Part shown: in pieces, positions 1 through 64,000 of the stretch
How the letters are laid out: the number at the start of each line of letters is the position of its first letter
Numbering within the stretch: the stretch's first letter is position 1
Source of the DNA: an uncultured Gammaproteobacteria bacterium
GTDB lineage: Bacteria; Patescibacteriota; Microgenomatia; CAYGWK01
DNA length: 64,000 nucleotides
Direction: 5' to 3'
Assembly (NCBI GenBank): GCA_964353785.1
Contig: CAYGWK010000004.1
Coordinates: forward strand, 22,730-86,729
Notes under the pieces: generated by a model
Databases searched by the model: none
The model's input: only the letters and a program-made list of their open reading frames with translations
Told to the model about the DNA's origin: nothing
Translations under genes and position numbers: made by a program

Positions 1-11
1 TTTTTTAAAAA

Positions 12-929
12 ATGTTTGATATTATCTCTGTTGGTTCAGCGGTTTTGGATGTTTTTCTCCGATCCTCTAAATTTCCTTTGGATAAAACCATGGTGGGCCA
101 AAAAATTGAGCCAGAGGAGATGCTTGTTTCTTCTGGTGGAGGAGGAACAAATACGGCGGCTGGATTCTCTCGCCTAGGACTTCAATCTGCCTGTATTGCC
201 CGTTTTGGTGATGATTTGTTTGGTAAGTTTTTACTTTCTGATTTGGAAAAAGAGGTTTTCTCGAAAAAATATTTAATTGAGAAAAAGGGAGATAATACTG
301 ATTATTCAACTATTTTAGTAAATCCCGATGGCGGACGAATTATTTTAGTTTATCGGGGGAAAACAAGAATTGAAGAAGATATTTTTCCCTGGCAGGCGCT
401 TGAAGAGACAAAAAATATTTATCTTGCCTCAATTGAAGGAAACATTGACTTGCTAATAAAAGTGGTTGAGAAAGCCAAAGAAAAAGGAATCAATATTTTC
501 TTAAATCCAGGCTCTCGAGAATTAAAAGAAAAAGAAAAATTACTTTCGGTTTTTCCAAAGTTAAAAGCCCTGATTTTAAATAAAGAAGAAGCGGATAATT
601 TTGGTCTTTCGGAAAGACCAAAAGACGGACCAGGAGTTGTCATTATTACCAATGGTCGTCAGGGTGCTAAACTTTTTTCCGAAGAAAAAAAGTTTTTTGC
701 TGAAGCGTTTAGCGGAGAAGTAATTGACGAAACTGGAGCCGGGGATGCTTTTTCCGCCGGTTTTGTTTCCGGGATAATTAAAGGATTTTCTTTGGAAAAA
801 TCATTAAAACTTGGGATGGCAAACGGAAGGTCAGTCGTCACCAAACTTGGAGCAAAACCTGGACTTTTATACGAGAAGGAAATTGAAGACTGGTTGGGAC
901 GATCATCAAAAATTGAACAAATAAATTAA
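12..929 (+). CDS. PfkB-family carbohydrate/ribokinase-like kinase
   Basis: N-terminal VGSAVLD..GGGGTN (GG motif) and C-terminal DETGAGDAF anion-hole/ATP motif typical of the ribokinase/PfkB superfamily. Confidence 0.8.
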   Translation: MFDIISVGSAVLDVFLRSSKFPLDKTMVGQKIEPEEMLVSSGGGGTNTAAGFSRLGLQSACIARFGDDLFGKFLLSDLEKEVFSKKYLIEKKGDNTDYSTILVNPDGGRIILVYRGKTRIEEDIFPWQALEETKNIYLASIEGNIDLLIKVVEKAKEKGINIFLNPGSRELKEKEKLLSVFPKLKALILNKEEADNFGLSERPKDGPGVVIITNGRQGAKLFSEEKKFFAEAFSGEVIDETGAGDAFSAGFVSGIIKGFSLEKSLKLGMANGRSVVTKLGAKPGLLYEKEIEDWLGRSSKIEQIN

Positions 930-950
930 TCAGCAATAAGTCTTCTAAAT

Positions 951-1331
951 ATGCCCGAAGAAAAACCGAAAATTCACATCGATTCTTGCGGTTGGGGAAA
1001 TGTCGTTATAGATGGTCAAAAATTTGACCAAGTGATAATTTCTGGGGAGAAAATAATTCATCGAGAAATAGAAAAATTAGAAAAACTTTTTGGGACGACT
1101 CACCAAATTGGTGATTGGGAGATTGAGAAATTGCTTTCAGGAAACCCGGAAATTATTATTTTAAGTTCTGGCCAGGGAGGAGTAATGAAAATTGCTGATG
1201 AAGTTAAGGAAAAATTATTAAAATCTGGTGCCGAATTAAAAATTCTTTTAACGCCCCAAGCAGTTTCGGAATTTAATAAACTTTCATCAGAAGGAAAACG
1301 AGTTAATGCTTTAATTCACACTACTTGTTGA
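951..1331 (+). CDS. Mth938-like (DUF498) small conserved protein
   Basis: ~126 aa, central IIILSSGQGG motif and overall length and pattern recalled for the Mth938 domain family. Confidence 0.45.
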   Translation: MPEEKPKIHIDSCGWGNVVIDGQKFDQVIISGEKIIHREIEKLEKLFGTTHQIGDWEIEKLLSGNPEIIILSSGQGGVMKIADEVKEKLLKSGAELKILLTPQAVSEFNKLSSEGKRVNALIHTTC

Positions 1332-1385
1332 GGCGCCCTTGGCGCCAAAATCCTGCCGAAGCGGCAGCGAAGGAGGACTAAAAAA

Positions 1386-2357
1386 ATGGCAATTTTTAAG
1401 CAATCAGACCAATTTGTTCCTCGCAAGCTACCAGGAAAAATTTTAAAGCCAATACCAAAACCAAAAGGAGGAGGAAAATGGATTTTGACTCTTTTTGCCG
1501 GAAGCATAGTTCTAAGTTTAGGTTTATGGGCTTATGGCTCCTTAAAAACAGGAACAGGTATTCAAAAAATAATTAGCCCGCAGGTCGTTCCTACTCCGAC
1601 CCCGACCCCAACCCCCAAAAAAACTGCCGAGATAACCGATAAAGTTTCTGATTTAACCAAAAATTTAAAAGGAGAATATGGGATTTACGTTTTTAATTTA
1701 ACGACTAAGCAAGGATATGGAGTAAATGAAGATGAAATCTTTCCAGCTGCTTCTTTAATTAAACTGCCAGTATTTTTAACTTTATATCAAGAAGCAGAAG
1801 CTGGCAGAATTGATTTGGAGACAAAATATACTTTGAAAAATTCTGATAAACAGGCTGGGGCAGGAGGGATGCAATATAAGCCTGCGGGAACAGTTTTTAC
1901 TTATAGGCAGATGGCAGAATTGATGGGAAAACAATCAGATAATACCGCCGTTTTTGTTTTGCGAAAAATCCTAGGGGATCAAAAAATTCAATCTACTATT
2001 GATAATTTGGGGATGACAAAAACCTCTCTTTCAAAAAATGAAACTAGTCCTCAAGATTTAGGTTTATTTTTTAGAAAATTATATGCGGGTTCAATAGTCA
2101 GCCGAGAGCATCGGGATGAGATTTTGGGATATTTAACCGAAACTTTTGATGAATCAAGAATCCCGGCTGGCGTACCAGAAGGAACGAGAGTTTGCCATAA
2201 AGTCGGGACTGAAATAGGCATTATCTCCGATGCGGGAATCGTTTTTAGCCAAAAACCCTTTATTTTGGTAATAATGTCTGAGAATGTTAAAGAATTAGAA
2301 GCCAAAGAAGTTTTACCAAAAATCGCCAAGGAAGTTTGGGAATTTGAGAATAAATAA
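1386..2357 (+). CDS. class A beta-lactamase-like serine hydrolase, membrane-anchored with a PT-rich linker
   Basis: N-terminal TM helix, PTPTPTPTP linker, SxxK (ASLIK), SDN (QSDNTA) and KxG (HKVGTE) motifs in class A order. Confidence 0.7.
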   Translation: MAIFKQSDQFVPRKLPGKILKPIPKPKGGGKWILTLFAGSIVLSLGLWAYGSLKTGTGIQKIISPQVVPTPTPTPTPKKTAEITDKVSDLTKNLKGEYGIYVFNLTTKQGYGVNEDEIFPAASLIKLPVFLTLYQEAEAGRIDLETKYTLKNSDKQAGAGGMQYKPAGTVFTYRQMAELMGKQSDNTAVFVLRKILGDQKIQSTIDNLGMTKTSLSKNETSPQDLGLFFRKLYAGSIVSREHRDEILGYLTETFDESRIPAGVPEGTRVCHKVGTEIGIISDAGIVFSQKPFILVIMSENVKELEAKEVLPKIAKEVWEFENK

Positions 2358-2394
2358 ACTATTGACATTATGATAAATTTGTCATAAAATAATC

Positions 2395-2691
2395 ATGAAA
2401 GTTTTCTATCTGCCTGAAGTTGCCGATTTTGTAGAGAAATTAAGATATCAGGAACATACTCGATTAACCAGAGTACGAAAGCTCTTTGAAGAATATTCAT
2501 TTCAAATAGGTGCTAAATATATAAAGAAAATTACAGCCTCCGGAATATGGGAATTGAAGGCGGGCAGGATTAGATTGTTTTTATATGTCAAGGGAGATAA
2601 GGCGATAGGGGTTCATATAATTTGGAAAAAATCACAAAAATTGACTATTAGAGATATAAAATTAGCAGAAAGACGAAGCAAACAACTATGA
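2395..2691 (+). CDS. higB: type II toxin, HigB/Gp49-like (RelE/ParE superfamily)
   Basis: 98 aa; GIWELKAGRIRLFLY...WKKSQK motif characteristic of the Gp49/HigB family; 4-bp ATGA overlap with the downstream HTH gene. Confidence 0.7.
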   Translation: MKVFYLPEVADFVEKLRYQEHTRLTRVRKLFEEYSFQIGAKYIKKITASGIWELKAGRIRLFLYVKGDKAIGVHIIWKKSQKLTIRDIKLAERRSKQL

Positions 2692-2981
2692 AAAATAAAA
2701 GAACAAAACTTATTAGCGCTGAAGCATTGCATCGAAAATGGATGAAAGATCCAAAATATCGCCGTGAGTATGAAAAACTTGAGTCAGAATTTCAAATTGC
2801 TCGGCAAATTATTGGAGCAAGGATTAAAAGGAAAATGTCTCAGGAAGAGTTGGCGAAAAAAGCAGGAACTGGACAAGCAGTTATCTCCCGACTTGAGGGA
2901 ATGAACGGCAAACCTTCAATTTCTCTTCTTGAAAGAATCGCCCGCGCCTTGAATACAAAAATAAGGGTTACTATTCAATAA
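2688..2981 (+). CDS. higA: HigA-like antitoxin, XRE-family HTH
   Basis: 97 aa; HTH segment MSQEELAKKAGTGQAVISRLE; translationally coupled to the upstream toxin gene. Confidence 0.7.
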   Translation: MKNKRTKLISAEALHRKWMKDPKYRREYEKLESEFQIARQIIGARIKRKMSQEELAKKAGTGQAVISRLEGMNGKPSISLLERIARALNTKIRVTIQ

Positions 2982-3019
2982 ATTATCAGAGTAGTTTGGG
3001 AGTTTGAGACAAAGTAAAT

Positions 3020-3616
3020 ATGGTAATTATTAATTGGGATACGTTGTTAAAAATAGGCTCTTTAGCAGGATTAGCATCGTTTGTGTGGCTATTGATAAAG
3101 GATCTTGTTGGGTTTTACCGAAAACCAAAATTAGAAATTACATTTACAAAAAACAGAGATTTAAGGAATTTCTTCTTTGAGGATACGAAATGGGAAAGAA
3201 GGTTTGCCAATTTACATATTAAAAACAAGGGGAAAGATACCGCCAAAAGATGCGTTGCTATCTTGAGAGTTTTAACAAAACCACGAGAGGCTACAAATAT
3301 TGAAGAAGAATATGCTCTTCATTGGGCTGGAGTTGATTATTCTGCTCAAACAACCGGCGCAGAACCCGTTGATATAGGTCCCGAACCAAGAAGATTAGAT
3401 GTGGCGTTCACTCAGAATGGTCAGAATATAAATGGGAGTTGGATAGCGATGCCTCTTGCCTTATTGGGATCTTTAAGAAGAAATCAGGCGTATCTTCCAC
3501 CGGGTGAATACGAACTTAAAATTGAGGTTCAATGCGAGAACGGAAGTGGAGATAAAGCAAAATTTAAAATTATTTCTCCTCAGAATTGGGAGAATTTAGA
3601 TTTTGATAAGTTATAA
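3020..3616 (+). CDS. hypothetical protein with N-terminal TM anchor (cassette ORF)
   Basis: ORF with N-terminal hydrophobic helix; flanked on both sides by copies of the 3' end of the upstream hydrolase gene. Confidence 0.5.
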   Translation: MVIINWDTLLKIGSLAGLASFVWLLIKDLVGFYRKPKLEITFTKNRDLRNFFFEDTKWERRFANLHIKNKGKDTAKRCVAILRVLTKPREATNIEEEYALHWAGVDYSAQTTGAEPVDIGPEPRRLDVAFTQNGQNINGSWIAMPLALLGSLRRNQAYLPPGEYELKIEVQCENGSGDKAKFKIISPQNWENLDFDKL

Positions 3617-3807
3617 TATTTCTGGGACTTCTGCGGAAGAAGCTTTCCCGCCATTATCAAAATGGTTTGGGAGTTTGAGATAAAATAAATTTTCTTCTTA
3701 AAACACAAAAAGGCACCGCGAAAAGTAGTTTTGTTGCTCAACGCAACTCGTTACTTCTCTTTGGTGCCTCCTTGCACTATTCAGTTTCTGGAAGGATGTG
3801 TTGGGGG

Positions 3808-4302
3808 CTATTCCAGCGGTGATTCGAGAGACTCCTCGGCCTCTTTGATCTTTGGTTCCAAGACATCAGCAACATCACTTAGTCCCAGTGTGATGACGGC
3901 GGTGCCATCCTCTTCGGAAATCGTTGTTTCTTCTGAAAGAAGGCTAGATGTTTTGCTGGCTGACTTCCGAGTTTCATCAACGTGATGGGCCCTGATCAGG
4001 ATGTTGTCGGAATCTTGGGTTGTCCGGAGCGAGTTTATAACCTGTTCAGCTGCTCCTTCTCCGTTATCCCGATCGTAAAGCCAAGGATCGAGTGATTCAC
4101 CGCTTAGGTCCACCTTCATAACCCGACCCTTGAGATAGTCGAAGTCAGAGCAGCCGCGAGACAAAATCTCTTTGGCTTCTTCGACATCCATCGGTTTAGG
4201 GTCATAATGGAGGAACCCCATTCCTTGTGGTTTGGCCGCGTTGTATAGCGCTGCTAGAACAGCGGCTTTGTCCAATCCCTTCAGATCGATTAAATTAGAC
4301 AT
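3808..4302 (-). CDS. hypothetical acidic protein in a GC-rich foreign-looking segment
   Basis: ORF starting MSNLIDLKG with an AAGGAGA RBS 7 nt upstream; local GC clearly above the window average. Confidence 0.5.
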   Translation of the reverse strand: MSNLIDLKGLDKAAVLAALYNAAKPQGMGFLHYDPKPMDVEEAKEILSRGCSDFDYLKGRVMKVDLSGESLDPWLYDRDNGEGAAEQVINSLRTTQDSDNILIRAHHVDETRKSASKTSSLLSEETTISEEDGTAVITLGLSDVADVLEPKIKEAEESLESPLE

Positions 4303-4519
4303 AAATCTCTCCTTATTTAGTCTCACCTTAATAGGTGGCTTTCTGCCTACCTGGCAACAGATAAGCAAAGAGCCACCTACTCTGATGAGTAATCCTTCCG
4401 CAAACTGTAAAAGTGCAAGAATAAAAATTCAAACAAACAAAAAACAGGCAAGCAAATTAGCCTGAATTTGTTTGGCTTGATATGAGAATAATACCACAAA
4501 TAAACTCAAAAGTCAAATA

Positions 4520-6835
4520 TTATAGGTTCTTGTTCTTTCTCTCTTCCTCAATCTTTTTAATTTCTTCTTCTGTGCAGGAATTTTTTGGTTCGGTGCCAGG
4601 AAGGAAAATTTCTGTTTTTTTGCTTGGGCAGGCATCGCAGGACAAGGTTCCGGTAAGGGTGCAAATTTCAACCCTGACTAAGTTTTCTGGAAGAGAAAAT
4701 TTCTCATCAGGTTTGTCTTTTAAAAGTTCGGCCATGATATTGTGCCAAATTGGCGAGGCGCCGGTCACGCCCGAGGCAACGTAAGACATAGGTGTAGCAT
4801 CGTTGTTGCCGACCCAGGTAACGACCAAGAGATTTGGAGTATAACCGATGGTCCAGTTATCTTTTAAATTGTTGCTGGTGCCGGTTTTAACCGCCACCGA
4901 GGGATGTTCGGGGATATTTAAAAGTGAATTTGGACCAAAGGCTGGAGTTCGAGCTAAGTTGTCAGAAAGAATATCATCTAAAATATAGGCGATCTGCGGC
5001 GAAAGAGCCCTTTCGCCTTCAATTTCCAGCTTTTCCAGAACTTTTCCTTTATAATTTGAGCGTAGCGAAAATTTCAAGCTTTGCTTATAATCTTTAACCT
5101 CCAAAATTGGCTGTAAACCAACTTTCATTCCCAAATTTGCCAGGGTTCCATAAACTACGGCCATGTCAGTCATTTTGACTTCGCCTCCGCCTAAAGTTAG
5201 GGAAAGTCCGTATTGGGAGGGGTCGTTCCAGGTAGTGATGCCCATTTTTTGACCTTGTTCAATCATTCGAGAAACTCCTAAAGCAGAGAGAACTTTAACT
5301 GCCGGAACATTATAAGAAGAACCCAGGGCTATCCTTAGAGGGACATTGCCATGAAATCGGCCATCATAGTTTTTTGGCGAATAAGGAGGTTGTCCAGGAA
5401 CCTGATAAGTTATGGGCGTGTCGGGAATAATGGTGGCTGGCGTAAAACCCATTGAAAGAGCCACCGAATAATTAACTGGTTTAATTGAGGAGCCGGGCTG
5501 GCGGTTGGCGGTGGTGACGTTATAGTTTCCCTGGTTTTTTAAATCAAAATAATCTTTTGAACCTATCATCGCTAAAATTTCTCCGGTTTTAGGATTAGTT
5601 ACCAGGGCAGCTCCATTTGAAATTCGCAAAGATTTTAATTTTTCAACCTCACTTGAGACTTGCTTTTGGGCCAGGTTTTGAATATCCAAATCCAAGGAGG
5701 TTTTAACCTCAAGTCCACCTTCCTCAACCATTTTTTCTCCATATTTTTTAACCAGGAGTTCTTTAACATACATCACAAAATGGGGAGCGAAAATGTCAGT
5801 TTTTTTCAAAACCAGATGGATGTCCTGGGCCGATGCTTCGTCTGCCTGTTTTTGGGTGATAAATTTTTCCTCAACCATTCGGCGCAAAACAAGTTTCTGG
5901 CGCTCTTTGGCAATCTCTGGGTGGGCGCCGAAAGGAGAATAGGTAGTTGGTGAGGCTGGCAAGCCAGCTAAAAGAGCGGCTTCGGCCAAATTTATCTCTT
6001 TGACTGATTTGCCAAAATATAACTGTGAAGCCTCTTCAACCCCATAAGCCGCGCCCCCAAAACCAACCTCATTTAAATACATCTGAAGAATCTCGTCTTT
6101 TGAGAATTTTCTCTCAACCCATAAAGAGAGAATTATTTCTTTTATTTTTCTGCGAATGGTTCGTTCGGGGGAAAGGAGGGCATTTTTAACTAGTTGTTGG
6201 GTAATGGTTGAACCACCCTCGATTTTTCCAGTTTGGACAATTTTTCTGGCAGCCCGAAGAATTCCTTTTGCCGATAGTCCATGATGAGAATAAAATTCAG
6301 CATCTTCAATGGCGACCACCGCCTGGCGCAAAAAAAGGGGAGTTTCTGAAAGAGGAACTAGGGTTCGATTTTCGCTGCGATAAATTTTATAGAGAAGTTT
6401 GCCGTTTCGGTCGTAAATTTTGGTTGAGACAATCTGTTCTCTGGTGGTAAGTTTTTGGGGATTGGGGAGTTCGGAAAAAATAGTAAATAGAAAATAGGAA
6501 ATAGCAGATAGGAAAGAAACAGTTAAAAAGACAAGGAGAACAACCTTTCGAGAAATTTTGGGAAAGCGGATTTTTGGAATTCTGGGAAAACGAATTTTGG
6601 GAAATCTTAAACGAGAAACGTAAGACGCAAAACACGACAAGAGATTTATCAAGAAATGTCCAAGACGAGGAAAAAGGCTGGCAATCGCCAATAGGCAGTA
6701 GGCAATAAGAAGTATTGCCCAAAGGAACGGCTTTCCTAAAACCTCCAGAACTTTGCCAAAAAATTTCCAGGCAGAGAACCCTTTTTTGGGTTGAAGTTTT
6801 TTGGCGGAGTAGATGATTCCTGTCCTGACCGCCAT
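4520..6835 (-). CDS. class A penicillin-binding protein (PBP1a-type transglycosylase/transpeptidase)
   Basis: N-terminal TM; GT51 motif GGSTITQQLVKN; transpeptidase SSIKP (SxxK), SYN (SxN) and KTGTS (KTG) motifs. Confidence 0.9.
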   Translation of the reverse strand: MAVRTGIIYSAKKLQPKKGFSAWKFFGKVLEVLGKPFLWAILLIAYCLLAIASLFPRLGHFLINLLSCFASYVSRLRFPKIRFPRIPKIRFPKISRKVVLLVFLTVSFLSAISYFLFTIFSELPNPQKLTTREQIVSTKIYDRNGKLLYKIYRSENRTLVPLSETPLFLRQAVVAIEDAEFYSHHGLSAKGILRAARKIVQTGKIEGGSTITQQLVKNALLSPERTIRRKIKEIILSLWVERKFSKDEILQMYLNEVGFGGAAYGVEEASQLYFGKSVKEINLAEAALLAGLPASPTTYSPFGAHPEIAKERQKLVLRRMVEEKFITQKQADEASAQDIHLVLKKTDIFAPHFVMYVKELLVKKYGEKMVEEGGLEVKTSLDLDIQNLAQKQVSSEVEKLKSLRISNGAALVTNPKTGEILAMIGSKDYFDLKNQGNYNVTTANRQPGSSIKPVNYSVALSMGFTPATIIPDTPITYQVPGQPPYSPKNYDGRFHGNVPLRIALGSSYNVPAVKVLSALGVSRMIEQGQKMGITTWNDPSQYGLSLTLGGGEVKMTDMAVVYGTLANLGMKVGLQPILEVKDYKQSLKFSLRSNYKGKVLEKLEIEGERALSPQIAYILDDILSDNLARTPAFGPNSLLNIPEHPSVAVKTGTSNNLKDNWTIGYTPNLLVVTWVGNNDATPMSYVASGVTGASPIWHNIMAELLKDKPDEKFSLPENLVRVEICTLTGTLSCDACPSKKTEIFLPGTEPKNSCTEEEIKKIEEERKNKNL

Positions 6836-6866
6836 ACCAGGCTAATTATACCTCAAAACTCTTTTT

Positions 6867-9101
6867 TTAGGGAGTAGGAGATGGAGAGAGTAAATTTAGG
6901 GGGTTTATTTTGGCTGGGGCGGGTTTTTGCTCTGGAGGCAAGGGTGGACAATCAAGGCAAAAAATTGTTCCCAGGGGGTCCAAAATTACATTATGGTCTT
7001 GAGGTTCAACCCAATCAGGAAAAGGTTGGTCAGAGGAAATTTCTCCTGGCTGGACCGGAAGACCTGAAGTTTTATTTATCAAAACCGTTTTTCTTAAAGA
7101 TTCAGTCTCCTGAGGAACTGTTCCTTCCAAGAAATACTCAAACCGAGTTTGGCAGCCTGACTCTCCGAGAGCCATTCCGGAGACAGTACAAATACTTGCC
7201 CCAATTATACCTTCGGGCTTGATGGGCCAGTTTTGTTTCTGGCTTTTTAAAACAAAACTTATGATTTTATTCCAAATTGGTGAGGCGCCGGTCACCCCCG
7301 AAGCCACGGCGGACATTGGTTTGTTATCATTGTTGCCAACCCAAGTGGCAACTAAAAAGTCAGGGGTATAGCCGATTGTCCAGTTATCCTTTTTATCATT
7401 AGTGGTTCCGGTTTTGACGGAAACTTCAGGATGACCAGAAACCACCAAATATGAAGATGGTCCAAAGGCAAGGGAACGGGCATTATTATCAAGTAAGGTA
7501 TGAGAAATTAAATAGGCAACTTCCATGGGAATAATTCTTTCACCCTCTTGGATTTGGGTTTTTTCAAGTGTCTTTCCGGTATAATCAGAAACCTCTAAAA
7601 TTGAAACTAGCGGTTGTTTTATTCCTAAGTTGGCAAAAACCCCAAAAGCAGTGGCCATATCTGTCATCCGGACTTCGCCCCCACCCAAGGTTAGAGATAA
7701 ACCATATTGTTTTGGATCTTGGAGTGTCTCAAGCCCCATTTTTTGAGCAAAAGGAACAAAATTTTCTAAAGTATTTAAGGCTAAAACTTTAACCGCGACC
7801 ACATTAATTGAACTTCCTAGGGCAAATCTTGCTTGAAGCGGTCCATGGAAAGTATTGTCATAATTTGAGGGACAATAAAGTGGCTGACCAGTGACCTGGA
7901 AACAGGTTGGAGCATCGTTGAAGACTGTGGCTAAAGTTATTTTTTTATCCAAAAGTCCCAAAGCATAATTTAAGGGTTTGATGGCTGAACCAGGCTGGCG
8001 CAGGGCGGTTGAAACATTATAGTTTCCTTGAATATCTTTGGCAAAATAGTCTTTTGAACCAACCATGGCTAGAATCTCACCAGTTTTAGGGGCAGTTACC
8101 AAAGCGGCGCCATTTGAAACACGATAATTTTTAAGTTTGCCAACTTCAGTGGCCACTGCTCTTTCGGCAAACTCTTGAGTATCCAAATCTAAGGTAGTCT
8201 TAACCCGAAGCCCCCCTTGTTCAACTTGTCTTTGGCCATATTTTTCCACCAACTGTTCCTTAACGTACATGACAAAGTGGGGGGCTTTAATTCCAGTTTC
8301 ATGAGGGGCAAAACTAAGTTCCTGTTCTTTTGCTTTTTTGCTTTCTTCCTCGGTAATATGTTTGTCCTCAACCATTCTTCCCAAAACCCAAATTTGGCGC
8401 TGGAAAGCCAGTTCTGGATGGGCCCCAAAAGGAGAATATCTAGTAGGCGAGGCCGGCAGACCGGCCAAAAGAGTCGTTTCGGCTAAAGTCAAGTCGCGGG
8501 CGGACTTTCCAAAATAAAGTCTTGCCGCTGATTCTATTCCCCAGGCAGTTCCTCCGTAAGGAACTTGGTTTAAATACATCTCTAAAATTTTGTCTTTTGG
8601 GTAAATTACCTCAACTGCCAAGGTCAGAAAGAACTCGCGGATTTTTCTTCGGACTGTTCGCTCTGGTGTTAGGAGGGCATTTTTAACCAATTGTTGAGTA
8701 ATGGTTGAACCACCTTGAAGTTTTTGGTGAAAGATAATATTAAAGATGGCCCGGGCCATGCCTCGATAGGAAAAACCATGGTGGCGATAAAAATCTTTGT
8801 CTTCAGAGGAAATGGTTGCCCATTTGATATATTCTGGAACTTCCGAAAGTTTTATTGGAGTTCGGTTTTGGTCAGTATAAATTTCATATAATAATTTTCC
8901 ATTTCGATCAAAAATCTGGCTTGAAACAGGATAGGGCCAAGAGGTAAGTTTCCAGGGGGGAGGCATGTCCCAGAATAAATAAAGCAAACAGCAGACAGCA
9001 AACAGCAGACAGCAAACAGCAAGAAATTTTTGTTTAGTGGTTAATTTCTTAAATTTTTTACTGAACACTGGACGCTGAACGCTGGACACTGCTTTCTTCA
9101 T
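6867..9101 (-). CDS. class A penicillin-binding protein, second paralog (PBP1a-type)
   Basis: GGSTITQQLVKN GT51 motif, SAIKP, SIN, KTGTT motifs; start moved to internal Met (MKKAVSS) before the TM; Pro-rich C-terminal tail. Confidence 0.85.
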   Translation of the reverse strand: MKKAVSSVQRPVFSKKFKKLTTKQKFLAVCCLLFAVCCLLYLFWDMPPPWKLTSWPYPVSSQIFDRNGKLLYEIYTDQNRTPIKLSEVPEYIKWATISSEDKDFYRHHGFSYRGMARAIFNIIFHQKLQGGSTITQQLVKNALLTPERTVRRKIREFFLTLAVEVIYPKDKILEMYLNQVPYGGTAWGIESAARLYFGKSARDLTLAETTLLAGLPASPTRYSPFGAHPELAFQRQIWVLGRMVEDKHITEEESKKAKEQELSFAPHETGIKAPHFVMYVKEQLVEKYGQRQVEQGGLRVKTTLDLDTQEFAERAVATEVGKLKNYRVSNGAALVTAPKTGEILAMVGSKDYFAKDIQGNYNVSTALRQPGSAIKPLNYALGLLDKKITLATVFNDAPTCFQVTGQPLYCPSNYDNTFHGPLQARFALGSSINVVAVKVLALNTLENFVPFAQKMGLETLQDPKQYGLSLTLGGGEVRMTDMATAFGVFANLGIKQPLVSILEVSDYTGKTLEKTQIQEGERIIPMEVAYLISHTLLDNNARSLAFGPSSYLVVSGHPEVSVKTGTTNDKKDNWTIGYTPDFLVATWVGNNDNKPMSAVASGVTGASPIWNKIISFVLKSQKQNWPIKPEGIIGASICTVSGMALGESGCQTRFEYFLEGTVPQETESLRKTVLINKTSGLPVQPGEISSDQPFPDWVEPQDHNVILDPLGTIFCLDCPPLPPEQKPAPAKINPLNLLSPSPTP

Positions 9102-9209
9102 GCTTGTATTATAGCAGGCAAAGCCTTTATGGTATAAGCGAAGCTTGAAAACTTGTTTGAAAGCTGATGCTTTCAAAAGCCTTTGCCTTTTAGGCAAAGG
9201 AAGTTTATA

Positions 9210-9872
9210 ATGGTTTTTGTGAAAGAAAAAACCTTAAAATTAAAAAACGTAATTCAGCTTTATACTTTCATTTTTCTCATCTGGGGATTTTATCGATATT
9301 TATTTAGGCTTCCTGAAGAAATTGAAGAATTAGTTTTAAAACCTATCATTTGGCTTGGTCCAGTATTTTTTCTTCTTTTTAAAGAAAAAGCAAGTCTTTC
9401 CTCGCTCGGTTGGACAGGAAAAAATCTTTTTAAGAGTTTATATTTAGGAATAGGTTTGGGAATAATTTTTGCTATTGAAGGGTTATTTACTCATACCCTT
9501 AAATATGGCGGAATTTCTTTTGTTAAACTTGCCTATACCTCGCTTCCTGTTTTTTTAGTTGCCCTAGGCGTTTCTTTAGGAACAGCCATTTCTGAAGAAA
9601 CAGCCTTTCGCGGATATATTTTCTCAAGACTTTGGCAGATTTTAAAGAACGAATGGTTAGCAAATCTGGTCTCAAGCCTAGGTTGGGCCTTGGTTCACTT
9701 ACCCATTACCATTTTTGTTTTTCATTACAATCCGGTTCAGATTTTAGTTTTTCTCATTTTAACTTTTATTTTTGGGGCAGGCTCGGCTTTTGTTTTTGCC
9801 AGAACCGGAAATTTGGCTTCTTCAATTTTGCTTCACGTTTTCTGGGGCTGGCCAATAATATTATTTAGATAG
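9210..9872 (+). CDS. CPBP-family (CAAX/Abi) intramembrane glutamic protease
   Basis: Multi-TM; EETAFRGYIFSRL (EExxxR), later H and HxxxF-type motifs typical of the CPBP family; start chosen at MVFVKEK. Confidence 0.7.
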   Translation: MVFVKEKTLKLKNVIQLYTFIFLIWGFYRYLFRLPEEIEELVLKPIIWLGPVFFLLFKEKASLSSLGWTGKNLFKSLYLGIGLGIIFAIEGLFTHTLKYGGISFVKLAYTSLPVFLVALGVSLGTAISEETAFRGYIFSRLWQILKNEWLANLVSSLGWALVHLPITIFVFHYNPVQILVFLILTFIFGAGSAFVFARTGNLASSILLHVFWGWPIILFR

Positions 9873-9892
9873 ATTCTGCCTAAGGACAGGCT

Positions 9893-10336
9893 ATGAAAAA
9901 CATTGAAATTGATAAAGGCAGAGTTGTAGACACAAGGAAAAGTGGAGAACTTATCTGGCGTCGCCGCCAAATGCCTGATGGCACACGGTTTACCACTATA
10001 GAGAGGGTTGCATTATTTGTTTCTGACGAGAAAGGTGTAACAGAGGATTGGGACTTTGACAAATTGTATCATTCGATAGAAGAGGCATCATTTGGTAGAA
10101 TGACAGATGAACAGATTACAAAGATCATAAGTGAGTCTTTGCACCATTTTATATCGAAGAGAGATGGGTTGCAAAAAAGAGTGATATTTGCAAGAGATGT
10201 TGCAGAAACCGTATTTAGCGTATTAGAGAAAGTAGATATGGCCGCCGCTGTTTGTTATGGAGCAACTCATGGGGTTGGAATATTTAGTAGTGATAGCCTA
10301 GACCCGATTTCGGATTGGTTAGAAAAGAGAAAGTAA
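9893..10336 (+). CDS. hypothetical protein (cassette ORF)
   Basis: 147-aa ORF lying between two copies of the CPBP gene 3' end. Confidence 0.45.
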   Translation: MKNIEIDKGRVVDTRKSGELIWRRRQMPDGTRFTTIERVALFVSDEKGVTEDWDFDKLYHSIEEASFGRMTDEQITKIISESLHHFISKRDGLQKRVIFARDVAETVFSVLEKVDMAAAVCYGATHGVGIFSSDSLDPISDWLEKRK

Positions 10337-10442
10337 ATCAGATAAGCGTGATAGTCCGTAACACTTTAAGATGTCTTTTGGGGCTGGCCAATAATTCTGT
10401 TTAGGTAATTAGCTGATTAGTTGAACGGGGAATGGGGATAGT

Positions 10443-10769
10443 TTAGATCTTACCTATATCAAAATCAGATATCTTGTGCCGTTCAAGTTCCGCTTTAAGT
10501 CTGCGCTGCTCCCCTGGGGTTAATTGATTAAAAGTGACATTCAAAAGTCCTTCCACGACAGCCCTTATTGTTAAATTTATTAAATTTATATCCTTTTCAG
10601 ACAATTCGTCGCTTGGTTCAAAATCTTCAAAGATTTTCTTGAGTTGATCTTTTTGGAGTTGTAATAAAGAAGATTTATCAATTATTTCTAAGACATCAGA
10701 AAGAGGAATGAAGGCCTCTGGTTCTATTTCCGTTTCTGGAAGTTGAGGTTGATCTCTGCGTTCTGCCAT
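10443..10769 (-). CDS. hypothetical acidic protein
   Basis: 108-aa ORF, no recognisable motif. Confidence 0.4.
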   Translation of the reverse strand: MAERRDQPQLPETEIEPEAFIPLSDVLEIIDKSSLLQLQKDQLKKIFEDFEPSDELSEKDINLINLTIRAVVEGLLNVTFNQLTPGEQRRLKAELERHKISDFDIGKI

Positions 10770-10877
10770 TTATTTTAAAATAAATACTGCTCATTGAGCA
10801 GCTTTGAGAGATTTAAACATAAAAACACCCCCTTTGTCAAGATTTACTTTGGGAACTTATGTGTTATACTAAGGCTG

Positions 10878-11195
10878 ATGAGGAAGTGTCGTTATTGTGG
10901 GTTCCAAAATCCAGACACTGCCTCTGATTGTCTTCAATGCGGCAAAGATTTGCCTAAAACAACTCGAGAAGTCAAAGATGCCTTTGAAACTTTAGGGGCG
11001 GCCATGAAGGGGGATTGGGGAAAGGTTGGCCGAAAAACTGTTGAAGAGACAAAGCTTCACTTAAACCCTCTCTGGTGGCTTAAGGTAAAATTATTTCGTT
11101 TAAAACAAGCAGTCATCGGTTGTTTAATTATCTGGCTTATTATCATTGGTTTGGCTATTCTCGGCGGAATATTCTCTAAATTTCAAGGAAAATGA
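10878..11195 (+). CDS. zinc-ribbon protein with C-terminal TM helix
   Basis: CRYCGFQNPDTASDCLQCG zinc ribbon; C-terminal hydrophobic helix; 4-bp overlap with downstream HD gene. Confidence 0.55.
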   Translation: MRKCRYCGFQNPDTASDCLQCGKDLPKTTREVKDAFETLGAAMKGDWGKVGRKTVEETKLHLNPLWWLKVKLFRLKQAVIGCLIIWLIIIGLAILGGIFSKFQGK

Positions 11196-12130
11196 AAAAA
11201 AGAAAACCTGCTCTTCAAAAAATCTTAGTCGACGCCGGCGTTGAAATCGACCTTCCTCGGGCTTATGACGTTTTGGAGAAAAAATCAATTGAGACAGTTG
11301 AGGGAATTTTAAAAGATTATCCAAAAGCCCGGCAAATGTGGGAACTTTTGGTTTTTGATCCTGAAGTTCGAGCCGATTGGGACATGGCCGATTATATTGC
11401 CGTTACCAAATTAAATTTTAATGACCACGGAGAAATTCATGCCAAAATTGCCGCTGCTTCTTCTTTATCAATGCTTGACCTTTTAAGAAAAGCCGAAAAA
11501 AAATCTGATGTAATCTCTTCTGGGGCTGGAGATTGGGACGACGCCTTTTTAGTGGTGACCTGCGCCGCTCTTCTTCATGATATTGGCAACCAAGTCCACC
11601 GAGTTTCTCACGGAGACATTAGTCCCTATTTGGCTGTTCCTATTTTGGACAGACTCTTGCCTTTAATTTACTCGGAAATTGAGAAAAAAACCGAAATTCG
11701 GGGATTTATTCTTCATGCCATAAATACCCATGATGCCGAACCACCACCTCTAACGGTTGAGGCAGCTTTAGTTTGTATTTCTGATGCTTGTGATTTGACT
11801 AAAGGAAGAGGGAGATTAGCTTTTGATTTGGGAAATATTAATATTCATACGGTTTCCGCTCTTTCCATTGATAGTGTGGCGATTTTACCTGGAGAGCAAA
11901 AACCAATAAAAATTATCGTTACGATGAACAATTCAGCAGGAATTTTTCAGGTTGAGGAGGCTTTGGCTTCAAAAATTAACGCCGGACCGTTATCTGATTC
12001 AGTTGAAATGGTGGCGACCACCTATCCCAGAAAAGCAAAAACTGATAAAAGAATTATTTTTGAAATTGAAATGAAAGGAAGAAAATTTGAACCAAGAGGA
12101 GTTAAGAAAGGAGGTGAGAAGGAAAGTTGA
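11192..12130 (+). CDS. HD-domain phosphohydrolase
   Basis: H...LLHDIGN (HD motif) plus downstream His/Asp residues. Confidence 0.7.
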   Translation: MKKRKPALQKILVDAGVEIDLPRAYDVLEKKSIETVEGILKDYPKARQMWELLVFDPEVRADWDMADYIAVTKLNFNDHGEIHAKIAAASSLSMLDLLRKAEKKSDVISSGAGDWDDAFLVVTCAALLHDIGNQVHRVSHGDISPYLAVPILDRLLPLIYSEIEKKTEIRGFILHAINTHDAEPPPLTVEAALVCISDACDLTKGRGRLAFDLGNINIHTVSALSIDSVAILPGEQKPIKIIVTMNNSAGIFQVEEALASKINAGPLSDSVEMVATTYPRKAKTDKRIIFEIEMKGRKFEPRGVKKGGEKES

Positions 12131-12744
12131 AAAAAATTAAATATCTGGTTTTAGCATTAGCGGGATTAGTTTTTGCCATTGGAATTTTGAGCGCTTCGGT
12201 TTGGAGGATCCAGGCCCAAGTCTCAAGTCAAAATTTCAAGGTTCAAACAGTTCCTGAAACCTTAGGAGCAGAAATTACTCCGACTCCCTCGCCGATACCC
12301 ACAGTTGATTATTATCTTCCATACCCTGGGATTTTGCCTGATAACATTTTGTATCCTTTAAAGATGGTCCGAGATAAAATTTTACTAATCTTAACTTTTG
12401 ATTCGGTCAAAAAGGCAGAAAGACTTCTTCTTTTTGCTGACAAAAGGGCCAATGCCGCCAAAGCCTTAATTGAGGGAGGGAAGGTGGAATTGGGAATTTC
12501 CACCATAACTAAGGGAGAAAAATATTTAGAGCAGGCAATTGCCCAGGCTGAAAAAGCCAAACAGGCAGGTAAAGACACCACTGCTCTATATGAAAAACTC
12601 GCCCAAGCAACCCTGAAACACCAAGAGGTCTTAACTGGGGTTTTAGTTAAAGTTCCAGATACGGCAAAAGGGGCAATTCAGGACGCCCTTCGCTATTCTC
12701 GCCAGGGTTATGAGACCGTAAGTAGAGTGATTGAACAGAAGTGA
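12127..12744 (+). CDS. secreted/membrane-anchored hypothetical protein
   Basis: N-terminal signal/TM segment, helical alanine/lysine-rich C-terminal region. Confidence 0.5.
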   Translation: MKKIKYLVLALAGLVFAIGILSASVWRIQAQVSSQNFKVQTVPETLGAEITPTPSPIPTVDYYLPYPGILPDNILYPLKMVRDKILLILTFDSVKKAERLLLFADKRANAAKALIEGGKVELGISTITKGEKYLEQAIAQAEKAKQAGKDTTALYEKLAQATLKHQEVLTGVLVKVPDTAKGAIQDALRYSRQGYETVSRVIEQK

Positions 12745-12905
12745 GTGGTGTATTGGGCTCGGAAATGAATTTGTTGCTTGGATTTGAGATGGCTGCCCGC
12801 TTAGCGGGCACCAGCTCGCGACTGGGAAATTCGTAACTCAAGTTGTGTTCCGCTTGGGTCGCGGCTTGCCACATAAATCCTGCGCAAAAATTATTTCCTC
12901 GTCCT
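12745..12905. repeat. GC-rich noncoding repeat element, copy 1 (candidate structured RNA)
   Basis: Shares GAAYTTGTTGCTTGG, CRAGTTGTGTTYCG, GGCTTGCCA and AAYCCTGCGCAAAARTTAT blocks with copy 2 at 45340-45510. Confidence 0.5.
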
Positions 12906-13020
12906 GTTTGAAATCCTCACAAAAACCGATACAAAAATTACTCAAAATCTTCTCTTGGTTTTTCTTTAAAAATAGCCAAAATCTTCTTATTTTGATATAC
13001 TTTGATGGCTTTATTGCTAG

Positions 13021-13050
13021 TTGACATACTGGATGTAGGGCTTCTATATT
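13021..13050 (+). promoter_or_regulatory. sigma70-like promoter for nrdR-nrdJ
   Basis: TTGACA at 13021-13026, 18-bp spacer, TATATT at 13045-13050, ~40 nt upstream of the nrdR ATG. Confidence 0.45.
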
Positions 13051-13057
13051 GATAATT

Positions 13058-13072
13058 GCGCTATAAATAGCG
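13058..13072. promoter_or_regulatory. candidate NrdR box (near-perfect palindrome)
   Basis: GCGCTATAAATAGCG palindrome plus adjacent TTCTATATTGATAA half-site, between the promoter and nrdR. Confidence 0.4.
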
Positions 13073-13086
13073 TTTTTTCTTTCACT

Positions 13087-13530
13087 ATGCGGTGTCCATT
13101 TTGTGGTCATGACCAGACAGAGGTTTTAGAATCAAGGATTTCTGAAGACGGAAATTCTTTCCGAAGAAGAAGAGAATGCGCCAAATGCAAAAAGCGTTTT
13201 ACTACTTACGAGCGGGCTGAAAGAACCCTTTTGGTGACTAAAAAGGATGGCCGGAGGGAATCGTTTGACCGGGAGAAAATTAAAAAAGGAATTCTTTTGG
13301 CTTGTCATAAAAGGCCAGTTTCCCTGGATTTAATTGACGACATGGTTGGTGAGGTTGAGCAAGAGCTTTTGCGAAAGGATTCAGCCGAGATTTCTTCAAA
13401 GACAATTGGTAATGCAGTTTTGAAGAGATTAAAAAAAGTCGATAAAGTCGCTTGGCTTAGATTTGCCAGTGTTTATTTGGAATTCTCTGACCTTTCGGAT
13501 TTTGAGAAAGCAATTGAAAAGGTTTCTTAA
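13087..13530 (+). CDS. nrdR: transcriptional repressor NrdR (zinc ribbon + ATP-cone)
   Basis: MRCPFCGHDQTEVLESR...CAKCKKRFTTYER zinc ribbon followed by an ATP-cone domain; canonical size. Confidence 0.95.
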   Translation: MRCPFCGHDQTEVLESRISEDGNSFRRRRECAKCKKRFTTYERAERTLLVTKKDGRRESFDREKIKKGILLACHKRPVSLDLIDDMVGEVEQELLRKDSAEISSKTIGNAVLKRLKKVDKVAWLRFASVYLEFSDLSDFEKAIEKVS

Positions 13531-13532
13531 AA

Positions 13533-15950
13533 ATGTCTAGTAGGGCAGAGGTAAGACCTCAATATTATCAACACCGCTTTTCTCCAGACAACGGCGAATT
13601 TAGGCAAATGCCTGAGCCTCTTCCTGTCAATCCAGATGGTTCATTTATGGATAGAAGAGAATGGATAAAAGAACAAGCTCAAAAAATTCCCACAATTTCC
13701 GAAGACCTTCCTGATCCAGTCTTATCCGAAAATGGACTTGTAGTTTTAGAAAAAAGATACTTATCTCGAGATGAGAAAGAGAATTTAATAGAAACTCCGA
13801 AAGAAATGTTTTGGCGAGTTGCCTACAATGTTGCGATGGCGGATAAACTCTATAACGGACAAGAAGTTGAAAGGACAGCCAGAGAATTTTACGAAGTTAT
13901 GGCGAATTTAGAGTTCTTGCCAAATTCGCCAACCTTAATGAATGCGGGGAGGCGACTTCAACAACTTTCTGCCTGTTTTGTTTTGCCGGTTGAGGATTCG
14001 CTGGATTCGATAATGGATGCAGCTAAAGCAACTGCCTTGATTCATCAATCTGGAGGGGGTACTGGATTTTCGTTTTCTAGGTTACGACCAGAGGGGAGTC
14101 CAGTGAAATCAAGCGGAGGACAAGCTTCAGGACCTCTTTCTTTTATGAAAATTTTTGATCAGACGACAGAGCAGATTAAACAAGGAGGAAGAAGGCGGGG
14201 AGCAAATATGGGGATTTTGCGAGTTGACCACCCCGATATTGAAAAATTCGTTAATGCCAAGACCAAACCTGGGGTTTTTGAGAATTTTAATCTCTCGGTA
14301 GCGGTAACTGATGAATTCATGGAAGCGGTTAAAGGGGATGGAGAATATGATCTTGTTAATCCCCACACGGGAGAAAAGACCAAAACTAAAGCAGGAGAAA
14401 TTTTTAATCTGATTGTTGAATGTGCTTGGAGGAGTGGAGAACCGGGAGTAGTTTTTATTGATGAAATTAATCGGAAAAATCCTACTTCCCATCTTGGACC
14501 GATTGAATCCACTAATCCTTGTGGCGAGCAACCTCTTCATCCATATGAATCCTGTAATCTGGGTTCAATTAATCTTTCTAAAATGATAAAAGAAGGAAGG
14601 GTTGATTGGGAAAAATTAGAAAAAACAATTAAGGTTGCGGTTCATTTCCTTGACAACGTGATTGATGTGAATCGTTATCCGTTACCCGAAATTGAGAAAA
14701 TGACCTTAGGAAATCGGAAAATTGGCCTTGGGATAATGGGTTTTGCCGATATGCTGGTTCAATTGGGAATTAGTTACGACAGCCAACCAGGGCTAGAAAC
14801 TTCCGAGGCAGTAATGAAATTTATTCAAGAAAAGGGGTATGAAGCATCAGAAGTATTAGCTAAAATCCGAGGTGTTTTTCCCAATTGGGAAGAAAGCCTT
14901 CATCAAAAAGAGGGAAGAAAATTAAGAAATGCGACAATCACGACGATTGCTCCAACTGGGACTATTGGTATCATTGCTGGTTGTTCTCAAGGATGCGAAC
15001 CGTATTACGCTCTTTCGTTTGAAAGAAAGGGAATTCTTGATGGGAAGACAACAATTTTTGAATTAAATCCTTATGTCGAAGAAATTACCAAAGAGGAATG
15101 TTTAGAAGAGGCGGTGATAGAAAGAATTAAAAAGGAGGGAAGTTTAAGGCAAATCCCAGAGGTGCCAGATAGAATGAAGAAAATTTTTCCTACCGCTCTT
15201 GAGATTTCTCCAGAGTGGCACGTAAGGATACAGGCAGCATTTCAAAGACATATTGATAATGCAGTTTCAAAAACAATCAATTTCCCCCAAGAGGCTACCG
15301 CTGATGATATTCGTCAGGCTTATCTTTTAGCTTACAATGTTGGTTGCAAAGGTTTAACAATTTACCGAGATAAATCAAGAGAAAGACAAGTTCTTTATGC
15401 AGGCGAAAAGAGAGAAGAAGTTGGAGAGCGCAGACCACGGTCTCGCCCAGAAGTAACCAGAGGGGAAACAGAGAAAATTAGTCTCGGTTGTGGTCAAACT
15501 CTATATGTAACTATAAATGAAGATAAAGAAGGGCTTTGTGAGGTATTTTGTCAAATGGGTAAGTCGGGTGGTTGTATAACTTCTCATTCAGAAGTAGTGG
15601 GGCGGTTAATTTCGCTTAACCTACGTTCTGGAGTAATCCCTGAAGCAATCATCAAGCAACTACGGGGAATTCGCTGTCCTTCCCCAACGTGGAATAGCGG
15701 GCGTTCGATCCTTTCTTGCGCCGACGCAATCGGTCAGGTAATAGAGAGATATAAAAAAGGAAGAGAGGGTGCCTCTCAAGAATCGTTTTTATCAATAAAA
15801 ATGTCACCGGAGATTAAAAACGAAGGACAGCATGATTCTTCTGAAAATGCCTTAGGTTATTGTCCAGAGTGTCCAGAGTGTGGAGCGATGTTTCAATTTA
15901 GTGAGGGATGCGTCAGATGTCCTGCTTGTGGATATTCTCAATGTGGCTAA
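13533..15950 (+). CDS. nrdJ: class II (adenosylcobalamin-dependent) ribonucleotide reductase
   Basis: LSACFVL, TNPCGEQPL active-site region, C-terminal CPECPECG...CVRCPACG zinc finger typical of monomeric class II RNR. Confidence 0.9.
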   Translation: MSSRAEVRPQYYQHRFSPDNGEFRQMPEPLPVNPDGSFMDRREWIKEQAQKIPTISEDLPDPVLSENGLVVLEKRYLSRDEKENLIETPKEMFWRVAYNVAMADKLYNGQEVERTAREFYEVMANLEFLPNSPTLMNAGRRLQQLSACFVLPVEDSLDSIMDAAKATALIHQSGGGTGFSFSRLRPEGSPVKSSGGQASGPLSFMKIFDQTTEQIKQGGRRRGANMGILRVDHPDIEKFVNAKTKPGVFENFNLSVAVTDEFMEAVKGDGEYDLVNPHTGEKTKTKAGEIFNLIVECAWRSGEPGVVFIDEINRKNPTSHLGPIESTNPCGEQPLHPYESCNLGSINLSKMIKEGRVDWEKLEKTIKVAVHFLDNVIDVNRYPLPEIEKMTLGNRKIGLGIMGFADMLVQLGISYDSQPGLETSEAVMKFIQEKGYEASEVLAKIRGVFPNWEESLHQKEGRKLRNATITTIAPTGTIGIIAGCSQGCEPYYALSFERKGILDGKTTIFELNPYVEEITKEECLEEAVIERIKKEGSLRQIPEVPDRMKKIFPTALEISPEWHVRIQAAFQRHIDNAVSKTINFPQEATADDIRQAYLLAYNVGCKGLTIYRDKSRERQVLYAGEKREEVGERRPRSRPEVTRGETEKISLGCGQTLYVTINEDKEGLCEVFCQMGKSGGCITSHSEVVGRLISLNLRSGVIPEAIIKQLRGIRCPSPTWNSGRSILSCADAIGQVIERYKKGREGASQESFLSIKMSPEIKNEGQHDSSENALGYCPECPECGAMFQFSEGCVRCPACGYSQCG

Positions 15951-15994
15951 GATTTATTGTTCTTCCTGGTCATTTATAATATAATTACTTCAAT

Positions 15995-16324
15995 ATGCCG
16001 GAACTGCCCGAAAGAAAACCTCCTGAAGCCGAAAGAGGTTATGTAGTAGAAGTAAAAGAGCCGTACCCAGAAAAAGAAGGACTGGTGGAGAGAGTTTGGA
16101 AAGAGGATCTTGAACTGGAGAAACCAGTTACCTACAAACGCCAAGTTTTAGTGACTTCGGCCCGTGCTCAAAAACCAAGAATTGTTTTGCCCTTAACTCG
16201 CCAGGCCTACCTTAATCCTACCAACTGGCACAAGCCAATTGTCTATGCCATTCGTTGGCTTTTAACTTGGGCTCAAAGAATTATTAAAATGCAACCAAAA
16301 GAAGTTATTTTTGAAAAAACATGA
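15995..16324 (+). CDS. hypothetical protein
   Basis: 109-aa ORF, 4-bp overlap with downstream ATPase gene. Confidence 0.4.
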   Translation: MPELPERKPPEAERGYVVEVKEPYPEKEGLVERVWKEDLELEKPVTYKRQVLVTSARAQKPRIVLPLTRQAYLNPTNWHKPIVYAIRWLLTWAQRIIKMQPKEVIFEKT

Positions 16325-18654
16325 ATCCAACATTTGATATTTTTTCTATCCTTTCCTCCCTTTTTATTTTTTCGCTAGCGACTCTTTTTTTATCCGGGGC
16401 TCTAATTTTTTTGGGTTATGTATTTTTGACCTGGTGGCGCTATAAAGACCGGGAAAAACGCTCTCTTGAGTATGTTTTACTTCAAGTCGCCGTTCCCCAT
16501 GATAACGAGATAAAAATTGACGCGGCCGAGCAAATGTTTTCTTCCTTATATTCAGTCAAAATTGGCGGTTTTCTTTCTTTTCTCCGACCCCAGCCACATA
16601 TAACTTTGGAGATTGTTGCCTTACCTGAGGACATTCGTTTCTATGTTTCTGTTCCAAAAAAACTTCAAGATTTGGTGGAAAAACAAATAAATGGCGCCTA
16701 TCCTGACGCGGAAATAAAAGAGGTTCCCGAGTATAATATTTTTTCCGAAGAAGGAAGGGTGTCTTTTGCTTCTTTAGGATTTCGTAGTACGCCATTTTAT
16801 CCGGTAAAAATTTATAAAGACCTGCCAACTGACCCTCTATCTTTGCTGACTTCGGCTTTGGCAAAAATGCAAAAAGGGGAGGGAGCCGCCATTCAAATTT
16901 TAATTTCTCCAGCCTCAGGCAAATGGCGCTCTTCTGGAAAAAAATTTGTCGCTAAAACTAAAAGCCAGGAGGCAGATCCAGAGAAAGCCAAATTTGCAGT
17001 TGACGCCAAAACCTTAGAGGCAATTGAAAACAAATGCTCAAAGCCTGGATTTGAAACCCAAATCCGAATTGTTGTTTGTTCAACCTCTGAAGAGCAGGCA
17101 AAAGCCCATCTTTCAAATATAAAGAGCGCTTTTGAACAATTTTCTTCGGATTTAAACAGTTTTAAGGGAAAAAGAATTTTTGTAAAGGGCGCTTTTATGA
17201 ATGATTTTATTTATCGCTATCAACCAATGGTCCGTTTCGGCTTGACTACGATTTTAAATTCTGAAGAATTAGCCACGATTTTCCATTTTCCCAATAAGCA
17301 GGTTGAGACCCCTCATATTTTTTGGCTTTATGCTAAAAGAGCTCCGGCTCCAGAAAAAGTGCCAACCGAAGGCTTGTATCTCGGTAAATCAGTTTATCGG
17401 GGGCTTGAACGACCGGTTTATATTACTGAAAAAGACCGCAGACAACATATTTATATTATTGGTAAAACCGGAACCGGAAAGTCCCATCTTTTAAAGGATT
17501 TAATTTTACAAGATATTCGGGCTGGTAAGGGAGTTTGTTTTATTGACCCTCATGACACCATTGATTTAATTTTGCCCCTGATTCCTCCAGAGCGGGCCGA
17601 AGATGTCATTTATTTTGACCCTTGCGATTATGACCGACCGATGGGTTTAAATATGATTGAGGCCTACACCGAAGAACAGCAACATTTTATCGCTACCTCA
17701 ATTATTGGTTTGATGTATAAACTTTATGACCCCTATAAAACCGGAATCATCGGTCCGCGTTTTGAGCATGCCATCAGAAACGCGATGCTGACGGTCATGT
17801 CCGAGCCTGGCAATACTTTTGTTGAGGTTGTCAGATGTTTGACTGATTCTTCTTTTGTTCAAGAAATTTTACCAAAAGTTAAAGACCCGATAGTCCGGAG
17901 ATATTGGACTGACCAGATTGCCCAAACCGCTGATTTTCACAAATCCGAAGTTTTAGACTACATTGTTTCTAAATTTGGTCGGTTTGTTACCAACAAAATG
18001 ATGAGAAATATTATTGGTCAGTCAAAGTCTGCTTTTAATTTCCGGGAAGTGATGGACCAAGGAAAAATTTTATTTATTAATTTAGCCAAAGGGAAAATAG
18101 GGGAGGAGAATTCAAATTTCTTAGGACTAGTCTTGGTGCCAAAACTTTTGGTGGCGGCCATGAGTCGTCAAGATACACCTTTGGAGCAGAGAAAAGATTT
18201 TTATCTTTATGTTGATGAGTTTCAAAACTTTGCCACTCCTGATTTCGCCACCATGCTTTCTGAAGCCCGAAAATTTAGACTTAATATCGCCGTGGCCAAT
18301 CAATTTATTGGTCAAGTTGAAGAGGAGGTTAAAAACGCCATTTTTGGCAATATTGGAACTTTAGTTGCCTTTCGAGTCGGAGTTCAAGACGCCTCCTATC
18401 TTCAGCATGAATTCCAGCCAACTTTTTCCGAATCTGATTTAATTAATATTGACAGATTCCATGTTTATATGAAGACGATTGTTGATAATGAGCCAGTACC
18501 GCCATTCTCGGCTGATTTAACTAAAGATTTATCAGAAGAGGAAAAACTCAAAAATCCCAAAGTGGCTGAGATTATTAAAGAAATGTCCAGGCTTAAATAC
18601 GGACGGGATAAAGAGGAAGTGGAAGAAGAGACTGAAAGAAGGGCGAGATTGTAA
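16321..18654 (+). CDS. membrane-anchored P-loop ATPase of the FtsK/HerA/VirB4-VirD4 (DUF87-like) superfamily
   Basis: N-terminal TM helix, Walker A IIGKTGTGKSHLL, Walker B LYVDEFQNF, C-terminal acidic tail. Confidence 0.55.
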   Translation: MNPTFDIFSILSSLFIFSLATLFLSGALIFLGYVFLTWWRYKDREKRSLEYVLLQVAVPHDNEIKIDAAEQMFSSLYSVKIGGFLSFLRPQPHITLEIVALPEDIRFYVSVPKKLQDLVEKQINGAYPDAEIKEVPEYNIFSEEGRVSFASLGFRSTPFYPVKIYKDLPTDPLSLLTSALAKMQKGEGAAIQILISPASGKWRSSGKKFVAKTKSQEADPEKAKFAVDAKTLEAIENKCSKPGFETQIRIVVCSTSEEQAKAHLSNIKSAFEQFSSDLNSFKGKRIFVKGAFMNDFIYRYQPMVRFGLTTILNSEELATIFHFPNKQVETPHIFWLYAKRAPAPEKVPTEGLYLGKSVYRGLERPVYITEKDRRQHIYIIGKTGTGKSHLLKDLILQDIRAGKGVCFIDPHDTIDLILPLIPPERAEDVIYFDPCDYDRPMGLNMIEAYTEEQQHFIATSIIGLMYKLYDPYKTGIIGPRFEHAIRNAMLTVMSEPGNTFVEVVRCLTDSSFVQEILPKVKDPIVRRYWTDQIAQTADFHKSEVLDYIVSKFGRFVTNKMMRNIIGQSKSAFNFREVMDQGKILFINLAKGKIGEENSNFLGLVLVPKLLVAAMSRQDTPLEQRKDFYLYVDEFQNFATPDFATMLSEARKFRLNIAVANQFIGQVEEEVKNAIFGNIGTLVAFRVGVQDASYLQHEFQPTFSESDLINIDRFHVYMKTIVDNEPVPPFSADLTKDLSEEEKLKNPKVAEIIKEMSRLKYGRDKEEVEEETERRARL

Positions 18655-18684
18655 TTTTCTTCTAAATCTGCTAAAATCAGCCTC

Positions 18685-18758
18685 GGGCACGTAGCTCAGC
18701 TGGTTAGAGCGCGATTCTTATAAAATCGAGGTCCCTGGTTCGAGACCAGGCGTGCCCA
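18685..18758 (+). tRNA. tRNA-Ile with anticodon UAU (TAT)
   Basis: Manual cloverleaf: acceptor GGGCACG/CGTGCCC, D-arm TAGCTCAGCTGGTTAGAGC, anticodon stem CGATT/AATCG with loop CTTATAA, T-arm CCTGG-TTCGAGA-CCAGG; CCA not encoded. Confidence 0.8.
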
Positions 18759-18759
18759 C

Positions 18760-19632
18760 TTAAAGTTCCTCGAGTTTTACCTTTTCTGCCCCGGTTTTTT
18801 CTTTAACGAATTGAAGATATTTTTCGGTGGTTGAAAGTCTTTTGTGACCAGCCAGCTTTTGGAGTAAAACTACTGAGGCTCCGGAGGCTAAATGGTAAAC
18901 TAGCCAGGTATTTCTGAGATCATTAACCTTGGCATTCTCAATGCCGGCAATTCGAAAATAGCGGTCAATTGAGGTTCTAATGTTTCGGACCAATAAAGGT
19001 CTGCCGGTTTTGGTCACAAAAACGCTCTTGTTTTTGGTTTTTGGTCGCTCGGCTAAATACTGGTCTAAAGCAGCCTTGGCGACCTTGTTTAAAGGGATAG
19101 TTCTTTCGGATTGGGACTCGTAAGGTTTGATATAGATTTCACCCTCTTTGATATTAGAAAGTTCAAGTCTTGAAAGTTCCCCAATTCTTACTCCTGTTTG
19201 AAGCATCAGTTCTACCGCGGCGGCCATTCTCGCGTCTTGCCGGCAAGCATCCCGGAGAGCTCGATATTCCATTTTGGAAAGAATTCTTGGCGGTTTAACC
19301 TCGTATTTTGGATGAGAAACAGATGCGGCTGGGTCTTCGTCAACCAATCCTTGAGATTTCAAAAACCTAAAAAAGGTTTTAATTGAGTTGATTTTTCGGG
19401 AAATTGACTTTAAGGTATAGCCCTTTTTGGAAAAGTCTTCTTTGAACTGGTCAAGATGCTCACTTGTAATTGAGGTTACCTGGGTTATTTTTTTACCATC
19501 CAAAAAAGAAACCAGCTGCTCGATGTCTTTACCGTATGCTAAAATGGTAGAGATTGAACGCTTTTGGCTTTTTAAATATTCTACAAACTTTTCGTGAGCC
19601 AAAGTTAGAGAGGTTTGTTCGCCTGCCATAGT
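18760..19632 (-). CDS. tyrosine site-specific recombinase (XerC/XerD / phage integrase family)
   Basis: N-terminal SAM-like domain; C-terminal catalytic region with LAGH..R...Y (HxxR...Y) motif; stop codon 1 bp from the tRNA-Ile 3' end, convergent. Confidence 0.8.
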   Translation of the reverse strand, partial: TMAGEQTSLTLAHEKFVEYLKSQKRSISTILAYGKDIEQLVSFLDGKKITQVTSITSEHLDQFKEDFSKKGYTLKSISRKINSIKTFFRFLKSQGLVDEDPAASVSHPKYEVKPPRILSKMEYRALRDACRQDARMAAAVELMLQTGVRIGELSRLELSNIKEGEIYIKPYESQSERTIPLNKVAKAALDQYLAERPKTKNKSVFVTKTGRPLLVRNIRTSIDRYFRIAGIENAKVNDLRNTWLVYHLASGASVVLLQKLAGHKRLSTTEKYLQFVKEKTGAEKVKLEEL

Positions 19633-19672
19633 AAACGGCGCTATAATATCACTTGAGAGGATATCTGTCAAG

Positions 19673-20026
19673 ATGAGAAACAAACTAATTACTGGGATAC
19701 TCTTTCTTTTTGGTCTCTACCTCATAGTTTCTTTCTCTCGGGATATTTTGGATCTATATCAAAAAAGTAAAGAAATTGAAAAAGAACAGTTTAAACTTGA
19801 AGAACTTCAGGTTAAAAATGAAGAATTAAAAAAGCAACTTGAATATGTCAAAAGTCAGGAATTTTTGGAGAAAGAGGCGCGAGAAAAATTAGGGTTGGCT
19901 AAGGAAGGAGAGGCAGTCGTCATTCTGCCGGAAAATGTTGAGGAGTTAATCAGTGGTAATCAGCCTCAAATCAGCGCTAATCAGGAAGTTCCTAACTGGA
20001 AAAAGTGGCTCAAGCTTTTCTTTTGA
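19673..20026 (+). CDS. FtsB/DivIC-like septum formation initiator
   Basis: N-terminal TM, coiled-coil, AREKLGL motif typical of FtsB/DivIC. Confidence 0.65.
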   Translation: MRNKLITGILFLFGLYLIVSFSRDILDLYQKSKEIEKEQFKLEELQVKNEELKKQLEYVKSQEFLEKEAREKLGLAKEGEAVVILPENVEELISGNQPQISANQEVPNWKKWLKLFF

Positions 20027-20054
20027 AGCAGAATTTGGTATAATTCTTCTGTCA

Positions 20055-20127
20055 CGCGGGGTAGTGTAAAGTTGCACGGAAGGCTCATAATCTTCCAGCC
20101 TGGGCGCGATTCCCAGCCCCGCAACCA
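20055..20127 (+). tRNA. tRNA-like sequence with CAT anticodon and noncanonical T-loop (possible degenerate/unusual tRNA)
   Basis: Cloverleaf foldable by hand: acceptor CGCGGGG/CCCCGCA with C1:A72 mismatch, anticodon loop CTCATAA, T-loop CGCGATT lacks T54-T55-C56; encoded CCA; abuts the next tRNA with zero spacer. Confidence 0.35.
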
Positions 20128-20199
20128 GGCAGCGTAGCTCAGTGGTAGAGCGGTATCTTCATAAGATAATGGTCACAGGTTCAAATCCTGTCGCTGCCA
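20128..20199 (+). tRNA. tRNA with CAT anticodon (elongator Met or lysidine-type Ile2)
   Basis: Acceptor GGCAGCG/CGCTGCC, D-arm TAGCTCAGTGGTAGAGC, anticodon loop TTCATAA, T-arm ACAGG-TTCAAAT-CCTGT. Confidence 0.8.
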
Positions 20200-20202
20200 C
20201 TA

Positions 20203-20231
20203 ACTGCCTTTCATTTAGGGCAGTTTTTTTG
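20203..20231 (+). terminator. rho-independent terminator after tRNA
   Basis: Hairpin ACTGCC-N-GGCAGT followed by a T7 run. Confidence 0.6.
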
Positions 20232-20243
20232 TATCATAAACAT

Positions 20244-21230
20244 ATGGAAAAAAAGCGAGTTTTTTCAGGAACAAGACCAACTGGCAAACTTCACCTGGGT
20301 AATTATCTTGGTGGGGTAAAGGGTTATATTGCTTTACAAGAGAAGGGAGACCTTGATTGTATTTATGGAATTGTCGACCTCCACGCGATTACTTCTCCTT
20401 ATGAACCAAAAAAACTTCAACAAAATATCCGAGAGGTTGCCTTAGATTATCTTGGGGCTGGACTTGATCCTAAAAAATGCCACCTTGTGGTTCAATCCCA
20501 AGTTCCAGAACACCTGGAGCTTGCCTATCTTTTTGGAACAATTTATCCAGTTTCCCGAGTTGAGCAACTACCGACTTATAAAGAAAAAAAATTAGAACAA
20601 CCAAATTATATAAATGTTGGACTTTTTTACTATCCGATTTTAATGGCGGCTGATATTTTAATTTACAAAGCCGAGCTTGTACCGGTTGGGATTGACCAGG
20701 AGCCTCATTTGGAAATAACTCGAGAGATAGCCCGAAAGTTTAACCAGATGTTTGGAAAATTATTCCCCGAACCACAAAGATTTGCTACGCCCGGTGAGTC
20801 TGTTCCTTCTTTAAGTGGCCAGGGAAAAATGAGCAAAAGCATTCCCGGAAGTTATATTTTGTTGACTGATGATTTGGAAACGATTAAGAGCAGGCTGGCT
20901 GGAGCTCCAACTGATATTGGCAAAGGAGAAAAGGTTCCTAAAGAAGGAGGAGTGGTGAATTTACTGACTTTAGTTGAACTATTTCAAGGAAAAGAGGCAG
21001 GAGAAAAATACGAGAAACAATATTTGGGAACTGGGATAAAATATTCAGAACTTAAGGAAAAACTGGCCGAAGCGATTTATAAAGAATTAAAACCGATTCA
21101 AGAAAGACGAAAATATTTTGAGGAGCATCCGGAGGAAGTTGATAAAATTTTAGAGGAGGGCCGAGTTTATTGCTCAAAAATCGCCAAAGCCACCCTTCTT
21201 GAAGCCAAAAAGGCGACGGGATTGATTTAA
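20244..21230 (+). CDS. trpS: tryptophan--tRNA ligase
   Basis: TGKLHLGNY (HIGH-type) and KMSKS motifs; start moved to MEKKRVFSG because the ORF-track start lies inside the tRNA. Confidence 0.9.
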   Translation: MEKKRVFSGTRPTGKLHLGNYLGGVKGYIALQEKGDLDCIYGIVDLHAITSPYEPKKLQQNIREVALDYLGAGLDPKKCHLVVQSQVPEHLELAYLFGTIYPVSRVEQLPTYKEKKLEQPNYINVGLFYYPILMAADILIYKAELVPVGIDQEPHLEITREIARKFNQMFGKLFPEPQRFATPGESVPSLSGQGKMSKSIPGSYILLTDDLETIKSRLAGAPTDIGKGEKVPKEGGVVNLLTLVELFQGKEAGEKYEKQYLGTGIKYSELKEKLAEAIYKELKPIQERRKYFEEHPEEVDKILEEGRVYCSKIAKATLLEAKKATGLI

Positions 21231-21557
21231 ATGAATACACTTTCTTTTTCTGATTTTCAAAAAATAGACCTTCGGATTGGTAAAGTTTTGCAGGCGGAAA
21301 AAGTTTTAGAAAGTCGGCATTTAATAAGAATGAAGATTGATTTGGGAGAAGAAAAACCAAGAAATATTTTGGCAGGAATTGGCGAGTGGTATGAGCCTAA
21401 AGATTTAATTGGCAAAAATTTTATTTTTGTTACAAACCTCCAGTCTAAAAAAATGCTAGGCGAGGAATCAAACGGGATGATTTTATGTGCTGACTTGGAA
21501 GGAAAGGCTATTTTAGTTCCTGCTCCTGATGTTCCTCCAGGAACAATCGTCAGATAA
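21231..21557 (+). CDS. tRNA-binding domain protein (Trbp111/CsaA/MetG-C-like OB fold)
   Basis: DLRIGKV...A...KL.IDLGEE...I..GI motif pattern of the tRNA-binding OB domain. Confidence 0.7.
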   Translation: MNTLSFSDFQKIDLRIGKVLQAEKVLESRHLIRMKIDLGEEKPRNILAGIGEWYEPKDLIGKNFIFVTNLQSKKMLGEESNGMILCADLEGKAILVPAPDVPPGTIVR

Positions 21558-21602
21558 AACTCTTCCAAAAACTGGGTTTTTCTGGTATAATTTTAGTTTG
21601 AG

Positions 21603-23462
21603 ATGGCGAACAACAAAAAAATTACTCGGCGGTTTGAATTCCGGCTTAACCTTAACCCCAAAAATATAATTATCTGGACCTTGGTTTTTATTCTTGGTCT
21701 TTCTCTTTTTCTTTCATTTTTAACCAGCGGCCCTCAAACAGGGGAGGAGATTTCTTTATCGACGGCTTTAACTGATATTAAAGAGGGAAAGGTAAAAGAA
21801 ATTTTGGTTGAGGGAGACAAACTCGTTTTGACTTATAAAGAAAAAGATAAAATCTCTTTTACCCAGAAAGAGACCGGCGATAAAATTAGCGAGGTTTTAT
21901 CCTCGGCTGGAATTGACCCAACTTCTGTTGGGCTTAAAATTAAAGATCAATCTCTTTCCCGGATTTGGGTTGATATCCTGGGAACAATTTTACCTTTGGC
22001 CTTGATGGCAATTTTCTTCTTTTTTATTATCCGCCAAGCCAGAGGAGCTCAAGATTCAATTTTCTCTTTTGGTCAAAGTAAGGCTCGTCTTTTTGCCAAA
22101 GGCAGACAAAATATTACTTTTAAAGACGTCGCCGGTGTTGACGAGGCAAAAAAAGAACTTGAGGAAGTGGTTGATTTTCTAAAGCATCCGGTGAAATACC
22201 ACTCTTTGGGAGCAAGAACCCCAAAAGGTGTTCTTTTAGTTGGTCCCTCTGGGTGTGGGAAAACTCTTTTGGCCAAGGCCGTCGCTGGGGAAGCCGGCGT
22301 TTCCTTCTTCTCTATGGCCGGTTCAGAGTTTATGGAAATGCTTGTTGGCGTTGGCGCCGCTCGGGTAAGAGATTTGTTCAATAATGCTAAAAGAGCAGCC
22401 CCATCAATTATTTTTATAGATGAGATTGACGCTATTGGCCGAATGCGAGGTTTGGGGATTGCTGGTGGACATGATGAAAGAGAACAAACCCTAAATCAGA
22501 TTTTGGTTGAGATGGATGGCTTTACTCCAAACGATAATGTTATTGTTGTTGCCGCCACCAACAGAGGTGATTTGCTTGATCCGGCTTTGCTTCGACCGGG
22601 AAGATTTGACCGAACAGTTGTTTTAGATATGCCGGATATGGAGGCCCGACGAGCAATTTTAAAGATTCATGCGCGGGGAAAGCCTTTTACTCCTGGCGTT
22701 GACTGGGATAAAGTTGCCAAAAGAACGGTTGGATTTTCTGGGGCGGATATTGAAAATATGTTAAATGAAGCCGCCATTCTGGCGGCTAGGGAGGGCAAAA
22801 GAGCAATTGAAATGGCAGAAATCGATGAAGCCGCTATTAAGGTTAAATTGGGACCGGCGAAAAAAAGACTCCAAACCGAAGAAGATAAAAAAATGACTGC
22901 TTACCACGAGGCCGGACACGCTATCGTTACCTCAAATCTTCCTCATATGGATCCGGTTTCTCGAATCTCAATTGTGGCTCGAGGTGTTTCTTTAGGTCAT
23001 ACTTTAATTCCCCCAACCCAGGACCGAACCCATGAGACAAAATCGCACTTGATGGAACAAATAACTGCCCTTTTGGGAGGTCGGGCAGCCGAAGATATTG
23101 TTTTTGAGGAGATGACCACCGGAGCGGCCAATGATATTGAGCAAGCAACCAGGATTGCTCGAGGCATGGTTATAGATTTTGGCATGAGCGATTTGGGACC
23201 AGTGAATTTAGGACCTCAAGTTGAATATTCAGATATGGGTAGGGCCCTTTGGATGGAGCCTTCGCAACTTTCTCCGGAAATGGCGTCCAAAGTGGACCGA
23301 GAAGTTAAAAAGATTGTTGATTTCTCATACGGGCAGGCTTTGGCGATTTTAAAGAAATCTCGGAAAAAACTTGACCTGGTCGCCGGAAGTTTAATTAAAA
23401 AAGAAACCTTAGAGCAAGAGGAATTTGAGAAATTGATGGGCAAGAAGACGGTTAAGGCTTGA
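21603..23462 (+). CDS. ftsH: ATP-dependent zinc metalloprotease FtsH
   Basis: N-terminal TMs, Walker [12 protein letters not shown] region, HEAGHA zinc-binding motif. Confidence 0.95.
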
Positions 23463-23494
23463 CAAGAGATTAAAGAAAATGTTATAAGGTTTTC

Positions 23495-23518
23495 ACTGCC
23501 TGAAAAAGGCAGTTTTTT
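23495..23518 (+). terminator. rho-independent terminator after ftsH
   Basis: ACTGCC-TGAAAAA-GGCAGT hairpin followed by a T6 run; same stem family as the terminator at 20203. Confidence 0.6.
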
Positions 23519-23529
23519 GAAAGGAAAAG

Positions 23530-24075
23530 ATGGGACCAGAAATATTAAGTTTAGATTCACAACCAAGAGAAATTCCAAGAGCTCCGACTGAAAGTGTTCG
23601 AGCGCTTCTTGAGTCGGAAATAAATAAGGTTATTAATGGAGACCAAGAGGAGTACACAGTTTTAGTTGGTAGACGCGAATATCCTTCGGGTAGAGAGGTG
23701 ATCTTTCATCAGCTTCCTCGAAAAATAGAAATAGGTGGCGTAGAGAGAGTGGTTGACACCAAAGGAGTTGACGCTGCTTTTTGGCAAATTATTGGGGAGC
23801 GATTGGGAGTTGATTTCCCTCTGGTGATGGAATGTCTAGAAGACGAGTGGGATGAAAAGATAGATGAAGGTTATAATCACACCGTTTTTGAATGGCAATT
23901 TCCTACAACTATAGATAACATTTTAGTTGTCTTTAGGAAACACGTAGCTAGCATTGGAGAGATGGGTTGGGAATGGGCAGTAAGAAATACTCATCCTAAA
24001 GGACTTGGGACAAGAATTAAAGAAGGAGTTCGAAAAAGATTTGCTCGATTTCCAGTTATAATTTTTCCTTATTGA
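23530..24075 (+). CDS. hypothetical protein
   Basis: 181-aa ORF, no recognisable motifs. Confidence 0.45.
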   Translation: MGPEILSLDSQPREIPRAPTESVRALLESEINKVINGDQEEYTVLVGRREYPSGREVIFHQLPRKIEIGGVERVVDTKGVDAAFWQIIGERLGVDFPLVMECLEDEWDEKIDEGYNHTVFEWQFPTTIDNILVVFRKHVASIGEMGWEWAVRNTHPKGLGTRIKEGVRKRFARFPVIIFPY

Positions 24076-24088
24076 CCCGGAGACGAAT

Positions 24089-24553
24089 ATGGTAGAACAA
24101 GTAGCAGATAAAGAAAAAAGCCTAGAAGAAATTTTGGCTCTAACTTTGGAGACAATTCGGCCTGTATTGAGAGGAGATAAAAGAAAGACTAAGATTTTCA
24201 AAGATGGAGAAGATCCAGAATTTTATCCAGTTTCAGGTGTTGGACCAAAAACAGCCAGAGAGGTGGTTGAGAGATTGGCAAAAAAGTTAGGAGCTGATTT
24301 AACAACAGGAAAAGAGATCAGTTATGAACCGACCGACATCAGTGGTTCGATGGCAAGGGCTATTTATCATTATCCAACCAAGAGATTTACAAATATTTTC
24401 ATTACTGCGGAACTTATTAAACCCTGGGATGCTGGTTATTACCAGGTTGCAACCTGGGGAATTGAAAATCTTCATCCAAAAACGGAATTTCAGAAAATTA
24501 AAGAGAGAGTTCAAGAAATCTTTGGGGTAAGGGAACAGTATATTCAAGCCTAA
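24089..24553 (+). CDS. hypothetical protein
   Basis: 154-aa ORF, co-directional with the upstream ORF. Confidence 0.45.
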   Translation: MVEQVADKEKSLEEILALTLETIRPVLRGDKRKTKIFKDGEDPEFYPVSGVGPKTAREVVERLAKKLGADLTTGKEISYEPTDISGSMARAIYHYPTKRFTNIFITAELIKPWDAGYYQVATWGIENLHPKTEFQKIKERVQEIFGVREQYIQA

Positions 24554-24590
24554 AGTGATTCTTTTCTCCTAGTTGTGGTAAAATAGCCTC

Positions 24591-25532
24591 ATGAAGCGGT
24601 TTGTTTTAATTGACGGGCATGCAATCTTGCACCGCGCCTATCACGCTCTTCCTCCTTTAACTATTCGTTCTGGAGAATTGGTTAATGCCGTTTACGGATT
24701 TACAACCATGCTTCTTAAAGTGATTTCTGACTTGAAGCCTAAATATCTAGCCGTTGCTTTTGATAACCCAAAACCAACCTTTAGACAGATGGAATACGTG
24801 GGTTATCAGGCCCAAAGACCGGAGATGGAGGAGGAATTGAAAGGGCAAATTGAAAGAGTTTATGAAATGTTGACGGCGATGGGAATTCCTATATTTGAGA
24901 AAGAGGGCTTTGAGGCAGACGATGTTATTGGGACGCTGGCGGAAAAGGCGATAGGAGATAAGAGATATGCGATAAAAGAGGTAATCATTGTTACCGGCGA
25001 TCGGGACATGATGCAGCTGGTTGGACCAAAAATAAGAGTTTATGCGCCAATTAAAGGGCTTTCCGAAGCGCAATTTTTTGACGAAGAAAAGGTCGAGAGA
25101 GAAATTGGGGTTCGACCAGGACAGATTGTTGATTTTAAGGGTTTAACTGGCGATCCCTCGGATAATTATCCTGGGGTGCCGGGAATTGGACCAAAGACAG
25201 CCAGAGAACTTTTAGAAAAATTTAAGACTTTGGAAAAAATCTACAAAAGCTTGGATGAAGCCGGCAGATTTTTTAACCCAAGCGTGGTGGCAAAACTTGC
25301 CCAAGGAAAAGAATCAGCCCAGCTTTCTAAAAGGTTGGCGACGATTGTCACTGATGTTCCTTTAAAACTTGATTTGAAAAAATGTGAGTTTGAGTTTAGT
25401 GATAAAGAAAGAGAAAAGACTATTAAAAAACTTGAAGAATTAAGATTTAAAAGCCTGGTTGAAAGACTAAAAAAACCTGCAACTCAGAAAATACAGAGGA
25501 AGACAAGAGAGGGGCAATTAAAGCTGGTTTAG
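24591..25532 (+). CDS. stand-alone 5'-3' exonuclease (Pol I N-terminal / FEN-like PIN + H3TH)
   Basis: MKRFVLIDGHAILHRAYHALPPL start typical of the Pol I 5'-nuclease domain; acidic Asp clusters; H3TH segment GIGPKTA. Confidence 0.8.
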   Translation: MKRFVLIDGHAILHRAYHALPPLTIRSGELVNAVYGFTTMLLKVISDLKPKYLAVAFDNPKPTFRQMEYVGYQAQRPEMEEELKGQIERVYEMLTAMGIPIFEKEGFEADDVIGTLAEKAIGDKRYAIKEVIIVTGDRDMMQLVGPKIRVYAPIKGLSEAQFFDEEKVEREIGVRPGQIVDFKGLTGDPSDNYPGVPGIGPKTARELLEKFKTLEKIYKSLDEAGRFFNPSVVAKLAQGKESAQLSKRLATIVTDVPLKLDLKKCEFEFSDKEREKTIKKLEELRFKSLVERLKKPATQKIQRKTREGQLKLV

Positions 25533-25621
25533 CCATAAAAATGCTCCGCCTTGCGGCAGAGCATGATGGGGAAACCTTGCGGTCTCCCCGTGAGTGGTCT
25601 TGCCTTGCGGCAAGACCATAA
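25533..25621. repeat. cluster of four GC-rich hairpins sharing a CTTGCGG loop
   Basis: GCTCCGCC-TTGC-GGCAGAGC, GGGGAAACC-TTGC-GGTCTCCCC, GGTCTTGCC-TTGC-GGCAAGACC, CTTGAGTC-TTTC-GACTCAAG. Confidence 0.5.
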
Positions 25622-25696
25622 ATGCTTGAGTCTTTCGACTCAAGCAGGAGAAGTATAGCACAAAAAAAGAGGTTTGTCAAGTTTTTGAACGAAGAA

Positions 25697-26815
25697 ATGA
25701 AAAATTTAAAAGTGGTCCTGGTGCACGATTATCTTAAGGAATATGGGGGGGCGGAAAGAGTTCTCAAGGCCCTTCGCGAAATTTGGCCCGAGGCCCCAAT
25801 TTATACTGCTTTTTGTCTTAAGAATTCCGCCGCCGGAAGGGCTTTTGCTGATGCTAAAATAGTTGAATCCCGCTTTGCCCCTTTAATTAAATACAAAAAT
25901 CTTTATAGTCCTTTGCGTTTTTTAACTCCTTTAATTTGGAGAAGTTTTAATCTTTCGCAATATGATTTGGTTATTACTTCTGCGTCTTGGTATATCACCC
26001 GTGGATTTCGAGTTGGACCAAAAACTAAAGTGATTTGTTATTGTCATACACCACCAAGATATTTATATGGTTATCCAACCTCAATTGAGTGGCAAAGATA
26101 TTTACCGGTTAGGATTTATGGTAGCCTTATTGCTCATTTTTTAAGGCTTTATGATTATTCTTCAGCCCAAAAAGTAGATGAGTTTATCGTCAATTCTGAA
26201 AATGTTGCCGCCCGGGTAAAAAAATTCTATCGCCGTTCCTCAACGGTGATTTATCCCCCGGTTGAAGTTGAAAAAATTAAAAAAGCCACCGCTGGACTTA
26301 AACCCAAAGATTATTTCTTGGTTGCTTCTCGACTTGTTGGAGCAAAGGGAATTGAATTGGCGGCGGAGGTGGCTAAAAAAGCCAAAGCGAGAATAAAGAT
26401 CGTTGGCGAACCGGCCGGATTGCGCTGGTTTGGGGGAAAACTTAAAAAGTTGGAAAATCCCTATGTAGAATTTTTGGGTCGGATTCCCGATGGAGAACTT
26501 TATCGTTATTATGGCCAATGCAGAGCCTTTCTAGCTTTAGAAACAGATGCAGATTTTGGGATTACGCCAGTTGAAGCCATGGCCGCTGGTCGGCCAGTGA
26601 TTGCTTTTCGGGGTGGAGGATATTTAGAATCAGTAGTTGAAGGAAAAACCGGAGAGTTCTTCAATGAACCCACAGTAGAATCTTTAGTAGCTGTTTTGAA
26701 AGATTTTGACCCGCGAAAATACAAGAAAGACGACTGTATAGCCCAAGCCAAAAAGTTTTCTAAAGAGAGGTTTAAAAAAGAAATAAAGGAATTTGTGGAG
26801 AAAAATCATGCCTGA
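25697..26815 (+). CDS. glycosyltransferase family 4 (GT-B, group 1)
   Basis: N-terminal VLVHDYLKEYGGAERV and C-terminal E-x7-E region (FGITPVEAMAAGRPVIAF...E) typical of GT4. Confidence 0.75.
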   Translation: MKNLKVVLVHDYLKEYGGAERVLKALREIWPEAPIYTAFCLKNSAAGRAFADAKIVESRFAPLIKYKNLYSPLRFLTPLIWRSFNLSQYDLVITSASWYITRGFRVGPKTKVICYCHTPPRYLYGYPTSIEWQRYLPVRIYGSLIAHFLRLYDYSSAQKVDEFIVNSENVAARVKKFYRRSSTVIYPPVEVEKIKKATAGLKPKDYFLVASRLVGAKGIELAAEVAKKAKARIKIVGEPAGLRWFGGKLKKLENPYVEFLGRIPDGELYRYYGQCRAFLALETDADFGITPVEAMAAGRPVIAFRGGGYLESVVEGKTGEFFNEPTVESLVAVLKDFDPRKYKKDDCIAQAKKFSKERFKKEIKEFVEKNHA

Positions 26816-27656
26816 ATTGCCTGAAGTCGAAACTATCAGACGGAGTCTATCTGCCAGCATTGTTGGTAAGAAAATTACTGATATTCAGGTTTTGTTGGCA
26901 AAGCAATTCCAGGGTAAGAAAGAGGATGTTTTAGGGGCAAAAATAATTAGAATAGAAAGAAGAGGAAAGATTTTAAAGATTTCTCTTTCTAACGAAAAAA
27001 ATTTACTTATTCATTTTAAGTTGACTGGTCAATTAGTCTGGGTGCCAAAAGCCGGAGAAATCGTGACTTTGGGCCATCTAATTCCTTTTGCGGGCTCAGA
27101 GTTACCAGCCAAAACTACTCATGTAATTTTTGAAATTGATGGAGGACGGCTATTTTTTAATGATTTAAGGCAGTTCGGCTGGATTAAGGTGGTTGGAGAA
27201 TCAGATGAGCAGATAACTGAAAATCTGGGGGTAGAGCCTTTAACTAAGGAATTTACTGTTGAGAAACTGTCTTCTGTCCTCCAGTCATCTAGTCGTCCAG
27301 TTAAACTAGTGTTAATGGACCAAGAAAAGATTGCTGGAATAGGAAATATTTATGCTAATGAGGCTTTGTTTGAGGCAGGGATTTTGCCGACAAGGGAGGC
27401 AAAATCACTAAGAGACGAAGAAACTGAAAAACTGAGAAACTCGATCATTAAAGTTCTGGAAGACGGGTTAAAATACGGTGGGTCTTCAGCCGCGGACGAG
27501 GCTTATATAAAACCAACTGGTGAGGCTGGCGAATATCAAAAACACTTTCGGGTTTATCAGCGGCAAGGTCAGAAATGCCCTAAATGTGGAGGTGTAATCA
27601 AAAGAATTGAACTAGGCGGGAGGGGTACATTTTTCTGCCCAAGGTGCCAGAAATGA
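26808..27656 (+). CDS. mutM: formamidopyrimidine-DNA glycosylase (Fpg/Nei family)
   Basis: MPELPEVE N-terminus (catalytic Pro2, Glu3), H2TH region, C-terminal CPKCGG...CPRC zinc finger. Confidence 0.9.
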   Translation: MPELPEVETIRRSLSASIVGKKITDIQVLLAKQFQGKKEDVLGAKIIRIERRGKILKISLSNEKNLLIHFKLTGQLVWVPKAGEIVTLGHLIPFAGSELPAKTTHVIFEIDGGRLFFNDLRQFGWIKVVGESDEQITENLGVEPLTKEFTVEKLSSVLQSSSRPVKLVLMDQEKIAGIGNIYANEALFEAGILPTREAKSLRDEETEKLRNSIIKVLEDGLKYGGSSAADEAYIKPTGEAGEYQKHFRVYQRQGQKCPKCGGVIKRIELGGRGTFFCPRCQK

Positions 27657-28696
27657 TTTTAACAAAACTTCGGTTACAAAACTTCCGGAATTATAAGAAG
27701 CAAGAATTTGAGTTTTCAGACAAAACCACTCTCGTTGTTGGTCCAAACACTTCTGGCAAAACCAATTTGTTGGAGGGAATTTATCTTCTAGCCACTGGCA
27801 AATCTTTTCGAGCTGGTCTTGAACAGGAGATGATTGCCTATGACCAAGATTTATCAAGGGTTAAAGGCAGGATTTTAAACAAAGAAAGAACTGATTTGGA
27901 AATAATTTTAACCAGAGGCGAAGTTTTAGGTGAGAAAGTGGCTAAGAAAAAATATCAGGTCAACGGGGTCTCCAAGCGGGCAATAGATTTTGTCGGCAAG
28001 CTTTTGGCAGTTTATTTTGGACCAGAAGATTTAGATTTGGTGACAAACTCTCCTTCTTTGCGGAGAAAATATCTGGATTCGGTTTTATCCCAAGTTGACA
28101 GAGAATATAGCCGCTCGGCTCTTTCTTATGAGAAGGGTTTGCGTCAAAGAAATAAACTACTTGAGAGGATTCGGGAGGAAGGCGCCTCAAGAAGTCAACT
28201 TTTATTTTGGAATCAACTTCTGATTAAAAATGGAGAATATATCACCAGGAAAAGAGAAGAATTTATTGAATTTGTCAACAGCCAACGGTTTTCAGCATTC
28301 AGTTTTCAACTGGAATATGATAAAAGCATTATTTCGCCAGCAAGACTTGAGGATTATGCTGAGGAAGAGGTGGCGGCTGGAGCCACGCTGGTCGGTCCCC
28401 ATCGAGACGACTTTTCTTTTAAACTTCAGAAACGAAACTTAAGCGCTTTTGGTTCGCGGGGAGAACAAAGGCTGGCGATTTTATGGCTTAAACTTTGTGA
28501 GCTGGAATTCATTACTCAGGCAGTGGGCGAGCGACCAGTTTTACTTTTAGATGATATTTTTTCCGAACTTGACAAAAAACACCGAAAACTGGTTTTAGAG
28601 ATTATTCCCCAGCAGCAAACAATCATCACCACCGCCGAGCAAGAGATGGTTGAAAAAGAATATCTAAAAAAGATAGAAATGGTAAAATTGGGCTAA
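27644..28696 (+). CDS. recF: DNA replication and repair protein RecF
   Basis: LRLQNFRNY...GPNTSGKTNLLEGI Walker A N-terminus, SMC-like signature and Walker B LLLDDIFSELD. Confidence 0.85.
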   Translation: MPEMILTKLRLQNFRNYKKQEFEFSDKTTLVVGPNTSGKTNLLEGIYLLATGKSFRAGLEQEMIAYDQDLSRVKGRILNKERTDLEIILTRGEVLGEKVAKKKYQVNGVSKRAIDFVGKLLAVYFGPEDLDLVTNSPSLRRKYLDSVLSQVDREYSRSALSYEKGLRQRNKLLERIREEGASRSQLLFWNQLLIKNGEYITRKREEFIEFVNSQRFSAFSFQLEYDKSIISPARLEDYAEEEVAAGATLVGPHRDDFSFKLQKRNLSAFGSRGEQRLAILWLKLCELEFITQAVGERPVLLLDDIFSELDKKHRKLVLEIIPQQQTIITTAEQEMVEKEYLKKIEMVKLG

Positions 28697-29472
28697 TGAG
28701 AGAATTTAAAGAAGAAGAACTTAAAAAATTAAAAACAGAAGGACAGGTAACAATAATTGGGGGTTCCAGTCTTTTTCATGGAGCGCCGATTTTAGCCTTA
28801 AAAACAGCCTCTCGAATGGTTGAGATGGTCTTTTTTGCCTCACCTGAACCTTCGGTTGGTAAGGTGGCAGAAGAGTTAAAAAGCAAACTTTCCTCTTTTA
28901 TTTGGGTGCCCTGGGAAGAGGTAGGAAAATATATTAAAAAATCAAATGCAGTTCTCATCGGTCCTGGTTTTATGCGTCATCGTAGCGAGAGTAAGGAAAT
29001 AACCGAGAAATTTTTATCAAAATTTCCAGAAAAACAATGGGTGATTGATGCCGGTTCGCTCCAGGTGATGGAAACAAAATTTATTCCTAGAAATGCCATT
29101 TTGACACCAAACATAAAAGAATTTGGAATACTTTTTGGAGTTGAAGCCAGTGCAAAAATTATATCCTCGCTCGCTCAAAAACACTCTTGTGTTATTGTTT
29201 TTAAAGGTCCAGAGACAATTGTTTGTTCATCCAAAGAATGCGTTTCGGTTAAAGGCGGAAATAGGGGACTTGAGAAAGGTGGAACTGGAGATGTTTTAGC
29301 AGGATTAATCGTGGCTTTAGCCGCCAAAAATCCGCCATTTCTGGCCGCCTGCGTTGCTTCCTGGATTGTAAAGCGCACAGCTGACCAGTTATATAAAAAG
29401 GTAGGTTTTGCCTACAACGCCGACGATTTAGCCGAAAAAATTCCCGAAGTTTTGGGAGAATATCTTCGTTAA
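28696..29472 (+). CDS. nnrD: ADP-dependent NAD(P)H-hydrate dehydratase (YjeF C-terminal domain)
   Basis: GGS...G..I GPG, and GTGDVLAG signature of the YjeF-C carbohydrate-kinase-like family. Confidence 0.75.
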   Translation: MREFKEEELKKLKTEGQVTIIGGSSLFHGAPILALKTASRMVEMVFFASPEPSVGKVAEELKSKLSSFIWVPWEEVGKYIKKSNAVLIGPGFMRHRSESKEITEKFLSKFPEKQWVIDAGSLQVMETKFIPRNAILTPNIKEFGILFGVEASAKIISSLAQKHSCVIVFKGPETIVCSSKECVSVKGGNRGLEKGGTGDVLAGLIVALAAKNPPFLAACVASWIVKRTADQLYKKVGFAYNADDLAEKIPEVLGEYLR

Positions 29473-29517
29473 TCTTTCTTCATTGTTTTTTTCCGCAGAA
29501 TTTGCGATAATTAATTT

Positions 29518-30570
29518 GTGTACCAGCCAAAATATACTATTACCAACGAAATTTTGAAAAATATTGGCACTGTCGAAGCCTGTCGAGAAGTAATTGACAA
29601 TGCCCCCCTTGTTCCTGCTTGGGAGAAAAAGTTTCGGGAAGAGGCGATGGTGCGGACTGTTCACTATGGCACCCATCTTGAGGGAAATGAACTTTCTTTT
29701 TCTGAAGCAGAAAAAGTTTTGGAAGGACAAAAAATTGTTGCCAAAGACCGGGATATTCAAGAAGTAATAAATTATCGTAATGTTTTAAGATATATTGATA
29801 GTCTGGAGCAAAGGCAGTATACAGAAGAACAGATTAAGACAATTCATAAACTAACAGTTCATAAACTTATTCCTAAAAACCAGTCTGGAAAATTTCGCCA
29901 AACCCAGGTAGTTTTAAGAAACAGTCAGACCGGAGAAATTGCTTTCAGACCGCCACCTTTTGCCGAGATTCAGGTGCTTATTTCTGATTTTCTGGATTGG
30001 TTAAATAGCGAGGAACAAAAAGCAGTTCATCCGGTTATTCGGGCTGGGATTACCCATTACACCTTGGCGGCTATTCATCCTTTTGTTGAGGGAAATGGGA
30101 GAACTGCCCGAGCTTTTGCTACTTTAGTTTTGTTTTCCGAAGGCTATAATATTAAAAAATTTTTCTCTTTAGAGGAGTATTTTGACAAAGACGCTGCTTC
30201 TTATTATTCATCCTTAATGCAAGTTTCAAACCAAAATGAAAATCTAACTCAGCGAGATTTGACTTGCTGGATTGAATATTTCTCAAAAGCCTTAAGCGTT
30301 GAGTTGACCAGGATAAAAGAGAGAGTGAGAAAACTTTCGGTTGATTTAAAACTTAAAAAAAGAATCGGTCAGCAAATTGCTTTATCAGAACGGCAAATGA
30401 AGCTGGTTGAATACCTGGAGGAGTATAAAGAAATCACCGTGCCCCAGGCTCGCCAGATTCTTCAAATGGTTTCAGATGACACGATTTTGCGGGATTTGAA
30501 AGACCTTTTAAAAAAGGGTATAGTTAAAAAAGAGGGGCGGACAAAGGCCGCTCGGTATGTGATGAAATAA
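29518..30570 (+). CDS. Fic-family protein (AMPylation/Doc-like) with C-terminal winged-helix
   Basis: Canonical Fic motif HPFVEGNGRTARA. Confidence 0.85.
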   Translation: MYQPKYTITNEILKNIGTVEACREVIDNAPLVPAWEKKFREEAMVRTVHYGTHLEGNELSFSEAEKVLEGQKIVAKDRDIQEVINYRNVLRYIDSLEQRQYTEEQIKTIHKLTVHKLIPKNQSGKFRQTQVVLRNSQTGEIAFRPPPFAEIQVLISDFLDWLNSEEQKAVHPVIRAGITHYTLAAIHPFVEGNGRTARAFATLVLFSEGYNIKKFFSLEEYFDKDAASYYSSLMQVSNQNENLTQRDLTCWIEYFSKALSVELTRIKERVRKLSVDLKLKKRIGQQIALSERQMKLVEYLEEYKEITVPQARQILQMVSDDTILRDLKDLLKKGIVKKEGRTKAARYVMK

Positions 30571-30578
30571 GAAGCAAA

Positions 30579-30773
30579 ATGAGTCCAACTGACCCTCAGT
30601 TTTTATATATGATTTTGGTTCTGCCCACCCTTTTTGGGTTGACCTTGGTGGGTGAGGGATTAAATAAAATTTTGAAAAATGAAATGGCTGGTTGGCTTTC
30701 AATCGTTTTTGGAATTTTGTTTATTGGTGTGGTTATTTTTGCTTTCTTTTTCTTTTCTTCTGCCCTAAGGTAA
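30579..30773 (+). CDS. small hydrophobic membrane protein
   Basis: 64 aa, two predicted TM helices. Confidence 0.4.
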   Translation: MSPTDPQFLYMILVLPTLFGLTLVGEGLNKILKNEMAGWLSIVFGILFIGVVIFAFFFFSSALR

Positions 30774-30776
30774 TAT

Positions 30777-32546
30777 ATGGAATTTGCAAAACTCTCAGAG
30801 TTTCTTCAAAACCTTGAAGAGACTCCCTCAAGAAATAAAATGATTGAGATTCTAGCCGAACTCTTCAAGGTCTCGAGTAAAGATGAAGTTGACAAAATTT
30901 GCTATCTTTCTTTAGGTCAACTGGCGCCTTTATATGAGGGTATTGAGTTTAATCTAGCCGAGAAAATGATGATAAGAGCCTTGGCGCAGTCCTTTAATTT
31001 GAGTGAGAGCAAGATAAAGAAACATTCTAAAAAACTTGGTGATTTAGGCGATGTTGTCACCGAGCTAAAGCCCAAAACTCGCGCCTTAAAACTTTCGGTA
31101 CTCCAGGTTTATAAAAGGCTTTATGAGATTGCGATGGAACAAGGCGAGGGTTCAGTTGGGAGAAAAATCTCCAAAATGGCAACCCTTTTAGGCGAGCTGG
31201 ATTCTCTAAGCGCCAAATATGCAGTCAGAATTCCTCTTGGTAAGCTTCGTCTTGGTTTTTCGGAATTAACAATTATGGATGCTTTATCTTGGATGACTGC
31301 CGGGGATAAATCAAAAAGGAAGGAGATTGAAGAGGCTTACAACGTTAGGGCGGATATTGGCCAGATTGTAAGGCTTGTAAAAGAAAAAGATTTAAAGGGT
31401 TTGGCGCAAGTTAAAGTTTCTTTAGGAACGCCAATCATGCCTGCTTTATGTCAAAGACTGCCGACAGTTGAGGAGATGATTGAAAAAATGGCCTCTGGCC
31501 CGGAGGGGCGAGTGGCGGTTGAGCCAAAATATGATGGTACTCGGCTTCAGATTCATTTTGGTAAAAAAGATTTTATCCGGATTTTTACCCGAAATCTGGA
31601 AAATGTCACCCAGATGTTTCCTGACATAGTTAAATCTTTACCAGAAGAAATCAATGCTCGGGAGGTGATTTTGGATGGAGAGGCGATTGGTTTTGACCCC
31701 AAAACCGGCAGATTTTTACCCTTTCAAGAAACAATCAAAAGAAAAAGAAAATATGAAATTACCCAAAAAGCCAAAGAAATTCCTTTGAAGTTCTTTTGCT
31801 TTGATATTTTATTTTACGCCAGTAAAAGAACGACCGCAGGGAGTTCATATAAAGATGGTCAGGATCTTTTAAAAGTCCCTTTTAATAAAAGAAGGGAAGT
31901 TTTGGAGAAAACTCTTTCTTTAAAAAACAAAACCATTATCTTATCCCTGCAAATTGTAACCAGCGATCCAGAGGAACTTCGGAGATATCATGATGAGCAG
32001 ATTAAGAAAGGTTTGGAGGGCGTGGTAGTTAAGAAATGGGAGGCAGCTTATGATCCGGGTCGGCGGGGTTATACCTGGGTTAAATTTAAGCAGGAGAAAG
32101 GCAAAAAGGGCGGAGGACTGGCCGACACTTTGGATTGTGTAGTTATGGGTTATTATAAAGGTAGAGGCAAAAGAGCCGGATTTGGGATTGGCGGATTTTT
32201 GGTAGGCATAAGAGAAAAAGAGGGAAGCGACAGATTTTTAACCATCTCCAAAATTGGCACCGGACTAACTGACCAGCAGTGGCGAGAAATGAAAAAGCGT
32301 GGAGACAAAGTTGCCGTTAAAGAGCCTCCCAAACAATATCAAGTTGATAAAAATCTCATTCCTGATGTTTGGTGCAGTCCTTGGATTGTGGTTGAGGTTG
32401 AAGCAGATAATATTACCAAATCGCCAATCCATGCCGCCAAATACGCCCTTCGTTTTCCCCGCCTTGTTCGCTTCCGGGATGATAAGTCTCCCCAAGAAGC
32501 AACCACTTTAGCTGAAGCCGAGAAACTCTACAGGCTTCAAAAATAA
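30777..32546 (+). CDS. ATP-dependent DNA ligase
   Basis: Adenylation motif I EPKYDGTR (KxDG), subsequent nucleotidyltransferase motifs and OB-fold region; size 589 aa. Confidence 0.9.
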   Translation: MEFAKLSEFLQNLEETPSRNKMIEILAELFKVSSKDEVDKICYLSLGQLAPLYEGIEFNLAEKMMIRALAQSFNLSESKIKKHSKKLGDLGDVVTELKPKTRALKLSVLQVYKRLYEIAMEQGEGSVGRKISKMATLLGELDSLSAKYAVRIPLGKLRLGFSELTIMDALSWMTAGDKSKRKEIEEAYNVRADIGQIVRLVKEKDLKGLAQVKVSLGTPIMPALCQRLPTVEEMIEKMASGPEGRVAVEPKYDGTRLQIHFGKKDFIRIFTRNLENVTQMFPDIVKSLPEEINAREVILDGEAIGFDPKTGRFLPFQETIKRKRKYEITQKAKEIPLKFFCFDILFYASKRTTAGSSYKDGQDLLKVPFNKRREVLEKTLSLKNKTIILSLQIVTSDPEELRRYHDEQIKKGLEGVVVKKWEAAYDPGRRGYTWVKFKQEKGKKGGGLADTLDCVVMGYYKGRGKRAGFGIGGFLVGIREKEGSDRFLTISKIGTGLTDQQWREMKKRGDKVAVKEPPKQYQVDKNLIPDVWCSPWIVVEVEADNITKSPIHAAKYALRFPRLVRFRDDKSPQEATTLAEAEKLYRLQK

Positions 32547-32570
32547 TTTGTACTGGTGTAAAATAAAGAC

Positions 32571-33107
32571 ATGCGGAAGCATAAAAATTTGCTTCTCTTT
32601 ATTCTGGGTTTGGTAGTGGCTTATTTTCTTTCGCAAAATCAAGGGTTTGGCGATTTTTTGGTTAGGCTTGGAAATTACGGATATTTAAGCGCCATTTTAG
32701 CCGGTGCTTTATTTGTTTCAACTTTTACGATTGCCACCGGCGCTTTAATTTTAATGACCCTGGCTAGGACTCTTTCTCCAATTGAGCTGATTTTACTGGC
32801 AGGAATTGGAGCAGTTTTGGGTGATTTGCTTATATTTCTTTTTGTCAAAGACGATGTGGTGAAGGAGATTGAGCCGATTTACAACGAAATAACCGGCAGT
32901 CATTTAAAAAAAATCTTACATACAAGATATTTTGCTTGGACTCTACCTGTGGTGGGTGCTTTTATTATTATTTCACCTTTACCTGATGAGCTTGGAGTAA
33001 GCTTAATGAGCGTCTCGGAGATAAAAACTGGAAAATTCTTGATAATTTCCTGGGTTTCCCATACGGTGGGAATGTTTTTGCTAGTTTCTGCCTCTTTGAT
33101 AGTTTAG
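32571..33107 (+). CDS. multi-pass membrane protein, hypothetical
   Basis: Hydrophobic helices throughout. Confidence 0.45.
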   Translation: MRKHKNLLLFILGLVVAYFLSQNQGFGDFLVRLGNYGYLSAILAGALFVSTFTIATGALILMTLARTLSPIELILLAGIGAVLGDLLIFLFVKDDVVKEIEPIYNEITGSHLKKILHTRYFAWTLPVVGAFIIISPLPDELGVSLMSVSEIKTGKFLIISWVSHTVGMFLLVSASLIV

Positions 33108-33111
33108 TCTG

Positions 33112-34446
33112 ATGAAAATAATCGCCGACCTTCATTTTCATAGTAAATACTCCCGAGCCGTTTCTCAACAAATGGTTCTACCTGAGATTGGCCGCTGGGC
33201 TAGACTTAAGGGAATTGATTTGGTGACGACTTCTGATTTTACTCATCCTTTATGGCTTAGGGAGATTAAAGCGAATCTTGAGGAGACAGGAGAGGGGATT
33301 TATAGACTTAAAGGACAAGAAAAACCCCTGTTTTTGCTGACAACCGAAATCTCAAGCATTTATACCCAAAATGGAAAACTTCGGCGGATTCACAATCTTG
33401 TCTTTGCTCCAAGCCTTTTGGAAGCGGAAAAAATTGAAACTGAGTTGGCTCGGCGGGGAAATGTAATGAGTGACGGAAGACCCATTTTTGGTTTATCGGC
33501 CCGAGATTTAGCGGCTTTGATTTTGGATACTTCTCCCCAGGCTTTAATTGTTCCCGCCCATGCTTGGACTCCTCATTTTTCTTTATACGGTTCAGAATCA
33601 GGTTTTGACTCACTTTCCGAATGTTTTGGTGATATGGCGAAAAACATTTACGCTATCGAGACCGGACTGTCAAGCGACCCAGCCATGAATTGGAGAATAG
33701 AGGAGTTGGACAACCGGTCAATTATTTCCTGTTCCGATGCTCACTCGGGGGCAAAGTTAGGTAGGGAAGCCACGGTTTTTGAGATAGACGATATTAAGAA
33801 ATTAAGATACGAGGATATTAAAAAAGCAATTATCCAATCATCTAATCATCTAATCAACCAGTCACCTAATATAGCTTACACTATTGAATTCTATCCTGAG
33901 GAAGGGAAATATCATTATACTGGCCATCGAAATTGTGGGGTCAGGCAATCGCCGGAGGAAACGAGCCGACTAGGGGAGACTTGCCCTGTTTGCGGTAAAC
34001 ATCTGACTGTCGGAGTGATGCACAGGGTCGAACAACTTGCTAGTCGAAATGTAGAAGGGAAAATGGATAATTCGGAGTTGGGAATACGTTGGGTTAAACA
34101 TCCAGAAGACAGAAGACCACCATACGTCATGTCAGTCCCGCTTTTAGAGATTTTAGCCGAATCATTAGAAACGACAGTAGGTAGCCAAAAGGCAATTTCT
34201 GAGTATAAAAATTTAACATCGAATTTTGGGGGAGAATTTGGGGTTTTGCTAAATACTGAAATCCAAGAAATTGCTAAAATTTCCGGTCCAAGAGTGGCCG
34301 AAGGGATTAAAAAAGTTCGCTCTGGAGAAATTGTGGTTGAGCCAGGATATGATGGAGTTTTTGGGACAGTCAAAATTTGGCCAGAGGAATCCTCCTTCGC
34401 TAAAGCTACGGAGGACAAGGAAAAAGAACAACTAGCGCTTTTTTAA
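33112..34446 (+). CDS. PHP-domain metal-dependent nuclease, endonuclease Q-like (TIGR00375-like)
   Basis: N-terminal ADLHFHSKYSRA PHP His motif, internal H/D metal ligands, CPVCGKH zinc-finger insert. Confidence 0.5.
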   Translation: MKIIADLHFHSKYSRAVSQQMVLPEIGRWARLKGIDLVTTSDFTHPLWLREIKANLEETGEGIYRLKGQEKPLFLLTTEISSIYTQNGKLRRIHNLVFAPSLLEAEKIETELARRGNVMSDGRPIFGLSARDLAALILDTSPQALIVPAHAWTPHFSLYGSESGFDSLSECFGDMAKNIYAIETGLSSDPAMNWRIEELDNRSIISCSDAHSGAKLGREATVFEIDDIKKLRYEDIKKAIIQSSNHLINQSPNIAYTIEFYPEEGKYHYTGHRNCGVRQSPEETSRLGETCPVCGKHLTVGVMHRVEQLASRNVEGKMDNSELGIRWVKHPEDRRPPYVMSVPLLEILAESLETTVGSQKAISEYKNLTSNFGGEFGVLLNTEIQEIAKISGPRVAEGIKKVRSGEIVVEPGYDGVFGTVKIWPEESSFAKATEDKEKEQLALF

Positions 34447-36147
34447 ATGAAATTATCAAAACTTCAGTTAATTCTTCTGATTTTGGCTGCTGGCGCTCTA
34501 GTTTACTTCAACTCTCTTTTTAATGGCTTTGTTTGGGATGACGAGGAACAGATTGTTAAAAATACCTTGGTTCAAAATTTTTCTAACCTGCCTTTGATTT
34601 TTAGATACAGCACTTATTACGGTGGAGGAGGGGCGCCAACTGGTTGGTTCTATCGGCCGATGATGACTCTTTCTTATTTAATCAATTATTCTCTCTGGGG
34701 ACCAAATGCTTTTGGTTTCCACTTTTTTCAAGTAATTATCCATCTTTTGAATGCTGCCTTAATATTTTTGGTTTTTTCAGAGATTTTTTCTAGAGAGAAG
34801 TTGTCAAATTCGAAGATTGTCGGCTTCCTGACGGCTTTAGTTTTTGTGGTCCATCCAGCCAACGTTGAAGCCGTGGCTTACATCGCCGCCCTTCAGGAAA
34901 GTCTTTATACCCTTTTTGCCCTATCCATTTTTTTAGTTCTTCTTTGGTTTAAAAAAACCCAAGACTTTCGGTACTGGTTTTTACTGACTTTTTTGCTTTT
35001 ATTATCTTTACTTTCTAAAGAGTCAGCTCTCTTTATTATTCCTCTGATGTTTGTTTTTTTGTTTTTCTTTCAGAAAGAAAAAATTGTTGGTTGGGTTTTT
35101 TCTTCAATCTTTGCTTTTTTAGGTTATCTTTTTTTAAGATTGGTTGTAGCTCAAATTCCCCTTCTCTCTCCTGATATTGGTCCGGTGGCAGAGTCTTCCT
35201 TAAGCCAGAGATTAACGAGTCTACCTTACGAGACAGTTTCTTATTTGCGAATTATCTTTTTCCCAAAAGATTTATTTATTTCCCAACACACTCTAATTAC
35301 AGACCTCTCTGATTTTCGTTTTTGGGGTTTCCTGCTTTTGCTTTTACCCTGCGTTGCCTTTTTTACTTGGTTTGGAGCCAGGAAAAAATCAAAATTATTT
35401 TTCTTTTTTGCTTTTTGGTTTATCGGCTCGCTTAGCCTTGTTTTAAACATTATTCCTTTGGACATGATCGTAGCTGAGCGCTGGCTTTATTTTCCTTTAA
35501 TTGGTTTTTTAGGGATGATGGCAATGATTTTAGCCTGGTTTGATAGGTTTTCTCGAGTCTCTCGTTTGGTGGTTCCTTTGTTTTTGGCGGCGGTGGTTTT
35601 GCTGGGGGCGAGAACAGTGATAAGAAATACCAATTGGCACAATGGGTTGACTTTATATGGTCATGATATTCATCTTAATCCTGATGCTTTTGACCTTCAA
35701 AACAATTATGGAGTTGAGTTATTTAGAGCCGGGAAAATTGACGAAGCCAAAATCCATTTTGAGCGCTCAATTGAACTTTATCCTCGCTGGTGGTTTGCCT
35801 ACAACAATTTGGGAGCAGTTTATGGAAGAAAAGGAGATTTGGTCCAGGCAAGAAGACTCTACGAGCAGACACTTAAAATTTCTGATTATTATTCGGCTTA
35901 TGAGAATTTGGGTTTTAATCTTCTTAAAACAGCCAGTCCAGAGGAAGCGATTTCTTTTTTAGTAAGAGCAATTTTAAAGTTTCCCCAAAACTCAAGATTA
36001 AGAGTGGCTTTAGCCTTGGTTTATTATAAAGAAGGGAGACAAAAGGAGGCAGAAAAATTTGCCCAAGAAGCCTATTTTCTTGAACCATCAGCCCAAAACA
36101 GAGCCTTGCTTGAAACAATCATCTCTAAGGAAAAAATTGATTTTTAG
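34447..36147 (+). CDS. GT-C-type polytopic membrane protein (PMT/ArnT-like) with C-terminal TPR repeats
   Basis: ~10 TM helices with DDEEQIV-type acidic first loop; C-terminal TPR-like repeats (NLGAVYGRKGDLVQARRLYEQTLKI). Confidence 0.55.
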   Translation: MKLSKLQLILLILAAGALVYFNSLFNGFVWDDEEQIVKNTLVQNFSNLPLIFRYSTYYGGGGAPTGWFYRPMMTLSYLINYSLWGPNAFGFHFFQVIIHLLNAALIFLVFSEIFSREKLSNSKIVGFLTALVFVVHPANVEAVAYIAALQESLYTLFALSIFLVLLWFKKTQDFRYWFLLTFLLLLSLLSKESALFIIPLMFVFLFFFQKEKIVGWVFSSIFAFLGYLFLRLVVAQIPLLSPDIGPVAESSLSQRLTSLPYETVSYLRIIFFPKDLFISQHTLITDLSDFRFWGFLLLLLPCVAFFTWFGARKKSKLFFFFAFWFIGSLSLVLNIIPLDMIVAERWLYFPLIGFLGMMAMILAWFDRFSRVSRLVVPLFLAAVVLLGARTVIRNTNWHNGLTLYGHDIHLNPDAFDLQNNYGVELFRAGKIDEAKIHFERSIELYPRWWFAYNNLGAVYGRKGDLVQARRLYEQTLKISDYYSAYENLGFNLLKTASPEEAISFLVRAILKFPQNSRLRVALALVYYKEGRQKEAEKFAQEAYFLEPSAQNRALLETIISKEKIDF

Positions 36148-36211
36148 GCTATTGACAACGGTTGAGAATTTATGAGACGATTAAGACGGAGAAGGGAGGT
36201 GACATAAATAA

Positions 36212-36535
36212 ATGGCTGAAGGAAAAAGCGGGCTTGGATTGCCGACGAACACGGCGGCGGCCCTCTCCTATGTCTTGGGTTGGCTAACCGGAATAGTTTT
36301 TCTCTTAATTGAAAAAGACCCATTTGTTCGCTTCCACGCGATGCAGTCAATCATTACTTTTGGACTTTTGACTATTATTTCCTTTGTTCCCATAATTGGT
36401 TGGTTGCTTTCTCCATTGGCGATGATAGTCGGTTTTGTTCTTTGGTTAGTTTTAATCTTCAAGGCTTATCAGGGAGAGGAATTCAAACTGCCGGTGATTG
36501 GGGATTTTGCCAAGAAACAAGTAGGTAAAATTTAA
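36212..36535 (+). CDS. DUF4870-like small membrane protein
   Basis: AALSYVLGWLTGIVFLLIEKD...FHAMQS pattern recalled for DUF4870/TM2-like proteins. Confidence 0.55.
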   Translation: MAEGKSGLGLPTNTAAALSYVLGWLTGIVFLLIEKDPFVRFHAMQSIITFGLLTIISFVPIIGWLLSPLAMIVGFVLWLVLIFKAYQGEEFKLPVIGDFAKKQVGKI

Positions 36536-36611
36536 CCCATCCCAACCGTCTTCAGACCTTCATTTTTAAGGTTTGTTTGGGGTGGGTTTTTAGTGGTAAA
36601 ATCAAAAGGAA

Positions 36612-37250
36612 ATGTTTAAAAATCGAGAAGAGGCAGGAAAAAAATTGGCGGAGAAGATACTTAGAGACATAAAAACTGAAAAACTGAAAAACAAGATTGT
36701 GATTTTAGCCATTCCTCGGGGTGGGGTGGTGATTGGGAAAGAACTGGCAAAAGTACTTGGCGCTCCTTTGGATGTTTTAATCACCAGAAAAATTGGCGCT
36801 CCAGGAAATCCAGAGTTGGCTGTTGGGGCGGTTGGCCCTGAAGGAATAAGGATTATAGACTGGGAACTGGCGAAAAGACTTGGAGCGGACCAAGATTATT
36901 TAAAATTGCAAATTGAAAATTTAAAATTGGAGATTGCCGAGAGAGAGGAAAAGTTTAGGGGAGACAAAAAAGAATTGGAAGTTACTGGGAAAATTGTAAT
37001 TTTAACTGATGATGGAATTGCTACTGGCGCCACAACTGAAGCAGCCATTGCTTGGCTTAAGAGCAAAAAGGTAAAAAAAATAGTTTTGGCAGTGCCGGTC
37101 GCTCCGCCAGAGGTGGTGGAGAAATTAAAGCCTTTGGTTGATGAACTAATCTGCCTTGACCAGCCAGAATTTTTCGCCGCCGTGGGACAGTTTTATCAGG
37201 AATTTTCCCAAATATCAGATGAAGAAGTGGTAAAATTATTAGAAAAATGA
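36612..37250 (+). CDS. phosphoribosyltransferase-family protein
   Basis: PRPP-binding motif IVILTDDGIATGAT. Confidence 0.75.
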   Translation: MFKNREEAGKKLAEKILRDIKTEKLKNKIVILAIPRGGVVIGKELAKVLGAPLDVLITRKIGAPGNPELAVGAVGPEGIRIIDWELAKRLGADQDYLKLQIENLKLEIAEREEKFRGDKKELEVTGKIVILTDDGIATGATTEAAIAWLKSKKVKKIVLAVPVAPPEVVEKLKPLVDELICLDQPEFFAAVGQFYQEFSQISDEEVVKLLEK

Positions 37251-37876
37251 AACTAATTGTTGGTCTTGGAAATCCAGGGAAAAAGTACGAAAACAGTCGG
37301 CATAATGTTGGGTTTATGGTGGTGGATGAATTGGCCAGAAAATTTCAAATTTCAAATTTCAAATTTCAAATTGACAAAAAAGCAAACGCGGAGATTATCA
37401 AAACTAGTCATGGAGGAGAAGAGATTGTTTTGGCAAAACCCCAAGTCTTTATGAATGCTTCTGGCTTTGCGGTTGCCAAGTTATGTAGCCATTTAGCCAT
37501 TGAGCAATTTAGCAATCTCTGGGTAATTCATGATGATTTGGACCTGCCTTTGGGAAAAATAAAAATTGTCCAAGGTCGAGGTTCAGCCGGGCATCATGGA
37601 ATAGAGTCAATTATCAGGGAACTTGGCACGGCTGATTTTGTCAGATTTCGGCTCGGAGTAGGCCATCCTCTGAAAGGGGATGAGTGGTATGTTTCTCAAG
37701 GCGGACCAGTTGATAAAAATGTCAAACATAAAGAAGTAGAGGAGTATGTTTTAGAAGAATTTTCTGGAAAAGATAGGGTTGAAGCAGGAAAAATGATTAA
37801 AAAGGCAGCCGAGGCAATTGAAATTTCTCTTGAAAAAGGAATAGAACAGGCAGAAAATCAGTTGAATCTAAAATGA
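37247..37876 (+). CDS. pth: peptidyl-tRNA hydrolase
   Basis: MKLIVGLGNPGKKYENSRHNVGF N-terminus, catalytic His; contains an in-frame FQISNFKFQI insertion from an octamer tandem repeat. Confidence 0.85.
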   Translation: MKLIVGLGNPGKKYENSRHNVGFMVVDELARKFQISNFKFQIDKKANAEIIKTSHGGEEIVLAKPQVFMNASGFAVAKLCSHLAIEQFSNLWVIHDDLDLPLGKIKIVQGRGSAGHHGIESIIRELGTADFVRFRLGVGHPLKGDEWYVSQGGPVDKNVKHKEVEEYVLEEFSGKDRVEAGKMIKKAAEAIEISLEKGIEQAENQLNLK

Positions 37877-38175
37877 TTAACAAACCCCAGTTAGTTGGTG
37901 ATATTCTTAAAACTTTTGACCCCTTAAAAGATAAATATATTTCTCAAGAGTTTCAAAAATATGGTTATGATTTGGCAGTTGAATTAGGCGATTTAGAGCA
38001 TAAAGCTTTATACATAAAACTTGCCAAAGAAACTCCAAGGCAGATTTTGGAGCAAGCGAGAAATTTTGTTAAGGACGCGGGAAGAGTTAAAAGTAAGGCA
38101 AGGTTATTTATGTGGAAACTGGGAGAACTAAAAAATGAAAGAAAGCCTGTCTCAAAAAATCTACGCCGTTGTTAA
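37873..38175 (+). CDS. hypothetical protein
   Basis: 100-aa ORF overlapping neighbours by 4 and 41 bp. Confidence 0.4.
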   Translation: MINKPQLVGDILKTFDPLKDKYISQEFQKYGYDLAVELGDLEHKALYIKLAKETPRQILEQARNFVKDAGRVKSKARLFMWKLGELKNERKPVSKNLRRC

Positions 38176-38419
38176 ACAAATTCCTCCTGGAAAAGTAGCG
38201 ACTTATGGGAAGATTGCGGCTAAAATAGGAAATCCCCGAGCAGCCCGAGCCGTTGGCAATGCTCTTCACCGAAATCCTGACCCCAAAAACATTCCTTGCT
38301 ATCGAGTAGTAGATAGAAATGGTAGGCTGGCGCCGGGTTTTAGAGAACAGAAAAGAAAACTTTTGGCTGAAGGAGTAAAATTTAAAGATGGAAATCATGT
38401 ATGTCTAAAGTCTTTATAG
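38135..38419 (+). CDS. MGMT-family DNA-binding domain protein (Ogt/alkyltransferase-like)
   Basis: Active-site-like IPCYRVV (Ogt consensus PCHRV) within a ~90-aa winged-helix domain. Confidence 0.7.
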   Translation: MKESLSQKIYAVVKQIPPGKVATYGKIAAKIGNPRAARAVGNALHRNPDPKNIPCYRVVDRNGRLAPGFREQKRKLLAEGVKFKDGNHVCLKSL

Positions 38420-39153
38420 GAACTTCGGGTTTTATGTATTCTCACTGGAAGGGAGAATTTTACCCCAAAGATTTACCCCAAAGAGAGTGGTTTGAATATT
38501 ATTGTCAGCATTTTGACTCGGTTGAACTTAATGTTTCTTTTTATCGCCTGCCCAAAAAAGAAGTATTTGCTGGTTGGCGAAGAAAAGCAGGTAAAAACTT
38601 TGTTTTTTCCATTAAAGGTAGCCGATTTATTACCCACATTAAGAAATTAAAAGATTGCCAGGAAGCGGTGGAGAGATTTTTTGAAGCCGCAGATTCCTTA
38701 AGAGGTCGGACCTCTCAGGAGGTCCGACCTCACCAGGGAAGGAATATCATTCTTTGGCAGCTTCCGCCAGGCTTAAAAGTAAATTCAGAAAGACTGGAGT
38801 TGTTCTTAAAAATCCTGCCCAAAGATTTTCGTCATGCCTTTGAGTTTCGCAGTTCGACATGGCTCACTGTAAAGGTTTGTGAATTGCTTCGGAAATATAA
38901 TTCCGCAGTTGTTTTTCAAGATTATCCTGATTGGCCGATTACTCGGGAGGAAACCGCTGATTTCGTCTATATCAGATTCCACGGAAACCGCGACCTTTAT
39001 TCTTCTGAATACACTGATGAGGAATTAAGAGAATGGGCAAAAAGAATTAAAAAATATTTAAAAGAGGGAAGTGATATCTATGTATATTTCAACAACGATG
39101 CATTGGGCTATGCAATTTCTAACGCTTTGACTTTGAAAAAGTTACTAGGTTGA
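38401..39153 (+). CDS. DUF72-family protein
   Basis: GTSGF...W...FYP...L.YY...F..VE.N.SFYR pattern typical of DUF72 (UPF0759). Confidence 0.7.
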   Translation: MSKVFIGTSGFMYSHWKGEFYPKDLPQREWFEYYCQHFDSVELNVSFYRLPKKEVFAGWRRKAGKNFVFSIKGSRFITHIKKLKDCQEAVERFFEAADSLRGRTSQEVRPHQGRNIILWQLPPGLKVNSERLELFLKILPKDFRHAFEFRSSTWLTVKVCELLRKYNSAVVFQDYPDWPITREETADFVYIRFHGNRDLYSSEYTDEELREWAKRIKKYLKEGSDIYVYFNNDALGYAISNALTLKKLLG

Positions 39154-39210
39154 AGATGTTTATGCCTATTTCGAGAGAAGCGAGAAACAAGGTTCTGCGT
39201 AGCAGGTTCT

Positions 39211-39280
39211 TATTTTAATAACGATGCTTTAGGGTATGCGATTTCCAATGCCCAAAGATTGAAAAAACTGGTAGAATAAA
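39211..39280. repeat. diverged direct repeat of the last ~70 bp of the DUF72 gene
   Basis: TATTTTAATAACGATGCTTTAGGGTATGCGATTTCCAATGCC...GAAAAAACTGGTAGAATAA matches 39085-39153 (pseudo C-terminus YFNNDALGYAISNA...*). Confidence 0.75.
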
Positions 39281-39283
39281 GAC

Positions 39284-39820
39284 ATGAGAAAAGAGATTTT
39301 AAGCCACCTGGTGCCGACTTTAGTCTTTCTGGTTTTGGTAACTCTGGCCCATTGGCAACTTAATTTTTCTTTAATCTTTTTCTGGTTGGGAGGGCTTTTT
39401 GGCAGTCTTTTCTTGGATATAGACCATCTTTTTTATGCCTATCTTCAGGCTCCTCACGAATTTACCTCCCAGCGGGTTAAAAGACTTTTTGAACAAAAGC
39501 AGTTTAAGGTAGGGATGATTCTTTTGTTTGAGACCCAGGAAGAGCGGGGAAGGATGATATTTCATTCGGTTCTATTTCAGATTATTCTTCTGATAGTTTG
39601 CTTTTTTGTTCTAACCTCTTCCGCCAGTTTATTCGGCAAAGGCTTGGTTTTGGGGATGCTACTTCACAGTCTGACTGATCAGGGTTTTGAATTTATCAAA
39701 AATGGGGAGATTGAGAACTGGTTTTGGCAGTTTAAGGAAAAACCTGGGATTAATCTTCAGGCAATTTACCTGGCAGTGATTTTTATCGTCTTCGTTGTTT
39801 TCTCCCTTCTCTGGATTTAA
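39284..39820 (+). CDS. membrane protein, hypothetical
   Basis: 4-5 predicted TM helices. Confidence 0.45.
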   Translation: MRKEILSHLVPTLVFLVLVTLAHWQLNFSLIFFWLGGLFGSLFLDIDHLFYAYLQAPHEFTSQRVKRLFEQKQFKVGMILLFETQEERGRMIFHSVLFQIILLIVCFFVLTSSASLFGKGLVLGMLLHSLTDQGFEFIKNGEIENWFWQFKEKPGINLQAIYLAVIFIVFVVFSLLWI

Positions 39821-39865
39821 TTTCCCTCTTGACAAACCCTCCCCTAGAGGGTATGATTTTCCAAT

Positions 39866-40138
39866 ATGACAGATAAAAAGATTAGCAATCGGATGAATTA
39901 CCTAATTGGCCATCTTAAGGCTAATTTGAGGATGGTAAAGGAAGGCAGGTACTGTATTGATATTATCCGCCAAAATCAAGCGGTGATATCCGCCTTAAAA
40001 AAAGTTAATGAACTTATCTTGGAAAATCACCTAAATACTTGTGTAACTTCGGCGATTAAAGGCAAAAGCGAAAAAGCAAGAAAAAAAGTTTTAGAAGAAA
40101 TTGTTGAGATTTTTAAGGAAGAGGAAAATGGAAGATAA
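39866..40138 (+). CDS. CsoR/RcnR-family metal-sensing transcriptional repressor
   Basis: 90 aa; RYCIDII Cys, downstream H and C ligands (W-X-Y-Z pattern) typical of CsoR/FrmR. Confidence 0.75.
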   Translation: MTDKKISNRMNYLIGHLKANLRMVKEGRYCIDIIRQNQAVISALKKVNELILENHLNTCVTSAIKGKSEKARKKVLEEIVEIFKEEENGR

Positions 40139-40739
40139 GCCCGCTTGCTGCCAAGAAGAGAAAAAAACTTCCGGTTTTTGGCCAGGAGTTCTTTATGGAA
40201 TCCTGCCTCATAGCTTCTGCTTGGCTTTTATTGTTTTTTCTGTTTTGGGAGCCACTCTTTTAACTGGACTGATGCGTCAGGCTCTTCTTATTCCTTATTT
40301 TTTCCAAATTTTGCTTTTGATTTCTTTATTTTCAGCAACCATTTCGGCAGTGATTTATCTTAAAAGAAGCAATTTGTCACTAAGGAAGGGGATTAAGGAA
40401 AAGTGGGGATATCTTTTAACCCTCTACGGGACAACAATCGCGGTTAATTTACTTCTTTTTATGGTTATTTTTCCCTTGGTGGCAAATATGAAATCTTCCC
40501 AAAGCAGGGGAACCGTTCTTTCTCAAAGCACCCAATCAAAAATTTCTTTGGAGGTGGCAATTCCCTGTCCTGGGCATGCGCCCTTAATTATTGATGAATT
40601 AGGAAAGACTGAAGGCATAAGTTGGGTAGAATTTAAATTTCCCAATCTTTTTGAAGTTAACTTTGACTCAAGAAGGATTTCTCCTGAAGAAATCCTGAAT
40701 TTGGAGATTTTTAAGACCTTTAAGGCAAGAAGTCTGTGA
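40128..40739 (+). CDS. Cys-containing membrane protein, hypothetical (possible metal-handling)
   Basis: N-terminal ACCQEE Cys pair, 4 TM helices, C-terminal CPGH motif; immediately downstream of the CsoR-like gene. Confidence 0.4.
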   Translation: MEDKPACCQEEKKTSGFWPGVLYGILPHSFCLAFIVFSVLGATLLTGLMRQALLIPYFFQILLLISLFSATISAVIYLKRSNLSLRKGIKEKWGYLLTLYGTTIAVNLLLFMVIFPLVANMKSSQSRGTVLSQSTQSKISLEVAIPCPGHAPLIIDELGKTEGISWVEFKFPNLFEVNFDSRRISPEEILNLEIFKTFKARSL

Positions 40740-41746
40740 AAGAAGAAAATTCTTGTTGTCTTCACAAAAAGGTTTGGTATAAAGAGCCGCTTTTTATCAT
40801 TGTTGCCATAATTTTGGCAACATATCTTGTTCATCTGTTTCTTTCTTTTAAAGGAGTTTATATTCTGGCTCCGCTTTTTCAAAAGTTTTTTTCCTACCTC
40901 GGACTTTCCTGGTGGGCCATTGGCTTAGGGCTTTTAATTGGTTCCTTGATTGAAATCTTGGTGCCAGAAGAATTCATGGCCAGTGTGCTGGCCAGAGGAA
41001 GAAAAAGTATTTTTATAGCCGTGCTTCTTGGATTTCTCGCTTCGGCTTGTTCCCATGGAATTTTGGCAATTGCTGTTTCTTTGTATAAAAAGGGCGCCTC
41101 AACCGCCTCAACTTTGGCATTTCTTTTGGCTGCACCTTGGGCAAATCTGGCAATTACCATTCTTTTATTTTCTTTATTTGGGATAAAGGCTCTTTTTATT
41201 GTCGGCGGAGCAATTTTGGTGGCCACAGTTTCCGGTTTTATTTTTCAGATCTTAGAGGGGAAGGGAATAATAGAGGGAGGTATCAGAAGTATCAAAGGTA
41301 GCAAGAGTATCAAGGGTTGGTATTGGCCAGGCTGGGAAAAATTAGCTCGGGGAATAAAAGGAAGTGTTTGGTCTTTAACCAAGATGGTGGTTTGGTGGAT
41401 TTTACTTGGATTCTTCTTAGCTTCAATCTTGGGAACTTTTATTCCTGAAAGCTTCTTTCATCGCTTTTTTGGCCCAAGCATCCTTGGGGTATTGGCAACA
41501 TTGGCTTTGGCTTCGGTGATTGAGATTTGCTCCGAAGGTTCGGCCCCTTTGGCTTTTGAACTTTTTAAAAAAACCGGTGCCTTTGGCAATACTTTTGTTT
41601 TTCTTATGGCTGGAGTGGTGACTGATTTTACCGAGATCGGTATTATTTCAACTAACATTGGCAAAAGAACAGCCCTGGCTTTGATTTTAGTGACAGTTCC
41701 CCAGGTTTTGCTTCTTGGCTTCCTCTTTAACAATCTGGTAATATAG
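40736..41746 (+). CDS. COG0701/DUF318-type permease
   Basis: N-terminal SCCLHK Cys pair, two repeated multi-TM halves as in the YraQ/DUF318 permease family. Confidence 0.55.
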   Translation: MKEENSCCLHKKVWYKEPLFIIVAIILATYLVHLFLSFKGVYILAPLFQKFFSYLGLSWWAIGLGLLIGSLIEILVPEEFMASVLARGRKSIFIAVLLGFLASACSHGILAIAVSLYKKGASTASTLAFLLAAPWANLAITILLFSLFGIKALFIVGGAILVATVSGFIFQILEGKGIIEGGIRSIKGSKSIKGWYWPGWEKLARGIKGSVWSLTKMVVWWILLGFFLASILGTFIPESFFHRFFGPSILGVLATLALASVIEICSEGSAPLAFELFKKTGAFGNTFVFLMAGVVTDFTEIGIISTNIGKRTALALILVTVPQVLLLGFLFNNLVI

Positions 41747-41768
41747 AAAAAGAAAGGACGGTGAAAAA

Positions 41769-42527
41769 ATGTTTTCTTTAACGGGTAAAAAAGCCTTGGT
41801 GACTGGTGCCTCAAGGGGAATTGGTCGGGGAATTGCCCTGGCTTTGGCAAAACAGGGAGCGGATGTGGCCATAAATTATCGTTCAAATAGCGAGGAAGCG
41901 GAAAAAGTGGTTTCCGAAATCAAGGCCCAAGACAGAGACTCTTTTTCAGTCCAGGCAGATGTCTCCAATAAAGAATCAGTAGGAAAAATGTTTGCCGAAG
42001 TAAAAACAAAATGGGGAAAGTTGGATATCTTGGTTAATAATGCCGGGATTGTCCAATTTGCTCCTTTTGAGGAGCTAACAGAAGAGCAATGGGATGCAGT
42101 TTTGGACACGAATTTAAAAGGACAGTTTTTATGTAGTCAAGAGGCGGTTAAATTAATGGGATCAGGTTCAAAAATTATTAATATTGCCTCAATTGCCTCA
42201 GGCGGAGTTGGGGTTGGTTTCTCAAGAACTTCTCACTATACTGCTTCAAAAGGAGGGGTGGTCGCCTTAACCGAGAATATGGCTTTGGATTTGGCAAAAA
42301 AAGGAATTAATGTTTGCGCCATTGCTCCGGGGGTGATTGAAACGGATATGACTAAAGATATGCTTTCGGACGAGAAAGCCAAAGCAGGGATAATGGCGAG
42401 AATTCCCAAAGGGAGGTTGGGCAAACCAGAGGATATCGGAGCGGCGGCCGCCTTTTTGGCTTCAGATGAGGCAGATTATATTACTGGGTCAGTGATTTAT
42501 GTTGATGGAGGATGGCTGGCGGGGTGA
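41769..42527 (+). CDS. short-chain dehydrogenase/reductase, FabG-like
   Basis: TGASRGIGRGIA Rossmann motif, NNAG, catalytic S...Y...K (YTASKGG). Confidence 0.85.
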   Translation: MFSLTGKKALVTGASRGIGRGIALALAKQGADVAINYRSNSEEAEKVVSEIKAQDRDSFSVQADVSNKESVGKMFAEVKTKWGKLDILVNNAGIVQFAPFEELTEEQWDAVLDTNLKGQFLCSQEAVKLMGSGSKIINIASIASGGVGVGFSRTSHYTASKGGVVALTENMALDLAKKGINVCAIAPGVIETDMTKDMLSDEKAKAGIMARIPKGRLGKPEDIGAAAAFLASDEADYITGSVIYVDGGWLAG

Positions 42528-42838
42528 TAATTTTTAACGAACAAAACTTTGAGAAAGAGGTTTTAAAATCGGACTTGCCGGTTTTAGTTGATTTTTGGGC
42601 CAAGTGGTGCGGGCCGTGCCTTATGGCTGGACCGGTGATTGAGGAATTAGCCAAGGAATACGAAGGAAAGATTAAATTTGGCAAACTTAATGTTGACGAA
42701 AGCCCAAAAATAGCGGAAAAATATGGAATTTTAAGTATTCCGACAGTAATAATTTTTAAAGAAGGGAAAGAGATTAAAAGACAAGTCGGATTTCCTGGTA
42801 AGGAAATTTATAAAAAACTAATGGAGGGGATATTTTAA
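42512..42838 (+). CDS. trxA: thioredoxin
   Basis: WAKWCGPC active site. Confidence 0.9.
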   Translation: MAGGVIIFNEQNFEKEVLKSDLPVLVDFWAKWCGPCLMAGPVIEELAKEYEGKIKFGKLNVDESPKIAEKYGILSIPTVIIFKEGKEIKRQVGFPGKEIYKKLMEGIF

Positions 42839-42839
42839 A

Positions 42840-43805
42840 ATGTACGACTTAATAATCGTAGGCTCCGGACCTGCCGGAATGACGGCTTCAATTTATGCTT
42901 CTCGTTATCGCCTTAAGCATCTCGTGATTGGCAAAACCCATGGTGGTGAGATGGCGTTGGCGGGTAGAGTGGAAAATTTCCCAGGATTCAAAAGAATTTC
43001 AGGGGCGGAATTAGCCAAAAAAATGGTTGAGCACGCCCAAGATCAAGGAGGAGAGATTATTTCGGCAACGGTTATTGGGGTGAAGCAGTCAGGGGGAGAA
43101 TTTGAGGTTAGAGACGATAGTGGCAAGACTTACCAAACTAAAACCTTAATTATTGCCTCGGGCACCGAGAGGAAAAAATTAAATATTCCTGGTGAAGCGG
43201 ATTATGTTGGCAGGGGAGTTTCTTACTGCGCTATCTGCGACGGACCCTTATTTAAAGATAAAACCGTGGCCGTCATTGGCGGTGGTAATGCCGCTGTTGG
43301 TGGGGCAATTCAAATAGCAGATTATACTAAAAAAATTTATCTAATTTATCGCCGAGAAAAAGAAAAAATGCCAGCCGATCCGGCCTGGAAGGAAGAATTT
43401 GAGAAAAAATTAAAAGAGGGGAAAATTGTTGACATTTACCAGACTAATTTAACAGAAATTAAGGGCGATGGTCAAAAAGTAATAAGCATTATTTTGGATA
43501 AGCCTTATCAAGGAAGTAATGAGATTGAGGTTGACGGAGTTTTTATTGAGGTTGGTTCTGTTCCCGCGACCAATTTAGTCAAAAATCTTGGAGTAGAAAC
43601 GAGCGAGGCTGGCTATATTAAAGTTAATCCGGACCAATCAACTGGTTGTCCAGGAATTTTTGCCGCCGGGGACATTACCACCGGCTCTGGCGGGATGCAG
43701 CAAATTGTCACCGCCGCGGCTGAAGGAGCAATTGCCGCTGCCTCGGTTTATCAATTTCTTCACCAAGGAGAAACTCCCGCCCCATCCTGGGGCAGAAAGC
43801 CTTGA
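42840..43805 (+). CDS. trxB: thioredoxin-disulfide reductase
   Basis: GSGPAG FAD motif, redox-active CAICDG, GGGNAA NADPH motif. Confidence 0.9.
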   Translation: MYDLIIVGSGPAGMTASIYASRYRLKHLVIGKTHGGEMALAGRVENFPGFKRISGAELAKKMVEHAQDQGGEIISATVIGVKQSGGEFEVRDDSGKTYQTKTLIIASGTERKKLNIPGEADYVGRGVSYCAICDGPLFKDKTVAVIGGGNAAVGGAIQIADYTKKIYLIYRREKEKMPADPAWKEEFEKKLKEGKIVDIYQTNLTEIKGDGQKVISIILDKPYQGSNEIEVDGVFIEVGSVPATNLVKNLGVETSEAGYIKVNPDQSTGCPGIFAAGDITTGSGGMQQIVTAAAEGAIAAASVYQFLHQGETPAPSWGRKP

Positions 43806-43982
43806 CAGGGTCGTGACAGGGTTCGTCCCTGTCAGACCCGTTTGACAAAAGCCTATAAAATGGGTAAAATTCTGGCAAATCCTAAAAAATCTGTCCAAGA
43901 TACAGCATCTTGGGCTTTGCAGGTTTTTGTAGGAGATTGTTCTTTGAGAATTGAGGGTGGAGAATAAAAAGGAGGGAAGAGG

Positions 43983-44207
43983 ATGGCTGAAGCCATACGG
44001 GCATTTGGGACGCTCGGTGGAGGTGCTCAGATCTTGGTGGTAGTGATGGTGATAGCAGTGGCAGCGGTTGTGGAATCTGTTATGGGAAACTTCTTCAGAT
44101 TTCTCACAGAATGCTGCCGTACTTATCGCCATTATCGTCCGCCAGACAAACCACCAAAAGAAAAAAAGCCAGGCCGCTCTCGGGTGGCTGAAAAAGGCGC
44201 TCCTTGA
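43983..44207 (+). CDS. small TM protein in GC-rich islet
   Basis: 74 aa, strong RBS AAAGGAGGG, single hydrophobic helix, basic Pro/Lys tail. Confidence 0.4.
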   Translation: MAEAIRAFGTLGGGAQILVVVMVIAVAAVVESVMGNFFRFLTECCRTYRHYRPPDKPPKEKKPGRSRVAEKGAP

Positions 44208-44235
44208 GAGCTAGAAATCTAGAAGGAGGTAAGAA

Positions 44236-44400
44236 ATGTTGGATTTAGATGAGCGGGGTCAGGGCTCGATCAGACTGCTGGTTGGGGATTTGCTAACCCT
44301 CTTTCTCATTCTCTGTCTCGCCGCTGTCGTTATCGCCATGATATGGGTAGTCCTCGGACCTGACATCCAGAATGTCTGGGGTCGCCTGACAGCTCCTTAA
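44236..44400 (+). CDS. small TM protein in GC-rich islet
   Basis: 54 aa, strong RBS AGAAGGAGG 7 nt upstream, one long hydrophobic helix; not in the ORF track (below size cutoff). Confidence 0.35.
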   Translation: MLDLDERGQGSIRLLVGDLLTLFLILCLAAVVIAMIWVVLGPDIQNVWGRLTAP

Positions 44401-44414
44401 CGGAGACGCAAGAC

Positions 44415-44462
44415 GGGGCGGTAATATAGTCTTAAATAGTGGGTTTGAATCCCACCCGCCCC
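44415..44462 (+). other. tRNA-like minihelix (acceptor stem + T-arm only)
   Basis: GGGGCGG...GTGGG-TTTGAAT-CCCAC-CCGCCCC: a perfect 7-bp acceptor stem and canonical T-arm with only 17 nt between. Confidence 0.4.
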
Positions 44463-44533
44463 CTTCTTTTCTCCACCCTCTCTTTTTCTTAGGCTTGACA
44501 TTAGGAGAGTTTGGTGGTAGGATACCGAAAGTT

Positions 44534-44719
44534 ATGGCAAAGCTGCCTCAAGTTGATAAAGGAACTTGTATTGGGTGCGGAACCTGCACGGTTTTAGCCC
44601 CAAAGACATTTAAACTTGGAAAAGACGGAAAAGCAGAGGTAATCAACCCGCCAGGGGATGAAGAGGAAAAGATTAAAGAAGCGATTGATTCTTGCCCGGT
44701 AAACGCTATTAAATTATGA
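44534..44719 (+). CDS. small ferredoxin-like Fe-S protein
   Basis: CIGCGTC...CP cysteine pattern in a ~60-aa protein. Confidence 0.65.
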   Translation: MAKLPQVDKGTCIGCGTCTVLAPKTFKLGKDGKAEVINPPGDEEEKIKEAIDSCPVNAIKL

Positions 44720-45300
44720 ACGAAGAACGCAAAATTACTAATTTTACTGTCCCAATACTAGTTGTTTTGCTGGCCGTAGCCGCCTTTTTGGCTGGCAGTT
44801 TCTTTACCCGGATTCAATATCTTGAGAAAGGCAAAGCGGGAACTGCCCAAGTGACGCCAACGCCTCAGGTAGTTGGAGAACAAGAGTCCACAGAAGAATT
44901 GCCAACGACGATTGGGCAATTTTTAGTGACAAAAAACGAGGTTTGTAAAGAGGATGACAAACCCTTGGTTTATTTCTTCGGTTCCAGCACTTGCCCCCAT
45001 TGTACCTGGGAAAAACCGGTGATGCAAAGGGTGGTAAAAAAATTTACGGGCCTTATTTCTTATCACGAAAATTTTGATAGCAAAGCAGATCAAGATGTAC
45101 TTGAGAGATTTCAAGATATTAATCCAGGCTACGTGCCCTTTTTGGTTTTCGGATGCAAATATGCCAGACTAGGAAGCGGGGAGACAGACGGAGAAGCGGC
45201 AGAGGAGAAAAATTTAACCGCCTTGATTTGTAAATTAACAGAGGGTGAGCCAACCGAGGTGTGTAAGGAAGTTTCTGACTTGATTGAGCAAATAGAATAA
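44716..45300 (+). CDS. membrane-anchored thioredoxin-fold thiol:disulfide oxidoreductase (DsbA-like)
   Basis: N-terminal TM, FGSSTCPHCTWEKP CxxC active site. Confidence 0.65.
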   Translation: MNEERKITNFTVPILVVLLAVAAFLAGSFFTRIQYLEKGKAGTAQVTPTPQVVGEQESTEELPTTIGQFLVTKNEVCKEDDKPLVYFFGSSTCPHCTWEKPVMQRVVKKFTGLISYHENFDSKADQDVLERFQDINPGYVPFLVFGCKYARLGSGETDGEAAEEKNLTALICKLTEGEPTEVCKEVSDLIEQIE

Positions 45301-45339
45301 TTTTGCAGGAAAGTGGTTTTAAATTCCCGCCAAAGGCGG

Positions 45340-45510
45340 GATTTTTTTGTGTTTTGCGACTTAAAGAGTTCGGGTATGAACTTGTTGCTTGGTTTCGTCA
45401 TGGCATCCCCGCACCAATTCTGGTGCGGGGTCGCCCTCGGATTCTGAAATCCGAAAGTCGAGTTGTGTTTCGGAGTCCTCGGGCTTGCCAGGTGAAACCT
45501 GCGCAAAAGT
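45340..45510. repeat. GC-rich noncoding repeat element, copy 2 (candidate structured RNA)
   Basis: Conserved blocks shared with 12745-12905; internal hairpins GCACCAATTCTGGTGC and CGGATTCTGAAATCCG. Confidence 0.5.
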
Positions 45511-45588
45511 TATACCCTCACTCTTCGATCTGATAGTCTGATTCTCTGATCCTCTGAGTTTTCCGAGTTTTCTGATAGAATATTCTAG

Positions 45589-45861
45589 ATGGCTCATACC
45601 ATCGTCCATCACCTTTTTATTGCTTTTAGGGCGATTGTGCGGGGTTTGGTGCTTTTAGCAGTCTGGATTGCGGTTTCCTTAACTGGACTCTTTTTCTGGA
45701 GCCAATTTTCCTCACCAATAAATCTTATAATCGGCGGACCTTTGTTTTTAATTGGGGTGATGATGGGTTTGTCTACCTTATACGAGACAACTGTCGGGAT
45801 TATCTCCTGGCGGTGGGGGAAAACCCATTGTCCTTTTTGCCAGAATAAGGCTTCTTCTTGA
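45589..45861 (+). CDS. small membrane protein, hypothetical
   Basis: 90 aa, two TM helices, C-terminal CPFC. Confidence 0.4.
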   Translation: MAHTIVHHLFIAFRAIVRGLVLLAVWIAVSLTGLFFWSQFSSPINLIIGGPLFLIGVMMGLSTLYETTVGIISWRWGKTHCPFCQNKASS

Positions 45862-46415
45862 CATTTGCTCGGTTCTAGTGTAAATTGCCTCTAACTTCTG
45901 CCTTTTTTACCCGCCAAGAATTGCTCTTCGAGCCGCGCTACGAACAGTAGGTAAGGCGAGAAGCAAGATTCGGCGGGCCTGCTCCAAAATTCTCCTGTCC
46001 AGAAAGGCTTTTTTATGCTTTACTGGGGTCTTTTTACCTTTGGCTACTGCCTTGGAGCGATTTTTGCCACCGCTATATTTTCAAGAAACACGGAATAACA
46101 CGGAAATCGAACGTGTTTGGATAAATAAGTTATTCACTAAAATCGCTAGTTTTGTTTTTAACTGCCGGTTATTCCTCAGAGACATAGAATTACATGGAAA
46201 ATATCGAGGCTATAGTTTTAGTGGTAAGGCTAGTTTCCCTGATTGACTATCTGATAATAGAATACTATATTAAACAAATTTTCAGCGATAATATAAACCT
46301 ATAAAAAAATTTCTTCCTCATTTTAGTCTCAAAAATAGCATTTTTTGACGGTTTTTAATTTTTGGCTTTACGCTTGATAGTCAAAATTCTCCAAAATTGT
46401 CCTAACTCATAGCCA

Positions 46416-46449
46416 CTTGACAAGAGTACCCATGAAAGGTAACAATATT
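46416..46449 (+). promoter_or_regulatory. conserved promoter/operator-like motif upstream of HTH-GT2 gene A
   Basis: CTTGACAAG-N-TACCCA-N-GTAACAAT shared with 56459-56492 and 50990-51015. Confidence 0.45.
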
Positions 46450-46457
46450 AGTAGGTA

Positions 46458-49400
46458 ATGACTGCCCAAGAAAAATTAAAAATTCTTCATAAAGTTTTAA
46501 AAGAAGGTTCTTCGGTTTCTTCTGTGTGTCGCCAAAACAAAATTTCCCGAAAAACTTTTTATTTTTGGAAGAAAAAATATTTATCCGCTGGGCCGAGGAA
46601 TAAGACATCTTGTTTGGAGAAACGCCATTTAAGAGGCCTACAGCATCCCAGAGGCTTAAAGCTTCGCTTTAAAAAAGACATTTTGAGGCTAGCAACACTT
46701 CACCCAGAACTTGGGAGCCACTCTCTTAGCAAAATCTTAAAAGAAAAAGACAAATTTTTGTCAAATCACGGGGTCTATACCTTATTAAAAGAGTTAGGTC
46801 TTGAAACTAGAGAGAAAAGAAAAGAATTTGCAGGTTATTATCGTAGTCCGTTAAGGCTTTTACCAGAGACGAGGAAGCGATTGGTGGAGGAGGTTGTCCT
46901 GGTTGGCAGAGGAATAAGTGAGGCAGCCAGAGAATATAAAGTTAGCCGGAAAACGCTTTGGAAATGGGCAAAAAGGTATAAAAAAGCCCAGGAAGCGCAG
47001 ATTGAGCTTGTATTGGCTCTCAAGGACCAAAATCCAACTGGCTCGGCTCATCCTCGAGGAACACCGGAATGGCTGGAAAGGAAGATTTTGGAGCATGTGG
47101 TTCGAAATCCAGAATATTCAACTCATAAATTAGCCCAAATTATTCCTCAAATCGGCAATCATGGGATACAGAATGTTTTATTTCGAAATAGTTTGAACAC
47201 TTTTGATAGGAGACTGGAATATGCTCGAATTCATGCTCCTGTTTCCCTAGTGCAACCAATCACTGGCTGGTTGGATCGCTTGCGAAGCGTCTGGCAGACT
47301 TTTGTTCCGACTATCGCTCCCGCTCCTCCCCCCAAGCTAATCAAACCTTTTTTGCTCTCCCTAGGGTCTTCTTCAGCTTTAGCTCTTCTTTTTCTTCTCT
47401 GGCTTCAGATGTTTTCTGGACAATCACTTTCTAGTAAATTAGGTCTATTTTCTGCTTCAATTTCTTTATTTGTTGGCTCTCTCTTTTTCTTATATTCAAT
47501 GAAATATTACTTTACTTTGGCAATAGTGCTCTCCTTTTCAAGTCAAACAGGACCCTTCGACTCCGCTCAGGGTAAAGAATCAGGAGAACAGGGAATGAAA
47601 GGCTGGTTAGCCAGAATATTTGGGAGAAATGGAGAGTGGAGAATGGAGAATGGAGAAAAACTTATTGCTGGAGGACTTCAACCAAACCTGGAACATATAA
47701 AGCTCAAGCGTTATCCTTTTATCTCTGTCCACCTACCTTTTTATAATGAGAAGAAAGTGGCCGAGCGGATTTTATCTGCCTGTACTTCTTTTGATTACGA
47801 GAACTATGAAGTAGTGGTCATTGATGATTCAACTGATGAGACGACGACCATTGTTCAGCGGTTTGCTGATCAATGGAATAAACAAATAAATACCAATAAA
47901 CCAATGATTAGAGTCATTCACCGTCCAACTCGGCAAGGATTTAAGGGTGGAGCCCTTCGGGAAGCCTTAAAACACACTAATCCCAAAGCCGAATTTATCG
48001 TTGTCTTTGATGCTGATTTTATACCGTACCCGGATACGCTGGAATTATTTATTAAGTATTTCAAAGTAAATAACAATGGTTCAGAAGACTACATTAAAAA
48101 CAATGTTGCCGCTGTTGCCGGATACCAGTGGCATGTTTTGAATAAATCAGAGAATTGGATAACCAGGGGAGTGAGAACAGAATATTCAGGCAGTTATGTC
48201 ATTGAAAGACCTGGACAGGAGATTTTAGGGGCAATGAAACTTATTCATGGTTCAGTTTACGCCATAAGAAGCGATCTTTTAAAAAAGATTGGTTGGGGAA
48301 CTTCAATTACCGAAGATTTTGAATTAACCCTTCGACTATACGCTCAGGGCTACAAAGTCATTTACACTCCTTATATTCAAGGACCGGCAGAGTGCGTCTC
48401 AACTATCAAGCGTTTAATCCGCCAAAGAATGCGTTGGAGCGAAGGACACTCACATTGTGTAAAGAAGATGTTTTTAAGGCTCCTTAGCACTCCTCGCATG
48501 AATTTGCCAGAAAAACTGGAATTCTTATACATCTCTCCCTACTATCTTCAGGCTTTTTTCTTTTTAGTGGGAACTTTTTCCTGGCTTTTAGCGGAAACTG
48601 TTTTTCGCGCCCGACTGCCTTTCTGGACCTCTTTATGGGGCTGGAGTTTGGTTTTAACCAATTTCTTTGCCCTACCTTTAATGAATGCCGTTGGTTTATT
48701 TTTGGAGGAAGCCGAGGAGAAAGACTATTTAGGTCTTTTGTCTTTTGTTGCCCTTTCCTATATTTTAGTTCCTTTTCAAGCCTATGCTTCAGTTAAAGGC
48801 TTTTTGGAAAAACAAGAAGGACCTTGGTTTCGGACTCCAAAAACAGGCTTAATTACTGATATCTTCACCCGAGGAAAGTTTTATCGCTGGATTTCGGGGA
48901 TTATTCCCGGGCGCATAGCGCCCGCGATGAGCACAGATATCAGTGCTAATCCCTATCTCGCTTTGGCGACGGCCAATAATCAGTTTAATCAATTTAAAAT
49001 CAGGCGCCGGCATTTAAAATGGGTGGGAAATTTAAGCGTGGTTGGAGTTAGCTTGATGAGTATTATTTTACTGATGATGGCCCCTCTTATTCCCCTTGCT
49101 TCTGCTCCAGCCTCGGCTCAAACAGGCGGTTTTAGAAGTCTTAAAAATGCTGTTCCTTCTTCCCAGGTAAAATTGGCGAAGGAGGTAATCGAAAGCCCGG
49201 TCAATGTCAGTTATGAACTGGGTGAGGGCAGTTTGGAATATATTTTTCATCCTGAACCAAGGGTGAGAGTCAAACTAGGCAATAAAGAAATAGAAACCAG
49301 GGTGGCTAAATCTGACGGCGGGGGCAATCCGCTTCCAGAAAAGGCTTACAAGGAGGGAATCATTTATACTTATCGGGAAATTTTTGAAGGTGTTGATCTC

Positions 49401-50954
49401 CGTTATATAGCTGATATCGAAAAGCTAAAAGAGGAATTTATTCTTAATGAAGATAGAGAATTTGAATCAGTTGAGATGGAAGTTAGATTAACCGGTTTGG
49501 TTTTAGCCCAGGTTGGAGAAGAGATTCAAGTTGCTCCAGCAGAAGGAGGCGAGTCTTTGTTTTATTTCCAAAAACCCTATCTTTATGAAGAGAAAAATCC
49601 GGAAAATAAAAGCCAGGGAATTAAATACGAGATGGAAAAAAGTCAATTTGGCTGGAGGATAAAGAAGGTTTTAACTGATGAGGGAAAAAACTGGCTATCA
49701 GATCCTGCCCGAGATTTTCCGGTGGTTCTTGACCCGACTTTGGTTAAATCAAATGTAGAAGCTTCAGGGATGACAGATGTTGAAACAAGATATCCGGGCA
49801 TTAACCGAAAGATTGCCTATGTTTCCGGTACCGTCGATGGAGCCGCTTGGTACGTAGTGCACGCCAACGGTAACCAAATAATTTATAGGCGTTGTTTGGT
49901 AAGCTCCGGCTGTAATGAAGACGGTGACTGGTCGGCCGCTCAGGATATTGACGATGATGCTTCTGCCAACCATGTTGCCCCCACTCTTTATTATAAATCA
50001 GCAGATAGGCTTTGGGTCGGGTGGACAGATAATTCCGGTGCTGATCCTGATGACACTCTCCATCTTCGTTACATTGATACCACGAGCTCCTTTCCGCACA
50101 GTTTGGGAACGCATTGCGAAACGCTTGATTTAGGGACTATTGGCGGAAACTTCAATACGATTTTTGCTGTTGGCGATAACAGCCATGCGGTTATCGGGAC
50201 CCAGTGTCTTGAAGGAACAGGGACGACATCTTATCTTGTTGATATGAATACTTCGGATTGTACTTATGTATCTATTTTGGCCGGCAGCGGAATGGAAAGC
50301 GGAGTGACAGATTTAGCTGCTTCTGCCGTTGCCCTGGGAAACAATATTAGTATTATCTATGAAGACAACGGACCTACGCCCGATGATTTACGCCATAGTG
50401 TTTATGATGTTTCTACGGGCGTGTGGGACAGTATTGATAACGATGTTGACGGCGCGGACAATATCGACGAAGCGGAGGATTTTTCTGTGACAACCGATGG
50501 AACCAGCATTTGGGTTTTGGCGGTTGATGGGACAACGGATACTGATTTTTTCCGCTGCAGCAGCTGTTTGGACACCGCTCCTTCCTGGACGCAGTCTGAT
50601 GAGATTCCTTGGAGCGGGCAATCAAACGTGACTGAAGCTTCCTTGACTTATATTTCAGGAACAAGCAGTCTGGCTGCTTTTGTGATGAAGGATACCACCA
50701 ACGAGCAAGTTTATACAAAGAGTACTCTTATCGGTACAATTTCCTGGGGGACGGAGTATTCGCTCAGTTATACTGCTGGTACCAATGGCAATCTTTCTTC
50801 GGTGATGAGTGTTGCCAGCGAAGATGATATTGGTGTGGTGATTCTTGAAGGAGTAGCCTTGCGTTTTTCTACCATTCCGGAAAATAGTTTGATTTTTCTA
50901 ATTCTTGCCCCATTTTTGCCTGGAGTAATTAGGAAATTGAGAAGGTATAATTAA
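46458..50954 (+). CDS. giant fusion protein: duplicated transposase-like HTH N-terminus + processive GT2 (cellulose-synthase-like) + large extracellular C-terminal domain
   Basis: Two N-terminal HTH modules (ISRKTFYFWKKKY; VSRKTLWKWAKRY) each followed by a GNHGIQNVL-type segment; GT2 motifs HLPFYNE..., DADF (DxD), TED (TEDFELTLR), QRMRW (QxxRW); ~600-aa S/T/D/G-rich ectodomain; C-terminal IPEN-TM-RKLRR tail. Confidence 0.75.
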   Translation: MTAQEKLKILHKVLKEGSSVSSVCRQNKISRKTFYFWKKKYLSAGPRNKTSCLEKRHLRGLQHPRGLKLRFKKDILRLATLHPELGSHSLSKILKEKDKFLSNHGVYTLLKELGLETREKRKEFAGYYRSPLRLLPETRKRLVEEVVLVGRGISEAAREYKVSRKTLWKWAKRYKKAQEAQIELVLALKDQNPTGSAHPRGTPEWLERKILEHVVRNPEYSTHKLAQIIPQIGNHGIQNVLFRNSLNTFDRRLEYARIHAPVSLVQPITGWLDRLRSVWQTFVPTIAPAPPPKLIKPFLLSLGSSSALALLFLLWLQMFSGQSLSSKLGLFSASISLFVGSLFFLYSMKYYFTLAIVLSFSSQTGPFDSAQGKESGEQGMKGWLARIFGRNGEWRMENGEKLIAGGLQPNLEHIKLKRYPFISVHLPFYNEKKVAERILSACTSFDYENYEVVVIDDSTDETTTIVQRFADQWNKQINTNKPMIRVIHRPTRQGFKGGALREALKHTNPKAEFIVVFDADFIPYPDTLELFIKYFKVNNNGSEDYIKNNVAAVAGYQWHVLNKSENWITRGVRTEYSGSYVIERPGQEILGAMKLIHGSVYAIRSDLLKKIGWGTSITEDFELTLRLYAQGYKVIYTPYIQGPAECVSTIKRLIRQRMRWSEGHSHCVKKMFLRLLSTPRMNLPEKLEFLYISPYYLQAFFFLVGTFSWLLAETVFRARLPFWTSLWGWSLVLTNFFALPLMNAVGLFLEEAEEKDYLGLLSFVALSYILVPFQAYASVKGFLEKQEGPWFRTPKTGLITDIFTRGKFYRWISGIIPGRIAPAMSTDISANPYLALATANNQFNQFKIRRRHLKWVGNLSVVGVSLMSIILLMMAPLIPLASAPASAQTGGFRSLKNAVPSSQVKLAKEVIESPVNVSYELGEGSLEYIFHPEPRVRVKLGNKEIETRVAKSDGGGNPLPEKAYKEGIIYTYREIFEGVDLRYIADIEKLKEEFILNEDREFESVEMEVRLTGLVLAQVGEEIQVAPAEGGESLFYFQKPYLYEEKNPENKSQGIKYEMEKSQFGWRIKKVLTDEGKNWLSDPARDFPVVLDPTLVKSNVEASGMTDVETRYPGINRKIAYVSGTVDGAAWYVVHANGNQIIYRRCLVSSGCNEDGDWSAAQDIDDDASANHVAPTLYYKSADRLWVGWTDNSGADPDDTLHLRYIDTTSSFPHSLGTHCETLDLGTIGGNFNTIFAVGDNSHAVIGTQCLEGTGTTSYLVDMNTSDCTYVSILAGSGMESGVTDLAASAVALGNNISIIYEDNGPTPDDLRHSVYDVSTGVWDSIDNDVDGADNIDEAEDFSVTTDGTSIWVLAVDGTTDTDFFRCSSCLDTAPSWTQSDEIPWSGQSNVTEASLTYISGTSSLAAFVMKDTTNEQVYTKSTLIGTISWGTEYSLSYTAGTNGNLSSVMSVASEDDIGVVILEGVALRFSTIPENSLIFLILAPFLPGVIRKLRRYN

Positions 50955-50989
50955 GATATGTTTCCACGCGGCAAGATTTTTTGCCCCCC

Positions 50990-51053
50990 CTTGTTACCCA
51001 ATAGGTGTTTACATTAAATTTTGAGGCAGATAGTATCCATTAAGTCTTAACAA
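50990..51053 (+). promoter_or_regulatory. conserved upstream motifs (CTTG-TACCCA-GTTTACATT plus AGTATCCATTAAGTCTTAACAA) before the 51079 gene
   Basis: Second motif is near-identical (21/22) to 56518-56539. Confidence 0.45.
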
Positions 51054-51078
51054 ATGAAGAAATGGTATAATAAGTTGT

Positions 51079-52701
51079 ATGTTTGGCTACCCAACCCAAA
51101 TTTCTCTTATTCCTACCACTGTCGCTCTGGTTAGATTTATCGAGGAACACGGTTTTGTCTCCTGGTATCCTTATTGGTATCTAGGAAACCCATTACATTA
51201 TCTTACTGGTCCAATTTTGCCAGTAATTTGCCTAGTGTTGCATAGGATATTTCCAGCCCTTAATTTCTTTGATATTGTCTACATTTTAATTTTTTTCTCT
51301 TTCATTTTAGGTCCTTTAGGTCTTTTTTTCTTCGTCCGCAAACTTTCCGGCAACTTTTTCTTGTCTCTTGTCTCTTTTCTCTTCTTTCTTTTTCTGCCTT
51401 GGCACTATTTTTCTGGCCTGGTTTTAGATAATGGCAGTCATATTTTAGCCCTAATGGTTCTCCCTTGGGTCCTTTGGTTAAGTCTTTTTGCTTTGGAAAA
51501 GTGGCATAAAGCCTGGGTTATCCTCGCCACGCTCGCGATGGCTTTTGTTATATTAATAGATAGTTTGATAGGGGTTCCTCTGGTGGTGGGACTAGTTCTT
51601 TTTGTATCACTTAAGATACTGAAATCAACTGAAGGCATTGAGATAAAGATTGCTAAAGCACTTTTTTTATTAGTCTTAGGTTGGCTTTTGACCTTCTGGT
51701 GGTTTAGTCCGGGGTACTGGCTGACAATTCTTCAGGCTCCATCCTTAGCCGGGAAGGGGCTTTTAAGTGTTGTAGTTTGGTTAGGAAGACTGCTTTTAAA
51801 CCTAGTTCCCCTGGTTCTGGCGGTTTTTTCCGTTTCTCGATTCAAAAAAATTAAAGATAGAACCTTAATTTTTACTTTAGGTTGGCTTGGGTTTTTTGGT
51901 TTTCTGACTTTGATGAGATTTCTGTCTGACCCGGATTTCTGGCAGGACTGGTCAAGTTACGGAGTAGAGTTGGAGTTAGGGATAGCGATGGCGCTGGGGT
52001 TAATTTTGAACAGATGGAAGTTTTCAGTGTTTCAGAAAATATTCAGCGTTTCTGTGATTCTGGGCTTGGCGGCAGTTTGGGGCTATGCCTTTAGGTGGAC
52101 GCCACTTCTGATTCCCAGGAAAAATATAGAAAACACCGTTGAGTACCGGATTGGCAAACAGCTATCCGAGATTGCTAAGCCCCTTTCGGCAAGCTCAGGG
52201 CAAGCTGGCGAACGAGTTTTTCTTTCAGGCTCAACTGCTTTTTGGTTAAATGCCTTTTTTGACATTCCCCAGGTTCGGGGTGGGAAAGATGAGACTTCGG
52301 TTGAGCCTTTATGGAGACAAGCGGCTTGGGAAATACGAGAGGGCCCTTCGACAAGCTCAGGGCAGGAAAACACGGAAAAATGGCTGAAAACACTGAATGT
52401 TTCTTATTTAGTGGTTCACACCCAAGATTCTGAAGAATATTACCATGATTTTTCCCACCCGGAAAAATTTGAGTCTGCCAAATCGCTTAAAAAGGTTTTT
52501 TCGGATAAAGGGGATGTTGTTTATCGGGTTGAAGGAGTGGTTCCGTCGCTAAAAGAAGAAGAATATAAAGACTGGACAAAACCAATTGGTTGGGGGATAA
52601 GTCTTTTAGCGGTTCTAGTTCTTTTTCTTTTTCCAAAATCTTGGGAATTATTGTCCGCCAAAATGCCTAAATTGGATTTGGGTGGAGAAGAGAATTATTA
52701 A
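51079..52701 (+). CDS. polytopic membrane protein, possible GT-C-type glycosyltransferase
   Basis: ~12 TM helices in the N-terminal 350 aa, soluble C-terminal domain, final TM. Confidence 0.45.
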   Translation: MFGYPTQISLIPTTVALVRFIEEHGFVSWYPYWYLGNPLHYLTGPILPVICLVLHRIFPALNFFDIVYILIFFSFILGPLGLFFFVRKLSGNFFLSLVSFLFFLFLPWHYFSGLVLDNGSHILALMVLPWVLWLSLFALEKWHKAWVILATLAMAFVILIDSLIGVPLVVGLVLFVSLKILKSTEGIEIKIAKALFLLVLGWLLTFWWFSPGYWLTILQAPSLAGKGLLSVVVWLGRLLLNLVPLVLAVFSVSRFKKIKDRTLIFTLGWLGFFGFLTLMRFLSDPDFWQDWSSYGVELELGIAMALGLILNRWKFSVFQKIFSVSVILGLAAVWGYAFRWTPLLIPRKNIENTVEYRIGKQLSEIAKPLSASSGQAGERVFLSGSTAFWLNAFFDIPQVRGGKDETSVEPLWRQAAWEIREGPSTSSGQENTEKWLKTLNVSYLVVHTQDSEEYYHDFSHPEKFESAKSLKKVFSDKGDVVYRVEGVVPSLKEEEYKDWTKPIGWGISLLAVLVLFLFPKSWELLSAKMPKLDLGGEENY

Positions 52702-52831
52702 AAAACCACCAAGGGAGAAATTTTTCGCCCTCTTAAATCCAGGACTATCCTGGAACGGGCACCATAATTGTGGTATAATCCAATTCCGAATTTTGGCTCT
52801 TTGAAATTTTAACCCTTAAAGGAGGCTTAAG

Positions 52832-53677
52832 GTGTTTAAGAAACAAGAGTTAGTTCCACTCAAATACGGAGGCTCGCGGATAAAACTGGCAGTTGAGGTT
52901 GCTCTCTTTGCCGTTTCGGCAATTATTTACACAGCGCTCATGGGAATCCTGGGAGCGATGGCACTCTTAGCGTTCATCTTGATCCATGAAGGCGGTCATG
53001 TTTGGGCCATGGAAAAAGTAGGAGTTCGACTTAAAGGGATTTATTTCCTTCCCCTTCTAGGAGCAGCCGTAATTCCAGAAGGAAACTTTCGTTCCTATAA
53101 AGCCGAATTCTATACCGCCATCATGGGTCCAACAATGGATTTGACATTCGCCTTGATTGCCCTAGTCAGCTACTGGTATACCAGGAGCGTTGTCTTCCCA
53201 ACAATTGCCGCTATGTTTGCCTTCATGGACCTTCTTAACCTTTTGCCAGTTTTACCTCTAGATGGAGGGTTGATGTTCAAGTCAATTACTTTTTCCCTTT
53301 CGCCTAAAATCAAACTCCTCCTCATCGCCCTTGGATTTCTGGCTGTCTTGCTGGTGGTCACCGCGATATTTGTTCTACCCAGCGCTTTCATTCTTCTTCT
53401 CGCCACTGTTACGGGTAGAATCCCTGACTCATGCTTCTCAATTGGTCTAGCCCTATTTGCTGCTTTCCTAATTGGTTGGGCTCTTTTGCAAAGTAAAGCG
53501 CTGGCTCAAGAAGAGAAGATGGTCAAAGAAAGAATGACAAAAGTGGAAACCGCGGTTCATTCGCTTTTGTATACGATGTTAGCGGGAACTCTGCTTTTAG
53601 TCATCACCGCCAGTTTAGTGCTAATCATAGCCAATCCAGAAGGGCTACTAGATTTTGCGAGCCTCCGAATTCCCTAA
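52832..53677 (+). CDS. site-2 protease family (peptidase M50) membrane metalloprotease
   Basis: HExxH (ILIHEGGHVWAM) in a TM helix and LPVLPLDGG (LDG) motif. Confidence 0.75.
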   Translation: MFKKQELVPLKYGGSRIKLAVEVALFAVSAIIYTALMGILGAMALLAFILIHEGGHVWAMEKVGVRLKGIYFLPLLGAAVIPEGNFRSYKAEFYTAIMGPTMDLTFALIALVSYWYTRSVVFPTIAAMFAFMDLLNLLPVLPLDGGLMFKSITFSLSPKIKLLLIALGFLAVLLVVTAIFVLPSAFILLLATVTGRIPDSCFSIGLALFAAFLIGWALLQSKALAQEEKMVKERMTKVETAVHSLLYTMLAGTLLLVITASLVLIIANPEGLLDFASLRIP

Positions 53678-53824
53678 GTGGCCACCTGAGTGGTTTCTAA
53701 ATTTCCAAACCACAAAATGGTGGCCTCTTTCTTTTTTTACCAAATTCAGGAAGTTTATTTGGGAGCAAATAAGTGTTGTGCGGGGGAGCGGAGATTCAAC
53801 ACCCGGTGTTGGTTTCTTGATTTC

Positions 53825-53971
53825 TCATTCCATTTCTTCAATTTTGCTTTCTAACTCATCTACCCTATCTTTTAAGTCTTGAATTGTTCTGTTATTTTCC
53901 AACGGACAGAGATTACTTCCTGCATTAGCGCAGGTTGTACACATTGACCAATCAAAATTGCAATTTGCCAT
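53825..53971 (-). CDS. small Cys-rich peptide (48 aa), hypothetical
   Basis: MANCNFDWSMCTTCANAGSNLCPLENN... with GGTGAG RBS 5 nt upstream; four Cys in the N-terminal half, coiled-coil-like acidic C-terminus; below the ORF-track size cutoff. Confidence 0.3.
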   Translation of the reverse strand: MANCNFDWSMCTTCANAGSNLCPLENNRTIQDLKDRVDELESKIEEME

Positions 53972-54009
53972 TTTTACTCACCGCTTTTTCAAGAGCACAA
54001 AAAAACTCT

Positions 54010-54789
54010 CTATATTTTTTCCACCAAAACATCTTTTATTAAGGCCCTTTCGGTTCCCGAATTTCTGAAACCAACAGTGCCATACTCAAGATTGATAGGG
54101 AAAGGGATCTTGACCACGCGTCCTTCCGGTTCTTCCTTAAATTCAAACATGACTGCTCCATGGGGAATTAACCATTCTCGATTAAAGACACAGTTTTTAT
54201 CTTCATAAAGCTTTATTCCTATAGAATTTTTTTCGCAAGATAGAATAACCCTATACCATTTATCTAAGGCTAATTTTTTAGCAAATTTCAAATTTGTCTC
54301 TTCCGCCTCCCAAGCTCTCCAACCTCCGTTAATTCTTATATGGGGACGGATTCCATTTTCTCCAACTTGTAGCATCACATAGTTAGAAAGATTTATCGCT
54401 CTTGCTACTACACCCAAGCAAGAATTTACGATTTTAAATTCTAAGCTCAGATTATAGTCACTCCAGCTTAGACACTTTGAATAAATGAATCCTGGTTCGG
54501 AATCTGTAATGACAAAACACTTTTGGGGCCTAAGGTACTCAAATTTGCCCTTCCCAAGCCAATCATCCCTATCCTCTCTTTTGGTCAATGGAATAAAATA
54601 GAAGTCCTTGTCTCTAACTCGGAGAAGAATAACCACAAAGAGAGAGGTGGCAGTAATCATTACAGATAAAAAGAGAAGGGTTCTTGGGTCCGCAGCATAC
54701 CTGAAAGCCAAAAAGTATGAAATAAGTGCGGAGATAGCAGTCAAAAGGTCGAATTTATAATTTTTTGTAAAATAAAGTATTCTTTTCAT
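54010..54789 (-). CDS. membrane-anchored protein with C-terminal beta-sandwich (DUF1080/LamG-like) domain
   Basis: Two N-terminal TM helices; C-terminal SLEFKIVNS...NGG...W.RV.L.C..N.I.I.L...NCVF pattern recalled for DUF1080/concanavalin-like folds. Confidence 0.4.
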   Translation of the reverse strand: MKRILYFTKNYKFDLLTAISALISYFLAFRYAADPRTLLFLSVMITATSLFVVILLRVRDKDFYFIPLTKREDRDDWLGKGKFEYLRPQKCFVITDSEPGFIYSKCLSWSDYNLSLEFKIVNSCLGVVARAINLSNYVMLQVGENGIRPHIRINGGWRAWEAEETNLKFAKKLALDKWYRVILSCEKNSIGIKLYEDKNCVFNREWLIPHGAVMFEFKEEPEGRVVKIPFPINLEYGTVGFRNSGTERALIKDVLVEKI

Positions 54790-55346
54790 TTTTTCTCAAT
54801 TTTATGCCTTGATTTCAAGAACTCAGCGGTAAGCGTGGCCACAATCTCATGGGGTTTTTCATCTGCTTTATCTGAACGTAACTGTTCATTGTCTAAATCA
54901 ATAAAATTCTGCGACTTAACATTTCTACTTTTATCACCTATGTAAACGACTGCTATTTTACGCCCATCATTTGTATAACCAAGTTTTGCTTCTACCCAAT
55001 GCTGTTCATCTTCACTTCTATCTTTAATTGGTTGTATTGGGCTATCGAGAGAAATGGTTTTTAATTTATTATCTAATTTCGCTTGGTATGCGATGTGAGC
55101 AAGTCGCCTCAATTCAATTACGTTTCTCTCTAGCTCATGCCTTCTCTTACATATGGGACAAATCCCAAGTTTATAGTTCTCTTCTCTGAACTCTAGAACG
55201 GCTCCACATTCCAAACACATCGGCCCAGTGATTTCGTAAATTTCTTTAACATTTATATCATTCTCACTCACTCTAAAAACAGGTTTCCAAAAAGCGTTGC
55301 GAAACCTAAACCTCTCCTCTTCTAATGGATAGAACCCTTTCTTCAT
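54786..55346 (-). CDS. zinc-ribbon protein, hypothetical
   Basis: CLECG...CPICKRRH zinc ribbon; 4-bp overlap with the downstream gene. Confidence 0.45.
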   Translation of the reverse strand: MKKGFYPLEEERFRFRNAFWKPVFRVSENDINVKEIYEITGPMCLECGAVLEFREENYKLGICPICKRRHELERNVIELRRLAHIAYQAKLDNKLKTISLDSPIQPIKDRSEDEQHWVEAKLGYTNDGRKIAVVYIGDKSRNVKSQNFIDLDNEQLRSDKADEKPHEIVATLTAEFLKSRHKIEKK

Positions 55347-55464
55347 AATACAAAGTAATTTAACTCAATTTTTCTCAACTTCCAGCCAAAGTTTTGCAAC
55401 CCTGGTTAATTGTCAGACTAGCACACGGAGTGCTAAAAATCAATAGCTGGCTTTTTTTGGTTTT

Positions 55465-55473
55465 AGTGATATA
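55465..55473 (+). promoter_or_regulatory. extended -10 promoter element (TGATATAAT)
   Basis: TGnTATAAT 10 nt upstream of the 55483 ATG. Confidence 0.4.
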
Positions 55474-55482
55474 ATTTTTGGC

Positions 55483-56001
55483 ATGAATGAAAGATTATCA
55501 TCTACCGAGTTTTACGATGCGGTTATCGCTATCGTTGGAAAAACTGACGATAGGAAGGGATACATCCAAGAAACACTCATTCCAAAAATGGATGAGCACA
55601 GAGGAAGAGTTCGACCGCAGACTAGAGAGGAGATTGTTAAAAAGTTATTTTCTGCTGACATGACTAAACCAGGGGAGGCAGTAGAGATTATTGAAGAGGC
55701 AGTTAGGGCTAAAAGAAAGTTAACTCCAGAACTTGCTTTAGAGGTGGCGGATGTAATCTATTATACGCTCCAGCCAAACTGTCCAGATTTTGCAAATAAC
55801 CCGGAGCCATTTATAACAGGTTTAGGGATCGATATGGAGACTGCCTACACCCTCTGTATAGTAAAATATGAAGCCAGACTTCTTTGTGATAGTCTTTCAA
55901 ATTTTAAAGAAATAGAAAAGGAAATAATGACTAGATTTTTAGAAAAAGGAAGAGGATTATTGACCGGCTCGCAAGAGAAGAAAGGCAAGAAAGATCATTA
56001 A
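55483..56001 (+). CDS. hypothetical protein
   Basis: 172-aa ORF. Confidence 0.45.
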   Translation: MNERLSSTEFYDAVIAIVGKTDDRKGYIQETLIPKMDEHRGRVRPQTREEIVKKLFSADMTKPGEAVEIIEEAVRAKRKLTPELALEVADVIYYTLQPNCPDFANNPEPFITGLGIDMETAYTLCIVKYEARLLCDSLSNFKEIEKEIMTRFLEKGRGLLTGSQEKKGKKDH

Positions 56002-56295
56002 GATGATATAGACAGTGAGAAGAGCAGTAGTAAACAGGGGAAGCTGACTTTGTTTTTGGGTAGGTGGCGGTGCGCCTGATTCCGGTTTTGCCTCAGAGAT
56101 CTTTTCCTCTATCTCGGGCTTTTTAGCGAAGATATAGTTTAATTCTTCCTTTTTATAATATCTTCGGTTGGTTGGTGAGCGGTGGGCTTTGATGATACCC
56201 CTTTTTTCCCAGCGCCTTAAGGTATCTTTTGAGATTCTTAAAAGTTTGGCAGCTTCACCGATTGAAAGCCAGTCTTGTTGAGTAAGTTCATTCAT
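55957..56295 (-). CDS. excisionase/MerR-type HTH protein with C-terminal TM helix
   Basis: LSIGEAAKLLRISKDTLRRWEKRGII HTH of the excisionase/MerR family, Pro-rich linker, C-terminal hydrophobic helix. Confidence 0.6.
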   Translation of the reverse strand: MNELTQQDWLSIGEAAKLLRISKDTLRRWEKRGIIKAHRSPTNRRYYKKEELNYIFAKKPEIEEKISEAKPESGAPPPTQKQSQLPLFTTALLTVYIILMIFLAFLLLRAGQ

Positions 56296-56458
56296 TTTTG
56301 ATATAGTTCCTCAGGTAATTCTTATTATTACTAAGTATTGCCTAGTATGGTGAGTTTAGACCAATTTGCCAGGTGATACGATATTATACTGTTATTTTTC
56401 CCTTGTCAACTGGAAAAATTTTGTCTCCAAAACCTTAAATTAATCATTATAAATGGCT

Positions 56459-56539
56459 CTTGACAAGCGATACCCACTTGATGTTAACATTTACTCGGGA
56501 GGCTGTTTTTACCCCTTAGTATCCATTAAATCTTAACAA
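56459..56539 (+). promoter_or_regulatory. conserved promoter/operator-like motifs upstream of HTH-GT2 gene B
   Basis: CTTGACAAGCGATACCCACTTGATGTTAACATT and AGTATCCATTAAATCTTAACAA, ending 6 nt before the ATG. Confidence 0.45.
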
Positions 56540-56545
56540 CTGCCA

Positions 56546-59500
56546 ATGTCGCCTAAATACACTGCTCAAGAAAGATTAAAGCTAATTGAAAGAGTAATCC
56601 TTGGTGGCGAGAAGGCAGCAGAAGTCTGTCGCAAAGCAGGAATCTCTCGAGTTTTGTTCTATAGTTGGCTTAAGAAATACCGTGAGGCTGGTCAACAAAT
56701 AGAGGCTTTAGTTCCTGGAAAGAAGAAAATCTCAATTTCTCCAAGAAAAGTCACTCCCCAGAAAGAAAAACAAATCCTCGCCATAGTTAAAGAGCATCCC
56801 CAGTGGTCAACTAAAAAAATAAGCGCCGCTTTGCCCAAAGAACCCTCGGGAAAGCCAATTGTCGGCAATCATGGGGTCCAGAATGTCCTTCAAAGACTTA
56901 ATCTTTCAACCCGAGAGGAAAGAACTGCTTATATAAAGGCAGTTAGCAGACCAAAAGAGGAAGTGCTAACTGGAGTTCAGCTTACGCCTGAACAGAAACT
57001 AGAGATGCTTGAAAAGGTAGTCATTGGTAAAGAAAAGGTAAGCAAAGTTTGTCAGGAATATGGGATTTCCAGAACCCTTTTCTACAGACTTAAAAGACGT
57101 TATGAAGAGGCGGCTTTGGAAGAAAAACTGCGGGCGGTTGCCCCAGCGGTTCGCCATATAGAAAGGTATTGGCGGCAAACTCCGGAGAGGTATGAAAGAG
57201 CAGTTTTGGATCTGGTGGGAAAGCACCCAGAATATTCAGTTCGTAAACTGGTTGCCCATTTGCCAGAAGTGGCTGGCGTTCCCATTGTTGGTCATCATGG
57301 AGTCCAAAATATCCTGCACCGATATAATCTTTCTTTATATGAGCAAAGACAAGCTTTCGCTTCGGCCCAAGTGACGCCAATTACCCGGTTTGTTGGCGCT
57401 TTCGAACAAGCCTTTGCTAGACTTTTTGTCTTTCCAGTTGAGACAAGAGCGGCCGTGGTCAGATTTTTGGGGATTGCTGCCGCAAGCACTTTTGCTACTG
57501 TTGTGGTTTTAGGTAGTTTGGGATATTTTGCTACAGTTTTCAAGGGAGTTGCTCCAATTTACCGACCCGGATTAGCCTTTGCCTCAATCGCTCTTTCAGT
57601 TGGTTCTATTTTTTTCCTCTATTCAATGAAGTACTACTTTACTTTGGCCATAGTTTTGTCTTTCTCCCGCCAGCCAGGAGAACCAGCAGTTTTGGGACTA
57701 AATGGAGAATTTAAGAAAAATGGCAACGGGGGATGGCTTTCAAGGATTTTTGGCCTCCGGCCCAACGGGCCGATAGGCCCGGAGGGTTTGGGCAAAGGCA
57801 AAGAACGGCGAGTGGTTGGGCTTGAGCCAAATCTTGAATCAGTTAAACTTGAAAAACATCCTTTTGTCTCTGTTCACCTACCTTTTTATAATGAGAAAAA
57901 AGTGGCGGAGCGAATTTTATCTGCCTGTACCTCTTTTGACTATCCAAACTATGAGGTAATTGTGGTTGATGATTCCACTGATGAAACAGTTGAGATTTTA
58001 AAAGGTTGGCAGAATCATCCAAAAGTCAAAATTGTCCACCGCCAAACTCGAGAGGGATTTAAAGGAGGAGCCCTTCGGGAAGCCCTAAAACACACGGATC
58101 CCAAAGCCGAGTTTGTCGTTGTCTTTGATGCTGACTTTATTCCTTATCCTGATACTTTGGAATTATTTTTGAAATACTTTAAAACCTACAATCAGGATTC
58201 AGAGGATTTCTCTAAATCAAATATTGCCTGCGTTCAAGGATATCAATGGCATGTTTTAAACAAGTCTGAAAATTGGATTACTCGGGGAATAAGAAGCGAA
58301 TATGCTGGCTCGTATGTTATTGAGCGTTCTGGCACTGAAGTCTTAGGAGCGCTAAAACAAATTGCCGGTTCAGTCTACATGGTTCGGGCAGACCTCCTTA
58401 AGAAATTTGGTTGGGGGACTTCAATTACCGAAGATTTTGAGCTAACCTTGAGGCTTTATGAACAAGGCTACAAAGTGGTTTACACTCCCTATGTTCAAGG
58501 TCCGGCAGAGTGCGTCTCTACCATCAAGCGTTTAATTCGCCAAAGAATGAGATGGGCAGAAGGACATAGCCATAATGTTCGGAAAATGTTTTTAAGGCTT
58601 CTTGGGTCGCCTAGGATGACTTTAACCGAGAAAATGGAGTTCCTCTACCTTTCTCCCTATTATCTTCAGGCTTTCTTTTTCTTGGTGGGCACTTTTTCCT
58701 GGCTTATGGCGGAGACTGTCTTTAGGGCTCGCCTTCCTTTCTGGACTTCTCTTTGGGGCTGGTCGCTTGTTTTAACTAACTTTTTCTCTTTGCCTTTAAT
58801 GAATGCGGTTGGTTTGTTTTTGGAAGAAGGGGAAAATAAAGATTATTTAGGAATCTTATCTTTTATTGCTTTATCTTACCTTCTGGTTCCCTTCCAAGCC
58901 TATGCTTCAGTAAAAGGGTTTTTAGAGAGAGAAGAAGGACCTTGGTTTAGGACGCCTAAAACTGGTCTTATTACCGACATCTTTACCCGAGGAAAATTCT
59001 ATCGCTGGATTTCGGGGATTATTCCTGGAAGACGGCCAGCGGTTGTCCCTGCCCCTGGAGGAGTTTTGGGGAACAAACCAGCCTGGGCAACCAATCCTTA
59101 TCTCGCTTTGGCGACGGCGAATAATCGGTTTGAGGATTTTCAGATTAAAAGAAAAAGACTGCCTTGGGTGGCTAGGGCGGCCTTGGCGATCCTCTTAATT
59201 TTTACCACCACCTTTTTTCAACTGTCCCAGAATATAAAAGTGGTCCAGGCCACCGGGATGGTAAGTCCTTTAAAACTTTCTCAAGGGCAAGTCGGTGATG
59301 GGACATGGCCTGCCTGGGGGAATTATATGACGAATAACAGTAATGGCTATGGCACGGGAACCTTATTTAGGTTTAATAGAAGGAACGCTAATTCCAGTGG
59401 TAATAATTATACCTGGTATACCAATCTTTTACCAGTATCCGATGGGGGGGATGCGGCGAGTGTTCCCGCTGGCCAGTATTTTGTCCAGCTAGCCAAATCC

Positions 59501-59998
59501 GGCTATAGCGCCGCCGGCAACTACATTAATTTTGGTTTACAGCTTCTTTTAACCAATAATAATGGGACTACCAGGACACAGATTTTATGGGGCATCCAAC
59601 AAATAAACACCAGTGATCTCAATAATACTATCTTTCAATATTATGTTGGTAATAAATCAGCGGCCAATACGATCACCTACGCGGCTAGGAACCGGTTTGC
59701 TTTGAGGGTTCTCTATATCAATGCCAACACCACCTCAGCCACGGTTAATTGGTTAATTAACAATAGTACTGTTCCCGCCAGGCTCTTTTTGCCCGGAAAC
59801 TTAATCATCCCGGAGATTCCTCTACCAATGGTCATGGCAATGATGCTGGCGATCATGCCGGTGCTGCCGACACTCGTTTCCGGTCGGTTGCGGAAACCAG
59901 GGCAAAACATTTTTGAGGAATTCTTCTTAGCTTGGAAAGATTTGATGAGGCAATTAACAGGGAAAGGGGAGGAGGCGTTGGACGAATTGCCGGTATAG
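56546..59998 (+). CDS. giant fusion protein paralog: duplicated transposase-like HTH N-terminus + processive GT2 + Asn-rich extracellular C-terminal domain
   Basis: HTH modules (AGISRVLFYSWLKKY; YGISRTLFYRLKRRY) plus GNHGVQNVL/GHHGVQNIL segments; GT2 motifs HLPFYNE, DADF, TEDFELTLR, QRMRW nearly identical to 46458 gene; C-terminal IPEIP-TM-RLRK tail. Confidence 0.75.
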   Translation: MSPKYTAQERLKLIERVILGGEKAAEVCRKAGISRVLFYSWLKKYREAGQQIEALVPGKKKISISPRKVTPQKEKQILAIVKEHPQWSTKKISAALPKEPSGKPIVGNHGVQNVLQRLNLSTREERTAYIKAVSRPKEEVLTGVQLTPEQKLEMLEKVVIGKEKVSKVCQEYGISRTLFYRLKRRYEEAALEEKLRAVAPAVRHIERYWRQTPERYERAVLDLVGKHPEYSVRKLVAHLPEVAGVPIVGHHGVQNILHRYNLSLYEQRQAFASAQVTPITRFVGAFEQAFARLFVFPVETRAAVVRFLGIAAASTFATVVVLGSLGYFATVFKGVAPIYRPGLAFASIALSVGSIFFLYSMKYYFTLAIVLSFSRQPGEPAVLGLNGEFKKNGNGGWLSRIFGLRPNGPIGPEGLGKGKERRVVGLEPNLESVKLEKHPFVSVHLPFYNEKKVAERILSACTSFDYPNYEVIVVDDSTDETVEILKGWQNHPKVKIVHRQTREGFKGGALREALKHTDPKAEFVVVFDADFIPYPDTLELFLKYFKTYNQDSEDFSKSNIACVQGYQWHVLNKSENWITRGIRSEYAGSYVIERSGTEVLGALKQIAGSVYMVRADLLKKFGWGTSITEDFELTLRLYEQGYKVVYTPYVQGPAECVSTIKRLIRQRMRWAEGHSHNVRKMFLRLLGSPRMTLTEKMEFLYLSPYYLQAFFFLVGTFSWLMAETVFRARLPFWTSLWGWSLVLTNFFSLPLMNAVGLFLEEGENKDYLGILSFIALSYLLVPFQAYASVKGFLEREEGPWFRTPKTGLITDIFTRGKFYRWISGIIPGRRPAVVPAPGGVLGNKPAWATNPYLALATANNRFEDFQIKRKRLPWVARAALAILLIFTTTFFQLSQNIKVVQATGMVSPLKLSQGQVGDGTWPAWGNYMTNNSNGYGTGTLFRFNRRNANSSGNNYTWYTNLLPVSDGGDAASVPAGQYFVQLAKSGYSAAGNYINFGLQLLLTNNNGTTRTQILWGIQQINTSDLNNTIFQYYVGNKSAANTITYAARNRFALRVLYINANTTSATVNWLINNSTVPARLFLPGNLIIPEIPLPMVMAMMLAIMPVLPTLVSGRLRKPGQNIFEEFFLAWKDLMRQLTGKGEEALDELPV

Positions 59999-60030
59999 AA
60001 AAGCGTCTAGCGTCTAGCGTTTAGCGTCTA
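59999..60030. repeat. heptamer tandem repeat (CGTCTAG x4, one variant)
   Basis: AGCGTCTAGCGTCTAGCGTTTAGCGTCTAGG immediately upstream of the 60038 ATG. Confidence 0.7.
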
Positions 60031-60037
60031 GGGGATA

Positions 60038-61891
60038 GTGATGGAAGAGAAGATTTTAAAACAAAGAATTATTTTTCGAAGATTAATTCAAGCTTTTATT
60101 ATCTTGTCAGTCTTGGTGATGGCGGTGGCCGAAATTAATCAGGAAAACGACCTTTTCTGGCAGATAAAGATGGGAGAGCAAATCTGGGAAACCCATACTT
60201 TTCCCACCACTGACCCTTATAACTTCAGCAATCCTGGAGCGGTCTGGACATTAGAGGAATGGTTGCCCGCGGTGTCGTTTTATTTGATTTACAGCCGTTT
60301 TGGTCCAGCAGGACTGATTCTTTACAAAGCCGTGGTCATTGCTTTGATCTTCTGGCTGTTTATGATTCTTTTTAATCGCTTAAAAGTAAACCTCTATTTA
60401 TCTTCAGGAGTCTTGCTTTTGGCAGCGATGGTCAATAGTCGAGGAATTTGGACGGTTTTTCCCTCGATTTTTGAATATCTTTTTATCGTCTTAACCATTC
60501 TCATGCTCGAATTTTATCGAGACAAGAAATTCCGCCTGATACCGTTTTTTTTAATTTTCCTTTCCTTGCTTTGGGTTCAGTCTCATGCTTCTTTTTTTCT
60601 GCTTTCGGGGATAATCGCGGCTTATCTTTTTGGGGATTGGCTGGTGTCTTTTTTAAAGAGAAGATGGGCTGGTTATCAGCCTCAAGGTTCTGCGTTTGAG
60701 AAAAGACAACAAAAATCACTTCTAGTGGTTTTCCTGTTGTCTCTGGTGATGCCGCTCATAAGCCCGAATGGCTATTGGCTGCCTCTTTATCCTTTCAGAA
60801 TTACTTTTGGTCGATTCACTCCCTATGTTTCTGAATACCAAAGATTTTGGCATGTTTGGAATTGGAATTGGGTTGATTTTATTCATGGCTTCACCTTGAT
60901 TTTAATTATCTTAATGGTTTTCTTTTTTATCATCTCGATGAAGAAATTGCACCCGACTGATTTATTTCTGGGAATTTTCTTCACCATCTTGGCTTTAACC
61001 GCGGTGCGGCACGTGGCTATTTTTGCTTTAGTAGCGCTTTTTTTAATTAGCCGTTACCTAACGGTTTGGTTCGGAGAGTACCGGGGCTTTTTTAAAAGGT
61101 CGCTCCTCAAAGACACGATTCTGGTGCTGCTGATTTTCGTTTTTGTTATCTTTTACAAAACTCAGCTGGTTCCCTTTGGGTTTGGGTGGTCCGAGAAAGG
61201 TTATCCTAGGGAAGCAGCAGAGCTTATAAATAAAAGTGATCTTTCGGGAAATATGTTTAATCATTATAACTATGGCGGCTACCTTATCTGGAAGATGCCA
61301 AAATATAAGGTTTTTATTGACGGCAGACTGGAAATGTATCAAGGACAGGCAGGCCGGGATTATCTCAAGATAATCTCCGCCGAAAAAGGCTATCTCGACC
61401 TGCTAAAAAAATACCAGATTAATTTTTTTATCAGTTATCTAAGAGACCCAATCATTAGTGCTCTGATTGATGATCCCAACTGGGTCTGTGTTTATTATGA
61501 TGACAATTACATCGTTTTGGTTAAGAATAATGCGGCTAATCAAGCCTTTCTGGCTTCCTATTCGGCCAAAGGGTTTGAAGAAGAGTTTAAAAAAAAGTAT
61601 AAGTCATCGGTGGCTCAAGCAAGGGCGGAAGAATTCCACAACCGGGGCTTAGAGGAAATCAAAAAGAAAAATTATGAGGCAGCCTTGTATTTTTTCCAAC
61701 AGGCTGTCCTAGAAAACCCTAAATTTATTGTCGCTCATCTTAATTTAGCCCAAGCCTATCTTGATGTGGGTTTGTACAGTCAAGCGGCCTACGAATATCA
61801 GGCAGTCCTGGAAAATGAGCCGGGCAATGAAGTGGCGCGCAAAAATCTGGAAAGACTGGAAAAATTAAATGAAGAGTTTAAGATTTTCTGA
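60038..61891 (+). CDS. polytopic membrane protein (GT-C-like) with C-terminal TPR repeats
   Basis: ~12 TM helices then TPR-like repeats (EAALYFFQQAVLENPKF..., AHLNLAQAYLDVGLY...). Confidence 0.5.
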   Translation: MMEEKILKQRIIFRRLIQAFIILSVLVMAVAEINQENDLFWQIKMGEQIWETHTFPTTDPYNFSNPGAVWTLEEWLPAVSFYLIYSRFGPAGLILYKAVVIALIFWLFMILFNRLKVNLYLSSGVLLLAAMVNSRGIWTVFPSIFEYLFIVLTILMLEFYRDKKFRLIPFFLIFLSLLWVQSHASFFLLSGIIAAYLFGDWLVSFLKRRWAGYQPQGSAFEKRQQKSLLVVFLLSLVMPLISPNGYWLPLYPFRITFGRFTPYVSEYQRFWHVWNWNWVDFIHGFTLILIILMVFFFIISMKKLHPTDLFLGIFFTILALTAVRHVAIFALVALFLISRYLTVWFGEYRGFFKRSLLKDTILVLLIFVFVIFYKTQLVPFGFGWSEKGYPREAAELINKSDLSGNMFNHYNYGGYLIWKMPKYKVFIDGRLEMYQGQAGRDYLKIISAEKGYLDLLKKYQINFFISYLRDPIISALIDDPNWVCVYYDDNYIVLVKNNAANQAFLASYSAKGFEEEFKKKYKSSVAQARAEEFHNRGLEEIKKKNYEAALYFFQQAVLENPKFIVAHLNLAQAYLDVGLYSQAAYEYQAVLENEPGNEVARKNLERLEKLNEEFKIF

Positions 61892-63344
61892 GATGCTAAA
61901 AAATAGCCGACCAATCTTTAAGTTAACCTTTCTCTTTTTTATTGCCAGTCTTCCTTTATTCTTGAGTTCAAGCATTTTCTTTTTAAAAGACCCGCCGGTT
62001 TGGCCAGATGAGGCCTTTATTTTGGATACGGCAGAAACCTTTAACCAAACAGGAGAGTTAGCGACGGATATTTTTGGGGCGGCCGGCATGGGTCTGGAAA
62101 AACAAGCCCTTTGGTATCCACCGCTTTATTTTTATACTTTAGCGGCCTGGATTAAAGTTTTTGGGTCAACCATCGAATCAACCAGGTTTTTATCACTTTT
62201 ATTGGCCTTCTTTGCCCTCGCCCTCGTTTTCTTCCTGATAAGAAAAATGTTTAAAGAAAACTTTTTGGCGGTTTTGGGGACGGCTTTGGTGGCTTTTGAT
62301 ATCAGTTTTGCCAGCTCGGCCCGGATGGCCCGGATGGAAATGCTGTGCTTTTTTTTCCAAATGGTTTCTCTGGTCATCTTTTATCTTATTGAACAAAGGA
62401 AAGAGAAACGATATTTTGCCTATCTTTTCGTGGGCGTGTTTTCGAGTTTGGGGATACTGACTCATCCTTTGGGATTAATCTTGCCGGCAGTCATTTTCGT
62501 TTACCTTCTGTTCGTTGGCGGTACGCTTAAAGAAAGAGTCTTAAAAGGTTTTTTGATTGCCTTGCCCATGGTTTTATTCATCGGGAGTTGGCTTTTGAGC
62601 ATCAGAGACTGGTGGGATTTATTTCTTCTCCAAAACAAACTTCAGTTAGCGAGAAAAACCTTATTCCAACCTTATATCTGGGTTCTTTTCTCAAATATTC
62701 TTTCTTGGCGATTGTTGTTTGTGCTTAATGGAGCGGTTTTTTATGGTTTGGTGAGGTTAGTCGTTAAGTATAGAAAAAAACCTGATATTTTGTTGTTTTT
62801 AGGACTAATTATTTCCACCGCTGTTCTTATTTGGGGAAAAGAAAGTTGGTATACGTTATATTTTCAACCCTTTATTGCTTTAGCTATCCTGACCATATTG
62901 AAGAGAGCAAAAGAGGATAAAGAATGGTTAATTTTTAAAAGCACGGTCTTCATTATCATTTTATTATTTTTAATTAATGGGTGGTTATATTGGGAGACAT
63001 GGCAAAAAAGAGGGAGAGGTAATTATGATTACCATGATTTAACACAAAGAGTGGCCAGGGTTTTACCCAAACAGGGCAAAGTCTTTTTAGCGGCCATCCC
63101 TGATCCTTATTATGACCTTAAAAGAGAGAGCCAATTAGAGTTTTTTGAATTTTCAACAGTTCCCGTATCTGATGAAGTCTTCCAAAGAGTCTTAGACTCT
63201 TCTGACTACATTGTTTTCTGGATTTTAGATAAGAGGATTATTGAATATGTTGATCGTAATGCGGAGACGGAAACAGCGATTCAACAGCCAAAAGGGTATA
63301 AGGTGCTCGTGATTAAGCTTGTCCCACAAGATAAAAGGCGATAA
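61869..63344 (+). CDS. GT-C-family glycosyltransferase, PMT/ArnT (GT39/GT83)-like
   Basis: First periplasmic loop with WPDEAF (DE motif), ~11 TM helices, soluble C-terminal domain. Confidence 0.55.
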   Translation: MKSLRFSEMLKNSRPIFKLTFLFFIASLPLFLSSSIFFLKDPPVWPDEAFILDTAETFNQTGELATDIFGAAGMGLEKQALWYPPLYFYTLAAWIKVFGSTIESTRFLSLLLAFFALALVFFLIRKMFKENFLAVLGTALVAFDISFASSARMARMEMLCFFFQMVSLVIFYLIEQRKEKRYFAYLFVGVFSSLGILTHPLGLILPAVIFVYLLFVGGTLKERVLKGFLIALPMVLFIGSWLLSIRDWWDLFLLQNKLQLARKTLFQPYIWVLFSNILSWRLLFVLNGAVFYGLVRLVVKYRKKPDILLFLGLIISTAVLIWGKESWYTLYFQPFIALAILTILKRAKEDKEWLIFKSTVFIIILLFLINGWLYWETWQKRGRGNYDYHDLTQRVARVLPKQGKVFLAAIPDPYYDLKRESQLEFFEFSTVPVSDEVFQRVLDSSDYIVFWILDKRIIEYVDRNAETETAIQQPKGYKVLVIKLVPQDKRR

Positions 63345-63352
63345 AGGAGAGA

Positions 63353-64000
63353 ATGAACAAAAAACAAATTGTTTTTTTTGATGTTGATCATACTCTGATT
63401 CCGAGAACATCGGCTGAGGCGCTTTTTGGCCGCTGGTTACTGCTTCGTGGGTTAATTCCCCTTGGCAATTTTTTTGAGGGAGCGAAATTCTTTTTCTTAA
63501 ATTTTAGGAAGCTGGGGATAGCGGCAATAAAAGCTGACAAGATGTATCTTCGGGGGTTTGAAAGAGGGGAACTGGAACTCTTGGCAAAGCAAGCAACAGT
63601 AGAGTTGATTGGTCGGCATATCTCAAAGAAAGGGGTGAGGACGATTAAAAATCTGCAAGAAGAGGGAAAGGAAGTCGTCCTTCTTTCCGGCTCACCGGAC
63701 GTGATTATCAAAGAAATAAAAGATTTAGTCGGAGCCGAAGAGATGATTGCGGCTGAATTGGAGTGGAGGAATGGTAGGGCGACGGGCTTGGTTAAAGGCA
63801 TCTGGCCTTATGGCCAGGGAAAGCTTCTGGCCGCTTCTCGATACGCTCAAAAAGAGGAGATTAAGTTAGCTGATTGTACTGCCTATGCCAACGCTTTGGC
63901 TGATTTGCCCTTACTAAGAGCGGTTGGCAGGCCGGTAGTGATTAATGCGGATTGGCGTTTGCTTTGGTGGGCCAAAAAGCAGGGATGGCCTCTTGATTAT
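63353..64000 (+). CDS. HAD-superfamily hydrolase (subfamily IB-like), 3'-truncated by window end
   Basis: Motif I FFDVDHTL (DxDxT), motif II LSGSP, later K and D motifs; RBS AAAGGAGA; no stop before the window edge. Confidence 0.65.
   Translation, partial: MNKKQIVFFDVDHTLIPRTSAEALFGRWLLLRGLIPLGNFFEGAKFFFLNFRKLGIAAIKADKMYLRGFERGELELLAKQATVELIGRHISKKGVRTIKNLQEEGKEVVLLSGSPDVIIKEIKDLVGAEEMIAAELEWRNGRATGLVKGIWPYGQGKLLAASRYAQKEEIKLADCTAYANALADLPLLRAVGRPVVINADWRLLWWAKKQGWPLDY

Follow-up and report, generated by a model that had tools for sequence, protein, structure and literature searches.

Why is the end of an intact DUF72 gene followed at once by a second, diverged end of the same kind, and is this duplication the trace of a mobile element? 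The locus lies in a 64,000-nucleotide stretch of DNA (hereafter the window) from a tiny genome of the Patescibacteria (candidate-phyla-radiation bacteria) in which coding sequence makes up 94% and intergenic gaps have a median of ~27 nt, and its neighbourhood, as annotated with Pfam, consists of ATL-like, DUF72 and YdjM-like genes. The DUF72 gene itself is full-length (PF01904, E = 5.7e-69, profile positions 1-216 of 217, with a match extending to residue 247 of 250), and its exact protein (P0001) was found in NCBI and in two Logan assemblies. An earlier note on this DNA interpreted the second end as a possible excision scar or empty attachment structure, captured either after the loss or before the gain of a cargo. 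Our results suggest that it is probably a relic of recombination instead, in which an illegitimate joint together with inter-lineage recombination supplied a new gene end, the resident one persisting downstream, and not a mobile-element site. An assembly artefact was considered and rejected; it is unlikely because two independent Logan assemblies reproduce the window without a single mismatch (over 4794 nt in L004 and 2069 nt in L005), and a contig from a different sequencing run (L002) displays the same junction. Look-ups for alternative alleles with the exact DUF72 and YdjM-like proteins gave only the same two Logan contigs.

The duplication is best understood from its anatomy (Table 1). As the earlier note had recognized, the last 69 nt of the live gene (39085-39153, YFNNDALGYAISNALTLKKLLG) recur downstream (39211-39279, YFNNDALGYAISNAQRLKKLVE) with 48 of 69 positions identical, and this copy is recovered with E = 1.7e-9 when the gene is compared by pairwise blastn with the 147 nt that follow it. 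Differences are concentrated at third codon positions (14/21), and the longest exact stretches common to both copies are only 8 nt (AACGATGC and TTGAAAAA) in this 69-nt alignment at 70% identity. The copy had been placed 57 bp downstream and its end at 39280. It actually starts one base past the stop codon and is 81 nt long, because positions 39155-39171 are themselves DUF72 sequence, and it ends at 39279; the distance of 4 nt from its TAA to the next gene was correctly noted. The 17 nt of this first part (C2a) match exactly the DUF72 genes of L003, L008, L066, L067, L068 and L073 (each with E = 0.002 in an 857-kb database). The whole dead copy (C2) thus spans 39155-39279 and is split at a TATTT by a 39-nt insertion, named here element E. 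Once 39172-39210 and one TATTT are removed, C2 reads GATGTTTATGCCTATTTTAAT...TAA and translates to DVYAYFNNDALGYAISNAQRLKKLVE*, 81 nt, the same as the gene end of L003. Both units are then 81 nt plus an A, which makes the locus a head-to-tail repeat of an 82-nt unit (39073-39154) made up of the last 27 DUF72 codons and one base, the second unit starting at 39155 with nothing between. Relatives with an 'empty' site have the same A behind their stop codon (TGA-AGAT-ATG in L003), and the AGAT/AGAC after the stop is seen both in L003 and behind C2 in the window. Microhomology at the unit boundaries is weak, with only 2-3 nt: GAT at the Asp codon, and GAT/GAC within AGAT/AGAC after the stop.

Table 1. 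Features of the DUF72 locus and of the two sister loci (window coordinates).
Feature	Coordinates	Strand	Basis or remark
DUF72 (YecE-like) live gene, 250 aa	38401..39153	+	Pfam PF01904 match
C1, last 27 codons of live gene, DIYVYFNNDALGYAISNALTLKKLLG*; with base 39154, the 82-nt unit	39073..39153	+	YVYF type
Patch common to window and L002: last 8 C1 codons, stop, A, DVYAYF, first 25 nt of E	39130..39196	+	66/67 nt
Single A, from C1 stop to dead-copy start	39154..39154	+	Sequence read directly
C2a, first 17 nt of dead copy, GATGTTTATGCCTATTT (DVYAYF, frame +1); final 5 nt are the left TATTT	39155..39171	+	Exact match to relatives
Element E, CGAGAGAAGCGAGAAACAAGGTTCTGCGTAGCAGGTTCT	39172..39210	+	TATTT flanks at 39167-39171 and 39211-39215
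C2b, pseudo-tail, remainder of dead DUF72 end, YFNNDALGYAISNAQRLKKLVE*	39211..39279	+	Alignment to live tail
YdjM-like membrane protein gene, conserved 3' neighbour of DUF72	39284..39820	+	Pfam PF04307, E = 3.3e-8
Sister locus 1: beta-lactamase-family gene tail (~2322-2357) repeated at 2982-3019 and 3653-3690	2322..3690	+	
Sister locus 2: CPBP/Rce1-like gene tail 9837-9872 repeated at 10373-10408; 147-aa ORF (9893-10336) between	9837..10408	+	

The 82-nt tandem unit leaves no space for cargo. The 69-nt copies are offset by 126 nt, in frame, and the 57 nt between them had been described as a short spacer with stop codons. Stops are indeed found there in the other two frames; the gene's own frame is free of them, and the stretch is not anonymous, consisting of C2a and E. 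No ORF of at least 30 aa was found within 39154-39283 apart from overlaps with the neighbouring genes, and no recombinase gene lies between the copies.

Element E has the features of a miniature insertion, with a target-site duplication, a reconstructable empty site and copies in several contexts. Its excision together with one TATTT rebuilds an intact in-frame DUF72 end and the family consensus. Relatives (nhmmer E-values of 2e-16 to 1.5e-6) are located 5' of DUF72 in L008/L068, where they are also flanked by TATTT, in the 5' flank of DUF72 in L024/L114, and inside purL in L083; L002 carries E inside the dead DUF72 end, as in the window. The five known copies are all within ~1 kb of a DUF72 gene, in a sample restricted to DUF72 loci. 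The ends of E (CGAGAGAA... and ...CAGGTTCT), as read from the sequence, are not inverted repeats, and no cognate transposase was found at the locus. REP/REPIN, Rickettsia palindromic elements and Correia-type MITEs are small non-autonomous bacterial insertion elements. E resembles them in being short, non-coding, present in several genomes and contexts including coding sequence, and flanked by a short direct repeat (here TATTT), but it differs from them by its size of only 39 nt, the lack of terminal inverted repeats and its single occurrence in the 64-kb window. A viral link of AAGGTTCTGC...GCAGGTTCTT was rejected: the eight matching viral contigs align in coding sequence, mostly Gly/Ser-rich repeats, pointing to chance. 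The insertion of E is an event independent of the tail duplication: the element, which is the only foreign sequence here, sits within C2 and has a 5-nt duplication of its own.

The mode of divergence between C1 and C2 is informative about their origin. Over the 14 conserved codons, the copies differ at nine positions, all of which are third positions and synonymous (chance of such a placement, 4.5e-6), while the four amino-acid changes all fall in the last eight residues, which vary among homologues too. Both types of tail are found in living genes elsewhere, P0007 ending in ...NALTLKKLLG and P0011 in ...NAQRLKKLVE. The live tail is of the YVYF type (DxYVYF; L001 and L002) and the dead one of the YAYF type (DVYAYF; L003 and L006-L008), as are the window flanks. 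Over the first 60 nt, C2 matches L003, L008 and L006 at 52, 50 and 48 positions, respectively; C1 matches L002 at 45, L001 at 42, L008 at 40, L006 at 38 and L003 at 37. At a larger scale, the window shares 85% identity with L003 upstream of the gene, 72% within the DUF72 body and 86% downstream, and the pattern is reversed with L001 (76% in the body against 70% in the flanks). The last 33 nt of C2b and the start of the next gene are near-identical to the live tail and YdjM start of L003, the two sequences being 86% identical over 39211-39411. As expected for xenologous replacement, the nearest relatives thus differ between C1 and C2 and between gene body and flanks. These sequence comparisons support a divergence of C1 and C2 as functional coding ends in different DUF72 lineages. 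One observation goes against the relic model: an Ile-Ser (YAISNA) is encoded by both copies and absent from the sampled relatives of either clade. This shared dipeptide hints at some common history of the copies that the relic model does not explain.

Comparison with other genomes supports the earlier proposal that the copy is a displaced gene end and not part of a longer gene. Homologues all end at the same place, no relative encodes an extended DUF72 protein with a second tail, and in six relatives (L001, L003, L006, L007, L008 and L144) DUF72 is followed directly by the YdjM-like gene, at distances from an overlap to ~35 nt. No second tail or orphan DVYAYF fragment was found in 138 further DUF72 loci, and the cassette that the earlier note suggested looking for in related genomes was found in none of 144 other DUF72 loci, nor was any other insertion at this position. 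Searches with degenerate and exact spacer patterns gave 0 matches in GTDB genomes, JGI metagenomes and IMG/VR. L002 is the sole other contig with the tail end, the junction and the insertion. It is 96-98% identical to the window over 39121-39196, although identity is 68% between the two DUF72 proteins, ~78% over the gene and ~75-80% over its remainder; the only mismatch in the common patch is at 39176. This contig (run SRR22388037) stops within E at ...AACAAGGTTCT, the equivalent of 39196, and its junction is cargo-less as far as its end. A protein search with P0007 found no relative of L002 closer than 69%. Occupied sites are thus known from two genomes only, one of them (L002) incomplete, and empty sites from L001, L003, L006-L008 and L144.

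The DUF72 locus is not isolated in the window. A scan of its 67 genes for a copy of the last 10 aa plus stop within 3 kb downstream revealed exactly three loci, and none in the control; they are the DUF72 locus and the two sister loci announced at 2334-3690 and 9834-10408. Recurrence is therefore real, with 3/67 genes here versus 1/854 in other loci, and it concerns tails (three) versus heads (none at a threshold of at least 8 of 12 residues). At sister locus 2, the repeats share 29/36 nt and all 11 residues (pairwise E = 1.6e-6), the seven nucleotide differences leaving the product unchanged (six synonymous codon changes and a TAG/TAA stop). The same architecture is found in L145 as a tail-cargo-tail-cargo-tail array in which the two outermost tails agree at every position over at least 27 nt. 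At sister locus 1, a Gp49/HigB-like toxin is paired with an HTH antitoxin in the first interval, and a 198-aa ORF occupies the second. Two of the three displaced-tail loci thus hold cargo, among it a toxin-antitoxin pair; a second pair of this kind lies on a related contig. No core sequence is common to the three loci. The sister loci are real and their cargo is real; their mechanism may differ from that at work at the DUF72 locus.

Within the relic model, the anatomy of the duplication, the mode of divergence between the copies, their affinities to two clades, the unoccupied sites of relatives and the arrangement common to the window and L002 are established. How the events followed one another, and with which enzymes, is inferred, and either of two routes would produce the present structure. 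In one, an incoming xenologous DUF72 allele would recombine homologously inside the gene, and an illegitimate joint would connect its far end, a few bases past the stop, to resident sequence 82 nt before the corresponding position. In the other, a short microhomology-mediated tandem duplication would come first, and imports entering from the two sides would later overwrite one copy each, with tracts stopping where homology stops. By either route, the resident gene end would stay as a remnant before the YdjM-like gene, and recombination would then pass the arrangement between lineages, giving L002 the same junction.

Xenologous gene displacement in situ is the replacement of a gene at the same locus by a diverged homologue, the displaced allele being normally traceless. 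The DUF72 body, whose nearest relative differs from that of its flanks, fits this description, and the old allele is gone save for its last 81 nt; unlike in usual cases, however, this old end survives and marks the joint. The proposed events also resemble microhomology-mediated tandem duplication or homology-facilitated illegitimate recombination (PMC3240628) in having homology on one side, a 2-3-nt microhomology on the other, a diverged donor and a gene-dense mosaic genome. Experimental events with homologous recombination on one side and an illegitimate joint at the other end mostly deleted recipient DNA, and gene-end duplications arose by single crossovers of circular molecules (PMC3240628); here, in contrast, the joint lies upstream of the homology end, resulting in an 82-nt duplication. 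The presence of two other loci with cargo-flanking tail duplications in the window counts against the relic model. This organism may possess a cassette mechanism, which might also have played a part at the DUF72 locus.

The most obvious competing explanation is a degenerate att site, left by a site-specific integrative cassette that would have brought a surrogate DUF72 end into the gene 3' end before its cargo was deleted. SCC elements are a precedent for such a location: they occupy the rlmH/orfX 3' end and form tandem arrays. Streptococcal ICEs and IMEs at the housekeeping genes rpsI, rpmG, lysS and guaA likewise leave an intact end and a slightly different displaced native copy, with direct repeats of 12-54 bp that include the 3' end of the target gene (PMC4701971). 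The succession of a live end and a displaced native end at the DUF72 locus reproduces this attL/attR pattern, the abrupt rise to 98% identity with L002 at ~39130 resembles a crossover point, and the excess of tail over head duplications goes in the same direction, as do the cargo held between tail copies at both sister loci and the L145 array, both reminiscent of ICE/IME-like repeat arrays with small cargo. However, the copies of the DUF72 locus are contiguous, with 1 nt between them and no cargo or remnant of an element arm, integrase, recombinase gene or ORF; they share no exact stretch beyond 8 nt; the three loci lack a common core; nothing is inserted at the site in the 144 other DUF72 loci; the 39-nt insertion sits inside the dead copy with a TATTT duplication of its own; and a circular intermediate would measure just 82-126 bp. 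The proposal of an excision scar is not borne out because site-specific excision would restore a single tail. Nor is that of a departed or future cargo: only one A separates C1 from C2, so that a loss would need a deletion exact to the base and a circle would be only 82 bp. We consequently regard the att-site explanation as improbable. A broader hypothesis, which we put forward as speculative and doubtful, is that Patescibacteria have an unrecorded route that adds small cassettes (toxin-antitoxin pairs or single small ORFs) at conserved gene 3' ends, each of them bringing a surrogate end and displacing the native one. The cassettes would encode no recombinase and the process might be driven by DNA uptake and inter-lineage recombination; the DUF72 structure would be its minimal cargo-free product, and the in-frame 126 nt might keep ribosomes moving to the next gene.

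Another possibility, rather unlikely in our opinion, is the rescue of a broken gene, which is a variant of the relic model with a defined order and a selective reason: E would first have hit the only DUF72 copy, removing its last 21 residues, and a partial duplication or import providing an intact upstream end would then have been selected. E lies within the reading frame, at the Tyr-Phe codons, and would turn NNDALGY... into ERSEKQGSA*, the lost segment belongs to the conserved Pfam domain, and E-like elements enter coding sequence elsewhere (e.g., purL of L083). Yet, no known genome has an E-disrupted DUF72 lacking the rescue, ordinary double-crossover repair would have eliminated E, and the element could equally have entered an already dead copy harmlessly. 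A purely local tandem duplication with divergence in place, free of DNA from other lineages, would account for the head-to-tail order, the microhomology at the unit ends and the lineage-specific Ile-Ser in both copies. It is nevertheless very improbable: a dead copy should change at all codon positions, whereas all nine conserved-codon differences are synonymous; the changes track the conservation profile of the family; C1 and C2 have different nearest relatives; and the junction is 98% identical in a genome with a far less similar DUF72 protein. Least credible of all is a functional segment, either through TGA readthrough or hopping from GGT-TGA (39148-39153) to the GGT at 39205-39207 toward the YdjM-like start, or with E as a terminator or regulatory hairpin. 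The in-frame offset with an open frame 0 after TGA, the 98% conservation of the patch in the truncated L002 contig, a hairpin at 39194-39206 followed by a T-rich run, and the overlap or 4-13-nt spacing of the two genes in relatives, suggestive of a translational coupling that the insertion would break, are in line with it. Against it, an open in-phase frame of such length is expected by chance in about one case in ten by our own estimate, folding is no better than that of shuffled sequence (z = +0.24), terminator-like sites are near expectation (1 found versus 0.5), Rfam gave no match, a doubled C-terminal segment has no obvious use for the protein, and TGA routinely ends genes here. The search of the segment for promoter-like sites yielded none, with 1.3 expected. 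UGA recoding was also rejected because TGA closes 21/61 genes here. A diversity-generating retroelement was discarded as well, with only one of the nine conserved-part mismatches having an A in the downstream copy, mismatches that follow codon position and no RT-sized ORF nearby.

To conclude, the DUF72 locus is best read as a relic of an ordinary type, found in an instructive setting. It also serves as a warning that a diverged copy of a gene end downstream does not, alone, prove a mobile-element attachment site. The displaced tails at 3/67 genes merit a genome-wide survey in candidate-phyla-radiation bacteria, whose routes of gene gain are poorly known. Besides, the locus offers a base-by-base fossil of a gene end replaced by a foreign allele, and indicates an exchange of 70-200-nt patches among Patescibacteria lineages with proteins only ~70% identical.

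The repeat of the DUF72 gene end described in the earlier note, closely followed by a YdjM-like gene, was confirmed: tail and copy share 48 of 69 bases, the copy ending in TAA, and aligning the gene with the following 147 nt by pairwise blastn gave E = 1.7e-9. Two Logan assemblies from separate sequencing runs (L004 and L005) match the window over 4794 and 2069 nt without a single mismatch, so the structure is real. The host genome, assigned to Patescibacteria by how its closest homologues are named, has a coding share of ~94% and uses TGA as an ordinary stop (21 of 61 genes), which rules out UGA recoding.

Features of the window
Feature	Coordinates	Description
Sister locus 1 (beta-lactamase-family gene tail)	2322-3690	three tails; intervals hold a Gp49/HigB-like toxin + HTH antitoxin pair, and a 198-aa ORF (no Pfam match)
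Class-A penicillin-binding-protein genes	4520-6835, 6867-9197 (minus strand)	adjacent paralogues, 771 and 776 aa
Sister locus 2 (CPBP/Rce1-like gene tail)	9837-10408	36-nt tail, 7 differences (six synonymous codon changes and TAG/TAA stop); product unchanged
tRNA-Met genes	20055-20200	two, back to back
Alkyltransferase-like gene	38135-38419	94 aa; 19-nt overlap with DUF72
DUF72 gene	38401-39153	Pfam PF01904, full-length, E = 5.7e-69, profile 1-216 of 217
Hairpin in DUF72	38702-38731	perfect, 13 bp, in frame
Tail and copy	39085-39153 (69 nt), 39211-39279
Element E	39172-39210	39 nt, CGAGAGAAGCGAGAAACAAGGTTCTGCGTAGCAGGTTCT; TATTT on either side
YdjM-like gene		PF04307; starts 4 nt past the copy's TAA

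The anatomy differs from that first described, the dead copy beginning not 57 nt on but at 39155, with a single base between it and the live stop. The 57-nt spacer consists of an A and then GATGTTTATGCCTATTT, which reads DVYAYF in frame +1 and recurs without mismatch over 17 nt in the DUF72 genes of six relatives, directly upstream of their YFNND tails. Without the 39 nt of element E and one TATTT, the sequence becomes GATGTTTATGCC-TATTTTAATAAC...TAA, reading DVYAYFNNDALGYAISNAQRLKKLVE*, and its 81 nt equal the length of the gene end in the related locus L003, which places the start of the second gene end (C2). The whole is thus a head-to-tail duplication of 82 nt, with one unit at 39073-39154 and a second, split by element E, from 39155. 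This element occurs once within the 64-kb window. Similar copies lie upstream of DUF72 in L008 and L068 (L008 3926-3966; L068 2926-2966), again between two TATTT, and in L024 and L114 (L024 3880-3924), and one is in frame inside purL of L083 (1924-1980). The family (39-50 nt, CGAG..CGAGAAAyCAAGGTTCTGC-variable-GCAGGyTCT, often with TATTT flanks) is present in five Patescibacteria lineages, each time at most ~1 kb from a DUF72 gene, a linkage that may be a sampling effect since only DUF72-centred loci were sampled.

Over the 14 codons YFNNDALGYAISNA, all 9 nucleotide differences between C2 and the live gene end (C1) are third-position and synonymous (P = 4.5e-6 for such a pattern under random placement), and the four amino-acid changes all fall within the last eight residues, a stretch variable among homologues too. 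Both endings are found as live gene ends (P0007, ...NALTLKKLLG; P0011, ...NAQRLKKLVE). As in-place decay of a dead copy would look different, C1 and C2 must have diverged as coding sequence, as working gene ends of different lineages. The mismatch pattern also rules out a DGR. The two copies belong to different types, DxYVYF for C1 and DVYAYF for C2; compared over their first 60 nt, C1 has 45 matches to L002, 42 to L001, 37 to L003, 40 to L008 and 38 to L006, the values for C2 being 36, 46, 52, 50 and 48, respectively. The window flanks are 85% (upstream) and 86% (39211-39411) identical to L003 and the DUF72 body only 72%, with the opposite pattern towards L001 (76% against 70%); genes at large are mosaics. 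By these affinities, the dead end derives from another DUF72 clade than the live gene or, at a minimum, the 3' part of that gene.

In six related loci, DUF72 directly precedes the YdjM-like gene, from overlapping to ~35 nt apart (protein identity: L001 81%, L003 70%, L006 71%, L007 72%, L008 67%, L144 69%), and L003 (...CCCAATGCCCAAAGATTGAAAAAACTGGTAGAATGA-AGAT-ATG) differs little from the window's sequence at the dead tail and the start of the YdjM-like gene. The cassette envisaged at this position is absent from the related loci compared, and neither a second tail nor an orphan DVYAYF fragment was found among 58 DUF72 loci of GTDB genomes and 80 of JGI metagenomes. One contig, L002, shares the arrangement. 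Its protein (P0007) is 68% identical, the protein collection searched holding no relative of P0007 closer than 69%, and its upstream gene differs, encoding a 23S-rRNA-IVP four-helix-bundle protein. Whereas L002 is about 75-80% identical to the window elsewhere in the DUF72 gene, 66 of 67 positions agree over 39130-39196, a span that runs from the eighth-last codon through the stop, the A and DVYAYF into E, where the contig ends after 25 nt of the element. This near-identity shows that recombination has since carried the arrangement from one lineage to another. At the 5' side, L002 (351-420) and L008 (3960-4020) are identical over ~49 nt of DUF72 flank and first codons (TTATTTGAAATTTGTAATATTGGTAATTATTGATGTCTAGAGCATATAT) despite only 61% protein identity; to the left lie the four-helix-bundle gene in L002, and element E with other short repeats in L008. 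This is probably another recombination patch or an insertion hot spot.

A repeat pair of just this sort, 12-54 bp long and including the gene's exact end, is left by integrative elements that target housekeeping genes at the 3' end (PMC4701971). However, neither a recombinase nor an ORF, indeed nothing, lies between C1 and C2, the longest exact stretch common to both is 8 nt, a circular intermediate would measure 82-126 bp, and cargo loss would need base-exact removal, so that a mobile-element attachment site is not supported here. The excision scar proposed earlier likewise does not fit, since precise excision would restore one tail. Translational readthrough or hopping across the 126-nt offset, which is in frame and open, is a remote possibility, but an open frame of this kind is about what chance would give. 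The DUF72 3' locus matches no Rfam family, its segment folds no better than shuffles, and a terminator-like hairpin (39194-39206) is at chance level.

The locus is best read as a known kind of structure, a gene-end remnant of illegitimate plus homologous recombination that contains a miniature insertion. At the joint, GAT (the Asp codon) meets the AGAT normally found after the stop codon. A xenologous allele may have recombined within the gene, while an illegitimate joint tied its far end to the resident sequence 82 nt upstream of the corresponding position. Alternatively, a short tandem duplication at GAT microhomology may have come first, imports from left and right then overwriting each copy up to its homology edge. 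Either route gives the present structure; jointly they are the best explanation and, in our judgement, a somewhat probable one. Element E would either have broken the resident gene first, the new end being a rescue, or have landed later in the dead copy. In experiments, gene-end duplications were ascribed to single crossovers of circles, and one-sided illegitimate events mostly deleted DNA (PMC3240628); these findings count against our explanation.

A scan for copies of each gene's tail and stop downstream of it returned exactly three of the 67 window genes, 0 in the control and, in other loci, one match in 854 genes; duplicated gene heads were not seen. The three loci named in the earlier note are thus confirmed as gene-tail duplications. 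No core sequence is common to the DUF72 locus and the two sister loci. In both of the latter, the next downstream gene is on the opposite strand. Between the tail copies of sister locus 2 lies an ORF of 147 aa that weakly matches the NrdR zinc ribbon and ATP cone, and whose sole homologue (P0129, 71%) is in the related contig L145 (1-1252, Logan SRR22387818) in the same arrangement of tail, NrdR-like ORF and decayed pseudo-tail. Past the decayed tail, L145 continues with a putative antitoxin ORF, for which Pfam gives no match, then a YafQ-type toxin and finally a third tail. Its first and last 27 nt are the same, which indicates a ~33-nt exact repeat flanking ~1.2 kb or a 1225-nt circle. A cassette-type process could underlie these cargo-bearing loci.

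The penicillin-binding-protein paralogues (repeat families D1 and D2) and the tRNA-Met pair are ordinary features. Upstream of DUF72, the 94-aa protein has only the DNA-binding domain of O6-methylguanine methyltransferase and is similar to an alkyltransferase-like protein; L001 retains the pair, the upstream gene being apparently absent from L144 and L008 and internally deleted in L003. This neighbour hints at a DNA-repair role for the window's DUF72. The hairpin within DUF72 (GAGGTCGGACCTC-tcag-GAGGTCCGACCTC), single in the window, is at the same codon position in L001, L003, L006, L007 and L064-L067, with longer versions in L002 and L069-L072. It is kept in orthologues by compensatory changes on both arms (e.g. 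GAGGACGGACCTC/GAGGTCCGTCCTC, AAGGTGGAACCTT/AAGGTTCCACCTT), and some have in-frame, hairpin-forming inserts of 140-190 nt at this site (-32 to -74 kcal/mol). Judged from sequence, selection seems to act on nucleic-acid structure here, within a protein-coding gene. More promising as leads are the recurrent cargo-bearing tail duplications and this conserved hairpin within the coding sequence of DUF72.

Follow-up and report, generated by a model that had tools for sequence, protein, structure and literature searches.

A probable accessory cassette encoding two small predicted membrane proteins between trxB and a ferredoxin gene in a Microgenomates genome

The islet between trxB and the ferredoxin promoter

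The stretch of DNA analysed here (64 kb, referred to below as the window) belongs to a Microgenomates (CPR) genome and includes a redox gene cluster in which about 650–690 bp of additional DNA, at about 43835–44490, separate trxB from the promoter of a ferredoxin gene. Identical DNA occurs in assemblies of the sequencing runs ERR4334734 and ERR4334736. This segment, which we call the islet, has SDR, trxA, trxB, ferredoxin and Trx-like genes as its neighbours, with no mobility or phage genes in the islet or in the adjacent genes and no lysis, export or maturation genes among the neighbours. A sequence-only reading had described a GC-rich islet at 43806–44470 with two small ORFs, flanked by hairpins and a tRNA-like minihelix, and all the features that it listed are present in the window (Table 1).

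Table 1. Features of the islet and its flanks, in window coordinates.
Feature	Position	Strand	Remarks
CTCCCGCCCCATC in the last trxB codons, candidate left direct-repeat copy	43773..43785	+	Matches the right end of the L003 islet
TTGACA overlapping the trxB stop codon	43802..43807	+	Position of the putative ancestral ferredoxin -35 box
Putatively ancestral palindrome TGACAGGG-TTCGT-CCCTGTCA, extended by GGGTC/GACCC	43808..43839	.	Outside the insert
Predicted islet promoter TTGACA-17-TAAAAT	43842..43870	+	11/12 consensus matches; best site in the scanned region
Leader hairpin CCAAGAT-ACAGC-ATCTTGG	43895..43913	+	Present in the window, L003, L019 and L052
Invariant leader block TTGTTCTTTGAGAATTG	43937..43953	+	Near-invariant, one G/T position, in 4/4 leader variants
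Purine-rich block and ORF1 SD (AAGGAGG, 43969-43975)	43953..43975	+	85% complementary to 44461-44480
ORF1, predicted 74-aa single-pass membrane protein	43983..44207	+	From the ORF listing; homologs in L003 and of the DG_75 type
Long imperfect hairpin inside ORF1	44034..44157	+	-53.6 kcal/mol, z -4.9
Conserved stem GCTCTC/GAGAGC between ORF1 and ORF2	44176..44211	+	Both arms kept in L003, loop differs
ORF2 Shine-Dalgarno site AAGGAGGT	44223..44230	+	8-nt match, 5 nt ahead of the ATG
ORF2, predicted 54-aa single-pass membrane peptide	44236..44400	+	Variable cargo slot
"tRNA-like minihelix" (44415-44462) and U-rich tract CTTCTTTTCT	44415..44472	+	Read as the islet's intrinsic terminator
Tandem 17-mers CCGCCCCCTTCTTTTCT / CCACCCTCTCTTTTTCT, right-end pyrimidine tract	44456..44489	+	Complementary to the leader purine block
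Ferredoxin promoter TTGACA-17-TAGGAT	44495..44523	+	Flank, outside the insert; ATG 10 nt past the -10 box

The islet is present in some lineages and absent from others. It is missing in L004 and L015, where the trxB stop codon leads directly into the ferredoxin promoter and where TrxB is 87% and the Trx-like protein 80–81% identical to the proteins of the window, and it is missing in L012-14, where trxB and the ferredoxin gene are likewise still adjacent; in L012-14 and L011 the palindrome alone lies between trxB and the ferredoxin promoter. The sister lineage L003 (run SRR16352835) carries the islet with the same right junction as the window. Because close relatives run trxB straight into the ferredoxin promoter, the islet is probably a lineage-specific insertion, as the sequence-only reading had proposed, and the distribution among relatives agrees with that proposal. 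Since ORF1 is carried by three lineages only, an alternative to insertion is ancestral presence of the islet followed by repeated loss and one local rearrangement. The left boundary of the insert falls between about 43790 and 43848, where there are three overlapping candidate flanking repeats, and no clean target-site duplication was found around it.

The hairpin directly downstream of trxB (GACAGGG-TTCGT-CCCTGTC at 43815–43833, with a further GACAGGG ahead of it at 43804–43810) folds well (-25 kcal/mol, z -4.7), has no other copy in the 64-kb window and is not followed by a U-run. It had been taken for a boundary element of the islet, a role that does not fit its occurrence in L011 and L012-14, which lack the islet and in which 4 nt separate it from the ferredoxin -35 box downstream. 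From this comparison the palindrome is probably older than the islet and belongs to the ferredoxin promoter region, with the insertion having landed beside it. In L004, L015 and L019 the ferredoxin -35 box, TTGACT, contains the trxB stop codon TGA, and the ferredoxin promoter itself is kept in L003, L004, L011, L015, L019 and L051.

Both the composition and the translation signals of the islet are atypical of the window, as had been claimed and as would suit inserted DNA. The GC content is 49.2% over 43806–44470 and 48.5% over about 43835–44490, against a window mean of 40.7%; among segments of its size across the 64 kb the islet stands at the 99th percentile (z 2.7). The rise in GC does not form a clean block, as the promoter and leader (43836–43982) have 39.5% GC and the increase begins in the 3' end of trxB. 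The GC3 of ORF2 is 0.58, compared with 0.36–0.41 in the flanking genes. A Shine-Dalgarno (SD) match is absent from 38 of the 50 long ORFs of the window and reaches at least 6 nt in only two of them, whereas the two islet sites are 7 nt (ORF1, 7 nt ahead of its ATG) and 8 nt (ORF2) long, the latter being stronger than that of any other start examined in the window. Within the ORF2 SD region, GAAGGAGG is kept in L003, where it precedes a different ORF.

The two ORFs and their leader

That the islet carries two small ORFs for single-TM peptides is upheld, each of the two predicted products having one hydrophobic stretch. The predicted ORF1 protein consists of a short N-terminal helix, a long hydrophobic helix, a Cys-Cys pair and a basic disordered tail; AlphaFold2 models helices at residues 2–9 and 13–51, in effect one long helix, with a mean pLDDT of 65, which is too uninformative for a fold search. 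Homologs of ORF1 occur in L003 (84% identity) and in Microgenomates loci of the DG_75 type (33–35%), and searches of 5.8 billion clusters and 1.84 billion representatives, and with a 3-sequence profile, returned only the proteins of the window, L003 and the DG_75 type. Across these homologs the length varies from 64 to 74 aa, and the tail is basic in the window and acidic in L019. The DG_75 homolog lies elsewhere in the same gene cluster, in the intergenic region that separates the Trx-like gene from a 7TM_transglut gene, and this site is empty in L017, L012 and L004.

ORF1 is under purifying selection. In the comparison with L019, in which synonymous sites are saturated, the first 16 codons give a pN of 0.235 and a pS of 0.72, 14 codons show synonymous changes only, and the N-terminal sequence MAExIRAFG persists despite 4 synonymous changes among its 9 codons; the other reading frames across ORF1 contain stops. 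Judged by its DG_75-type homolog and these substitution patterns, ORF1 is a real coding gene. A comparison of L052 with L019 was set aside as a selection test, as it shows a mosaic or chimera (80%, then 100% identical). Between the window and L003 the nucleotide identity is 95–97% over the leader and the 5' half of ORF1, compared with 82% in the ferredoxin gene, with synonymous changes in 2 of 50 codons as against 23 of 62. The long hairpin inside ORF1 pairs the arm coding for the membrane helix with the arm coding for the tail; L003 retains this hairpin (z -3.2), and L019 lacks it (z -1.0).

ORF2 is known from a single sequence, a search of 5.8 billion clusters having recovered only itself, and its place in L003 is taken by an unrelated ORF of 66 aa with two hydrophobic segments. 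The conserved stem between the two ORFs is part of a coding sequence in the window but not in L003. An assignment of ORF2 as a Flp or class III pilin was rejected, no Pfam model being reported at E<=1.

Upstream of ORF1, the leader hairpin shows changes in L003 that give G:U pairs on the + strand only, and the leader block TTGTTCTTTGAGAATTG is near-invariant even though the ORF1 proteins that follow it are only 35% identical. The block occurs only beside ORF1 homologs, with no further copies in the 64-kb window, and the motif is written as TTGTTCTTTGAKAATTG. The leader alone is no more stable than shuffled sequences (z -0.6, -0.4 and +0.3). A reading of the block as a promoter (TTGTTC-17-GAGAAT) was discarded, since the resulting transcripts would lose the SD site in the window and the spacing shifts in L003.

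The minihelix at the right end

The element that had been described as a tRNA-like minihelix combines a perfect GGGGCGG/CCGCCCC stem with a GTGGG-TTTGAAT-CCCAC arm (-21.1 kcal/mol, z -3.1) and lies 15 nt past the ORF2 stop codon and about 25–30 nt before the next -35 box, that of the ferredoxin gene. The tract CTTCTTTTCT follows directly after the end of the stem at 44462 and consists of a U-tract interrupted by C residues. In L003 the homologous segment is a plain long GC hairpin with a U-run and without a T-loop, in which the 3' strand of the stem, CCCGCCCC, and the U-tract are conserved, and the cassettes of both L003 and L019 close with a GC hairpin of a different shape and a U-run behind it. 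The minihelix is thus a GC stem with a U-rich tract at the end of the unit, with equivalents in L003 and L019, and was missed by a terminator pattern scanner solely because of the scanner's loop limit of 8 nt. It is most likely the intrinsic terminator of the islet, as predicted from these features, its resemblance to a tRNA acceptor stem and T-arm being incidental. Like known Rho-independent terminators with branched or long stems, it has a GC-rich stem and a U-rich tract past the last stop codon and before the next promoter, and its stem sequence varies from ortholog to ortholog, with the 3' strand and the U-tract retained; it differs from them in that the upper part of the stem has the dimensions and loop of a tRNA T-arm and in the C residues interrupting the U-tract.

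The earlier proposal that the minihelix is a tRNA fragment marking an integration site finds no backing in these comparisons. The three tRNAs that ARAGORN detected in the window all lie elsewhere, and at the minihelix it called neither a tRNA nor a tmRNA; no Rfam family was found in the islet at gathering scores, and there is no tRNA gene at the empty sites of L004, L015, L012-14 and L011. A full-length tRNA homologous to the minihelix had also been envisaged, and its stems are shared by none of the four tRNAs in the window and the relatives' loci. A second copy of the minihelix is absent from the 64-kb window, as is an exact minihelix 22-mer from viral contigs. For comparison with tRNA 3' halves, the segment reads GTGGGTTTGAATCCCACCCGCCCC. 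There remains the reading of the minihelix as a functional tRNA mimic, giving an mRNA 3' end that is cut by RNase P or RNase Z or has CCA added, or as a decayed tRNA gene. A 7-bp stem abutting a hairpin of 5 bp with a 7-nt loop is expected 0.66 times per window by chance and the same with a T-loop-like loop only 0.005 times, and this rarity leaves room for a real tRNA-mimic role; the fold is stable, and a permissive Rfam search gave a local alignment to tRNA-Sec over acceptor and T-arm positions. We nevertheless regard such a role as very improbable, as the tRNA-Sec match, the best tRNA match, scores 14.7 bits (E 8.8), well short of the gathering score of 47, ARAGORN is silent, the loop has a T in place of the near-invariant tRNA C56, no CCA follows, the U-rich tail comes at once as in a terminator, the shape is lost in L003, and neither the empty sites nor the accessible tRNAs offer a source. 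The permissive Rfam matches (mir-598, snoZ188 and tRNA-Sec) were dismissed as noise, the weak mir-598 match arising from the long hairpin in ORF1, and an interpretation as the acceptor piece of a two-piece tmRNA was dropped for want of a match to any tmRNA family. For those who scan genomes, the element is a warning that a terminator can convincingly resemble a tRNA minihelix.

A probable accessory cassette and competing readings

Taken together, the islet is probably an autonomous, moron-like accessory cassette that was inserted between trxB and the ferredoxin promoter. A near-consensus sigma-70-type promoter, the conserved leader, ORF1, ORF2 and the intrinsic terminator follow one another in an order that would make up one transcription unit, from which two strongly translated small single-pass membrane proteins would be made, one conserved and the other exchangeable. 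That promoter and terminator work, and what the proteins do, is what we infer; our best guess is an accessory or selfish module whose two peptides act in the membrane, where ORF1 may be an anchored effector, with mRNA structure keeping its translation low, and ORF2 may be its variable partner. Cassette-like behaviour is seen in the ORF1 homolog at the second intergenic site of the DG_75 locus and in the swap of ORF2 in L003. As in phage morons, the islet has its own predicted promoter and terminator, is present or absent between otherwise collinear genomes, differs in composition from its surroundings and carries small cargo with no role in the flanking genes, but it lies in a bacterial redox gene cluster and not in a prophage, and no phage gene, PHROG family or viral contig matches it. 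AcrZ, MgrB and CydX are small proteins that modulate larger membrane complexes and are usually co-transcribed or co-regulated with a known partner; the islet products resemble them in being single-pass peptides of 50–75 aa without an enzymatic domain, and differ in that no partner is evident and in that the gene is dispensable in close relatives. Nothing relevant to such a cassette was found in the literature.

The predicted islet transcript folds unusually strongly (z -4.1), an observation that a plain accessory-gene reading leaves unexplained. The purine block of the leader, including the ORF1 SD, has complementary pyrimidine tracts within ORF2 and at the 3' end, and in silico the ORF1 SD is mostly paired (unpaired probability 0.09–0.36). 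The duplex between leader and 3' tail reaches -41.6 kcal/mol, compared with -25.8 +/- 3.8 for shuffles, in a control that used mononucleotide shuffles only on tracts of low complexity; it beats the shuffles in all three lineages, and a 2-nt insertion in the L003 leader extends the helix to 14 perfect base pairs. On these grounds the islet could be a type I toxin-antitoxin-like locus and selfish module, in which ORF1 or ORF2 would be a membrane-damaging peptide, the folding and 5'-3' pairing would hide the SD and silence translation in the manner of hok or aapA1, the antitoxin would be an unseen small RNA, and the cassette would persist and spread. Both ORFs are small hydrophobic orphans behind a strong predicted promoter of their own, the distribution is sporadic, over two different intergenic sites, and a weak antisense promoter (9/12) with a terminator-like site faces the start of ORF2. 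This promoter is lineage-specific, however, and no minus-strand promoter of at least 8/12 was found opposite ORF1 or the leader in the window, L003 or L019 (a promoter scan being weak evidence of absence), so that antisense small-RNA promoters opposite the peptide ORFs, which the sequence-only reading had pointed to, are not conserved. Its suggestion of type I toxin, holin-like or bacteriocin-immunity cargo likewise draws no support from homology, as searches of Pfam, PHROGs, NCBIfam, PADLOC and PDB sequences with the islet ORFs gave no matches. ORF1 and its homologs, moreover, are longer than most type I toxins and have a tail of variable charge, the complementary 3' tract falls in large part downstream of where termination is expected, the register of the tract pairing is not kept in L019, and neither is the long hairpin of ORF1. 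The hok/sok and aapA1/IsoA1 (Helicobacter) systems, whose type I toxin mRNAs are under fold-back control, resemble the islet in having a small hydrophobic peptide behind a strong promoter, a highly structured mRNA, a patchy intergenic distribution and predicted long-range pairing between the ribosome-binding region and the 3' end; the islet differs in its two cistrons, its longer ORF1, the lack of a detected antitoxin RNA and ORFs without sequence similarity to known toxin families. On balance we consider the toxin-antitoxin reading unlikely. The strong folding, the high GC content in an AT-rich genome, the internal hairpin and the excess of identity to L003 over the leader and 5' half of ORF1, with its few synonymous changes, could also point to a structured non-coding RNA in which both ORFs are accidental. 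We judge this extremely improbable in view of the protein-level selection on ORF1 against L019, the stops in its other frames, the perfectly spaced strong SD sites of both ORFs, the failure of Rfam families to match and of the hairpin to persist in L019, and the possibility that the excess identity reflects recent recombination, a similar switch from 80% to 100% identity being seen between L052 and L019.

The repeats around the islet would be accounted for by a CIME-like remnant that entered the 3' end of trxB and lost its integrase, with CTCCCGCCCCATC and AGSCTTGACA as attL/attR-like duplications; the right-hand repeat copy would now serve as a strand of the terminator. The match between CTCCCGCCCCATC and the right end of the L003 islet extends over 13/13 positions and was equalled by 0 of 2000 dinucleotide shuffles (p<0.0005), AGCCTTGACA at 43798–43807 is repeated as AGGCTTGACA at 44491–44500, 693 bp apart and flanking the insert, a tandem 17-mer lies at the right end, and the islet is foreign to the window in its composition. 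The right-end copy in the window itself, CCACCCGCCCCCTTC (44452–44466), is weak, however (p 0.076), and AGSCTTGACA contains TTGACA, a functionally constrained -35 box whose repetition is to be expected. The DG_75 cassette site has no flanking repeats, the palindrome is already found in islet-less relatives, no integrase or mobility gene occurs in the islet or nearby, and homolog searches found no related element; nothing in viral contigs or in phage and plasmid collections matched the islet DNA, its leader motif, the minihelix or the profile of ORF1. We therefore hold a CIME-like origin to be improbable, and continue to prefer an accessory cassette.

CPR bacteria have tiny genomes in which little accessory or selfish DNA is known. 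A more far-reaching version of the toxin reading, which we put forward as speculation and think quite unlikely, is that the islet represents a hitherto unrecognised family of transposase-less mini-cassettes in CPR/Patescibacteria, each with a conserved leader, a gene for a small membrane peptide and a 3' end that folds back, that act as hok- or aapA1-like loci and relocate between intergenic sites, with translation gated by 5'-3' mRNA pairing and the exchangeable second peptide as a partner. To our knowledge, no toxin-antitoxin-like, RNA-controlled selfish module has been described before in these ultra-small bacteria, and this would, if true, be the first; should a membrane toxin indeed be gated by the structured mRNA, type I toxin-like biology would extend to Patescibacteria. 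At present the islet is an orphan small-protein locus of modest interest. Its absence from relatives whose TrxB is so similar shows how tiny CPR genomes still gain genes, a picture to which the ORF1 homolog at a second site of the same cluster adds.

The islet between trxB and the ferredoxin gene

The GC-rich islet between trxB and the ferredoxin gene is best explained as a lineage-specific, self-contained accessory cassette that encodes two small membrane proteins and ends in an intrinsic terminator. It sits in a redox cluster (SDR, trxA, trxB, ferredoxin and a membrane-anchored Trx-like CPHC protein) of a Microgenomates-type CPR bacterium, whose DNA recurs identically in two further samples (L001, L002) and for which Microgenomates bacterium DG_75 is the closest named relative as far as the ORF1 family is concerned. 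The sequence-only reading had described a tandem hairpin just past trxB with GACAGGG before it, two short ORFs (ORF1, 74 aa; ORF2, 54 aa) with unusually strong Shine-Dalgarno (SD) sites, and a 48-nt tRNA-like minihelix, and all of these were recovered. ORF1 and ORF2 have SD matches of 7 and 8 nt, respectively; among 50 long ATG-ORFs of the window only two have a match of at least 6 nt and 38 have none within 20 nt upstream (an approximate count, with a crude choice of starts), which suggests that translation in the source genome normally starts independently of an SD. The high GC content was also borne out (48.5-49.2% vs 40.7% for the window, the 99th percentile), but not a switch at the hairpin, as the rise begins within trxB and AT-rich sequence makes up the promoter and leader. 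Between the two promoters follow a leader of ~105 nt, ORF1, ORF2 and the minihelix with its tail CTTCTTTTCT, an order that reads as one transcription unit with a predicted promoter and terminator. A 164-aa ORF antisense to the trxB 3' end and the 5' half of ORF1 is probably spurious, arising from G-rich sense codons.

Features of the islet and its surroundings (window coordinates unless a locus is named)
Feature	Position	Remarks
tRNA-Ile (anticodon TAT) and two directly abutting tRNA-Met(CAT)	18685-18759 and 20055-20200	tRNA-Met pair: first 45.8, second 70.8 bits
trxB	42840-43805	TGA stop within TTGACA hexamer 43802-43807
164-aa ORF	43638-44132	minus strand
GACAGGG	43804-43810	ahead of left hairpin
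Left hairpin GACAGGG-TTCGT-CCCTGTC	43815-43833	43808-43839 when GGGTC/GACCC added; -25 kcal/mol, z -4.7 (folding)
Palindrome	43808-43839; L011 695-714; L012 3144-3165
Insert proper (estimated)	about 43835-44490
Islet promoter TTGACA-17-TAAAAT	43842-43870	near-consensus, 11/12 matches; ahead of both ORFs
Minihelix	44415-44462	48 nt
Ferredoxin promoter TTGACA-17-TAGGAT	44495-44523	serves ferredoxin gene; kept region 44495-44536
Ferredoxin gene	44534-44719
Replacement segment	45300-46458	~1.1 kb; clean terminator 45325-45341 and AT-rich tract
90-aa ORF	45589-45861	two hydrophobic segments, Cys-x2-Cys end
1498-aa ORF	46458-50954
Second nested element	63288-63335	minus strand

The comparison with related genomes proposed in that reading found the islet in the sister lineage L003, which has ferredoxin-specific residues in common with the window and the same right junction, and found it missing from L004, L015, L012-14 and L011. 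In L004 and L015 (TrxB 87% identical to the window) the ferredoxin -35 box contains the trxB stop, as in L019, a DG_75-type locus, and both islet and hairpin are absent from L004 and L015. The junction in L012-14 (Trx-like protein 80%, TrxB only 55% identical) is just the palindrome TTGACAGGGTTACACCCTGTCA, 4 nt before the -35 box, and L011 (Trx-like protein 81% identical) has the palindrome GGCAGGGTTCGACCCTGTCA with no trxB upstream. These junctions argue that the islet is an insertion, and the palindromes of L011 and L012-14 that the hairpin is older than the insert; proposed as an islet boundary, it belongs instead to an older part of the ferredoxin promoter region. Three overlapping repeat pairs make the left limit of the insert uncertain. 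CTCCCGCCCCATC lies in trxB and agrees with the right end of L003 at 13/13 positions, a score reached by 0/2000 shuffles, while the window's own right-end copy is weaker (p 0.076); AGCCTTGACA and AGGCTTGACA form a pair spaced by 693 bp; and TTGACA is present at both 43842 and 44495. An orphan small-membrane-protein cassette acquired via insertion is a familiar kind of thing.

ORF1, its leader and the ORF2 slot

Judged from its codons, ORF1 is a real gene, although very narrowly distributed, its family consisting of only three clusters among billions of proteins: those of the window, of L003 (84% identical) and of DG_75-type genomes (a 64-aa protein, 33-35% identical). Between ORF1 and the DG_75 homolog pS is saturated at 0.73 and pN is 0.235 over the first 16 codons, the N-terminus MAExIRAFG is retained despite four synonymous changes in nine codons, and stops interrupt the other frames. 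AlphaFold2 predicts a short N-terminal helix, a single long helix and a disordered tail. This tail has a basic character in the window and an acidic one in DG_75, and one Cys and one Tyr are conserved past the membrane helix. The DG_75-type homolog occupies a different site, intergenic between a Trx-like gene and a 7TM_transglut-ATP-grasp cluster, which is empty in L017, L012 and L004. The leader accompanies the gene at both sites and contains a hairpin, CC(A/G)AGAT...(A/G)TCTTGG, that tolerates G:U pairs on the plus strand only, followed by a near-invariant block TTGTTCTTTGA(G/T)AATTG and then AAAGGAGG. None of the libraries searched describes either the family or its leader. The ORF2 position, on sequence comparison, is a variable slot: L003 has a conserved SD region and then an unrelated 66-aa ORF with two hydrophobic segments, a protein cluster search found no relatives of window ORF2 anywhere, and its GC3 is 0.58 vs 0.36-0.41 for flanking genes.

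The minihelix, RNA structure and competing explanations

The idea headlining the sequence-only reading, that the minihelix is a tRNA remnant, did not survive: neither tRNA nor tmRNA detectors call it, no tRNA gene lies at the relatives' empty sites, and its stems are shared with none of the four accessible tRNAs. Its loop has T where C56 of a tRNA is expected, and CCA is absent downstream. In the homologous segment of L003 the 3' strand CCCGCCCC and the U-tract are preserved and the 5' strand and loop are changed; its fold is simply one long hairpin. A large GC hairpin followed by UUUUUU closes the DG_75 cassette. The minihelix is best read as a predicted intrinsic terminator with a chance likeness to a tRNA minihelix. 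The bare architecture is expected by chance at 0.66 per window, and with a T-loop-like loop at 0.005 per window; because the latter is so rare, a functional tRNA mimic keeps a small probability, although we consider it very unlikely. The sole other element of nested shape in the window is AT-rich, with a 7-bp outer stem abutting a 5-bp hairpin whose 7-nt loop, CTTCGGA, has no T-loop likeness.

The predicted islet transcript folds far better than shuffles (z -4.1), most of the excess coming from a hairpin of ~125 nt within ORF1 (z -4.9) that pairs the arm coding for the membrane helix with that coding for the tail, and that is retained in L003 and missing in DG_75. A purine block including the ORF1 SD has complementary pyrimidine tracts within ORF2 and immediately beyond the terminator, and this SD is predicted to be mostly paired. 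Leader/tail duplexes exceed mononucleotide shuffles in 3/3 lineages, the tracts being of low complexity and part of the 3' tract lying past the likely termination point. Window and L003 are 95-97% identical over the leader and first 50 ORF1 codons (two synonymous changes in 50 codons) vs 82% over the ferredoxin gene (23 in 62), a contrast that constraint at the nucleotide level or recent recombination could explain. Sharp identity switches do happen within the group: between the DG_75-type loci L052 (1-370) and L019 (4322-4692) identity is 80% in the Trx-like gene and 90% in the ORF1-like leader, then 100% over >1.2 kb, which points either to recombination with its breakpoint at the cassette or to a chimeric assembly.

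We tentatively favour an accessory or selfish module that would act in the membrane, the translation of its first cistron, ORF1, being restrained by mRNA structure. The architecture resembles that of a phage moron, but the islet lies outside any phage. The main rival explanation, a type I toxin-like locus, is improbable; antisense small-RNA promoters opposite the peptide ORFs had been suggested as a check, and a promoter scan of the islet against homologous cassettes found no conserved one. An integrase-less remnant of an integrated element ranks behind it and is more doubtful still, and a pure non-coding RNA, set beside the coding signature of ORF1, is barely credible.

The ferredoxin promoter and the downstream region

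The palindrome, TGACAGGG-N5-CCCTGTCA, stands 4-7 nt upstream of a TTGACA -35 box at several Microgenomates loci, in L011 between divergent genes, and its arms include the -35 hexamer itself in both direct and inverted orientation. Since no U-run comes after it, an operator or DNA-level element seems a likelier reading than a terminator. The ferredoxin promoter, TTGAC(A/T)-17-TAGGAT, is kept in the window, L003, L004, L011, L015, L019 and L051, and its ATG lies only 10 nt past the -10 box, implying a predicted mRNA that is leaderless or nearly so.

Further downstream, the Trx-like gene and a giant glycosyltransferase are separated in the comparison loci L004, L012, L017 and L019/L051 by a 7TM_transglut gene and three ATP-grasp/RimK-like genes. 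These genes are entirely absent from the window (tblastn negative), where the replacement segment takes their place. The 1498-aa ORF that follows combines N-terminal helix-turn-helix (transposase-type HTH) segments, a membrane-embedded family-2 glycosyltransferase and a long C-terminal region, an architecture likewise annotated in DG_75-type contigs (Pfam HTH_Tnp_1 and Glycos_transf_2).

Follow-up and report, generated by a model that had tools for sequence, protein, structure and literature searches.

The locus carries three large membrane-protein genes within a 64-kb window, by which we mean the whole stretch of DNA that was analysed (Table 1). Two of them encode proteins that join helix-turn-helix (HTH) units to a GT2 enzyme, one of 1498 and one of 1150 amino acids, and between them lies the gene for a polytopic membrane protein of 540 amino acids. 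A small gene encoding a MerR-like protein is divergent from the 1150-aa gene, whose product we refer to below as the synthase.

Table 1. Genes, predicted promoter elements and boxes at the locus (window coordinates).
Feature	Position	Strand	Context or basis
Promoter TTGACA-17-TAACAA	46417..46445	+	1498-aa gene; TACCCA and degenerate second half GGTAACA
1498-aa HTH-HTH-GT2 paralogue with C-terminal DUF7948	46458..50954	+	Pfam, NCBIfam
Box A TACCCAATAGGTGTTTACA	50995..51013	+	Before 540-aa gene, without upstream -35; 32.3 bits
GAGGCA, inter-box RARGCT element	51023..51028	+	Sequence, alignment
Box B TATCCATTAAGTCTTAACA	51034..51052	+	Before 540-aa gene; 26.3 bits
Extended -10 TGGTATAAT	51063..51071	+	Ends 7 nt before ATG; no -35
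540-aa polytopic membrane protein	51079..52701	+	About 10 TM segments and a soluble domain (hydropathy)
112-aa MerR/HTH_17-like protein	55957..56295	-	Divergent; neighbour in at least 12 loci; Pfam, NCBIfam
Promoter TTGACA-17-TAATAT of MerR-like gene	56381..56409	-	Canonical
-35 hexamer TTGACA	56460..56465	+	Promoter of 1150-aa HTH-GT2 gene; sequence
Box A TACCCACTTGATGTTAACA	56471..56489	+	Fills 19-nt spacer, overlaps -10 hexamer; 36.6 bits
-10-like hexamer TAACAT after TGT (extended -10-like)	56485..56490	+	19 nt from -35
GAGGCT, part of inter-box RARGCTAAT	56499..56504	+	Alignment A2
Box B TATCCATTAAATCTTAACA	56520..56538	+	Core of 22-nt element; 18.9 bits
1150-aa protein (synthase)	56546..59998	+	Pfam, NCBIfam, AlphaFold, Foldseek, hydropathy

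The synthase begins with two tandem paired-like modules of the IS481/IS630 type, followed by two TM helices and a processive GT2 domain resembling PgaC and CelA; Pfam and NCBIfam place the catalytic and the predicted DNA-binding domains on one polypeptide. At the N-terminus, Pfam matched HTH_28/HTH_23 plus HTH_32/HTH_Tnp_Tc3_2 twice over, and NCBIfam found two stretches matching its IS481 and IS630 transposase models. The AlphaFold model (pLDDT 89) contains four three-helix HTH units in the order a1-b1-a2-b2. Its best Foldseek matches in the PDB were the paired domains of Pax6, Pax5 and Prd together with SETMAR and Tc3, all bipartite readers solved on DNA. The match probabilities were 0.63 to 1.0, but the E-values were weak (0.08 to 1.2) because the HTH subdomains are flexibly linked, and a search of solved-structure sequences with the N-terminal profile returned nothing significant. 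The GT2 catalytic motifs (D,D,D, TED and a QxxRW-type motif) are kept in alignment A4. Since the two TM helices lie between the DNA-binding and GT2 domains, both domains are predicted from hydropathy to face the cytoplasm, a topology that would allow the synthase to contact DNA. Our literature search found no description of an HTH-GT2 fusion or of the box motif described here.

The sequences upstream of the synthase and 540-aa genes share a 19-nt bipartite box, TAYCCA-N5-T[G/C]TTWACA, arranged in same-orientation (head-to-tail) pairs that we call A and B. The pattern TAYCCA-N5-TSTTWACA had exactly four matches in the window, even with one mismatch allowed (50995, 51034, 56471 and 56520), against 0.15 expected by chance; none of 100 shuffles reached four. 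All four are on the forward strand, intergenic, and pointing at genes. Under a weight matrix derived from these boxes they score 18.9 to 36.6 bits, and shuffled sequences reach up to 16.5. Start-to-start distances between A and B fall into two classes, 36-40 nt and 49-50 nt, about one helical turn apart, and in both pairs of the window, as in L007, the B box carries CTT where the A box carries GTT. The pattern used to gather 39 instances kept TA.CC and T.TT.ACA constant, which leaves the spacer and the degenerate positions as the informative part of this set; the half-sites flank a weakly conserved 5-nt spacer whose central position is always A or T.

The first-pass annotation had described a TTGACA-like box followed by TACCCA and GTTWACAT upstream of all three genes, plus a 22-nt element shared by two of them. 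All of the strings it quoted are present in the window. Its coordinates were right for the 22-nt elements and for 50990-51015, whereas its 31-nt string spans 46416-46446 and its 33-nt string 56459-56491. Boxes are found at two of the three regions, the site at 46416 being a diverged promoter variant. At 50990, CTTGTTACCC is not a TTGACA box, and TTGACA itself is the predicted -35 hexamer of a promoter rather than part of an operator. The 22-nt element is real, with 21 of 22 positions identical between 51032-51053 and 56518-56539, the only two matches in the window with three mismatches allowed (0.01 expected). It is not a separate motif, however, but box B, the second copy of the box, and it stands 6 nt (56546) and 25 nt (51079) from the start codon instead of the 15-25 nt reported. 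From these sequence comparisons, the repeats are a real motif, which we redefine as paired 19-nt predicted protein-binding sites.

The layout at the synthase gene is TTGACA-N5-TAYCCA-N5-TGT-TAACAT, with box A inside the 19-nt spacer. Among 16 aligned GT2 loci, the gap from TTGACA or a near match to box A is 5 nt in 14 and 4 nt in two, and the -35/-10 spacer is 19 nt in 14 of these promoters and 18 nt in the remaining two. It was because of this spacer length that a consensus promoter scan missed the 56460/56485 pair; sigma-70-type hexamers stand 16-18 nt apart, a range into which the pair at 46417 falls. The stretch TGTTAACAT is invariant in box A in all 16 GT2 rows of alignment A2, and the complete 19-nt box A is identical in L001, L002, L003 and L013, whose proteins are 60-73% identical. 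A conserved RARGCTAAT follows 7-10 nt past box A, near the predicted transcription start. Box B, found in most GT2 orthologues of the same alignment, lies 36-50 nt downstream of box A at synthase genes, just 5' of the start codon; at 56546 about 6-7 nt separate its end from the ATG. We rejected a plain promoter as the whole explanation: TTGACA-N19-TAACAT accounts for box A at GT2 genes only, and leaves unexplained box B, the boxes of the 540-aa gene (no -35), an inverted copy in L002 and the conserved TAYCCA.

The site upstream of the 1498-aa gene scores 3.9 bits by the box weight matrix, which is background. It has TTGACAAG..TACCCA..TAACA in common with the boxes, but its spacer is 17 nt long and one nucleotide within the box is deleted, and we found no box B upstream of this gene. 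The orthologous locus L023 matches the site at all 31 nt (100% identity), where the surrounding intergenic DNA is 69% identical. We therefore class the 46416 site as a predicted promoter that is a diverged relative of box A, not as a true box.

Upstream of the 540-aa gene the box pair is followed by an extended -10, which is probably a leaderless promoter; TGGTAWAAT at 6-11 nt before an ATG is frequent in the window. The arrangement TGCTAGAAT / TGCTAAAAT / TGGTATAAT recurs in L003, L001 and L002, and a box pair also precedes orthologues of the gene in L001, L003, L007, L017 and L020. The details vary, in that L017 has 15 nt instead of 5 between half-sites, the box before the L002 orthologue is inverted, and box B and the -10 are 13 nt apart in the window vs 5 nt in L003. 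Pfam gave no match for the 540-aa protein itself, and a search of solved-structure sequences with its family gave nothing significant. Six of 11 orthologues matched PF10131 (best E 2e-5), which makes the family weakly PTPS_related-like.

The box module is retained where the proteins share only 44-73% identity and the flanks cannot be aligned. In 21 related loci every copy but one is intergenic, the odd one lying in a linker-coding stretch of L012. The first-pass annotation would have taken a motif scattered over unrelated places, including the insides of genes, for a generic repeat, and the four intergenic copies in 64 kb speak otherwise, as does this distribution among relatives. In pattern scans, both matches in public GTDB genomes were HTH-GT2 promoters, as were six of nine in metagenomes, the other three being satellite repeats. 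Within the related loci, a box pair also precedes an aldehyde dehydrogenase gene (L001), and boxes lie before a 161-aa ORF (L024) and in ORF-free DNA (L016). These data also bear on whether the boxes are remnants of a mobile element or dispersed repeat, such as the ends of an IS481-like donor, with no present regulatory role. The HTH modules are indeed transposase-derived and the two B boxes of the window differ at one position in 22, but there are just the four gene-directed copies, no transposase catalytic domain lies nearby, and the boxes of orthologous promoters agree in position, orientation and sequence where the flanks have diverged. We regard the relic explanation as very unlikely.

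Variation among the relatives links the boxes to the proteins encoded downstream. Proteins of L018, L020 and L022 are without b1, and their box B has lost TAYCCA and kept TGTTWACA. The L024 protein, with a CTG start and Shine-Dalgarno site in common with L020 and L022, retains b1, and its box retains ATCCA. In L021 a one-module protein is paired with a single box. In these sequences the half-site count follows how many HTH subdomains the protein encoded downstream contains, a correlation that represents about three independent events (L018; L020 with L022; L021) without phylogenetic correction. The boxes also aid gene calling at synthase genes. Of three homologues (P0027, P0065 and P0069) that had looked 'HTH-less', two proved to have mis-called starts, the true start being a CTG preceded by GGAGG in L020 and L022; following them up revealed proteins with three and with two HTHs.

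We infer from the motif, its conservation and position, and the domain architecture that the boxes are autoregulatory operators of the membrane-embedded synthase, which would probably act as repressor of its own gene, and we hold this to be somewhat more probable than its negation. The binder would be the cytoplasmic N-terminus, in which each of the two tandem transposase-derived modules would form a paired/Tc1-like HTH pair ('a' and 'b'). One module would occupy one box, with the 'b' subdomain on TAYCCA and the 'a' subdomain on TGTTWACA. Occupancy of box A, which covers the spacer and the -10, and of box B, at the start region, would block RNA polymerase and produce self-repression. The synthase may also control the adjoining 540-aa gene, which has the same box pair just 5' of its leaderless extended -10. 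As the 540-aa protein has no HTH, this gene would be co-regulated rather than autoregulated. The variable distance from box B to the -10 at this gene and the inverted L002 box make the sign of regulation uncertain. The first-pass annotation had already proposed autoregulatory operators on the grounds that the regulated proteins carry HTH domains. That proposal gained from the conservation at orthologous promoters, the intergenic restriction, the bipartite fit to paired-like modules and the half-site tracking. HTHs are present in two of the three proteins, however, Pfam finding none in the 540-aa protein, and a rival binder, the divergent MerR-like protein, had been missed. Two further points weigh against the synthase as binder. 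The synthase would need to contact the chromosome while embedded in the membrane, and two paralogue lineages (the 1498-aa type of the window and L023, and the L019:1451 gene) have all four HTHs yet lack a box B and show box A in degenerate form only.

The 112-aa MerR-like protein (HTH at residues 9-57, low-complexity linker, TM helix at 83-112) could itself bind the boxes from the membrane and either repress or activate by twisting the DNA of the 19-nt-spacer promoter, the HTHs of the synthase serving otherwise. The over-long spacer in 14 of 16 GT2 promoters fits a MerR-type regulator, and such a spacer together with a conserved divergent MerR-family gene is the combination expected under MerR-type activation, which counts against the synthase as binder. 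The gene is divergent or nearby in the window and in L001-L005, L007, L013, L014, L016-L020, L022 and L024, and the TTGTCAAG element of its promoter is kept in L001 and L003. Its product was matched by HTH models of MerR, excisionase and, less strongly, BldC, and the homologue P0125, in which a MerR-type HTH is fused to a GT2 enzyme, suggests a functional link. A classical MerR operator is nevertheless not supported, since a dyad was sought in the spacer of the 56546 promoter (AGCGATACCCACTTGATGT) and no centred inverted repeat was found; the box core, TAYCCA-N5-TGTTWACA, is asymmetric. Box B, like the whole pair at the 540-aa gene, lies outside any -35/-10 spacer, and the protein consists of an HTH with wing, linker and TM helix, with no coiled-coil or effector domain. 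Moreover, TAYCCA is lost alongside b1 of the synthase in loci that still have the MerR-like gene. L019 has full boxes at a synthase gene without an adjacent MerR-like gene, whereas its MerR-adjacent paralogue has a degenerate box, and the flanks of L006, L009 and L012, which are short, contain no MerR-like gene. On balance we think it unlikely that this protein is the reader of the boxes.

Another factor, either an alternative sigma or an unlinked global regulator, might read the boxes, with the HTH-GT2 link reflecting a shared cell-envelope regulon. Boxes before genes for proteins without HTHs (540-aa, aldehyde dehydrogenase, 161-aa ORF) and in ORF-free DNA would fit this, as would the resemblance of the second half-site to an extended -10 (TGnTWACAT) and an ECF sigma gene near the locus in L003. 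That gene is not kept in the other loci, though, and blocks 5 nt apart misfit the -35/-10 geometry of the sigma-70 family. The boxes are tandem, once inverted, and variable in distance to the start codon, and typical promoters of the window are of the TGGTAWAAT type. The tracking of downstream protein architecture by half-site content also argues against an unrelated factor, which we judge improbable. Less probable by far is an action of the module as RNA, in the form of a 5' leader or riboswitch-like element. Box B and RARGCTAAT are probably in the 5' UTR of transcripts from the box A promoter, and the elements keep their order and orientation, but any plausible transcription start falls downstream of box A, which has the same sequence as box B, and the L002 copy is inverted. 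The RNA candidates also failed directly: RNAalifold predicted 0 base pairs over 22 aligned modules, single-sequence folds were no more stable than shuffles (z -0.56 to +0.84), and the region had no Rfam match at gathering or E <= 1.

Returning to the synthase as binder, a broader version of this reading is that it reads operator pairs at its own promoter and at those of partner envelope genes, wiring envelope-glycan synthesis to transcription and physically tethering the locus to the membrane, with the small MerR-like membrane protein perhaps serving as a second DNA-contacting subunit. We put this at slightly short of an even chance. Given the transposase origin of the HTH modules, the sites they would recognise may well go back to the ends of the donor transposon. 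The loci with boxes belong to ultra-small bacteria, the CPR/Patescibacteria, whose genomes are very small and in which few regulators can be recognised, and to our knowledge almost nothing has been established on gene control in them. The boxes offer a sharply defined, deeply conserved cis-element in these bacteria, for which the candidate regulator is the regulated enzyme itself, a GT2 protein like PgaC or cellulose synthase. The match between HTH subdomains and half-sites would amount to a stoichiometric rule, open to binding assays without culturing the organism.

Several known systems resemble parts of this arrangement. With MerR and BldC, the latter a small MerR-like protein that binds direct repeats as head-to-tail multimers, the locus shares good -35 and -10 elements set 19 nt apart, a divergent MerR-family gene and direct-repeat sites; unlike at MerR promoters, the putative operator has no spacer-centred dyad, boxes also lie outside promoter spacers, and the MerR-like protein is membrane-anchored and lacks coiled-coil and effector domains. 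ToxR, TcpP and CadC are activators with OmpR-type winged helices and periplasmic sensor domains. The synthase is similar to them in its cytoplasmic, TM-tethered N-terminal DNA-binding domain and its direct-repeat promoter sites, where binding is predicted, but it has a C-terminal catalytic glycosyltransferase and sites that overlap the core promoter.

The modules themselves are most like those of Pax, Tc1/mariner and IS630/IS481 proteins (PDB 6pax, 1k78, 1pdn, 7s03, 1u78), with two linked three-helix HTHs and, as predicted here, a bipartite site that spans about 20 bp and whose spacer is less specific. In contrast to these proteins, the synthase has no transposase catalytic domain, it joins two tandem copies of the module to a membrane enzyme, and the sites are at promoters rather than at transposon ends as for the Tc1/IS630 transposases. 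If the proposed reading is true, it would be a case in bacteria of transposase DNA-binding domains domesticated into a transcription factor, like the paired domain in animals. In its logic the system would resemble the trigger enzymes PutA, BirA and NadR, in which an enzyme with a DNA-binding domain represses its own operon; PutA also shows an interplay of DNA binding with association with the membrane. The likeness lies in a single polypeptide that combines enzyme and DNA-binding domain, and in putative operators at its own promoter. The differences are that the enzyme here is an integral-membrane processive GT2 polysaccharide synthase and that its predicted DNA binding would rely on two paired-like modules of transposase origin, arranged in tandem, instead of a ribbon-helix-helix or winged helix; if borne out, it would be a new type of membrane-embedded enzyme doubling as regulator.

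The strings that a first-pass annotation had quoted as shared cis-motifs before the membrane genes at 46458, 51079 and 56546 are all present in the window; its coordinates are exact for the two copies of a 22-nt element, but some other motif ends lie 1-3 nt away. Side-by-side comparison of the three regions showed that the two motifs described there as separate are one, a 19-nt bipartite box (TAYCCA-N5-T[G/C]TTWACA) that forms a head-to-tail pair, box A and box B, upstream of two of the genes. Allowing one mismatch, these four boxes were the only matches on both strands of the 64 kb, against 0.15 expected, and four were reached in none of 100 shuffles. The 22-nt element has exactly two copies, identical at 21 of 22 positions, with no third in the window at 3 mismatches (0.01 expected). 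The string CTTGTTACCC at 50990, formerly called TTGACA-like, is not a TTGACA box.

Positions of genes, boxes and other features in the window
Feature	Position	Strand	Remarks
Synthase, 1498 aa	46458-50954		Two N-terminal transposase-type HTH regions, then GT2
Synthase, 1150 aa	56546-59998		Two N-terminal transposase-type HTH regions, then GT2
Polytopic membrane protein, 540 aa	51079-52701
MerR/HTH_17/excisionase-like HTH protein, 112 aa	55957-56295	-	C-terminal TM helix
Box A	50995		Before 540-aa membrane gene, ATG 51079
Box B	51034		Before 540-aa membrane gene, ATG 51079
Box A	56471		Before 1150-aa gene, ATG 56546
Box B	56520		Before 1150-aa gene, ATG 56546
22-nt element	51032-51053, 56518-56539
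Inter-box element	51023-51028, 56499-56504		RARGCT of RARGCTAAT
Variant promoter site	46416-46446		17-nt spacer
Small hydrophobic ORF, 27 aa	46015-46098	+	MLYWGLFTFGYCLGAIFAT...
Promoter near 27-aa ORF	45858-45886		TTGACA-17-TAAATT
Gene starts with an extended -10 close to the ATG, examples	9101	-
Gene starts with an extended -10 close to the ATG, examples	24591, 28696, 36612, 37247, 51079	+
tRNA-Ile	18685-18759		Anticodon TAT
Two tRNA-Met genes	20055-20200		Abutting, zero spacer

The GT2 domain of both synthases is nearest to PgaC/IcaA and the cellulose synthase catalytic subunit, and their N-terminus gives two matches to the N-terminal part of IS481/IS630/IS3 transposases. All synthase homologues come from Patescibacteria/CPR (Microgenomates, Woesebacteria and similar). 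A Pfam search with the 540-aa protein returned no match, and 6 of its 11 orthologues match PF10131 (PTPS_related membrane protein) weakly. The MerR-like gene, overlooked in the earlier reading, is divergent from the 1150-aa synthase gene and has a canonical promoter of its own (TTGACA-17-TAATAT).

We compared the loci of homologues of the 1150-aa protein and also scanned public collections by the tandem-box pattern alone. Both matches in the scan of one genome per GTDB species lie directly 5' of HTH-GT2 genes; six of nine metagenomic matches are upstream of such genes, the other three being satellite repeats. In 16 aligned GT2 loci the promoter reads TTGACA-N5-TAYCCA-N5-TGT-TAACAT (the first N5 being N4 in two) and is followed by RARGCTAAT and box B. 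This module is conserved despite protein identities of only 44-73% and unalignable flanks. The starts of boxes A and B lie either 36-40 nt apart (n = 8) or 49-50 nt apart (n = 6), two classes that differ by about one helical turn. The boxes are very probably protein-binding operators.

The pair also precedes the 540-aa gene orthologues of five related loci (L001, L003, L007, L017 and L020); that of L002 has a single, inverted copy. Further pairs stand before an aldehyde dehydrogenase gene (L001, 3684-3742) and a 161-aa ORF (L024), and boxes also lie before small or unannotated ORFs (L024, 2403-2421; L018, 6664; L019, 7828 and 7966, a divergent pair in 660 nt of intergenic DNA). Such sites hint that the regulon is wider, the scope for regulon and exclusivity being the 64 kb and about 20 related loci chosen via the synthase gene or the motif itself. 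In L016, a purine-rich 2.6 kb without any ORF of at least 70 aa (5137-7771) separates the MerR-like and synthase genes and holds two box pairs (5436/5501 and 6751/6813) with no gene after them, which may mark non-coding transcripts or decayed genes.

Two other readings of the boxes were rejected. For an RNA element, RNAalifold found no base pair in 22 aligned modules, the window sequence folded no better than shuffles, Rfam gave no match, and box A equals box B in sequence although it lies 5' of any plausible transcription start. A dispersed repeat would be expected at many unrelated or intragenic places; every box seen is intergenic except one, in the part of the L012 synthase gene that encodes the linker between modules 1 and 2. 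This internal box (4129-4147, TACCCACATGATGTTTACA) is perfect, has TATAAA about 30 nt downstream, and may be an internal promoter of a one-module isoform.

An AlphaFold model of synthase residues 1-300 (46-row alignment, mean pLDDT 89) contains four three-helix HTH units, a1 (7-47), b1 (71-117), a2 (148-188) and b2 (214-259), making up two modules. The PDB folds that match it best, at weak E-values of 0.08-4, are Pax6, Pax5, Prd, SETMAR, Tc3, TnsB and CENP-B, each a bipartite HTH DNA-binding domain and most of them solved with DNA bound. Paired-like modules read two half-sites over a loosely specified spacer, which is the anatomy of the box; its spacer centre is A or T in every collected instance. 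Because two TM helices lie between them, the HTH part and the GT2 domain would both be cytoplasmic. Both B boxes carry C where both A boxes carry G, in L007 as well as in the window, a constant difference expected from module-specific recognition.

The half-sites vary with the synthase. The 1150-aa synthase and most orthologues have four HTHs and two full boxes. Where b1 is deleted (L018, L020 and L022, the boundaries in L018 differing from those in the other two), box A is intact and box B keeps TGTTWACA and loses TAYCCA; box B of the 540-aa-type gene of L020 likewise lacks TAYCCA. L024, which shares a CTG start and Shine-Dalgarno sequence with L020 and L022, keeps b1 and also ATCCA in box B, and L021, with a single module (an in-frame stop lies 13 codons upstream), has exactly one box. 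Against this stand two paralogue lineages with four HTHs and only a degenerate box A. As far as sequence comparison goes, the pattern is suggestive of half-site content following HTH content, in roughly three independent events.

The main alternative binder is the membrane-anchored 112-aa MerR-like protein. Its gene is a conserved divergent neighbour, yet L019 has full boxes before a synthase gene without an adjacent MerR-like gene, and half-site loss tracks the synthase domain rather than the MerR-like gene. Although a 19-nt promoter spacer is a MerR hallmark, boxes are found outside promoter spacers too and have no dyad symmetry, and the protein lacks both a dimerisation and an effector domain. 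The homologue P0125 (2107 aa), in which a MerR/HTH_17-type HTH (residues 11-58) is fused to a GT2 synthase and no transposase-type HTH was detected, ties the small protein to the synthase as a Rosetta-stone fusion, and the two proteins may act jointly. On balance, we somewhat favor the synthase itself as the binder.

The 56546 promoter has a consensus -35, box A fills its spacer and -10, and box B lies between this promoter and the start codon. With synthase modules on both boxes, RNA polymerase would be hindered, which would place the synthase gene under negative autoregulation and co-regulate the 540-aa partner gene; we give such a repressive effect about an even chance. RARGCTAAT is kept 7-10 nt downstream of box A, roughly where transcription is predicted to start, in the window and all related loci, and ACCTGCC(C/A) is conserved directly 5' of the synthase ATG or CTG. 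Box B and the synthase start are set apart by GC-rich insertions, 60-140 nt long, in L001 (9935-9999) and L002 (5895-6040), with a hairpin-like CCCCG...CGGGG in the former and a repeated CACGAAT in the latter; the window and L003 have no such insertion there.

No Shine-Dalgarno sequence precedes 56546, and only 11 of 34 long window ORFs have anything like one. Many window genes carry an extended -10 (TGGTAWAAT or TGCTATAAT) 6-11 nt before the ATG, among them 51079 (TGGTATAAT, 7 nt ahead), which suggests that leaderless transcription is common in this genome and includes 51079. The synthases of L020, L022 and L024 start at CTG (5743, 5758 and 7794), 5-6 nt past a perfect GGAGG, and appear in databases as GT2 proteins without HTH because gene callers chose an internal ATG.

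The site at 46416, proposed earlier as a third occurrence, has CTTGACAAG, TACCCA and TAACA in common with the 56459 site but is not a full box, having a 1-nt deletion and a 17-nt rather than 19-nt spacer. It scores 3.9 bits against 18.9-36.6 for true boxes and up to 16.5 for shuffled sequence, with a weight matrix that is partly circular since its instances were gathered by regular expression. All 31 positions are identical in the orthologous locus L023, compared with 69% in the surrounding intergenic DNA, so that by sequence conservation the site is probably a functional promoter, a derived variant of the box-A form; the more distant orthologue L024 keeps the standard 19-nt form. About 360 nt separate the conserved 27-aa ORF from the 1498-aa synthase gene downstream. 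The counterpart of this ORF in L023 (7558) is identical over residues 1-19, and a related ORF (MLLWGAFTLGFCVGS...) precedes the 540-aa-type gene in L024.

The literature searched gave no description of an HTH-GT2 fusion or of the box, and to our knowledge gene regulation in the host lineage is almost uncharted. The most likely reading of the boxes is as autoregulatory operators of an enzyme-regulator fusion. MerR promoters have a similar geometry, but two defining MerR features among those tested, a dyad and a dimerisation or effector domain, are absent here. In function, the proposed system is akin to PutA and other trigger enzymes, and to membrane-tethered regulators like ToxR and CadC; in structure, its DNA reader is akin to the paired and Tc1/IS630 bipartite domains. 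What would be unusual is the pairing of tandem domesticated transposase modules as the reader with an integral-membrane processive synthase as the enzyme.
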